From Candidatus Saccharimonadota bacterium (GTDB taxonomy: Bacteria; Patescibacteriota; Saccharimonadia; Saccharimonadales; Saccharimonadaceae), in assembly GCA_000503915.1 (NCBI GenBank), contig CP006915.1:480001-512000 (forward strand): a stretch of DNA of 32,000 bases, given 5' to 3'. The notes under the pieces are model-generated. The model was not told the origin of the DNA. It saw only the letters and a list, made by a program, of their open reading frames with translations, and did not search any database. Position 1 is the stretch's first letter, and the number at the start of each line of letters is the position of its first letter. The translations under genes and the position numbers were made by a program. Below are positions 1 through 32,000 of the stretch, in pieces.

Positions 1-1326
1 ATCGACAAAGTGATGGACAGTTGGTTCGAAGCTGGCAGTATGCCATTTGCACAGTTCCATTATCCGTTTGAAAACAAAGAAAAATTTGAAGAAAACTTCC
101 CAGGTGACTTTATCGTCGAGTACATCGGTCAAGTGCGTGCCTGGTTTTACTATATGCACGCTATGGCGATTGCATTGTTCGATGAAAACTCATTTAAAAA
201 CGTCATTACCACCGGAAACGTGGCCGGCAACGATGGCCGTAAGATGAGTAAAAGCTATGGCAACTATACTGATCCAAATGAACTGATGGACAAATTTAGT
301 GCTGATTCGCTGCGCTTTCTGCTGCTTTCCAGCCCGCTCTTAAACGGTGAAGATTTTGCGCTTCAGGACAAAGAGGTTGGCGATGTCGCGCGCAAGCTCG
401 GTATGATCTGGAACATGTACGATTTCTTCACGATGTACGCCGAAGTTGATGGCTGGGAGTTTGACGGGGAACTCAAAGACCCGCTCGATGAGGCTACTAA
501 TCCGCTCGATATTTGGATCATTTCGCGTCTCCATCAGCTAATTGAAGAGATTGAGAAAAACATGGATGTCTATAATCTCCCCGACGCGATGAATCCAATC
601 TTACCGTTCCTTGACGATGCGTCAAACTGGTACGTGCGCCGCAGCCGTCGCCGATTCTGGAAGTCGGAAGACGACGGAGACAAACAGATGGCCTACCAGA
701 CGCTTCATTATGTGCTGGTACGGCTAGCCTACGTGCTAGCGCCCTTCACGCCATTCCTCGCCGAGGAGCTGTATCATAATTTAACCGGTGATAAAGAATC
801 GATTCACCTCAAGGATTGGCTATCGGCGGGTCATATCAATAAGCTCGTGATGGACGACATGGAGACAGTGCGTGATTATGCTAACCAGGGGTTAAGCTTG
901 CGTGCAAAAGCCGGCCTGAAAGTGCGCCAGCCACTGGCTAGCGTCACGGTACCCAGCCTAGGTGAGTATGTAGAATTTGAACCAATCCTACTCGATGAGC
1001 TGAATGTTAGATCTGTAAAAATCGGTGATGCGGTGACGATCGATGAAACGTTGACACCAGAGCTGCGGCGCGAAGGTTTGATACGCGAAGTCATTCGCCA
1101 TATCCAAGCCGCACGCAAGAAAGCAAATCTTAAAGTGGATGACCATATCAGTCTTTCACTATCGACAGCTGGTGACAATGAGCTGACAAAAGCTATCAAC
1201 GAGCATGAAGATACAATCATGGCGGAAACACTGGCGGATCACATGGTGAAAGGCGACCTCGCCCACAGTGAGTCGGTGAAAGTTGAAGATGAAGAGCTAG
1301 TCATCTCTCTCGAAAAAGCTCACTAA
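1..1326 (+). CDS. ileS: Isoleucyl-tRNA synthetase, C-terminal part (5' end lies upstream of the window)
   Basis: Frame +1 is open from base 1. It carries the KMSKS motif (GRKMSKSYGNY) and the DSWFEAGSMPF and HYPFEN blocks typical of class I IleRS. The C-terminus has no Cys zinc knuckles, which fits the type-2/eukaryote-like form. Confidence 0.95.
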   Translation: MDKVMDSWFEAGSMPFAQFHYPFENKEKFEENFPGDFIVEYIGQVRAWFYYMHAMAIALFDENSFKNVITTGNVAGNDGRKMSKSYGNYTDPNELMDKFSADSLRFLLLSSPLLNGEDFALQDKEVGDVARKLGMIWNMYDFFTMYAEVDGWEFDGELKDPLDEATNPLDIWIISRLHQLIEEIEKNMDVYNLPDAMNPILPFLDDASNWYVRRSRRRFWKSEDDGDKQMAYQTLHYVLVRLAYVLAPFTPFLAEELYHNLTGDKESIHLKDWLSAGHINKLVMDDMETVRDYANQGLSLRAKAGLKVRQPLASVTVPSLGEYVEFEPILLDELNVRSVKIGDAVTIDETLTPELRREGLIREVIRHIQAARKKANLKVDDHISLSLSTAGDNELTKAINEHEDTIMAETLADHMVKGDLAHSESVKVEDEELVISLEKAH

Positions 1327-2120
1327 TTAGTTCGTACGTCGCGGCGTAGGAAACCAATCCAACCGATGATGGTGAGAACGACGATAGCTCCAATAATGAC
1401 AAGCAAGTTCGTTTCATCGAGGCCATTGCTCATAATTTGTGGATTGTTGTAGTAGTGTAGTAGTGAAAACTTATCAAGGATTTCCAGCTTATCGACGGCC
1501 GGAGCCAGTGAGGTGATGAACAAGCTGGCGACAGCATAGCCACAGGCAAGTAGTAGCGTCAAGCCGCGACTGCCCGTAAACATAGCGATGACGTAGACGA
1601 TGACTCCATAGGCGATGTTGATGAGGCTAAAAGCGAGCAGTGATTGCCAGACTAGTGTAAAGTCGGTTGATTCGTCAATGACGAGCAGTGCCAGCCAAAT
1701 CGCTAGGACAACACTTGCGCAGATGACGGTAACGACCGTGATGGCGGCGAGCCATTTCTGAAAGTAGACACGGGTGCGACTGACCGGAAAGCTGAGAAGA
1801 GACTGCATGCGGCCGTCGGCTTCTTCGCTGGCGCTGATACCGAGGAAAATGAGGATCGCCATGATAAGCGAAATGATATAAAGATTCGGGCCGAAGATTT
1901 GTTGGCCGATGTAGCCAGGGACAGTTTTAAAATCAGCCACGTCGCCGACTAGGCTTTTAAGCGAATCAGGCACGGAATTGACAATATCTTCAATACCCGT
2001 CTGGCTAAAAGAAGGGTAGAGCACCATAGTAGAGAACGACATAGCCGCGAGACCAACCAACCAACCGAGTAGTTGCCAGCGTAGGCTGTAAAGACTTTTG
2101 AAATAGATATTCCTAAACAT
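1323..2120 (-). CDS. ABC-2 type transporter permease
   Basis: This 265 aa protein has several hydrophobic helices. Its start overlaps the stop of the upstream ATPase gene by 8 nt (2113-2120), the typical exporter pair arrangement. Confidence 0.75.
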   Translation of the reverse strand: MFRNIYFKSLYSLRWQLLGWLVGLAAMSFSTMVLYPSFSQTGIEDIVNSVPDSLKSLVGDVADFKTVPGYIGQQIFGPNLYIISLIMAILIFLGISASEEADGRMQSLLSFPVSRTRVYFQKWLAAITVVTVICASVVLAIWLALLVIDESTDFTLVWQSLLAFSLINIAYGVIVYVIAMFTGSRGLTLLLACGYAVASLFITSLAPAVDKLEILDKFSLLHYYNNPQIMSNGLDETNLLVIIGAIVVLTIIGWIGFLRRDVRTN

Positions 2121-3039
2121 GGCGACCTTTCTTTGTCGTGGGAGCGCTATAGTATTCCATGAATAGTTCGTCGAGCGCCGGTTCTAGAATCTGTAAGTCA
2201 CTGATCGGCTTGGTGGCGAGGATGTGAAGTAACTCGGTGTAATCACCGCTGAAGGTAAAGGCTCGTCGTTTGCCGTGGATATGAAAGTCGCTGACACCCT
2301 TTAAAGTACGCAGGCGGCTATCGGGAGCCCCTGATGGGTAAAGCGCACTGACACGGTGAGCAACATTCTCGAGAAGTTCTTCTAACGTGCTGACACGAAT
2401 CAACTTACCATCACGGATAAAACCGATGCGGTGGCAGGCGGCTTGGACTTCGGAGAGAACATGCGAGCTCATAAATGTTGTTTTGCCACGTGCTGCGTGG
2501 TCACGGATAATAGCATTGAACTCATTTTGTACCAGTGGATCGAGGCCGGATGTCGGCTCATCGAGTATCAGTACGTCAGGGTCGTGCATTAGTGCACTGA
2601 CGAGGCCGATTTTCTGACGGTTACCACGCGAAAGATGCTTTATCTTTTTGTTGGTCTCACAGCGAAGTTGCTTGACTAGCTTATCGACTGCCTCAGCCGA
2701 CACGCCGCCGCGTAAATGTGCGGCATATTGAAGATATTGCTTACCAGTCAGGCTGGAGTCCGTCTCCATATCACCAGCTAAGTAACCGATGTGACGATGT
2801 ACCTGAACACTATCGTCATGTGCGTCCAGGCCAAGGACTTCAATCGTGCCGCTGTCGGGACGCAGTAAATCAAGGATCGTGTTTATGGTTGTCGATTTGC
2901 CGGCACCGTTTGGTCCCAAGAAGCCGAATATTTCACCTTGGGAAATGGTAAGCGATATATTTTCGATACCTCGAGACTTACCATAACTCTTTGTGACGTG
3001 CGACAGCTCGAGAGCGGGAGTAGAAGGCAGACGTTTCAT
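2113..3039 (-). CDS. ABC transporter ATP-binding protein
   Basis: It has Walker A GPNGAGKST, signature LSRGNRQK and Walker B LILDEPTSGLD. I moved the start to ATG 3039 (MKRLPS...) because the 17-codon extension to 3090 is non-homologous. Confidence 0.9.
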   Translation of the reverse strand: MKRLPSTPALELSHVTKSYGKSRGIENISLTISQGEIFGFLGPNGAGKSTTINTILDLLRPDSGTIEVLGLDAHDDSVQVHRHIGYLAGDMETDSSLTGKQYLQYAAHLRGGVSAEAVDKLVKQLRCETNKKIKHLSRGNRQKIGLVSALMHDPDVLILDEPTSGLDPLVQNEFNAIIRDHAARGKTTFMSSHVLSEVQAACHRIGFIRDGKLIRVSTLEELLENVAHRVSALYPSGAPDSRLRTLKGVSDFHIHGKRRAFTFSGDYTELLHILATKPISDLQILEPALDELFMEYYSAPTTKKGRHV

Positions 3040-3103
3040 TAATTTAAGCCTATACCCTTCTAACGTAAGCGTCAACCATGTAAGCGGCAATAGGGAAAGG
3101 ATA

Positions 3104-3132
3104 TTGACAATTCATTGTGTTTATGTTAGACT
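3104..3132 (+). promoter_or_regulatory. Sigma-70-like promoter: TTGACA, 17 nt spacer, TAGACT with a TG extension
   Basis: TTGACA lies at 3104-3109, followed by a 17 nt spacer and TGtTAGACT ending at 3132. It sits upstream of the ORF starting at 3159. Confidence 0.4.
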
Positions 3133-3158
3133 GATAAAGTAAATTATAAAAAACAAAC

Positions 3159-3365
3159 ATGATATTTTTTAAACGTAAACTAGCTTTTCTACCGATTGAT
3201 CCACTTGGTGATGGACTCGGCGATGAAATCGCTCGAGAGCGGCGCGAGTCGGAAGCGATTACACTTGAGGAGCAGCTGGATGACCAGCTCGCTAGCAAAT
3301 GGGATGAAATTTTAAACGATGCCCATAAAGATCCCGAGTGGTTTGATTTTGCGAGTGACGAATAA
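3159..3365 (+). CDS. Hypothetical small acidic protein (68 aa)
   Basis: The ORF lies downstream of a canonical promoter. Its leader is A-rich with no Shine-Dalgarno sequence, and I recognise no domain. Confidence 0.4.
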   Translation: MIFFKRKLAFLPIDPLGDGLGDEIARERRESEAITLEEQLDDQLASKWDEILNDAHKDPEWFDFASDE

Positions 3366-3372
3366 AAGCGTC

Positions 3373-3401
3373 TTGACGTCCTTGAAGCGTGAGCGTATAA
3401 C
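3373..3401 (+). promoter_or_regulatory. Sigma-70-like promoter: TTGACG, 17 nt spacer, TATAAC
   Basis: TTGACG lies at 3373-3378 and TATAAC at 3396-3401. It would give an AT-rich leader of about 80 nt before ATG 3487. Confidence 0.4.
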
Positions 3402-3486
3402 AAGGCTATTATCTAGGGTCAAATAAACAATAATTGAATACGACATTAGGTAAAGCCCTTTAGGAAACAGAGAGGAGGTGAGGGTA

Positions 3487-3765
3487 ATGTCTGCTGTCAC
3501 TGCCGCGCAGTTACAAGACGCTGCGCACGGATGTCTCGCTGATCTTTACCTGCTGTCCCGCGAAGGGAAAGTAGTGTACGGACACGACGTCGTGGAGTTG
3601 GTTGACGACTTCTGTATCCGTGCCAAGTGCACCCATGCTGTCGGCTCACTGCCGGCGCCGCTTGGGTCGCTCTACCGCGAAGCCTGCTGCCAGCCGAGGA
3701 GAATCTTCTCGGGCAGTAAGCTCAACCAGCTACTGTGCGACCTTGCACAAGGCATAGCTGCCTGA
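3487..3765 (+). CDS. Hypothetical Cys-rich small protein (92 aa), GC-rich orphan
   Basis: GGAGG at 3474-3478 lies 8 nt before ATG 3487. This is the only long open frame in the region. It encodes 6 Cys residues and is followed by a strong hairpin. I recognise no family. Confidence 0.5.
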   Translation: MSAVTAAQLQDAAHGCLADLYLLSREGKVVYGHDVVELVDDFCIRAKCTHAVGSLPAPLGSLYREACCQPRRIFSGSKLNQLLCDLAQGIAA

Positions 3766-3780
3766 TCTGTTTACCCAATA

Positions 3781-3807
3781 GGGGTGCCGCGTATGAAGTG
3801 GCACCCC
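3781..3807. terminator. Strong GC hairpin without a U-tract (GGGGTGCC, 11 nt loop, GGCACCCC)
   Basis: The 8 bp perfect stem extends to 10 bp with the flanking TA pairs. It lies 16 nt after the stop at 3765. Neither strand has a T-run, so intrinsic terminator function is uncertain. Confidence 0.35.
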
Positions 3808-3843
3808 TAAAACATGTCTAAATAGTGCTATACTTAGTACAGT

Positions 3844-4236
3844 ATGAGAGAGATTTCCGACGACGAATTTGACCAGTTGATTTCGCGGGCGATGGATGAA
3901 TTACCACAGGAGTATATTCGCGGTCTACAAAATGTTGCCATTGTGATGGCGGATGAGCCAAATGATCTGCAAAGGGAGCGTATAAAGTTGCGTCATGATA
4001 ATTTACTCCTCGGTCTTTATGAGGGCGTGCCGCTGACGCATCGAAATGGCAACGAGTCGGGCATTCTACCAGATAAGATCACGCTATTTAAATATCCGAT
4101 TCTCGCGGTCGTGAACAATGAGCAAAGTTTATTTGAGCAAATCAAGCGCACATTGTGGCACGAGATCGCTCATTATTACGGGCTGGATCATGGACGGATC
4201 CATCATCTGGAGACCAAGCGAAACGTTGTAGAATAA
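3844..4236 (+). CDS. Zincin-like metallopeptidase family protein (DUF1025/Zincin_1-like)
   Basis: It has an HExxH-type motif (WHEIAHYYGLDH) near the C-terminus and is about 130 aa. The overall pattern matches small cytosolic 'possible zinc metallopeptidase' proteins. Confidence 0.7.
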   Translation: MREISDDEFDQLISRAMDELPQEYIRGLQNVAIVMADEPNDLQRERIKLRHDNLLLGLYEGVPLTHRNGNESGILPDKITLFKYPILAVVNNEQSLFEQIKRTLWHEIAHYYGLDHGRIHHLETKRNVVE

Positions 4237-4301
4237 ATCTGCTTACGGTACAATAGAAGTAGCTACATATCACGTCTTGGGGTGACGAGGAGAGGTAGGG
4301 G

Positions 4302-4952
4302 ATGAACGTGCGAGGACAATCATCACTCAAGGGAGCTTATCTACTGCTTATATTGGCCGGGTTATGGCTCGTGCCAACACTTGTCGTGGCGTTCTCTCCG
4401 CTCCGTGCGCAGGCGCTCGTGCCGGAGCTTTTTGGTTCGGGCAAACTAAAGCGGGCCAACCTTTCTATCGATATAAAGAAGACAACTTCCTACACGTCTT
4501 CACTGTTTACATCGCGTGATAATTCTTCCTCATCGGTGAATAAAACAAGCCCAGACAAGGGTGATAAAAGTAAGGTAAACAATTCATCCGATACATCCAC
4601 GACGTCAGCGCCCTCGACAAAGACGACTACTCCGGCAGGGAGCACTACTTCAGCGCCAACACCGAAACAAGCGGCAACGTATCCGACGCTTTCGCTTGTG
4701 GCCAAGCCACTCAAGGCCGTCACACTACCAGCGGCAACATTGGTGAGCGCTGGAGTAGCTCCGGTACCCTCACCGGTCGTCCTGACCGATGGCAGACCAC
4801 GTCTGGTCGTGCTTGAACCGTCAGATGAGGGGTGGCGGGTCTTTGGAGTAGCATGGTACTGGTGGATCGCGGCGATAATTTTAGGTGGCGGTGGGGCAAT
4901 TGCAATGCGTGAATTTAGGAGGGTAACGAAAACAGAGGAGAGCTGGGCGTAA
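4302..4952 (+). CDS. Secreted Ser/Thr/Pro-rich protein with a C-terminal AWYWW, TM helix and Arg-cluster anchor
   Basis: The N-terminal signal peptide is ...LRAQA|LV. A long low-complexity S/T-rich linker follows. The C-terminus reads GVAWYWWIAAIILGGGGAIAMREFRR. An SD-like GAGGAGAGG lies upstream. Confidence 0.7.
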   Translation: MNVRGQSSLKGAYLLLILAGLWLVPTLVVAFSPLRAQALVPELFGSGKLKRANLSIDIKKTTSYTSSLFTSRDNSSSSVNKTSPDKGDKSKVNNSSDTSTTSAPSTKTTTPAGSTTSAPTPKQAATYPTLSLVAKPLKAVTLPAATLVSAGVAPVPSPVVLTDGRPRLVVLEPSDEGWRVFGVAWYWWIAAIILGGGGAIAMREFRRVTKTEESWA

Positions 4953-4992
4953 CGAATAACTCGAAGAACAGAAAATCGTTTGACGCTTATGT

Positions 4993-5020
4993 TTGCTTAA
5001 AATAACACGAGGGGTATACT
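4993..5020 (+). promoter_or_regulatory. Promoter: TTGCTT, 16 nt spacer, TATACT
   Basis: TTGCTT lies at 4993-4998 and TATACT at 5015-5020, upstream of the 947 aa gene. Confidence 0.4.
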
Positions 5021-5079
5021 GAAATCAGTAAATATATAATCCTGTAAGTGGAGTTGCGGGAAAAGCGAGGATAGGTCTC

Positions 5080-7923
5080 ATGGTATTACATTTTAAAAGT
5101 AAAAGCCCCCTTCGAGTTAACAAACTTGCCGGGGCATTCATTGCGATTGCAGCATTTTTGGTGCAACCGCTGGTAACACTAAACATTCCGAGTGCATTTG
5201 CGGTTTCGGGTCCTCAGTACTACGTGCGTGCTGACGGTAGTGACACAAACTGTGATGGCTCTGCGAATGTCGCAGATGCTGACACGACTACGACGGCATG
5301 TGCCAAAGCAACCGTCCAGGCGGGTATTAATGCCGCTGGTAGCGATGCAACCGTTCACATTGGTTCTGGCAGCTTTAGCGCCAGCCAATATTTAGTTCTT
5401 GCTGGTCATGATAACCTGACGATAGACGGAGACGGTAAGACGCACACGACACTGCAACTTACCGCTGCCTATGATGGTTTCAAGGTGCAAGCAAACAACG
5501 TTACGCTATCAGACTTCACGATCGATGGCACCTCGGTCGCAAATTACGGCCTCCGCGCCCAAGGTGTCGACAACCTCACGGTTGATAATGTCAAAACTAC
5601 TAAGATGAAAAAGACAGGTTTTGATATCAATGGTGTCACCAACTCCTCATTCACGGATTTGACCGCTACAGACAATGGCGGAAACGGTTTTTCGGTAACT
5701 GATACGTTAAATCTTACTTTCACTGACACACGTTCTTCTGGCAACGCATGGGGCGGCATGGGCATTTATACTCACGGTGGAGCATTTGTTGGTCGCTGTG
5801 GCGTGGATGGTATTAGCTTCAGTGGAGTTCTAAACTTGCAAGAAGTCGGAGCCCTCTATACTGGAATCGACAGCTCTACCTGTACCTCTATCACTAATGT
5901 AAATATTCCAAGCACGGCCCTTCCGTATAAGGTCACATTAAACAACACCGACCCACAGGATATTTATACCGCTAGCCAGGCCAATGCCGAATCGCTTGTT
6001 AGTGCTTACGGTGCGCTTTCTCCAGTAGTGAGGAGCACCGAGACGGGGCACTACGTTGTGGTCGGTGGCCAAACTATCCAATCGGTCATTAACGCTGCTC
6101 CGGCCGGTAGTGTCATCGACGTTCCGGCAGGTACCTACCCAGAAAGCGTATCGGTGAATAAAGCCGTGACACTGGTCGGTGCGGGAAGCGACGATACGGG
6201 AACGGTTATCTCGGGTACGAGCGGTACGGGTCTTAGTCTTTCGGCCGGTACTGACGCGACACATCGTGTTGTTGTCCAAAACCTTAAAGTCACAGGCTTT
6301 ACGACCGGCGTGACGGCAAGCAGCTACAACACGCTGGAAAATGTCGTTAGCACCGGAAACGCTAGCTACGGCATTAGCCTCAATAGCTTGAACGATCTAA
6401 ACATTGCAAGCTCTAAATTTAATAACAACACAGTCGGTTTGAAACTTAGCTCGGCAGCAAGCGCCAACAATGTGCAAATCACCAACAGTGAATTTAACGG
6501 TAACAGCGCCCATGGCTGGTACTCTGACAAAAGTGCAGCAAGTGGTTCGTACTTAACAAACCTATCGGTGGCTAATACGAGCTTTAGTGATAACGGCCAA
6601 AAAGGTTTTTACACTGAAAAGCTTTCGTACGCAACATTTGACCATGTCACTATAAACAATAGTGGCTTCACCGGTAGTTATGGTTCTGGTCTTAATATCA
6701 ATCTGAAGTATGGTAATTACCAAAATATTACCATTCAAAACTCAGTAGTCACGAATTCTGGCCGAGGCGATGCACTCTACGGTACAGGTATTAATATCGA
6801 AGCACGCGATGACGGCTCCTACGCCAGTAATCCTGCAACGCTCAACAATGTGACGATTTCAGGCGGTCAGGTAACGGACAATCAAGTTGGTCTACGCTTC
6901 GGTGAATCTGGCAAGAACAATGCTGGTCCGACAGGCGTGACTATCATGGGAGTTAATCTGAGTGGCAACGTTGCAGAAGCGATCAATAATCAAACGACGG
7001 CGACCATCACCGCAGTCGGTAACTGGTGGGGCCATGAGACTGGTCCAACAGCAGGTCAGTACACCGGCGATGTCATCGTTACTCCATGGTGTGACGTCGC
7101 GGACTGCAGCAGTTTGTTTTCAGATGAACCCGTACAGCTAGAGGTTTCTGACGGGCAAGGTACGACGGACGTTCCTCTAGCTCTCAGTAGCTCTACGCCG
7201 AGCGGTCCGGTATCGGTAGAAATTCCAGAAAATACGACGATAACAAGTGACTCAGGTTGGGACGGAACTATCACACCGCCCACAATAGATACAACTTACG
7301 ATGTGCCTGGAGCAAGCAACACGACTGGATTAGTCATTACAGTGGGCTCGGATGAATACAGCCTGTCATTTGACAAGCCAGTAAAGCTTATCCTACCTGG
7401 CCAGAAAGGCAAGCTGGTGGGCTGGCAGGCTCCTGGCAGCAGTACATTTACCCCAATTACGACCGATTGTAGTACATACCTGCCCGACCTAAACGCTGGT
7501 ATGCCAGTTGGCGGTGATTGTAAAACCACAGATGATACTGATCTTGTCATCTGGACAAAACACTTTACAACCTTCGCAACTTATACGGTGGCAACGACAA
7601 ATGGCGATGGATCGGGCGGCGGCTCAGGCGGCGGCACTACAACTACCAGCCCGGCGCCGACTCCAACGACGATTTTTGGCGGAGTCTTTAACGTCACACC
7701 GAACCAGGGTACGAAATCTGGTAACGGCATCAAAGACGATAACGGTGAAATTCTTGGTACTAATACGTCACCAAAGAAAACTACTGCGAATGCAAGTGCT
7801 AAAGATAATGGCGGCATTATCCTTGGCTTGGCCTGGTACTGGTGGGTTGCCATCCTGGCAGTACTAGGACTCGTCTGGTGGGGCTTCAGCGCATGGCGCA
7901 CCCGTCGTAGCGACACTTTCTAG
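5080..7923 (+). CDS. Large surface protein with two right-handed parallel beta-helix (PbH1/NosD-like) regions and a C-terminal AWYWW anchor
   Basis: The signal peptide is ...PSAFA|VS. YYVRADGSD is a beta-helix N-cap-like start. Repeated NxT(I/L/V)xxxx(I/V) rungs are present. A second module has INAAPAGSVIDVPAGTYPESV and NWWG motifs. A Gly/Thr/Pro linker precedes the C-terminus GLAWYWWVAILAVLGLVWWGFSAWRTRR. Confidence 0.85.
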   Translation: MVLHFKSKSPLRVNKLAGAFIAIAAFLVQPLVTLNIPSAFAVSGPQYYVRADGSDTNCDGSANVADADTTTTACAKATVQAGINAAGSDATVHIGSGSFSASQYLVLAGHDNLTIDGDGKTHTTLQLTAAYDGFKVQANNVTLSDFTIDGTSVANYGLRAQGVDNLTVDNVKTTKMKKTGFDINGVTNSSFTDLTATDNGGNGFSVTDTLNLTFTDTRSSGNAWGGMGIYTHGGAFVGRCGVDGISFSGVLNLQEVGALYTGIDSSTCTSITNVNIPSTALPYKVTLNNTDPQDIYTASQANAESLVSAYGALSPVVRSTETGHYVVVGGQTIQSVINAAPAGSVIDVPAGTYPESVSVNKAVTLVGAGSDDTGTVISGTSGTGLSLSAGTDATHRVVVQNLKVTGFTTGVTASSYNTLENVVSTGNASYGISLNSLNDLNIASSKFNNNTVGLKLSSAASANNVQITNSEFNGNSAHGWYSDKSAASGSYLTNLSVANTSFSDNGQKGFYTEKLSYATFDHVTINNSGFTGSYGSGLNINLKYGNYQNITIQNSVVTNSGRGDALYGTGINIEARDDGSYASNPATLNNVTISGGQVTDNQVGLRFGESGKNNAGPTGVTIMGVNLSGNVAEAINNQTTATITAVGNWWGHETGPTAGQYTGDVIVTPWCDVADCSSLFSDEPVQLEVSDGQGTTDVPLALSSSTPSGPVSVEIPENTTITSDSGWDGTITPPTIDTTYDVPGASNTTGLVITVGSDEYSLSFDKPVKLILPGQKGKLVGWQAPGSSTFTPITTDCSTYLPDLNAGMPVGGDCKTTDDTDLVIWTKHFTTFATYTVATTNGDGSGGGSGGGTTTTSPAPTPTTIFGGVFNVTPNQGTKSGNGIKDDNGEILGTNTSPKKTTANASAKDNGGIILGLAWYWWVAILAVLGLVWWGFSAWRTRRSDTF

Positions 7924-7948
7924 ATTGCTAAACTACGACTTCAAGAGA

Positions 7949-7983
7949 AGCGGCTCCCTAAAGTAGGAGCCGCTCTTGTTTTT
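7949..7983 (+). terminator. Rho-independent terminator
   Basis: AGCGGCTCC, an 8 nt loop and GGAGCCGCT are followed by CTTGTTTTT. Confidence 0.75.
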
Positions 7984-8030
7984 CCTAAACCGGTGCTATA
8001 CTTATAGAATAAGCGATACAACATAAAAAT

Positions 8031-8918
8031 ATGCCAAAACGAAACGTCACGAAAAAAACGCTGCATACCCGCGTCCGCCGCGGTATTAAAAATACTGTCG
8101 TGCCGCACAAGAAAAACGGCTACCGTCCGCATCTGATCAGAGGAACGGGAATTGCTGTGGTAGTAACAGTGGTCGTCGCAGCGCAGCTACTTAGCGGTCT
8201 CGTACCGCGAGGCACGATACTGGGCAATGAGACCGATGTGACGATGGAGCGATTGCTCGCTGCTACTAATGAGCAGCGCGTTCGCCAGGGTGAAGCGCCA
8301 TTGACGCTCGACCAGAAACTGAATTACGCCGCCACCGAGAAAGCTCACGATATGCTAGCGGGTCAGTACTGGGCACATGTATCACCCAGTGGTGCCACGC
8401 CGTGGACTTGGTTTAAAAAAGCCGGCTACCACTACAGTTATGCCGGCGAAAACCTTGCTAAGGGCTTTCTGACTTCTTCGGGCGTTGTGACGGCTTGGAT
8501 GAACTCTACCGAGCACCGCGATAACGTGCTAAATGAGCATTATACGAATGTTGGTTTTGCTGTGGTAAACGGCTCACTGGACGGTGAATCGACTAATATT
8601 ATCGTCGCGCTTTATGGCCGACCAGTAGCAAAAACAGCCGTTGCCACTGGTGAGACAGTACTCGCTGCAACTGATGAACCAATGAGCCTGGCGGCACATC
8701 TCGGCGTAGCCTTGCAGTCGATGAGCCCGGCAGTGCTGACATCGCTACTGCTCACTATATTCACGATCTTTATTGCGCTGACAGCGCACATGTACCGCAA
8801 AAAACTGCCCAAGCAAGTCCGTCAGACATGGCGTCGTCATCATGGCCTATATAAAGCAGTTGGCATGAGCTCACTGGCGGTCGTTTTACTTGCGCTGTAC
8901 GGTGGCGGACAAATTTAG
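8031..8918 (+). CDS. Membrane-anchored CAP/SCP (YkwD-like) domain protein
   Basis: A basic N-terminus and TM helix are followed by a CAP-like core (QRVRQGEAPLTLDQKLNYAA...AGENLA...WMNSTEHRDNVLN..YTNVGFAV). The C-terminus has two further hydrophobic helices. Confidence 0.8.
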   Translation: MPKRNVTKKTLHTRVRRGIKNTVVPHKKNGYRPHLIRGTGIAVVVTVVVAAQLLSGLVPRGTILGNETDVTMERLLAATNEQRVRQGEAPLTLDQKLNYAATEKAHDMLAGQYWAHVSPSGATPWTWFKKAGYHYSYAGENLAKGFLTSSGVVTAWMNSTEHRDNVLNEHYTNVGFAVVNGSLDGESTNIIVALYGRPVAKTAVATGETVLAATDEPMSLAAHLGVALQSMSPAVLTSLLLTIFTIFIALTAHMYRKKLPKQVRQTWRRHHGLYKAVGMSSLAVVLLALYGGGQI

Positions 8919-8927
8919 GGTATAATT

Positions 8928-9197
8928 ATGGCTATGGATAGAGATAACGCACCACATTTTAACGTCTACGAGCCAAAACAACCCGAGGAAGTGAGAGAAT
9001 TTGTCGTACCGTCCGAGAAGGATTTACCATCTGGTTACGAGTTTCTCTACCAAGAAGATCGAATACTGGAGCCTACGCTTGACGGACGAACAAAACTGGA
9101 TGTGCTGCTAGCAGAGCATGGTTATGCCATACGGCTGGTTCCTGTGGATGGCGGCTACCTCGTATATAAATTTATGGGTCTCAAGCCAGTAGAATAA
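8928..9197 (+). CDS. Hypothetical protein (89 aa)
   Basis: The ORF fills the gap between the CAP gene and galU, 5 nt before the galU start. I recognise no domain. TATAAT at 8921-8926 favours the second ATG (8934) as a leaderless start. Confidence 0.5.
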   Translation: MAMDRDNAPHFNVYEPKQPEEVREFVVPSEKDLPSGYEFLYQEDRILEPTLDGRTKLDVLLAEHGYAIRLVPVDGGYLVYKFMGLKPVE

Positions 9198-9201
9198 GTA
9201 T

Positions 9202-10017
9202 ATGAAAGTTACTAAAGCCATTATCCCTGTCGCGGGCTGGGGCACGCGCCGACTGCCAATTACGAAGACGATTGAAAAATGCATGCTGCCGATTGGCAAC
9301 CGGCCATTAGTCGACTATGTGGTACAAGATTGTCTAAAGGCGGGCATCACGGAGCTGATCTTTGTCGTCGGGGAAGATAGCACGCAGCTCGAAGATTATT
9401 ACCGCAGTAACATCAAACTAAATGACTATCTGCGTCAAAATGGGAAAGAAGATAAGCTACCGCTTGTCGCGCCACTCGAAGGTATAAAACTCCACTTTGT
9501 AACACAGCCCAGTCACGGCAAATACGGTACGGCCGTACCAGTAGCCTTGGCGAGAGGTTATATCAAAGAAGGTGAATCAGCGGTCGTGCTGATGGGTGAC
9601 GACTTTATCTGGAACGAAAACGGTGCGAGTGAAGTTAAACGCTTGATAGAGGCAACTCCCGAGGGAGACTGTGGCCTCCTCGCGGCACAAGTTGAGCTCA
9701 AAAAGGGCGGCACGCTTGGTTTGATCGTGCAGGATGAGCAAGGATTTTACAAAGAAATTGTCGACCAGCCACTTGTTGAAGATAATCCACCGAGCGATCT
9801 GGCGAACATCAGTAAGTACCTCCTCACCAAGGAGGTACTCGATGAGGCAGTGAAGCTGCCTCCGGCTCACAATGGCGAGTATCAGCTGCCAGACGCAGTG
9901 AATAACTTTGTTGCACGTGGTGGACGGGTAAAAGTGGTTCCAGCGCAAGGTCAGTATCTCGACGGAGGAACACTCGAAGGCTGGCTGCATACCAACAATG
10001 TCATAGCTGGAAAATAG
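9202..10017 (+). CDS. galU: UTP-glucose-1-phosphate uridylyltransferase-like nucleotidyltransferase
   Basis: The N-terminal motif is AIIPVAGWGTRRLPITKTIEKCMLPI (GxGTRxLPxTK). The protein is about 270 aa. Confidence 0.8.
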   Translation: MKVTKAIIPVAGWGTRRLPITKTIEKCMLPIGNRPLVDYVVQDCLKAGITELIFVVGEDSTQLEDYYRSNIKLNDYLRQNGKEDKLPLVAPLEGIKLHFVTQPSHGKYGTAVPVALARGYIKEGESAVVLMGDDFIWNENGASEVKRLIEATPEGDCGLLAAQVELKKGGTLGLIVQDEQGFYKEIVDQPLVEDNPPSDLANISKYLLTKEVLDEAVKLPPAHNGEYQLPDAVNNFVARGGRVKVVPAQGQYLDGGTLEGWLHTNNVIAGK

Positions 10018-10037
10018 ACTTGAGCAGAGAACCACGG

Positions 10038-10066
10038 TTGAAAAGTGGCTTTATATCTGTTACAAT
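10038..10066 (+). promoter_or_regulatory. Promoter: TTGAAA, 17 nt spacer, TGtTACAAT
   Basis: The -35 and extended -10 are near consensus. AAGGA precedes the rplU ATG. Confidence 0.55.
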
Positions 10067-10102
10067 CAATCAGATTGAACATTAAAGCAATAAGGATTAT
10101 TC

Positions 10103-10411
10103 ATGAAAGCAGTCGTGAAAGTAGGCGGCAAGCAATATATTGTCGCTGAAAAAGAGACCCTCCTGGTGGACCGCCTCCCGGATGGAACCAAAGAGCTCAC
10201 CCTCGACGCGCTTCTGACGATTGATGGAGACAACACCACCGTCGGAACGCCTACTGTCAAAGGTGCTGTAGTCAAAGCTAAGGTGGTAGATGATGAAGTA
10301 AAGGGCGACAAGCTCCGGATCATCCGCTACAAAGCCAAAAAGCGCGTGCACAAGGAAACTGGCCACCGCCAGAAGTACACCCGTATCCAGATCGCCTCGA
10401 TTGGTAAATAA
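10103..10411 (+). CDS. rplU: 50S ribosomal protein L21
   Basis: MKAVVKVGGKQYIVAEKETL... is a typical L21 sequence, and the protein is 102 aa. Confidence 0.95.
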   Translation: MKAVVKVGGKQYIVAEKETLLVDRLPDGTKELTLDALLTIDGDNTTVGTPTVKGAVVKAKVVDDEVKGDKLRIIRYKAKKRVHKETGHRQKYTRIQIASIGK

Positions 10412-10417
10412 TCAAAT

Positions 10418-10451
10418 AAGCTCCGCTACAAAAAAGCGGAGCTTTTTGTTT
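10418..10451 (+). terminator. Rho-independent terminator
   Basis: AAGCTCCGC, a 9 nt loop and GCGGAGCTT are followed by TTTGTTT. Confidence 0.8.
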
Positions 10452-10498
10452 ACGGCTCATGCTACAATAGGAGTAAAAGAAGAGGGAACAACAAACAG

Positions 10499-11263
10499 GT
10501 GACTACCGTTATCGCAGTGACGAACCAAAAGGGAGGGGTCGGCAAGACTACCAGTGCGGTTAATATTGCCTATTTCTTGGCAAAAAGCGGCAAGAAAACA
10601 CTACTGATCGACTTTGACCCTCAGGGAAACGCCACCAGTGGCCTCGGTTTCGATAAACAGTCGCTCGACACCGGTACGATGACTGATGTCCTGCTCGAAG
10701 CCAAGCAGCTGCAAGAAATTGTACTAAAAACCAACCACAAGAATTTGTTTATCGCACCCGCCACTCCTTACCTCGCTAACACGGAGGCAGAACTCGGGGG
10801 TGCTGGTCGCCGCTTCAGTCGACTGAAAAATGCTGTCGACAATACACCTGGTTATGATTTTTTGATCATCGACTGTCCGCCCAGCCTCAGTTTACTCACC
10901 GTCAACGCACTCATTGCTACCCGCTATGTACTACTACCGGTGCAGGCTGAATTTTATGCGCTTGAGGGACTTGGGCAATTGCTGGAAACCATGAAGCTGG
11001 TACGCAAAAATATGAACCCCACACTTGATCTGATTGGTGTGCTGCCCACTATGGTTGATGGCCGTACCACCTTGAGTGGCCAGGTGCACGAAGAGATAAA
11101 GAAGCATTTTCCAGGCAAGGTATTCAAGACGGTGATCCCGCGCAACATTCGCTTGGCGGAAGCACCGAGTCACGGGGTGCCGATTGGCGCATACGATCGC
11201 TTTTCTAAAGGGTCTCGTGCCTACAAGGCAGTGACAAAGGAGGTGCTGGAACGTGTCGGTTAA
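10499..11263 (+). CDS. parA: Chromosome partitioning ATPase ParA/Soj
   Basis: It has a GTG start and the deviant Walker A NQKGGVGKTT. Full-length similarity is Soj-like. A TGCTACAAT extended -10 lies at 10460-10468. Confidence 0.9.
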   Translation: MTTVIAVTNQKGGVGKTTSAVNIAYFLAKSGKKTLLIDFDPQGNATSGLGFDKQSLDTGTMTDVLLEAKQLQEIVLKTNHKNLFIAPATPYLANTEAELGGAGRRFSRLKNAVDNTPGYDFLIIDCPPSLSLLTVNALIATRYVLLPVQAEFYALEGLGQLLETMKLVRKNMNPTLDLIGVLPTMVDGRTTLSGQVHEEIKKHFPGKVFKTVIPRNIRLAEAPSHGVPIGAYDRFSKGSRAYKAVTKEVLERVG

Positions 11264-12125
11264 AAAAGGTCTAGGACGCAGTTTTGAATCGCTCATCCCG
11301 AGTGAGTTACTCGACGAATCATTTGATCCGACGGCAAACGATGACCAGAAGGTGAGCGATCTACGTACAATCAAGCTAAGCGAAATCATGCCTGATCCTG
11401 ACCAGCCACGTCGACAGTTTGATGAAACAGCACTGACGGAGCTAGCAGCTTCCATTAAGGAGCATGGTGTCCTGCAACCGATCGTCGTGGTCACAAAGGA
11501 TGGGAAGTACCAGATTGTTGCTGGCGAACGGCGTTACCGCGCGAGTCTCCAGGCGGGCAAGACGACGATCCCGGCACTGGTACGCACCTTGAGCGATCAG
11601 CATAAATTGGAGCTGTCGCTGATCGAGAATATTCAGCGGCGAGATCTCAACCCGCTCGAAACGGCCACCGCCTATGCCAAACTGCGCAACCAATTTAATC
11701 TCACCCTCGAAGAAATCGGCGCCCGCGTCGGTGGCAAATCAATGGCCACGATTAGCAATACCTTACGCCTATTGCGGCTTCCTGAAGCAGTCAAGCAAGC
11801 AGTAGCCGAAGGAAAAGTCAGCGAGGGGCAGGCTCGTCCGCTCATCGGTACTGATGAGGCGGTAGTACAGGAGCTCTTGCCGCAGATCATAGGCGAAGGC
11901 TGGAGTGCACGTAAGATCGAAACGGTCGTTGCGGCATACAAGTCAAAAAACCGTGCGAGTACGAAGACATCGTCACCTCAACAGCCGTTGCGAAACGATG
12001 TACTGTCGAAACGATTCTCTACTAAGGTTACCGTACAATCATCACAGCGCGGAGCGGGTAAATTCATCATTGCATTTTCAAATCAGGAAGAGCGCGAACG
12101 GATCGAGAGGCTACTCGGCGAGTAA
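11253..12125 (+). CDS. parB: Chromosome partitioning protein ParB/Spo0J
   Basis: The ParB box is PDPDQPRRQFDE...IVAGERRYRA. An HTH region follows. The GTG start overlaps parA by 11 nt. Confidence 0.9.
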   Translation: MSVKKGLGRSFESLIPSELLDESFDPTANDDQKVSDLRTIKLSEIMPDPDQPRRQFDETALTELAASIKEHGVLQPIVVVTKDGKYQIVAGERRYRASLQAGKTTIPALVRTLSDQHKLELSLIENIQRRDLNPLETATAYAKLRNQFNLTLEEIGARVGGKSMATISNTLRLLRLPEAVKQAVAEGKVSEGQARPLIGTDEAVVQELLPQIIGEGWSARKIETVVAAYKSKNRASTKTSSPQQPLRNDVLSKRFSTKVTVQSSQRGAGKFIIAFSNQEERERIERLLGE

Positions 12126-12170
12126 GGCTATAAAGTGAACCCTACGGCAAAGTCTTGGCCGAAAGTGTGC

Positions 12171-12770
12171 TTAAAATGTTCGAATCTTATCAAACGGGAA
12201 GATCCGTAGCGCAACCGGTCCGACGACGTCGTAGTAGGGGATGTAGCCAAGACCGTTGCGCGAATCTTTTGAATAGCCTTCTTGGCGGTGGTCACCACTG
12301 ACAAACAGGGTACCTCTCGGTACGATAGTATCAACCTGACCGTCTGTCGGCGATGACGGCTCACCGTGGTTTTGATCGTCGGGGTTGAAACCTTTTGGAC
12401 TGGACTGGCTGTAGACGGTGAAATGACCATCGCTTAGGACGACTCGTTCACCAGCAAAGGCGATGACGCGTTTGACTATATATTCTTCGCCCATTCCAGG
12501 AGAGTACTGCGGGTTCTTAAAGACAATAACATGACCACGCTCGGGCACGTATGTTTTATTTTGCAGTTGTGCCATTGTGACAGGTAGTCGATTGACAATC
12601 AAACGGTCACCAGTGTAGAGCGTGCTCTCCATACTAGGACCTTCAACGTTGAAACTACGAAAGATAAAGGCGTTGATGAATAACGTGCCGATCAGCACAC
12701 AGACAATAAAAATAAGTATTCCGAGGACATCTTTGAGGCCTTGGTGGCGCTCGAGAAAACTGGCATTCAT
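12171..12770 (-). CDS. lepB: Signal peptidase I
   Basis: An N-terminal TM helix is followed by the catalytic Ser box GPSMESTL, the Lys box YIVKRVIA and GDHRQEGYSKDSR. Confidence 0.9.
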   Translation of the reverse strand: MNASFLERHQGLKDVLGILIFIVCVLIGTLFINAFIFRSFNVEGPSMESTLYTGDRLIVNRLPVTMAQLQNKTYVPERGHVIVFKNPQYSPGMGEEYIVKRVIAFAGERVVLSDGHFTVYSQSSPKGFNPDDQNHGEPSSPTDGQVDTIVPRGTLFVSGDHRQEGYSKDSRNGLGYIPYYDVVGPVALRIFPFDKIRTF

Positions 12771-12872
12771 TCCTTTTACTATACACTAGATTGCCATGAC
12801 CGACCACGATAAAAACCGGCTATGTTTTATCGTGCAATCGAAAAAAAGTTTGCTATAGTAAGAGGAGTATTT

Positions 12873-14519
12873 ATGCGAAAACAAACGTCCTCACTTGATG
12901 GTTTTGTCCCCCGGCGACCCAACAGCATGAGCAAAATTGCTCAGGCTGGTGAAGCGCGTGAGAATCTTTCTGCCAGGCCGCAATTGACCGAAAACGACAT
13001 TGAGCAGCGCGGCATGAGACGACGCGATATTGACGAATCTCTAGCGGGCATCGACAACGAAGAACCACAGCCGAAAAAGCGGCGTCGACTATTCCACCGT
13101 CGCCAGCGCGGTAGAGTGCTGACACGCCGTCAGAAAATCATCCGACGGACTATTAAGTTTCTGATCATCATTATTATACTGGCGGGTGCATTTGTAGCAA
13201 TCAAAACGTTTATCGCTACCAATAACATCTTGCAGGGTAATATTTTTGATATCCTACAGAACAAACCACTCAAAATGGACGCAAACGGCCGTACTAACAT
13301 CTTGCTCTTCGGTACCTCCGAGGACGACCCCGGTCACGAGGCAGGTAGCTTGACCGACTCGATCATGATGGTGAGCATCGATCAGAAGCAAAAGAATGCC
13401 TATATGGTCAGTATCCCGCGCGATCTCTATGTCGACTATGGGACAGCGTGTAGTGCTGGTTACCAGGGAAAGATCAATGTTATCTATGGCTGTTACTCAA
13501 ATGACGGCAAAAAAGAAGCGGCTGGCGCCAGCGCTCTCGGAAAAAAAGTCGGTGATGTGCTTGGTCTCGACGTCCACTACTACGCTCACGTTAACTACAC
13601 AGTGGTGCGCGACGTGGTGAAGGCGCTTGATGGTATTACTGTCACGATTGAGAGTCGCGATCCGCGTGGCGTGATGGACAGTAATTTCGACTGGAAGTGT
13701 AAAAAAGGCAATGCCTACGCATCGTACGCGACTATTCTTAAAAATTGTCCGCCGAATGGACACTTTATTGATTATCCGAACGGCAAGGTCAAATTAGACG
13801 CCGAGCATGCACTGTACCTGGCACAAGCCCGCGGCGATGCGGCACCGACTTACGGTTTGGAACAGTCGAATTTCGATCGAGAAAAAAACCAGCAGAAGAT
13901 TGTCAAGGCAATCACCGAGAAAGCAGTCAGCGCTGGGACGATTACCAACCTTGGGAAAGTGACGGGGCTAATCGATGCGCTGGGTAACAATCTGCGTACT
14001 GACTTCGAGGTCAGTGAAGTACGCACGCTAATGCAACTTGCCGAGAGTATTCCGTCTGATCGCATTAAATCGATCTCCCTAATTGAAGAAGGCAACGAGT
14101 TAGTCACGACTGCGACAATTGGCGCTAGCGTGGTTGTGCCGGCGGCAGGAACGTATGACTACAGCCAGATTCAGGCATATGTTGCCAAGAAATTGAGTAA
14201 GGATCCTGTGGTGCGTGAAGCTGCCAGCATTTTTGTCCTCAATGGCACTACAACACCAGGCTTGGCGCAAAGCGAAGCGGCTAAACTTACAGCGGCCAAA
14301 TACGTGATCACCGCAACCGACAATGCTGCTACCGATGACTACCAAAAGACTGTCGTATATCGGCTAAACAAAAAAAGCGATGTCGATGGTACGGCCAAGA
14401 CCCTTGCAACGCGTTATAGTGTGAAGCTAAAGACGGGAGCGCTCCCGTTCGCTATCAGCGGCAACCCTGACTTCGTGATCATTGTCGGTGCCGACGTCGC
14501 TGCGACCAAGACAAACTAG
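12873..14519 (+). CDS. LytR-CpsA-Psr (LCP) family cell-envelope glycopolymer ligase
   Basis: A basic N-terminus and TM helix are followed by the LCP core (NILLFGTSEDD...SLTDSIMMVSID...MVSIPRDLYV). The C-terminus has a LytR_C-like domain. I placed the start at ATG 12873, after AGAGGAG. Confidence 0.85.
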   Translation: MRKQTSSLDGFVPRRPNSMSKIAQAGEARENLSARPQLTENDIEQRGMRRRDIDESLAGIDNEEPQPKKRRRLFHRRQRGRVLTRRQKIIRRTIKFLIIIIILAGAFVAIKTFIATNNILQGNIFDILQNKPLKMDANGRTNILLFGTSEDDPGHEAGSLTDSIMMVSIDQKQKNAYMVSIPRDLYVDYGTACSAGYQGKINVIYGCYSNDGKKEAAGASALGKKVGDVLGLDVHYYAHVNYTVVRDVVKALDGITVTIESRDPRGVMDSNFDWKCKKGNAYASYATILKNCPPNGHFIDYPNGKVKLDAEHALYLAQARGDAAPTYGLEQSNFDREKNQQKIVKAITEKAVSAGTITNLGKVTGLIDALGNNLRTDFEVSEVRTLMQLAESIPSDRIKSISLIEEGNELVTTATIGASVVVPAAGTYDYSQIQAYVAKKLSKDPVVREAASIFVLNGTTTPGLAQSEAAKLTAAKYVITATDNAATDDYQKTVVYRLNKKSDVDGTAKTLATRYSVKLKTGALPFAISGNPDFVIIVGADVAATKTN

Positions 14520-14546
14520 CCCGTAGGTGCTACAATAGGGAACTAT

Positions 14547-15317
14547 ATGGATCTTTTACGGACTGCGCGTCGGCGCTCCCTCTTTAGTGAGGCGATCTAC
14601 ATCATCCTCAACATCCTACTAGCAGTAGCGCTTCTGGCCGTCGTACTGGCGGTCAACGTGCCGTGGCCGGCCTTTGGGCTGGTGCTACTCAGTAAATGGC
14701 GTGTCTTCGCAGTACGTCTGCGGTATTGGGGTGCAAACATCCGTGCCAATATGATCGATGCTATCGTTGGGTTTAGCGTCGTAATTTTTCTCTACGCAGC
14801 CAGCGGCGACCTCTTGACGCAAGTCAGCTTGACGGCGCTATACATTGTCTGGCTATTATTTATTAAGCCGCGCTCGAAGCGTTCTTTTGTCGCGTTGCAA
14901 GCGTTAATTGGCGTCTATTTTGGCGTGGGAGCCGTCGTACAGCTCTCGCCGAGCTGGCCGTCGTCGCTCGTTGTGCTCCTAGTATGGCTCATCGGATATA
15001 GCGCCGCACGTCATATTCTGAGCCTTGAACATGAATCTCATATCAATTTCCTGAGTGTTCTGTGGGGCTTTATCTTGGCCGAAATCGCCTGGCTGACGTA
15101 CCATTGGACGATCGGCTATCAGGTGACAAGCTCTATGCAATTGTCGCAGGCTGCCGTCATCACGACGCTCCTCACTTTCGTTGCTGATAGGGTTTACCTG
15201 AGCTTCAAGCGCGACGGCAAGATCGAAGCCAGTAGTATAGCGTTGCCGATGTTGCTGTTTCTCGCTGTCGTTGCACTGTTCATCTTTGATATTATCCGCA
15301 GGGACGTTGTACTGTAG
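14547..15317 (+). CDS. Hypothetical polytopic membrane protein (256 aa)
   Basis: It has about 6-7 hydrophobic helices. TGCTACAAT lies at 14528-14536, 10 nt before the ATG. I recognise no family. Confidence 0.6.
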   Translation: MDLLRTARRRSLFSEAIYIILNILLAVALLAVVLAVNVPWPAFGLVLLSKWRVFAVRLRYWGANIRANMIDAIVGFSVVIFLYAASGDLLTQVSLTALYIVWLLFIKPRSKRSFVALQALIGVYFGVGAVVQLSPSWPSSLVVLLVWLIGYSAARHILSLEHESHINFLSVLWGFILAEIAWLTYHWTIGYQVTSSMQLSQAAVITTLLTFVADRVYLSFKRDGKIEASSIALPMLLFLAVVALFIFDIIRRDVVL

Positions 15318-15359
15318 ATTTTTAAGCTATTTTTCAGGGAAGGGGGCTATAAGAAGGGT

Positions 15360-16547
15360 ATGGAAGACAAGCAATCGGCGGCGTCAGCGGTGACGCCTGT
15401 ATCGAAAGGGCGCCATCGCGCTGCTCATATAGTTGGTTTTATCATCGCGGGCGCTTTATTGGCGCTGGGTGCAGGCTTTTTGGGCAGCTGGCTGGAAGAC
15501 CAGTGGCTGGGTCAAGGGGCATCGCCACTGACGGTTCTCAAGAGCTCGGCCGACGATGGTAATAAAGTAGTTACTGCTGAAGAAGTATCGATCACGGCGG
15601 TTGCCAAGAAAGTATCGCCGAGTATCGTATCGATTATCAGTGCTTCCAAGCAAGCAACAACCTTCTATAACCAAACGGTGCAGCAACAGAGCGCCGGAAC
15701 GGGAATGATCGTCAGCAGTAACGGCTATATCCTAACGAACAAACATGTTGTCGACGGAGCCTCAGCCGTGACGGTTATATTGGCCAATGGCAAAACGTAT
15801 AGGAACGTCGAGGTTGTTGGTACCGATCCACTCAACGACCTGGCATTTTTAAAGATTAGTAACGTTTCGAACTTGCCGAGTGTAACACTTGGTGACTCAA
15901 AGACTATTCGTGTGGGTCAATCGGTTGTGGCAATTGGCAACGCGCTGGGACAGTACCAAAATACCGTGACAAGCGGCATTATCTCCGGTACTGGTCGCCC
16001 CGTCGTCGCAGCCAGTGACGAGAGCGGTACGTCGCAGGAGAGTCTGACTGATCTTATCCAAACCGATGCAGCGATCAACTCGGGAAACTCAGGTGGGCCG
16101 CTCTTAAACTTGAAGGGACAAGTGATCGGTATTAATACTGCGATTGCCCAGGATGCCAATAATATCGGCTTCTCGATCCCAATTGGAGCGGCGAAGGGTC
16201 TGCTTGCTCACGTCATCAAGACGGGGAAGGTCGAGCGGCCATATCTCGGTATTCGCTATATTTCTATTACTCCCGAAGTAAGAGCACAGTATAAACTGCC
16301 TGTCGATCGGGGTGACTATGTCACCGCCGAAGGTGGGGCGGCAGTAGTGAGCGGAAGTCCAGCAGCAAAAGCCGGTCTAAGGGCGGGGGATATCATTACT
16401 AAGGTTAACGGCTATAGTGTCGGTGAAGTGGCGAGCGTTTCCAGCCTTATTTCTGAGTACGAACCGGGTGATACAGTGCAACTTACGGTGCTGCGTGGTG
16501 CTCAGACGCTGACGAAAAGCGTCACACTTGCCGCCTACAACGGTTAA
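15360..16547 (+). CDS. htrA: HtrA/DegP-family serine protease with a PDZ domain
   Basis: An N-terminal TM helix is followed by triad contexts TNKHVV, NDLAFLK and GNSGGPL. The C-terminal PDZ region contains GLRAGDIITKVNG. Confidence 0.9.
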   Translation: MEDKQSAASAVTPVSKGRHRAAHIVGFIIAGALLALGAGFLGSWLEDQWLGQGASPLTVLKSSADDGNKVVTAEEVSITAVAKKVSPSIVSIISASKQATTFYNQTVQQQSAGTGMIVSSNGYILTNKHVVDGASAVTVILANGKTYRNVEVVGTDPLNDLAFLKISNVSNLPSVTLGDSKTIRVGQSVVAIGNALGQYQNTVTSGIISGTGRPVVAASDESGTSQESLTDLIQTDAAINSGNSGGPLLNLKGQVIGINTAIAQDANNIGFSIPIGAAKGLLAHVIKTGKVERPYLGIRYISITPEVRAQYKLPVDRGDYVTAEGGAAVVSGSPAAKAGLRAGDIITKVNGYSVGEVASVSSLISEYEPGDTVQLTVLRGAQTLTKSVTLAAYNG

Positions 16548-17377
16548 TTAGCGGTTTTTTCAAGGCAGAGCGCAAAACTATCACGCGCGGTCTCATTGAA
16601 CCCGTAGCGGCGAGCAAGACTTGCGATAGTATCGAGTTGCCTGGTGTCAGCTTCCAGTAGGAGATAGCCGCCTTTTGGTAACCGTGCAGCTGTCTGTTCG
16701 ATGCAACGCTTTATCACGGCCAACCCCTGGTCATTAGCAAAGAGCGCTTCGCTCGGCTCGTGGCTAAGTTCGTCTGAAAGTTCCCAGGATGGATCCACGT
16801 ACGGTAGATTTGCAAGCACGTAGTTGGGGGTGTATGGATAGCCAAGCAATAAATCAGACGAGAAGACTTCAACATTCGCCTCGAATTGATCGGCATTCTT
16901 CTTTGCGATGGTCAGCGCATGGCGGCTATTGTCAATGAGATCGACCTGAAGCTCGGGAAACTCGAGCTTCGCAGTGATACCGAGGCAGCCACTGCCCGTC
17001 CCAATATCTACCAGCCGTTTCGGCGCTATGCTCGGAAGCGGTGCGGTCGTCGGAATGATCGCCTTCAAGAGATCGATAAGCTGCTCGGACTCGGGGCGAG
17101 GGATGAGAACGGCTGGTGAGACACGAAAGCGTCGGCCGTAGAATTCTTTATGGCCGATAATGTAGGCAACCGGAACATGGTCTTTGCGGAGCTCGATGCG
17201 GGCATTGGCAATCTCCTCGAGTCGAGGTTCGATCGGCTCATCACCGTGCGCGTGCAGGTAGGTTCGCGGATGTCGGAGGGTATGAGCTAAGATAATTTCA
17301 GCGTCAAGTCGCGGTGAATCAAACATAGCATCGGCTAGTTCGTCCGTCGCCCGTTTCAGCCATGCGAGGATTGTCAT
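16544..17377 (-). CDS. prmC: Release factor glutamine N5-methyltransferase (PrmC/HemK)
   Basis: It has the SAM motif DIGTGSGC. Motif IV reads NLPY rather than NPPY. I placed the start at ATG 17377 (MTILAWLK...), and the 74-codon upstream extension looks spurious. Confidence 0.88.
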   Translation of the reverse strand: MTILAWLKRATDELADAMFDSPRLDAEIILAHTLRHPRTYLHAHGDEPIEPRLEEIANARIELRKDHVPVAYIIGHKEFYGRRFRVSPAVLIPRPESEQLIDLLKAIIPTTAPLPSIAPKRLVDIGTGSGCLGITAKLEFPELQVDLIDNSRHALTIAKKNADQFEANVEVFSSDLLLGYPYTPNYVLANLPYVDPSWELSDELSHEPSEALFANDQGLAVIKRCIEQTAARLPKGGYLLLEADTRQLDTIASLARRYGFNETARDSFALCLEKTAN

Positions 17378-17482
17378 GTTCGTATTATAACAATTTTTAC
17401 AACATATATCAACGGAGGTGGAAGAAATTTGTGTTTGACTTTGACGGCTGCACGGCGTAAGGTAGGAGGCATTACGTAGTAT

Positions 17483-18079
17483 ATGTCTATGAGTATAGAA
17501 GCAATACAAACATCCGAAAGAAAAATAACAGAATGGTTGTCCGGCGAAACCCAGATTCATCATGCTGTTGCCGCGGATCTCGGTACAACCGCCACACACG
17601 GCGAGGTTATCGCATTTCCAGGTAGTGAAAAGGCCTTAGGCCAAGGGCGGATTGAGCCGGAACATAGCTTTGAAAATGTCCTCGAAATACGAGCAGAAGT
17701 TGGCGAGCTCGACAAGCTGATTGTCGGTTTGCAACAAGAATTAGCGGCGGCACATGAACGGGCTGAAGCGCTGAGAGAGCAACTCGATGACTTGGGCGGT
17801 TTTGTGCAGACGGATGAAGAACAGGGTCAAAGTACGGTGAGAGAAGCGACGGTACGTTTAAGAGCCACAGTGGCCGATATAAGTATGCTTGTGCAGGCAA
17901 TCAAGGCTAAAGAAACGGCTAAAGCGAAATTTATGGAGTGGCAGGAACAGGTAGAGCTCGGCCTCGAAGCAGTTGGGGATCCGAGATTTCTCGACCTACG
18001 CGAGCGAGAGCTCACGAGAGCCTACAGTGCTGGCAGCCTCAGTCGGGCAGACGGTACGATCGCTGAGCGCAGGCCATAG
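17483..18079 (+). CDS. Hypothetical coiled-coil-rich soluble protein (198 aa)
   Basis: The central region is heptad-like and rich in Glu, Ala, Leu and Arg. It has no TM helix and no recognised family. The start could be 17483 or 17489. Confidence 0.55.
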   Translation: MSMSIEAIQTSERKITEWLSGETQIHHAVAADLGTTATHGEVIAFPGSEKALGQGRIEPEHSFENVLEIRAEVGELDKLIVGLQQELAAAHERAEALREQLDDLGGFVQTDEEQGQSTVREATVRLRATVADISMLVQAIKAKETAKAKFMEWQEQVELGLEAVGDPRFLDLRERELTRAYSAGSLSRADGTIAERRP

Positions 18080-18095
18080 TAGCAACACAAGCTTA

Positions 18096-18124
18096 TTGAC
18101 ATATAAGCATAAGTGTGATACTAT
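18096..18124 (+). promoter_or_regulatory. Promoter: TTGACA, 17 nt spacer, TACTAT, ending 6 nt before ATG 18131
   Basis: The -35 is consensus. This geometry would place the transcription start on the start codon, giving a leaderless mRNA. Confidence 0.45.
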
Positions 18125-18130
18125 CGTCCT

Positions 18131-18493
18131 ATGAAGAAAATCGAAACACAAACAGATTATTCGGAAAATTACCGCATTCCCGTTCGCTACACGAGGCGAG
18201 GAAAAGCTGTACTTGGTCTACTCGGTGCCGGCTTAGCAGTCGGTGGAGTAGGGACTATAGTAGAGGCAAACAATGGTCCAGATTTTCAGGGCGAACATCA
18301 AATCACGATCAAACAAGGCGACACCGTCACCGATCTGGCGCTTAATAATGTTGAGGGTGCAGAAGATAATGTCAAAGCTACCGTCAATGAAATTGTGAAA
18401 ATGAATCCCCAAGTATTTCAAGACGGTAAGGCCTATGTCGAGAGTGAAGATATCGGCAAGCGCGCTGAAATTCCTAACTCAGTCGATGACTAG
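18131..18493 (+). CDS. Membrane-anchored protein with a LysM-like segment (120 aa)
   Basis: It has one TM helix (AVLGLLGAGLAVGGVGTIV). ITIKQGDTVTDLA...VNEIVKMNP...AEIP resembles a LysM fold signature with an insertion. Confidence 0.55.
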   Translation: MKKIETQTDYSENYRIPVRYTRRGKAVLGLLGAGLAVGGVGTIVEANNGPDFQGEHQITIKQGDTVTDLALNNVEGAEDNVKATVNEIVKMNPQVFQDGKAYVESEDIGKRAEIPNSVDD

Positions 18494-18507
18494 ACAGAAG
18501 CAGCTTT

Positions 18508-19578
18508 TTAATTTTCGGCGTTCTGGGCTTTGAGCTCGCGCTCGTAGGCTTGAAGCCTTTCGATTAGATCGTCGACATCTCCGTTCATAGCAGCGGGGAT
18601 ATTTGATCTCGAGTAACCGATACGGTGATCGGTGATACGGTCTTGCGGGTAGTTGTAGGTACGGATTTTTTCTGAGCGGTCGCCGGAGCCGATCAATGAG
18701 CGACGCTCGGCCGTCAGCTTAGCTTGTTCTTTGTCGACTTTTATCTGCAGTAAGCGGCTTCTGAGGACACTCATGGCCTTTTCTTTGTTCTTGAGCTGCG
18801 ACTTTTCGTCTTGGTTGGTGACGACGAGACCAGTCGGCAGGTGAGTGATGCGTACGGCCGAGTCGGTCGTGTTGACACTTTGTCCGCCGTGGCCAGAGGC
18901 ACGGAAGATATCGATCCTCAGGTCGTTTGGATTAATTTCAATATCGGTTTCTTCAGCTTCTGGCAGGACGGCGACCGTGGCGGTTGAGGTGTGGATACGA
19001 CCCTGCGATTCGGTGGCCGGCACGCGCTGGACACGGTGGACGCCGGACTCGAATTTGAGGGTAGCGTAGGCGAGTTCGCCTCTGACTTCAAAGATCACTT
19101 CCTTGAAACCGCCATTATCCGAACGATTTTCACTCATGAGATCCGTCTTGAAATCGTGTGCTTCGCAGTACCGCAGATACATGCGGTAAAGATCACCGGC
19201 AAAAATTGCTGCTTCGTCACCACCAGCGCCGGCGCGGATTTCGATAATGACGTTTTTCTCATCGTTCGGATCTTTCGGCGTCAGCATGATAAATAGCTCG
19301 TCGTCCAGTCGCTCGAGTTGCTCTTCGGTAGTATCAACCTCAGCTCGAGCGAGCTCTGCCAGCTCGTCATTACCCCCAGTAAGAAGCCTGGCTTCGTCCA
19401 GCTGTTTTTCGAGACGCTGACGCTCTTCTGCTTTTTCAAGCAGCGATTCCAGCTCGCCGAGACGGCGGTTTCTTGCTCCAAAATCAGACGCGCTATATGC
19501 TTCGGGCTTAGCCAGGAAAGCAGTTAGTTCCGCCCTTTCTTTTTTGAGAGCTTCAAAATCAAGATTAATTTTTGGCAT
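18508..19578 (-). CDS. prfA: Peptide chain release factor 1
   Basis: It has the GGQ motif ([19 protein letters not shown]) and the RF1-type PAT tripeptide ([13 protein letters not shown]). I placed the start at ATG 19578 (MPKINLDF...). Confidence 0.95.
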
Positions 19579-19939
19579 TTGGTCTCCGAGTGGCAAGCAG
19601 TACGATTCCAAGGATGATACCAGGCAGCCAGGCAATCGTTGCGACAGCCCCTATGAGAAATAAAATAACATTCATAATGGTTCGAAGCACTGGTGGCTCA
19701 TAGTCACTTACTGGAGCACACACGCCGGCAAGGGGATCGTTAGTGCATGCTACGCCACTAGGATCTGGCGGTGGCGTCATGCTTGCAAACGTAAAATTGG
19801 CGATTGCATAGAACAAAAGTGCAGCGATAAGTAAGGCCGTCGGGCCAATGAGGCATACTAATCCCCAAGTTAGCTTTCGTTTATTGCTACGTGTCACGTT
19901 ACTAGATGATGAGGCTGAAACCGACGGATTACTATCCAT
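19565..19939 (-). CDS. Hypothetical small membrane protein (two TM helices)
   Basis: AAGGAG lies 7 nt before ATG 19939. Its stop overlaps the prfA start by 14 nt. The loop between the helices contains two Cys residues. Confidence 0.6.
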
Positions 19940-19965
19940 GAAATACTCCTTGCTTGACTGATTCA

Positions 19966-19974
19966 ACTATAGCA
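19966..19974 (-). promoter_or_regulatory. Extended -10 box TGCTATAGT (minus strand)
   Basis: It lies between the rpmE terminator and the membrane-protein/prfA operon. Confidence 0.4.
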
Positions 19975-20007
19975 AAAAGGCTTTCCCTATACTAGAAAGC
20001 CCTTTTG
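19975..20007 (-). terminator. Rho-independent terminator of rpmE
   Basis: On the minus strand, GGGCTTTC, a loop and GAAAGCC are followed by TTTTT. Confidence 0.6.
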
Positions 20008-20017
20008 ACGTAATAGG

Positions 20018-20344
20018 TTATTTTTCAGCGCTGGGCTTTTTTGCTTTTTGAGCTGATTTTTTCTTTGCCTTGTTAGCAAGTTCGGCTTTACGTGCTTCAG
20101 CGGCGGCAAATTTTGCCTTGAAACGGTCGACACGGCCTTCGGTGTCAATGATCTTTTCTTCACCGGTGAAGAAGGGGTGAGAAGCGCTCGAGATGTGCAC
20201 TTTGACAAGTGGGTACTCGTTGCCGTCTTCCCATTTGATGGTCTCACTTGTCTCGGCAGTTGATTGCGTCAAGAAAGCGAACCCCGCCGCGTCGTCGCTA
20301 AATACGACCGGGCGATAATTGGTTGGGTGTATACTGCTTTTCAT
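20018..20344 (-). CDS. rpmE: 50S ribosomal protein L31, type B (no CxxC), with a Lys/Ala-rich C-terminal tail
   Basis: [15 protein letters not shown]...HPFFTG is the L31 signature. The zinc-binding Cys pairs are absent. A basic extension of about 30 aa follows. Confidence 0.9.
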
Positions 20345-20414
20345 ATCCGAACCATTGTAGCTGACTAGAGGGGAAATGTCAAAGGATGACGACTATGCTA
20401 CAATCATAAGCATT

Positions 20415-20957
20415 ATGAACCGTCGCGGGTTTACCATCGTCGAACTCTTGATTGTCATCGTGGTGATTGCTATCTTGGCCGCGATTACCATTGTGGCGTA
20501 CAGCGGTATACAAACACGGGCGGAAAATGCAAAAACCGTTGCCGCTGTCTCGCAGTGGGCACAGGCAATTCAAATGTACCAGGCGGATAAGGGGACTTGG
20601 CCAGCGAATAATTCGTGTCTCGGCAGTCCTACGACCTACGACTCGTCGGTATACGGCGGTCGTTGCTGGCCACCGAATACTTCTGGATGGACTGTAAACG
20701 CAAGCTTCCTAGCGGAAATGCAGCCATATGTCGGAAGTACGTACCCGGAGCCGTCAACAAAAGCAGTTATCGACACGACTAACGGCAACGAATTTCGAGG
20801 AGCGATGTATTATCAATACTCGGCAACCGACAAGCGAATATATGCACATTTTCCAGGATCCACAACTTGTCCAACAATAAGCGGCCTTGGTGACGCGTAT
20901 GGCGGAACTAATTACAGTAATGGACGCGTGTGCTACTATCGGCTCACTGGACCATAG
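20415..20957 (+). CDS. Type IV pilin-like protein (prepilin N-terminal cleavage/methylation domain)
   Basis: MNRRG|FTIVELLIVIVVIAILAAITIVAY is a class III signal. TGCTACAAT at 20396-20404 favours ATG 20415 over the ORF-track start at 20376. Confidence 0.8.
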   Translation: MNRRGFTIVELLIVIVVIAILAAITIVAYSGIQTRAENAKTVAAVSQWAQAIQMYQADKGTWPANNSCLGSPTTYDSSVYGGRCWPPNTSGWTVNASFLAEMQPYVGSTYPEPSTKAVIDTTNGNEFRGAMYYQYSATDKRIYAHFPGSTTCPTISGLGDAYGGTNYSNGRVCYYRLTGP

Positions 20958-20960
20958 TAG

Positions 20961-20989
20961 TTGACCTCTAGTGTTGTCTCTGTTATTAT
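20961..20989 (+). promoter_or_regulatory. Promoter: TTGACC, 17 nt spacer, TGtTATTAT
   Basis: The spacing is canonical. It would produce a leader of about 160 nt ahead of rpsB. Confidence 0.5.
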
Positions 20990-20995
20990 TACTCG

Positions 20996-21155
20996 GTAAT
21001 AAATTTAACGAAGCACCACCCGCCGGTATCCTTCGAATCAATCGAATAAAAGGCGAGTGGGAAGGGAGAAGGATATAACCCGACCGACTTCTTCGAAGTC
21101 AGACGGGCAAGTGGCCGCACGGGATATGCGCGGCTCCTGATCCAGGAAGGAAACT
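20996..21155 (+). promoter_or_regulatory. Long structured 5' leader of the rpsB-tsf operon (candidate autoregulatory element)
   Basis: Three hairpins are visible by eye: CCACCCGCC...GGCGAGTGG enclosing TTCGA/TCGAA; CCCG-GACTTC...GAAGTC-CGGG; and GCCGCA...TGCGCGGC. Confidence 0.3.
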
Positions 21156-21866
21156 ATGTCGGTACAAGTCGATATGAAGGCAATGTTCGAAGCCGGTGTT
21201 CATTTTGGACACAAAACGAGCCGTTGGCACCCAAAGATGGCGCCATACATTCACTCAAAGCGCCAAGAGGCGCACATCATCAACCTAGAGAAAACTGCTG
21301 AAGGCTTGGAAGCGGCATTACCCTTTCTGACTAAAACGGTAGCAAGTGGTAAGAAAGTACTATTTGTCGGTACGAAAAAGCAGCACCAAGACATCGTGAA
21401 GGCAGCAGCTGAATCAGTTGAACAGCCCTATGTAACTGGCCGTTGGATCGGCGGTATGTTGACCAACGTTGCGACGATGAACAGTCAAATGAAAAAACTG
21501 CTCGATCTGGAGCGTCGTATGACAAGCGGTGATCTGGAAAAGCGCTATAGCAAGCTGGAAGTGCAGCGTTTCCAGGAAGAAATCGACTTACTGAACGAAA
21601 AGTACGGCGGTATTAAAGATTTGCAAGGTGTACCTGGTGCAGTCATTGTCGTTGATACTCTGGCAGACCGCAACGCGATCAACGAAGCCAAGAAGCTGGG
21701 AGCCCCAGTAGTTGGTGTCGTCGATACAAACGCCGACCCAACCGTCGTTGACTATGTAATTCCAGGCAACGACGACGCCATTAAGGGTACACAACTATTG
21801 CTTGATTACTTTGTGGCCGCCGTCAAAGAGGGCGAAGGTGCAGCGAAAAAAGAGGAGGTAAAATAA
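21156..21866 (+). CDS. rpsB: 30S ribosomal protein S2
   Basis: MFEAGVHFGHKTSRWHPKM... is full-length S2 similarity. Confidence 0.97.
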   Translation: MSVQVDMKAMFEAGVHFGHKTSRWHPKMAPYIHSKRQEAHIINLEKTAEGLEAALPFLTKTVASGKKVLFVGTKKQHQDIVKAAAESVEQPYVTGRWIGGMLTNVATMNSQMKKLLDLERRMTSGDLEKRYSKLEVQRFQEEIDLLNEKYGGIKDLQGVPGAVIVVDTLADRNAINEAKKLGAPVVGVVDTNADPTVVDYVIPGNDDAIKGTQLLLDYFVAAVKEGEGAAKKEEVK

Positions 21867-21869
21867 CCC

Positions 21870-22466
21870 ATGGCAGTAACGATTGAAGACATCAAGAAGT
21901 TGAAGGAGCTGACTGGCGTCGGCTTGACTGACGCCAAGGTCGCCCTAGTTGAAGCTGACGGTGATTTCGACAAAGCACTCGAAGCGATGCGTAAAAAAGG
22001 TCTCACACGTGCTGAGAAAAAAGGTGACCGTGAAACTCGCGAAGGTCTGATCGAAAGCTATGTTCACAGTGGTCGTATCGGCGTCATCGTCGAAGTAAAC
22101 TGTGAGACTGACTTTGTGGCTCGTTTGCCGGAATTCAAAGAATTCGCACACCAGATTGCGATGCAAATCGCAGCGATGGCACCGAAGTATCCGACGATGG
22201 AAGATGTGCCGGCTGATGTCATGGAAGCGAAGAAGAAGGAACTGCTCGAGAGCGATGCACTCAAGGGTAAACCGGCTGAAATAGCTGAAAAGATTGTCGA
22301 AGGCCAGCTCAGGAAGCATTTTGCTGAGCAGGTGCTGGCGGAACAGCAATTTGTGCTTGATGATAGTATGACGGTCGGTGACCGAATTAAAGAACAGATC
22401 GCCAAAAGCGGTGAAAATATTCGCGTATCACAGTTCAAGCGCATCGAACTTGGTGTGACAGAATAG
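21870..22466 (+). CDS. tsf: Elongation factor Ts (short form, 198 aa)
   Basis: The N-terminus is UBA-like (IKKLKELTGVGLTDAKVAL). The ESYVHSGRIGVIVEVNCETDFVA block is present. Confidence 0.95.
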   Translation: MAVTIEDIKKLKELTGVGLTDAKVALVEADGDFDKALEAMRKKGLTRAEKKGDRETREGLIESYVHSGRIGVIVEVNCETDFVARLPEFKEFAHQIAMQIAAMAPKYPTMEDVPADVMEAKKKELLESDALKGKPAEIAEKIVEGQLRKHFAEQVLAEQQFVLDDSMTVGDRIKEQIAKSGENIRVSQFKRIELGVTE

Positions 22467-22484
22467 GCATACCCAAGCAAAACA

Positions 22485-22514
22485 AACGCAGGCTACATGT
22501 AGCCTGCGTTTTTT
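22485..22514. terminator. Bidirectional Rho-independent terminator (26 nt perfect palindrome)
   Basis: AACGCAGGCTACATGTAGCCTGCGTT is flanked by an A-run on the 5' side and TTTT on the 3' side. It serves tsf (+) and the recF operon (-). Confidence 0.8.
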
Positions 22515-22720
22515 GCCTGGGTACGGTTTGTCAGATGCCACTTATGGCAGTGTAGGCAGTGGTAGACTTTGAGCTCGAGTTGCATATCGGTGAGCATTTG
22601 CACTTCGGCCGCCTGTTCGGCTTGTTTTTCGGTAGGAAAACGACGCTTGCTTTCACAGGTGGCCACTCCGCTCGAGGGTCGATAGCGAGAGACTTTGGGT
22701 GGTGTGTGACGACGAGGCAT
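22493..22720 (-). CDS. Small basic Cys/His-containing (zinc-ribbon-like) protein coupled to recF (75 aa)
   Basis: It starts 2 nt after the recF stop. It contains C-x32-CLHCHKWH. Its last codons lie inside the terminator stem. I do not confidently recognise the family. Confidence 0.5.
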   Translation of the reverse strand: MPRRHTPPKVSRYRPSSGVATCESKRRFPTEKQAEQAAEVQMLTDMQLELKVYHCLHCHKWHLTNRTQAKNAGYM

Positions 22721-22722
22721 GA

Positions 22723-23796
22723 CTATGAAAGATAAATGATGCTAGCATCGGCTTTTAGTTCGTCGCGTAGGTCGGTGGCGGTGATAACAGTCTGATATTC
22801 CTTAAGCGCTTCAATGAGTGCTTGCTCGCGCGATAGGTCAAGTTCTGAAAAAACGTCATCGAGTAGCAGGAGTGGCTTCTGGCCGCTATGGTGCTCTTGG
22901 AGCTGAACTTCGAGTAACTTAAAAGCAAGCATAATGGTACGCATTTCACCGCGTGAGGCGGTTTCGGAAGCGAGGTGACCATCGAGAAACAACTCGATAT
23001 CATCACGGTGTGGGCCGTTACTGGTAAAGCCGCGAAGCGCGTCGGATTGCCTAGAGGCCTCAAGCCGGTGGAGTATAGCTTGTTGCAATGCCTCATCTTC
23101 GGCTTCAGTGCTGGAGACGTAGCGAGCAGTTATGCTATGAGACGAGCCAGCAAGACGGGAATAAATCGGTGATAGGTAGTCGTTGCAGTGCGTCATGAAG
23201 TTTCTTCGTGCTTTGATGATTGTCGCGCTGAGTTCAGCAAGCTTAATATCCCAGGCAAACAGATGACTTTCCCAGGCGCCAGAGTTCATGGTATCAAACT
23301 GTTTAAGCAGTTCGTTGCGTTGGAGAAGTGTGCGCTGGAAACGGCCGAGGACGGTCTGGTAGGTAGGAGAGAGCCGGGCGATGATCCCATCGATAAACTC
23401 ACGTCGGCGTTGCGGGCTGGACGTGAGAAGTCTCAGCTCGTCGGGTTCAAATAAAACGACCGGTAGGCGATTTGACGGGCTGATACGAGCCGACTTGCTA
23501 TCGGCGATAATAAACTCTTTTACGACTTTGTCGTCGGGCGTATGAGTAATGCTGAGCCGCCTGGTCTCGCCGCTTGATAGCTCGACTTTGATTTCAGCAC
23601 GGCTATTGTTATGCGGGATAATGTCGCGGTCACGGCCACGGAAGCTAGTGCCGCGGTGCGCAAGGTAGATCGCTTCGAGTAGTGTCGTCTTGCCAGTACC
23701 ATTATCGCCGAGAATGAGTGTTGTCTGAGGGTGAATATCAGCTGAAAAAAGCTCGTACGAGCGGACATTATGAACAGTTATTTTCTCCATAGACAT
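22723..23796 (-). CDS. recF: DNA replication and repair protein RecF
   Basis: It has Walker A GDNGTGKTTLLEAIY, the signature-like SRGEMR and Walker B LLLLDDVFSELD. The start is ATG 23796 or 23790, and the longer extension to 23958 is spurious. Confidence 0.9.
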   Translation of the reverse strand: MSMEKITVHNVRSYELFSADIHPQTTLILGDNGTGKTTLLEAIYLAHRGTSFRGRDRDIIPHNNSRAEIKVELSSGETRRLSITHTPDDKVVKEFIIADSKSARISPSNRLPVVLFEPDELRLLTSSPQRRREFIDGIIARLSPTYQTVLGRFQRTLLQRNELLKQFDTMNSGAWESHLFAWDIKLAELSATIIKARRNFMTHCNDYLSPIYSRLAGSSHSITARYVSSTEAEDEALQQAILHRLEASRQSDALRGFTSNGPHRDDIELFLDGHLASETASRGEMRTIMLAFKLLEVQLQEHHSGQKPLLLLDDVFSELDLSREQALIEALKEYQTVITATDLRDELKADASIIYLS

Positions 23797-23837
23797 AGCT
23801 TTAGTATAGACGATTAAGGAGCCCATAGGAAAGGCGC

Positions 23838-23866
23838 TTGTCAGCCCTCTCTGCAAGAGATACACT
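23838..23866 (+). promoter_or_regulatory. Promoter: TTGTCA, 17 nt spacer, TACACT, ending 6 nt before ATG 23873
   Basis: The spacing is canonical and the geometry is leaderless, directly in front of the mini-pilin ORF. Confidence 0.4.
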
Positions 23867-23872
23867 AAAATC

Positions 23873-24031
23873 ATGCAAAAAACCAGGAGCGGTTTTACTA
23901 TTGTTGAGCTTATTATTGTAATTATTGTCATCAGTATTCTGGCTAACTTAACGATCATTACATATAACGGTCTTGTCCAGCGGACCGGGCTTCACTATGG
24001 TGACGACCGGATAGTGATTGTTTGGCCATAA
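23873..24031 (+). CDS. Truncated or minimal type IV pilin-like ORF (52 aa, N-terminal helix only), possibly a gene remnant
   Basis: I translated this by hand; it is not in the ORF track because it is under 60 aa. The sequence is MQKTRSG|FTIVELIIVIIVISILANLTIITYNGLVQRTGLHYGDDRIVIVWP*. It has a class III signal with Glu at +5. The hairpin TAGTGGCT...AGCCACTA lies at about 24038-24067. Confidence 0.45.
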   Translation: MQKTRSGFTIVELIIVIIVISILANLTIITYNGLVQRTGLHYGDDRIVIVWP

Positions 24032-24101
24032 AGTTGTTAGTGGCTTCTTTCAATTTAAGAGCCACTAGATGATAGAATATTTACAGAAGAAAGTGAGGAG
24101 T

Positions 24102-24656
24102 ATGTTTGATACTGGTATCTATGAAGTAAAAATGGATAATGCTTTGGAGCACTTTTCAGAAGAACTTAAAAAAGTCCGTACTGGCCGGGCGCACCCGGAT
24201 ATGCTGAGTGGAGTAATGGTAGAGGCGTATGGTACAAAGATGCCGCTGAATCAAGTAGCAAACGTAACCGCGCCAGAGCCTGGTATGCTGCTCGTATCAC
24301 CGTTTGATCCGGGTACTATTGCCCAGATTGCAGCCGGTATCCGGGAAGACCAGAGCCTGGGCTTCAATCCAAGTGATGACGGCCGCGTTGTCCGCGTACC
24401 GGTCCCGACGCTGACTGAAGAGCGACGTCGTGAGATGGTGAAGCAGCTAGCTGAAAAGGTTGAAAGCGCTCGTATTGCCCTCCGAAATATCCGTCAGGAT
24501 GCTTTTCGCGATGCCAAGCGAAGGAAAGAAGCCAAAGAATTATCGGAAGATGACGTGCGCGCCGTCGAGAAAGCTTTCGACAAATTGATGCAGGCATATC
24601 AGGCAAAGCTTGATGATATCTTTAAGGTAAAAGAAAAAGAGATCTTAACAATCTAA
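24102..24656 (+). CDS. frr: Ribosome recycling factor
   Basis: MDNALEHFSEELKKVRTGRAHPDMLSGVMVEAYG... is an RRF sequence. ATG 24102 is preferred because the ATG at 24069 overlaps an extended -10 (TGaTAGAAT, 24070-24078). Confidence 0.93.
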   Translation: MFDTGIYEVKMDNALEHFSEELKKVRTGRAHPDMLSGVMVEAYGTKMPLNQVANVTAPEPGMLLVSPFDPGTIAQIAAGIREDQSLGFNPSDDGRVVRVPVPTLTEERRREMVKQLAEKVESARIALRNIRQDAFRDAKRRKEAKELSEDDVRAVEKAFDKLMQAYQAKLDDIFKVKEKEILTI

Positions 24657-25723
24657 TGCCGCTTCCTGGCCTCTTGTCGGACACGTATAGGCCTGCCTTG
24701 GAGCAGGCGCTGACGGCTGTGTTTACGGAATATGAGCAGGAATTACTCGATATCTCCCCCGATGGCGAACGAGTTCTGGCACTACTCAAAGAGTTCTCGC
24801 TGCGACCGAGTAAACGGATTCGCGGCTCACTAGCTGCCGCAATGTATGATCATGCAACCGGCGCAGAGGTTTCCGAAGCTGCACTACGCCTGGGTGCTTG
24901 CGTGGAGCTGCTACAGAACTACCTATTGATTATCGATGATGTAATGGATCGTTCGGACATACGACGGGGAAAACCGAGTCTTCATCGGCTCTACGAGTCG
25001 CTCTACCCCGATACCGGTGAGCATGAAGCGTATATGGCGGGCGTCTTGATCGGCATGTTTGCTCAGCACAGCGCGAATATTGCGCTGCTCGGCGGTAACT
25101 ACGACCCGACTCGTCTGCGGGCAGCGCTTGCGTTATTGCATACGCACATGACAATCACTGATATCGGTCAGATTGACGACATGCGCCAACAGATCAGCCA
25201 TTTGCCAATAACTGGCGATGCCTTGCGGCGAAAATACCAGCAAAAAAGTAGTTATTACTCATTTGTGAATCCATTACAGATGGCACTCGTCTTGGCGGGA
25301 AAAGACGAGATGGCGGCTCGGCGGGATGCTGAAGCCTTTGGACTACCAGCCGGCGTGGCCTTTCAGCTACGTGACGATTACCTCGGCATCTTCGGTGAAA
25401 GTAGCACGACTGGCAAGCCGAACTTGGACGATATCAGAGAAGGCAAATATACATTCATGATCCACTACGCACTTGAGCAAGCATCTATCGAGGAGCGGGA
25501 ATCGTTACTGGCTATCTTGGGCTCGCCGACGGCGGACGAGCATGCCCTCGAGGCGGTCAGAAAAATTATCTGTAGTACTGGTGCTGATGAGCGTGCGATG
25601 GTCGATGCCGAGCGTTATATCCAGGAGGCAAAACAGGCGGCACTGGCAGGCACTTCGTGGGACGAGAGCTTCGCTCGTATGCTCAATGCACTAGTTGATT
25701 TTATTGTGGAGCGTCAGGTATGA
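24656..25723 (+). CDS. Polyprenyl diphosphate synthase family protein (trans-isoprenyl diphosphate synthase)
   Basis: The first Asp-rich motif is LLIIDDVMDRSDIRRG and the second is FQLRDDYLG. It overlaps the frr stop as TAATG. Confidence 0.85.
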   Translation: MPLPGLLSDTYRPALEQALTAVFTEYEQELLDISPDGERVLALLKEFSLRPSKRIRGSLAAAMYDHATGAEVSEAALRLGACVELLQNYLLIIDDVMDRSDIRRGKPSLHRLYESLYPDTGEHEAYMAGVLIGMFAQHSANIALLGGNYDPTRLRAALALLHTHMTITDIGQIDDMRQQISHLPITGDALRRKYQQKSSYYSFVNPLQMALVLAGKDEMAARRDAEAFGLPAGVAFQLRDDYLGIFGESSTTGKPNLDDIREGKYTFMIHYALEQASIEERESLLAILGSPTADEHALEAVRKIICSTGADERAMVDAERYIQEAKQAALAGTSWDESFARMLNALVDFIVERQV

Positions 25724-26418
25724 GCGACAAAAAACAAGCTGTCCCACGACACGTTGGCTTTATTGTTGACGGCAATCGTCGCTGGGCGAAAACGCATGGT
25801 CTACCAGCCTACGAAGGCCACCTAGCGGGGTATAACGTCTTGCAGGATGTACTCTTGGCACTGCTTGACCAGGGCGTACAGTACGTGAGCCTATATGCTT
25901 TTAGCACTGAGAATTGGAAGCGGAGCGAAGACGAAGTGTCGCGACTTATGAAGCTGCTAATCCGTATCATCAAGAATGATCTCGGTATCTTTATCGATAA
26001 AAATGTTCGCCTGCGAGTAATTGGTTCGCGCGAAGGACTTAGCGATAATGTTGTCCGAGCGATCGAAGACGCCGAGAGGCGAACCGCGCAGCTAGCCGGC
26101 GGTGAAGTTATCCTGTGCTTTAATTATGGCGGTCAGGCAGAAATCGTCGATGCGGTTAAAAAAATTGTTCAGTCAGGTGTTGGCGCAGACGAGATAACGC
26201 CGGAATTAATCGCTGCCAATCTGTATGCGCCGGAAGTACCCCCCTGCGATATAATCGTCAGAACCAGTGGTGAACAGCGGCTTTCGGGCTTTATGCTTTG
26301 GCGGGCAGCCTATAGTGAGTTTATGTTTCTAGGAAAAAACTGGCCAGACATGACAAACAGTGACGTACACGATATACTAGAGGAATATGCGCGCCGTAAT
26401 CGGCGTTTTGGAGGGTAA
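25720..26418 (+). CDS. uppS: Undecaprenyl diphosphate synthase (cis-isoprenyl transferase)
   Basis: PRHVGFIVDGNRRWAK is present, together with the YAFSTENWKR and RTSGEQRLSGF blocks. Confidence 0.93.
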   Translation: MSDKKQAVPRHVGFIVDGNRRWAKTHGLPAYEGHLAGYNVLQDVLLALLDQGVQYVSLYAFSTENWKRSEDEVSRLMKLLIRIIKNDLGIFIDKNVRLRVIGSREGLSDNVVRAIEDAERRTAQLAGGEVILCFNYGGQAEIVDAVKKIVQSGVGADEITPELIAANLYAPEVPPCDIIVRTSGEQRLSGFMLWRAAYSEFMFLGKNWPDMTNSDVHDILEEYARRNRRFGG

Positions 26419-27579
26419 ATGCTCATAGTTGGAATCATCACCGGTCTTATTGTCTTAGTGCTGCTTGTTGTCGTACACGAGCTTGGACACGCCATTGCCG
26501 CGCGTCGTAACGGCGTGGTTGTCGAGGAATTTGGCGTCGGCTTTCCTCCACTGGCGTGGGGAAAAAAGATAAAGCAAAGTATCCTCGGTAAGAATGTCCT
26601 GTATTCGATCAACTGGCTACCACTTGGCGGATTTGTCAAACTACAGGGTGAACATGACTCAGCGGACAAAAAGGGTGATTACGGCGCCGCCACTTACTGG
26701 CAAAAAACCCGGATACTGCTTGCCGGTGTTCTCATGAACTGGGCGGTCGCAGCCGGCATTTTTACCGTCCTGGCGCTCGTGGGGCTGCCAAAAGTCGTAC
26801 CAAATCAGTTTTCCGTCCCTACTGATACACGTATTTCAATTGAAGCGCTTCATGTCGCGCAAGTAACGGCTGGTTCGCCCGCCGATAAGGCTGGGTTGAA
26901 GATTGGCGATGAGCTGCTGCTGGTCAACGGGCGCGAGATTGACACCGGCAGTAAATTAGCGGACTTTACAGGGAAGAACCAGGGCAATACAGTACGTATC
27001 ACTTATTCGCGCGACGGCAGTGAGCATACTGTTAAGGCGACACTGCGCGAAGAAAATAAAGACGGGAAAGGGTACCTCGGGGTCGGAACAGCACAACGAG
27101 AAGAGATCCTTGCCACTTGGTCGGCACCGATCGTTGGGGTGGGCACGACCGTCCAGCTCACCGGTGAAACCTTTGCCTCGCTTGGCAAAGTCGTTGCCAG
27201 TCTAACGCAAGGTGTGGCAAGTAAATTCAGCGGTGATGCCCGAGTGCAGGCGGATGGCGATAAGGCACTCAATTTTGCGGCTGGCAGTGTCTCGGGGCCG
27301 GTCGGTATTCTCGGCGTTATTTTCCCGCAGGTTGAGCAGGCCGGATTCAAGTGGCTGCTACTTCTTACCGGTGTTATCTCGCTCAGTCTTGCGGTCATGA
27401 ATGTTCTGCCGATTCCGGCGCTTGACGGCGGCCGCTGGTTTACGATGACCCTTTTCCGCCTGCTTAAAAAGCCGCTGACCAAAGAGCGCGAAGAAAAGAT
27501 CCAGGCGACTGGGTTTACGGTACTAATAGGACTTATCATCTTAGTGACGGTCGCCGATGTCATCAAGCTCTTCAGCTAA
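26419..27579 (+). CDS. rseP: RseP/RasP-type site-2 zinc metalloprotease (M50) with a PDZ domain
   Basis: It has HELGHAIAA (HExxH), the PDZ region GSPADKAGLKIGDELL and NVLPIPALDGG. Confidence 0.9.
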   Translation: MLIVGIITGLIVLVLLVVVHELGHAIAARRNGVVVEEFGVGFPPLAWGKKIKQSILGKNVLYSINWLPLGGFVKLQGEHDSADKKGDYGAATYWQKTRILLAGVLMNWAVAAGIFTVLALVGLPKVVPNQFSVPTDTRISIEALHVAQVTAGSPADKAGLKIGDELLLVNGREIDTGSKLADFTGKNQGNTVRITYSRDGSEHTVKATLREENKDGKGYLGVGTAQREEILATWSAPIVGVGTTVQLTGETFASLGKVVASLTQGVASKFSGDARVQADGDKALNFAAGSVSGPVGILGVIFPQVEQAGFKWLLLLTGVISLSLAVMNVLPIPALDGGRWFTMTLFRLLKKPLTKEREEKIQATGFTVLIGLIILVTVADVIKLFS

Positions 27580-28312
27580 AGTGCTTCGCTCTCTCGGCCT
27601 TGCCCTCTGGGTGCCGACTGTTTTTATCGGTGCCCAGATCGTAACACTACTGCTTTTTATGGCGATCGCTTTTATCGCCCCAGATTTCAAGTCGATCGAC
27701 CAAACGGTGTATTCGACCGTGTTTGCCGCCGCCAGCTACAGCCTGGCTCTGCTCGGTGTAGCGGGTATCCCATACCTGTTGTGGCGTCGTCGAATAACTG
27801 GTGAAGTACTCGGACTGCAACGGTTACTCGGCTGGAGTGACATTGGTATCGGGGCGTTCGCGTTGTTGCCGTACTATATTATTGCTGGGATTCTTCTGTG
27901 GCTCGCCAGCTGGCTTTTCCCCGTACTTAATGGTTCACACGCACAAGAAATTCCCTACCAGAACCTTACTCAACAGTACGAGTACCTGGCGGCATTTATT
28001 GCGTTAGTCGTGCTGGCACCATTTGCCGAAGAGGCACTATTTCGCGGCTATTTTCTCGGCAAGCTGCAACGGATAATCGGTGGCTGGCGAGCAGTACTGA
28101 TTGTGGCGGTCGTGTTTGCACTCCTGCATCTGCCCGGAGCGGTCACACAGCAGGGCATTGACCTGCAGTGGATGGTGATGATCGACGTGTTTGCGCTCGG
28201 TTTGGTGCTCGGTGCGCTGAGGATACTCACCGGCAGTATTTGGGCTGGTGTACTGCTGCACATGTTTAAAAATATGATTGCGTTTTATTTCCTCTTTATC
28301 TATAGGGGCTAA
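27557..28312 (+). CDS. CPBP-family intramembrane glutamic endopeptidase (CAAX protease/Abi-like)
   Basis: It has the motifs FAEEALFRGYF and FALLH...HMFKN and is polytopic. It overlaps rseP by 23 nt, with an alternative GTG start at 27581. Confidence 0.85.
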   Translation: MSSSSSAKVLRSLGLALWVPTVFIGAQIVTLLLFMAIAFIAPDFKSIDQTVYSTVFAAASYSLALLGVAGIPYLLWRRRITGEVLGLQRLLGWSDIGIGAFALLPYYIIAGILLWLASWLFPVLNGSHAQEIPYQNLTQQYEYLAAFIALVVLAPFAEEALFRGYFLGKLQRIIGGWRAVLIVAVVFALLHLPGAVTQQGIDLQWMVMIDVFALGLVLGALRILTGSIWAGVLLHMFKNMIAFYFLFIYRG

Positions 28313-28334
28313 ACTGGTACGCTAGGAAGGTATT

Positions 28335-29576
28335 ATGCGAGTTTCCCAACTTTTTACAAAAACACTGAAACAGGCACCTGCCGACGAGGTGGCCAAAAAT
28401 GCCCAGCTGCTAATCCGTGGTGGCTATGTCTATAAAGAAATGGCGGGAGTCTATGCTTACTTGCCATTGGGTCTGAAGGTAGTCGAAAAAATCAAACAAA
28501 TCGTGCGTGAAGAAATGGATGCAATCGAATCGAGTGAGCTCATTATGACCAGTTTGCAGCGAAAAGACATCTGGGAAAAAACCGGTCGTTGGGATAATAA
28601 AGTCGTCGACGTTTGGTTCAAGTCAAAATTGCAGGATGAAACCGAAGTTGGCTTTGGCTGGAGTCACGAGGAACCGATTGTTGAAATGCTAAAGCAGTAC
28701 ATCCAAAGCTATAAGGATCTACCGATCAGTTTGTATCAATTCCAGACCAAGATGCGAAATGAGCTTAGAGCCAAAAGTGGCATCATGCGCGGCCGCGAGT
28801 TTGTCATGAAAGATATGTATTCATTCCATACATCGGCAGAAGACCTACAAGCCTATTACGATAGAACGATTGAGGCGTATAAGCGCGTTTTTGACCGGCT
28901 GGGTATCGGTGATGAAACGTACATGACGTTTGCGAGCGGTGGTGCTTTTACTAAGTTTAGCCATGAGTTTCAGACAATTTGTGAGGCGGGGGAAGATATC
29001 ATTTATCTACACCGCGAGAAAAATATCGCTATCAACGAAGAGGTGATCGATGAGGCTATCAAGGAGCTCGGTATTGAGCGAGATGAGCTAGAAAAAGTTA
29101 CCACGGCAGAAACCGGTAATATCTTCAATTTCGGTTCACAAAAGACTGACGAGATGGGGCTTTACTACACCGATAAAGATGGCACGCGCCATTCGCTTTA
29201 CATCGGCTCGTACGGAATCGGTATTACGCGCGCTATGGGCGTTATTGTCGAAAAATTTGCCGACGACAAAGGCCTTGTCTGGCCGGAGGCAGTCGCTCCG
29301 TTTAAAGTCTATTTGGTTTCGATTGGTGAAAAGGGGACTAAGCAAGCTGATGAGCTGTATGAGCGTCTCAAAAAGCATGGTGTCGAAGTGCTGTACGATG
29401 ACCGCGATGAGCGACCGGGTGCAAAGTTTGCAGATAGCGAACTGCTCGGAATGCCGCAGCGCGTAACGGTCAGTGACCGTCTCGTTGAGCAAGGCGTGGT
29501 AGAACTTACTGACAGAGGTACCGGTGAAACGAAAACATTGACGACCGAGGAGCTTCTTGCTACAATAGTTAATTAA
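28335..29576 (+). CDS. proS: Prolyl-tRNA synthetase, bacterial-type but lacking the INS editing domain (413 aa)
   Basis: The N-terminus is MRVSQLFTKTLKQAPADEV. Motif 2 is RGREFVMKDMYSF and motif 3 is GSYGIGITR. Only about 25 aa occupy the position where the roughly 180 aa INS domain normally sits. Confidence 0.92.
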   Translation: MRVSQLFTKTLKQAPADEVAKNAQLLIRGGYVYKEMAGVYAYLPLGLKVVEKIKQIVREEMDAIESSELIMTSLQRKDIWEKTGRWDNKVVDVWFKSKLQDETEVGFGWSHEEPIVEMLKQYIQSYKDLPISLYQFQTKMRNELRAKSGIMRGREFVMKDMYSFHTSAEDLQAYYDRTIEAYKRVFDRLGIGDETYMTFASGGAFTKFSHEFQTICEAGEDIIYLHREKNIAINEEVIDEAIKELGIERDELEKVTTAETGNIFNFGSQKTDEMGLYYTDKDGTRHSLYIGSYGIGITRAMGVIVEKFADDKGLVWPEAVAPFKVYLVSIGEKGTKQADELYERLKKHGVEVLYDDRDERPGAKFADSELLGMPQRVTVSDRLVEQGVVELTDRGTGETKTLTTEELLATIVN

Positions 29577-29632
29577 TTGTAGGCAGCTGTCATACCAGTT
29601 GTGGGGATAGGGTTTACAATAAATTACCAGGT

Positions 29633-29672
29633 GGTGCCACATTAGGCACCTCTTTATGTGAGTCTCATAAAG
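29633..29672 (+). promoter_or_regulatory. greA leader hairpins (GGTGCC/GGCACC followed by CTTTATG/CATAAAG)
   Basis: There are two adjacent stem-loops. The second pairs with the AAAG of the AAAGGAG Shine-Dalgarno sequence. TACAAT lies at 29615-29620. Confidence 0.3.
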
Positions 29673-29683
29673 GAGCGCGACGT

Positions 29684-30139
29684 ATGAAAAAGCTGTATCA
29701 GATTACGCCTGAAGGTAAAAAAGAACTCGAAGCTGAACTCGAGACTCTCAAAGCACGCCGTGGTGAAATCGCCGAAAAAATCGCCGAAGCTCGTGATTAT
29801 GGCGACCTGAGTGAAAACGCCGAATACGATGCTGCCCGTGAAGATCAAGGGTTGGTCGAAAGCCGCGTGGCTGAAATCGAAGACATACTTTTAAATGCTG
29901 AAATTATCAAAGCCAGTCGCAAGACGACTGTCGGATTGGGTAGCAAAGTTGAACTAAAGAACGGCAGGTCTTCGGTCAACTATCACATCGTGGGACCGGT
30001 TGAGGCAAATCCGGTCGAAGGTAAGGTCTCCGACCAGTCACCGATTGGACAAGCGCTGCTTGGCAAAAAAGTGGGTGAAAAAGCCACCGTCAGCACGCCC
30101 AAAGGGGATATCCACTATCAGATAGTACGCGTGGGCTAA
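29684..30139 (+). CDS. greA: Transcription elongation factor GreA
   Basis: ITPEGKKELEAELETLK...EARDYGDLSENAEYDAAREDQ is a GreA sequence, and the protein is 151 aa. Confidence 0.95.
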   Translation: MKKLYQITPEGKKELEAELETLKARRGEIAEKIAEARDYGDLSENAEYDAAREDQGLVESRVAEIEDILLNAEIIKASRKTTVGLGSKVELKNGRSSVNYHIVGPVEANPVEGKVSDQSPIGQALLGKKVGEKATVSTPKGDIHYQIVRVG

Positions 30140-30147
30140 TCTGTACG

Positions 30148-30744
30148 TTATCTAAACAGCGGGCGATCAGAAATATCGCCCGTTTTTCTTACTTGCTCGG
30201 CAATAACAGGACCAGGTTGAGAGGGCTCAAAGAGGTATTCGTACGCTGCGTGTGGTGCATCGGGCCTTTCCGGGTCAGGAGATGGACGCGGCACAACGCT
30301 AGGCTGAGTAGTGTTTAGTTCGCGCACTGCTTCTTCGAAAGGTAAGTCTGCGTCAAGTGAGAGCTGAAGTGCATCGATAGTAAATTCGAGAGATTCCGGA
30401 TGTGAGGCATGAAAAGCGGCGCTAAGAGCATTACGCACTAATTCAGAGCGTCGCTCGGGAACAAAATCTGAGGCATGCCCAAGCAGGGCAAGTGTATGCG
30501 GGGTAATATCGTCCGGTTGTGATAATCCGAGAAGCTGCTCCGCTGTATTGAATATATCTCGCTTCACTTTACGGGGTATATGCCTCGTATTATCAAGCTC
30601 AGCAGTAAGTTGCTTAAGTGTGCTGATGCCTGCCCCTACGCTAATAAGAGCTTGAGCTCCAGTCTTTCTATGGAGGGTGGGTAAGTCAAGTACAAGAGGC
30701 TTTTCTAACCGATGTCTACCGTGTTCAAGCGCTTGTGTACTCAT
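30148..30744 (-). CDS. Hypothetical soluble protein (198 aa)
   Basis: It is a clean ORF between greA and lysS. It has no TM helix, a Pro-rich C-terminal third and no recognised family. Confidence 0.5.
   Translation of the reverse strand: MSTQALEHGRHRLEKPLVLDLPTLHRKTGAQALISVGAGISTLKQLTAELDNTRHIPRKVKRDIFNTAEQLLGLSQPDDITPHTLALLGHASDFVPERRSELVRNALSAAFHASHPESLEFTIDALQLSLDADLPFEEAVRELNTTQPSVVPRPSPDPERPDAPHAAYEYLFEPSQPGPVIAEQVRKTGDISDRPLFR
30160..30187 (+). terminator. Rho-independent terminator of greA
   Basis: CGGGCGAT, a 7 nt loop and ATCGCCCG are followed by TTTTT. It lies inside the 3' codons of the convergent gene. Confidence 0.7.
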
Positions 30745-30888
30745 GCTATTTACCGAATTGTTTATGTTTATTATTACAAGTTGATGTGGTCATTAAAGCA
30801 CATAGCATGGTATTTCGCAATACCTTTTATGCTTATATGCATGAGTCGTAGCGTCTTTCTTGACAATACGCTATACTAACTAACAGAT

Positions 30889-32000
30889 ATGGCGACACTT
30901 AAAGAACTACGCGACGAGAGACTACGGAAACTAGAAGAGTTAAAAAAGCTGGGGGTTGACCCATACCCGGCAACGTCTGCACGCACACACACAAACCAGG
31001 AAATCATTGATAAATTTGAAACGCTGTCGGGTCAGACGGTTACCGCAGTAGGCCGGATTGCTGGCATTCGCAAGTTTGGCCAACTTGCCTTTATTGTACT
31101 GAGGGACATGAGCGGTTCATTGCAGTTATTCATGAAAGCCGATACGGTAGACCCATTGAAGCCCGACGAAAGCCAGCTCGGCATGAACGAACTCCCGCTC
31201 CTTGATATTGGCGATTTTGTGCAAGCTACAGGGCCGGTCATCAAGACCAAGACAGGGGAGGTGTCGATTGACGTACGGCAGCTGAGACTACTCACGAAAA
31301 GTCTTCGACCGATGCCGACGAAGCAGGACGGTTTTACCAACAAAGAAGAGCGTATGCGCCGTCGCTATGTCGATATGAACGTCAACGATGATGTTCGCCA
31401 GCGTTTTATACGCCGTTCAAAGTTCTGGCAGGCAACCAGGAATACGTTGCTCGATGAAGGATTTTTAGAGATCAATATCCCGGTACTTGAAAGTATTGCC
31501 GGTGGCGCTGATGCGAACCCATTTGTCACACATATGGACGCACTCGACCAAGATTTTTATCTGCGCATTAGTCATGAGCTACCACTTAAGCGGCTACTTG
31601 TTGCCGGTTATGAAAAAGTCTTTGATATCGGTCCGCGTTTTCGTAACGAAAATTATTCTGAAGAACACCTGCCAGAGCATATCGCTATGGAGTGGTACTG
31701 GGCCTATGCCGACTGGGAAATGGGTATGGAGTTTACCGAACGTATGATGCGGCGAATCGTCGACGAAACATGGGGGACGCGTCAATTTACGCTTTCAGAC
31801 GGAAAGCAGGTGGATTTCGGTAAGGACGGTGAACATTTTTCCCGCATCAGCTTTGTTGAGGTGTTGAAGAATGAATATAATATCGATGTTTTCGCCTCTT
31901 CGATGGATGAAATTCAGGCAGCACTGAAGTCAAATCAGCTGGAAGTGGAAAAGGCGGACAATCGTCAACGCTCACTCGACAAGCTTTGGAAGAAATATCG
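30889..32000 (+). CDS. lysS: Lysyl-tRNA synthetase, class II, N-terminal about 370 aa (continues past the window end)
   Basis: It is not in the ORF track because no stop codon falls within the window. My hand translation gives MATLKELRDERLRKLEELKKLGVDPYP...YLRISHELPLKRLLVAGYEKVFDIGPRFRNE...EHIAMEWYWAYADW, and the frame stays open to base 32000. Confidence 0.93.
   Translation, partial: MATLKELRDERLRKLEELKKLGVDPYPATSARTHTNQEIIDKFETLSGQTVTAVGRIAGIRKFGQLAFIVLRDMSGSLQLFMKADTVDPLKPDESQLGMNELPLLDIGDFVQATGPVIKTKTGEVSIDVRQLRLLTKSLRPMPTKQDGFTNKEERMRRRYVDMNVNDDVRQRFIRRSKFWQATRNTLLDEGFLEINIPVLESIAGGADANPFVTHMDALDQDFYLRISHELPLKRLLVAGYEKVFDIGPRFRNENYSEEHLPEHIAMEWYWAYADWEMGMEFTERMMRRIVDETWGTRQFTLSDGKQVDFGKDGEHFSRISFVEVLKNEYNIDVFASSMDEIQAALKSNQLEVEKADNRQRSLDKLWKKY

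Follow-up and report, generated by a model that had tools for sequence, protein, structure and literature searches.

Two adjacent genes of Ca. Saccharibacteria RAAC3_TM7_1 encode proteins that end in the same short tail, and a sequence-only reading of this DNA proposed that the tail is a sorting or anchor motif without a name. Which of the two is it, and how far does it extend beyond this locus? The whole stretch of DNA analyzed (the window) was 32,000 nucleotides in length. It contained a 216-aa ORF (4302–4952, + strand; C-terminus ...EGWRVFGVAWYWWIAAIILGGGGAIAMREFRRVTKTEESWA) and a 947-aa ORF (5080–7923, + strand; C-terminus ...NGGIILGLAWYWWVAILAVLGLVWWGFSAWRTRRSDTF), both with the G-x-A-WYWW signature, transmembrane (TM) helix and Arg cluster attributed to them; the ORFs exist as claimed, but the C-termini quoted in that reading left out the last few residues beyond the Arg cluster. 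AWYWW was indeed encoded at 4851–4865 and 7831–7845, and no other WYWW site appeared in any of the six reading frames of the window. The proteins were otherwise unrelated, as had been stated: BLASTP aligned the tails alone, over one 48-residue stretch (E = 3e-5), with nothing else significant. An HMM built from 153 tails gave both window ORFs a score of about 1e-12 and matched C-termini only in the 1.3 Mb of related loci searched. The likeness of the two tails is far beyond chance. The identical TGGTACTGGTGG, also pointed out earlier, is present at both sites but says next to nothing, since only one codon exists for Trp. The codons flanking the Trp run showed synonymous differences (GGA GTA GCA versus GGC TTG GCC); therefore, the tails are conserved as protein, and neither a recent duplication of the DNA nor gene conversion accounts for their likeness.

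The small tail protein (4302–4952) comprised a signal peptide, a Ser/Thr/Pro-rich low-complexity stalk and the tail, and no Pfam family matched it. Its putative signal peptide (residues 1–38, ...PLRAQA|LVPEL; 4302–4415, + strand) was read directly from the sequence; the A-x-A|L-[VM]-P-E-L junction was kept in orthologues, five of which (P0037, P0053, P0066, P0073, P0157) were each encoded directly 5' of a large tail protein. The juxtamembrane signature, delimited by the column statistics of the 153 tails, was G-W-R-V-F-G-V-A-W-Y-W-W (positions −8 to +3 relative to the core Trp; 4830–4865, + strand). The TM helix AWYWWIAAIILGGGGAIAM (4851–4907) and the basic cluster REFRR (4908–4922) together occupied 4851–4922 of the + strand, the topology being predicted by the positive-inside rule, and nine residues and a stop codon followed up to 4952.

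The large tail protein corresponds to the NCBI protein RAAC3_TM7C00001G0542 (5080–7923, + strand; Pfam Beta_helix, E = 4.2e-14). It consisted of a signal peptide, a right-handed beta-helix head, a conserved C-terminal stalk domain, a linker and the tail. The predicted signal peptide (residues 1–41, ...IPSAFA|VSG; 5080–5202, + strand), of which residues 1–37 were 92% identical to P0005, ended in A-x-A, as did that of the small protein (...SAFA|V and ...RAQA|L, respectively). The head was encoded at 5202–7380 (+ strand), and the stalk domain with its Gly/Thr/Pro-rich linker at 7381–7746 (+ strand), where the final 240 aa of the protein were 76–78% identical to those of P0005 and P0056; residues 700–850 were the part shared with the largest number of other family members. 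The tail module proper began with an upstream element, the VLG box E-I-L-G-T-N-T (7747–7767, + strand), 29 residues before the core Trp. Then came the signature G-G-I-I-L-G-L-A-W-Y-W-W (−8 to +3, the same columns as in the small protein; 7810–7845, + strand), the TM helix AWYWWVAILAVLGLVWWGFSAW (7831–7896), also modeled as a helix by AlphaFold2, and the basic cluster RTRR (7897–7908; 7831–7908 with the helix, + strand), followed by SDTF and a stop codon up to 7923. A terminator-like hairpin with a 9 bp stem, seven G-C pairs and a T-rich tail was found by a consensus scan 26 nt past the large gene (7949–7974, + strand). The same scan found none between the two tail genes, and therefore they probably form one bicistronic unit.

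A search with the tail profile against 1.84 billion representative proteins retrieved 690 clusters at E ≤ 1e-3. The best 150 of these 690 matches all had the tail at the extreme C-terminus, within about 12 residues of the end, and spanned no fewer than 37 ectodomain architectures (grouped at ≥50% mutual coverage); Big_13, Big_3_3, LTD, Y_Y_Y, beta-helix, PKD, LysM and other ectodomains were represented. All 132 tail ORFs in 107 loci were likewise C-terminal. The sequence-only reading had held that restriction to the two neighboring genes or internal occurrence would speak against it; the tail was found in 690 clusters, and no internal occurrence was detected in the loci and matches searched. 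The three-part tail that had been proposed, with its signature, TM helix and basic cluster, is thus a real and widespread module, always C-terminal and carried by non-homologous ectodomains. It was restricted to Saccharibacteria.

Conservation within the module was uneven. In the 153 tails, taken from the 150 best of 690 matches and hence leaning to the query profile, Gly(−3) and Trp(0) were invariant (100%), Tyr(+1), Trp(+2) and Trp(+3) reached 96%, 90% and 97%, the core was preceded by G/C(−8), W(−7) and K/R(−6), and residues deeper in the helix were also kept (I+6, 72%; A+8, 75%; W/Y+15, 89%). The distance from the core Trp to the protein end was 25–40 aa (median 29). Cysteines at −8 and −1 were all-or-none, with both in 27 tails, neither in 227 and a mixed state in 0; this covariation spanned sub-lineages with differing neighbor residues and was partly phylogenetic. 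The pattern fits an extracytoplasmic structural contact, with the signature facing outside. The VLG box, [VI]-L-[GA] followed by [ATD]-[TQE]-[TD], occurred in 200 of 256 unique tails versus 8.5% expected, preceding the core Trp by a median of 34 aa. The signature belongs to the TM helix: in the small protein, only 14 hydrophobic residues were left without WYWW, and TM length was attained only when WYWW was counted. For the 70-aa tail of the large protein, AlphaFold2 predicted one continuous helix (G34–S66) with the signature at its start and running through to the Arg cluster (14-sequence alignment of a short peptide; mean pLDDT 65, TM part 87–91).

Two syntenic Saccharibacteria sites accounted for 97 of 103 tail-bearing loci. 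Locus A, Zincin_1-[tail genes]-CAP, comprised 87 loci and locus B, YjbR-[tail gene]-MsrB, comprised 10; five tail loci lay elsewhere, and three further loci were added from extra comparisons. The window carries locus A, with a small HExxH protein of the Zincin_1 family lacking a signal peptide (PF06262, E = 1.1e-24; 3844–4236, + strand) as its 5' border and a YkwD-like CAP/SCP membrane protein (8031–8918, + strand; Pfam CAP, E = 1.3e-15; TIGR02909, E = 3.9e-28, below cutoff) as its 3' border. The latter has an N-terminal TM segment, an extracytoplasmic CAP/SCP domain and two C-terminal hydrophobic segments. In most of the 87 loci Zincin_1 was the direct neighbor of the tail genes, the CAP gene lay directly 3' of them, and both flanks were present in 54 loci. 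In locus A of L025, the CAP gene and the tail genes were both absent. A locus usually held one or two tail genes in tandem, and a small-plus-large pair like that of the window was found in 29 loci. A sorting motif had been expected to label many secreted proteins of one genome that are unrelated in other respects, and this did not hold: besides the two fixed sites, contigs of near-complete genomes (0.3–1.04 Mb) had one match region each, in scans whose DNA patterns recognize, of the 153 known tails, only 17% in the case of the genome scan and 37% in that of the metagenome scan.

At these fixed sites, the exposed part of the proteins is swapped rapidly. Compared by blastn with its relative L110, the window was 95% identical up to position 5201, had no match at 5202–7380 and was 92% identical from 7381 on, so that only the 2.2 kb coding for the head was replaced. 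Accordingly, the large protein and its positional orthologue P0005 were 92% identical in the signal peptide, ≤26% in the head and 78% in the last 240 aa. The head of the window protein, encoded at locus A, was 41% identical over 98% of its length to P0003, the gene of which sits at locus B of another genome.

These data bear on the possibility that the tail is a true sorting signal ("WYWW-CTERM"). A dedicated membrane enzyme would recognize G-x-x-WYWW at the outer face, the TM helix and Arg tail would be removed, and the protein would be moved to the cell wall, a lipid or the surface layer, in parallel with sortase/LPXTG, exosortase/PEP-CTERM, archaeosortase/PGF-CTERM and rhombosortase/GlyGly-CTERM. 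The tripartite, always extreme C-terminal layout with a tightly constrained distance to the end, the N-terminal signal peptides of the substrates, the non-homologous ectodomains, the turn-former Gly(−3) invariant beside the helix, the many genomes with at least two carriers and the presence of the module at three or more kinds of locus all speak for such a signal. The class is also unnamed, as the sequence-only reading had it: no Pfam, NCBIfam or PDB entry reached threshold. With 12 tails as input, none of the NCBIfam "-CTERM" models reached its cutoff, the highest scores (PID-CTERM, 17.5/26; PFE-CTERM, 12/24; PTPA-CTERM, 12.2/29) being aligned to the helix or Arg part only; the tail profile gave nothing at E ≤ 10 among PDB sequences, TIGR01167 (LPXTG) scored 8.2 bits against a cutoff of 15.9, and no LPXTG-like pentapeptide was present in the last 60 residues of either window protein. 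As for a processing enzyme, the window encodes a CPBP/Rce1-like intramembrane protease (27557–28312) and RseP (26419–27579). However, the CPBP gene lies 20 kb from the tail genes and belongs to a ubiquitous family, and no sortase-, exosortase-, rhomboid- or CPBP-type gene was consistently next to tail genes in the window and related loci. The low copy number at two fixed positions, with a single match region per near-complete contig, also argues against a sorting class, as does a signature lying within the TM helix instead of ahead of it. Moreover, residues deep in the helix and past the Arg cluster are conserved in sequence, and such conservation in discarded segments is unusual in LPXTG and PEP-CTERM profiles. 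We therefore consider a cleaved sorting signal rather unlikely.

Alternatively, the conserved ends might be homology arms for recombination of head cassettes between strains and between the two loci, with the tail as a generic TM anchor. The sharp mosaic borders and the resemblance of the locus-A head to P0003, closer than to its positional orthologue, agree with this. Yet between distant genomes it is the protein sequence of the tail that is conserved and not its DNA, as the synonymous differences within the window also illustrate; the invariant Trp and Gly and the covarying Cys pair indicate that selection acts on the peptide; and the small partner has the tail without a swappable head. Recombination of this kind is compatible with a stalk-and-anchor function but leaves the signature unexplained, and as the whole explanation it appears improbable. 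From the adjacency of the genes and their single 48-residue stretch of similarity, one could suspect that two TM helices rich in Trp look alike by coincidence, or that a local duplication happened in this genome alone. Such a reading is refuted by the 690 clusters and about 100 independent loci with the same module, by the conservation of the small-plus-large tandem itself and by the synonymous differences, and is hardly credible.

The explanation that we favor, with slightly better than even confidence, is a Saccharibacteria-specific C-terminal stalk-and-anchor module which is kept in the membrane and serves hypervariable surface proteins. The anchor half of the original proposal is supported by the module, its C-terminal position and the placement of WYWW within the TM helix. 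The small and large proteins would be exported via Sec by their N-terminal signal peptides, the window also encoding a signal peptidase I, and the C-terminal helix (WYWW and some 16 further hydrophobic residues) would act as a stop-transfer type I anchor, leaving the Arg cluster and short acidic end in the cytoplasm. The VLG box and a roughly 30-residue polar spacer would hold the folded ectodomain off the membrane, plausibly through the wall. The invariant G-x-x-W-Y-W-W, after G/C-W-K-h-h, may surround the helix with an aromatic collar where it meets the outer face of the membrane. Because the signature is conserved far beyond the needs of hydrophobicity, it would make a specific contact, either with another copy of itself, between the small and large partners, or with a membrane partner that the tail proteins have in common.

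Known systems resemble this stalk-and-anchor arrangement in part. LPXTG/sortase substrates share the order of C-terminal signature, hydrophobic helix and basic cluster, are adhesin-like surface proteins with several domains that are exported via Sec in cells with an envelope of monoderm type, and have a low-complexity wall-spanning linker ahead of the signal, whereas the Saccharibacteria signature lies inside the helix and no sortase is linked to the tail loci. PEP-CTERM/exosortase, PGF-CTERM/archaeosortase A, GlyGly-CTERM/rhombosortase and MYXO-CTERM have the same tripartite extreme C-terminal design, lineage restriction and unrelated ectodomains, and the signatures of PGF-CTERM and GlyGly-CTERM likewise adjoin the helix or form its start; however, such classes usually comprise several to dozens of proteins per genome with a recognizable co-occurring enzyme, in contrast to one or two loci here. 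Plain type I anchors, as in surface and S-layer proteins of monoderm bacteria and archaea, combine a signal peptide, a Thr/Ser/Pro-rich stalk, a single stop-transfer helix and cytoplasmic basic residues, and are retained, as the Saccharibacteria tail would be. They are normally conserved in hydrophobicity only, while the tail has the invariant Gly and Trp, the Cys pair and the VLG box and keeps residues inside the membrane even between proteins that are not homologous. Viral class I fusion proteins have aromatic membrane-proximal regions, such as the HIV gp41 MPER and K-W-P-W-Y-[IV]-W-L before the TM segment of coronavirus spike; a W-Y-x-W cluster placed exactly where the ectodomain of a type I surface protein joins its TM segment, and expected to lodge in the outer interface of the membrane, is similar by analogy only, with no sequence relationship.

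Hypervariable regions with a conserved frame reportedly exist in the cell-wall genomic islands of Haloquadratum and in SAR11. They are comparable in their fixed site between conserved housekeeping genes and in the replacement of surface-protein coding sequence between near-identical strains; the tail system differs in swapping an intragenic head cassette between a conserved signal peptide and stalk/anchor, not a multigene island. The module would be the unchanging frame of one or two surface-protein genes at fixed positions, with heads exchanged as cassettes, and the tail proteins probably resemble adhesins and face the host or phages of these epibionts.

Two adjacent genes on the forward strand of the window, a small one (4302–4952, +; 216 aa) and a large one (5080–7923, +; 947 aa), encode proteins ending in a common C-terminal module, hereafter the tail: a G-x-x-WYWW signature, a transmembrane (TM) helix and an Arg cluster. 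The sequence-only reading had noticed this tail on two otherwise unrelated proteins, and BLASTP confirmed it by aligning the tails alone (E = 3e-5). The C-terminal ends of both ORFs were as previously given, save for a few unreported residues past the Arg cluster. Six-frame translation placed the AWYWW coding sites at 4851–4865 and 7831–7845 (both +) and showed no further WYWW anywhere in the window. The stretch TGGTACTGGTGG was identical in both genes, which is uninformative because Trp has a single codon. The neighbouring codons differed at synonymous sites; therefore, the two tails are conserved at the protein level, and recent duplication or gene conversion between them is ruled out.

Both proteins had signal-peptide-like N-termini with n/h/c regions and A-x-A ends. 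The large protein was 100% identical to RAAC3_TM7C00001G0542 of Candidatus Saccharibacteria bacterium RAAC3_TM7_1; its exposed ectodomain (the head) was assigned to Beta_helix in Pfam (PF13229; E = 4.2e-14, 52.9 bits against a cutoff of 25.9), and NosD-like repeats scored under their cutoff. In members of the small-protein family, the signal peptide was followed by a short conserved segment, which contains two Cys in some lineages, and then by a Ser/Thr/Pro-rich region leading into the tail. A consensus scan detected a strong, GC-rich, terminator-like hairpin with a T-rich tail (7949–7974, +), located 26 nt past the stop codon of the large gene, and no comparable hairpin in the 127-nt gap between the two genes; thus, they are probably co-transcribed as a bicistronic transcript.

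Homologues of the 947-aa protein retained the tail even where the remainder diverged. In a HMMER search of 1.84 billion representative proteins, a profile of 11 tails matched 690 at E ≤ 1e-3 and 12 at E ≤ 1e-10. All of the best 150 of the 690 matches (proteins of 62–1544 aa) lay within about 12 residues of the C-terminus. The column statistics were calculated from 153 tails aligned on the core Trp (position 0), with frequencies drawn from the best-scoring matches and thus biased towards the profile. Gly at −3 and the core Trp were invariant (100% each), followed by Y at +1 (96%), W at +2 (90%) and W at +3 (97%). Position −8 was occupied by G (52%) or C (18%), −7 by W (59%) or G (22%), −6 by K (63%), −5 and −4 by hydrophobic residues, and −1 by A (62%) or C (18%). 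About 16 hydrophobic residues extended from +4 to +19, including I at +6 (72%), A at +8 (75%) and W or Y at +15 (89%); the Arg cluster (+20 to +24) and a short acidic end completed the tail. The distance from the core Trp to the protein end was 25–40 aa, with a median of 29.

The hydrophobic stretch of the small protein is 19 residues long if WYWW is counted and 14 if it is left out, so the signature is the outer end of the TM helix rather than a separate motif. AlphaFold2 modelled the 70-residue tail of the large protein as a disordered linker followed by a single unbroken helix that runs from GGIILGL to include the Arg cluster (pLDDT of 87–91 in the TM part and 65 overall). In a sub-family with the consensus C-x-[KE]-h-h-G-h-C-W-Y-W-W, often followed by I-P-I-V, Cys residues replaced G at −8 and A at −1 together (P0002, P0030, P0046, P0052, P0054, P0058, P0076, P0096, P0130, P0141, P0163 and others). 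This replacement was all-or-none: among 254 unique tails, 27 had both Cys, 227 had neither and none was mixed. The pairing persisted across sub-lineages with different neighbouring residues. An intrachain disulfide would be impossible at the i/i+7 spacing on a helix; the segment may instead be a loop, or the two Cys may lie at the interface of an oligomer. The Cys pair might hint at a hairpin, for which AlphaFold2 was uninformative: the signature was modelled as a single helix with modest confidence.

A second conserved element, the VLG box ([VI]-L-[GA]-[ATD]-[TQE]-[TD]), was located a median of 34 aa upstream of the core Trp. Of 256 unique tails, 200 contained it, whereas the ectodomain background predicts 8.5%. 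The large protein has it as EILGTNT (7747–7767, +); it was absent from the small protein of the window. The module is bipartite and lineage-specific, composed of the VLG box, a spacer, the G-x-x-WYWW helix and the Arg cluster.

Whole proteins and isolated tails (the two from the window and ten consensus-like ones from relatives) were compared with NCBIfam release 20 and Pfam-A at E values up to 10. None of the 12 tails matched a C-terminal sorting model at its curated cutoff. The best -CTERM scores (PID-CTERM, 17.5 against a cutoff of 26; PFE-CTERM, 12 against 24; PTPA-CTERM, 12.2 against 29) came from the helix or basic part only. Likewise, LPXTG_anchor (TIGR01167; 8.2 bits, cutoff 15.9), Microco_LAVTG (8.6, cutoff 27) and LAXTG_small_WW (14.8, cutoff 65) were matched only over the helix and basic part. 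A Mycoplasma ICE pilin-like family (19.7 bits, cutoff 40), DUF4381 and TgpA_N were rejected as sub-threshold, helix-only matches. The expression [LIVN][PA]xT[GASN] was absent from the small protein; its last match in the large protein, VATTN, starts at residue 837, with none beyond residue 841 and none near the tail. The consensus tails also lacked an LPXTG-like motif.

The tripartite layout of signature, hydrophobic helix and basic cluster was found at the extreme C-terminus of the best 150 profile matches and of 132 ORFs in the loci described below, all of which end 25–40 aa after the core Trp. In general layout, the tail resembles tripartite C-terminal anchors and sorting signals. None of the named classes checked was matched by profile or by motif. 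The tail is best classed as a new, unnamed, Saccharibacteria-specific member of this kind. Viral fusion proteins have aromatic membrane-proximal regions, which the W-Y-x-W of the tail at the TM junction resembles by analogy, with no sequence support. The tail profile had no match among PDB sequences at E ≤ 10. Full-text literature searches (WYWW, Saccharibacteria sorting signals, Patescibacteria sortases and adhesins, hypervariable synteny) returned no description of the motif; the hypervariable proteins reported in PMC13622651 belong to the host, not the epibiont.

For grouping, the carriers were cut 45 residues ahead of the core Trp, which removed the last ~75 residues. The remaining ectodomains formed 37 groups at ≥50% mutual coverage. 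Their Pfam domains included Big_13, Big_3_3, Lamin-tail, Y_Y_Y, beta-helix, PKD, LysM, Flg_new and others, and an N-terminal hydrophobic h-region was detected by a strict home-made rule in 98 of 135 full-length members. The carriers are diverse, putatively adhesin-like proteins.

A scan of one genome per GTDB species with the pattern [IL]FGLAWYW and one TM pattern yielded 17 confirmed loci, all from Saccharibacteria, including one contig labelled Binatia. A metagenome scan with [FL]G[LIV]AWYWW added 79 further loci. The patterns of the two scans match 17% and 37% of known tails, respectively. A tail HMM of ~38 positions (−14 to +24 around the core Trp) was then applied to all 107 loci (1.34 Mb) and revealed 132 tail ORFs, in all of which the tail was C-terminal. 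Two adjacent tail genes on the same strand were present in 29 loci, the window included; usually a protein of ~200–240 aa (sometimes 400–480 aa) preceded a large one, as in the window. Of 20 tail clusters looked up, one had an organism name, Saccharimonadaceae. The Candidatus Binatia contig (L018, DATKKU010000025.1) was rejected as evidence of spread outside Saccharibacteria: since it is syntenic with the second of the two positions described below and its DnaG and sigma-factor proteins were 70–87% identical to those of another locus (L022), it probably derives from Saccharibacteria and was mis-binned into a Binatia MAG.

Two fixed syntenic positions accounted for 97 of the 103 tail-bearing loci, and called genes confirmed both. 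At locus A (87 loci), the gene order was IleRS ... Zincin_1, tail gene(s), CAP-domain membrane protein, (NTP transferase), L21, ParA, ParB, SPase I, LCP, orf256 and HtrA; both the Zincin_1 and CAP flanks were found in 54 of the 87. At locus B (10 loci), it was PolA, sigma, DnaG, x, YjbR (−), tail gene and MsrB. Five loci lay elsewhere in varied gene order, and one had flanks too short to classify. The conserved block of locus A, with SPase I on the (−) strand, was seen in positions 1–16547 of the window and in loci L004–L021 and L029–L110; its orf256, a conserved ORF of 256 aa, matched no Pfam family. The tail genes form the only hypervariable slot between IleRS and HtrA. Fourteen contigs of 0.3–1.04 Mb, the complete genome CP011211 among them, had one match region each, as seen with patterns covering 17–37% of tails. 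We infer that a genome has at most two or three tail loci; because of the sensitivity of the patterns, this is an upper bound, not an exact number.

In most locus-A loci, the ectodomain of the large protein had no detectable similarity to that of the window, whereas the flanking genes were 45–78% identical. L110, a relative that has the same gene order and carries P0005 as the positional orthologue of the large protein, was aligned with the window. DNA identity was 95% over positions 2215–5201 of the window, a segment that includes the small gene, the spacer between the two genes and the codons for the large protein's signal peptide. No DNA similarity was found between 5202–7380 of the window and 2988–5031 of L110. 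From 7381 onwards (stalk domain, linker, tail and CAP), identity was 92%. The mosaic borders were sharp, one lying directly behind the signal peptide and the other where the C-terminal stalk domain begins. Protein identity was 92% in the signal peptide, 76–78% in the last 240 aa and ≤26% in the head. The head of the window protein was 41% identical over 98% of its length to P0003, which is located at locus B of another genome. Heads are thus exchanged in a cassette-like manner inside a conserved frame. An additional 512-aa gene without a Pfam match was present in L110 (7718–9256) between the NTP transferase and L21 genes and absent from the window, representing a second indel between the two near-identical backbones.

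No sortase-like gene adjoined the tail genes, whose flanks were Zincin_1 and CAP at locus A and YjbR with MsrB or Amidase_2 at locus B. The peptidase-like Zincin_1 was rejected as a processing enzyme, since it has neither a signal peptide nor a TM segment, is absent from locus B and is retained in one genome (L025) without an adjoining tail gene. The CAP/SCP (YkwD-like) protein (8031–8918, +), with an N-terminal TM segment and two C-terminal hydrophobic segments, always came directly behind the tail genes at locus A. L025 lacked CAP and the tail genes alike at this position; a functional link between them is possible. A Cys-type tail gene of L025 was found ~6.5 kb from locus A, beside an alpha/beta hydrolase. 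In this region (1–1664; GCA_964535835.1, CAZHUZ010000010.1), the tail was called as a 71-aa gene (P0142), and at the contig end a 212-aa ORF (1026–1661) overlapped a 424-aa ORF (2–1273) in another frame; these are probably parts of a frameshifted or mis-assembled large tail gene. The sole intramembrane proteases of the window were an RseP-type M50 site-2 protease (26419–27579, +) and a CPBP/Rce1-like protease (27557–28312, +), whose start the former overlaps; both genes are downstream of those for polyprenyl and undecaprenyl diphosphate synthases. Because these families are ubiquitous and encoded ~20 kb from the tail genes, they lend no specific support to sorting. Elsewhere in the window (20376–20957, +), a protein of 193 aa with the N-terminal methylation motif PF07963 is type IV pilin-like.

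The module is strictly C-terminal, sits on non-homologous heads and is confined to a few syntenic genes. Its origin by chance or private duplication is refuted. On balance, we slightly favour the view that the tail is a retained type I stalk-and-anchor whose signature would make specific contacts at the outer membrane interface, framing variable proteins that face the host or phages. Such contacts could involve self-association, association between the small and large partners, or a common membrane partner. Retention over cleavage is indirectly supported by the low copy number and fixed position, the lack of a linked enzyme, the placement of the signature inside the helix, and sequence conservation deep in the helix and past the Arg cluster. 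A sorting signal, which we consider doubtful, would fit the tripartite design equally well and the two unrelated carriers seen in the window and in 28 other loci. Such a signal should mark many proteins, however, and 97 of the 103 loci, found with patterns covering 17–37% of known tails, lie at two fixed positions. The unnamed anchor motif proposed by the sequence-only reading is thus a real module without a Pfam or NCBIfam model, but the distribution found does not support a dedicated sorting class marking many proteins.

That the tail is purely a handle for recombination is very unlikely: it would account for the mosaic, but it leaves the peptide-level invariants unexplained. A more elaborate proposal, which we regard as unlikely, is that the tail and the VLG box together form the recognition signal of an undescribed Saccharibacteria-specific sorting or assembly pathway. 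This pathway would place or covalently attach a few hypervariable host-facing adhesins, with the small Ser/Thr-rich partner as a co-substrate or adaptor. If so, a short conserved peptide would provide a handle on how epibionts display and exchange the proteins deciding their host range.

Saccharibacteria are obligate epibionts. Published work has so far linked their attachment to the host mainly to type IV pili, and to our knowledge little is known of other surface proteins meeting the host. The exchange of heads between strains 95% identical elsewhere would be expected for proteins that recognise the host or act as phage receptors. Tail genes are labelled ‘hypothetical protein’ because there is no Pfam or NCBIfam model, an annotation gap for which the ~38-position HMM, or simply G-x-x-W-Y-W-W ~29 residues from the C-terminus, offers a search tag by which one or two genes at conserved positions can be picked out in each genome. 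The conserved frame of signal peptide, stalk and anchor could also serve as a display scaffold in genetically tractable Saccharibacteria. Should the tail prove to be processed, it would represent a new class of signal and imply a new enzyme in this phylum, whose genomes are very small. Unsurprising in kind, the tail module is useful as a tag for hypervariable surface-protein genes in a phylum of obligate epibionts.
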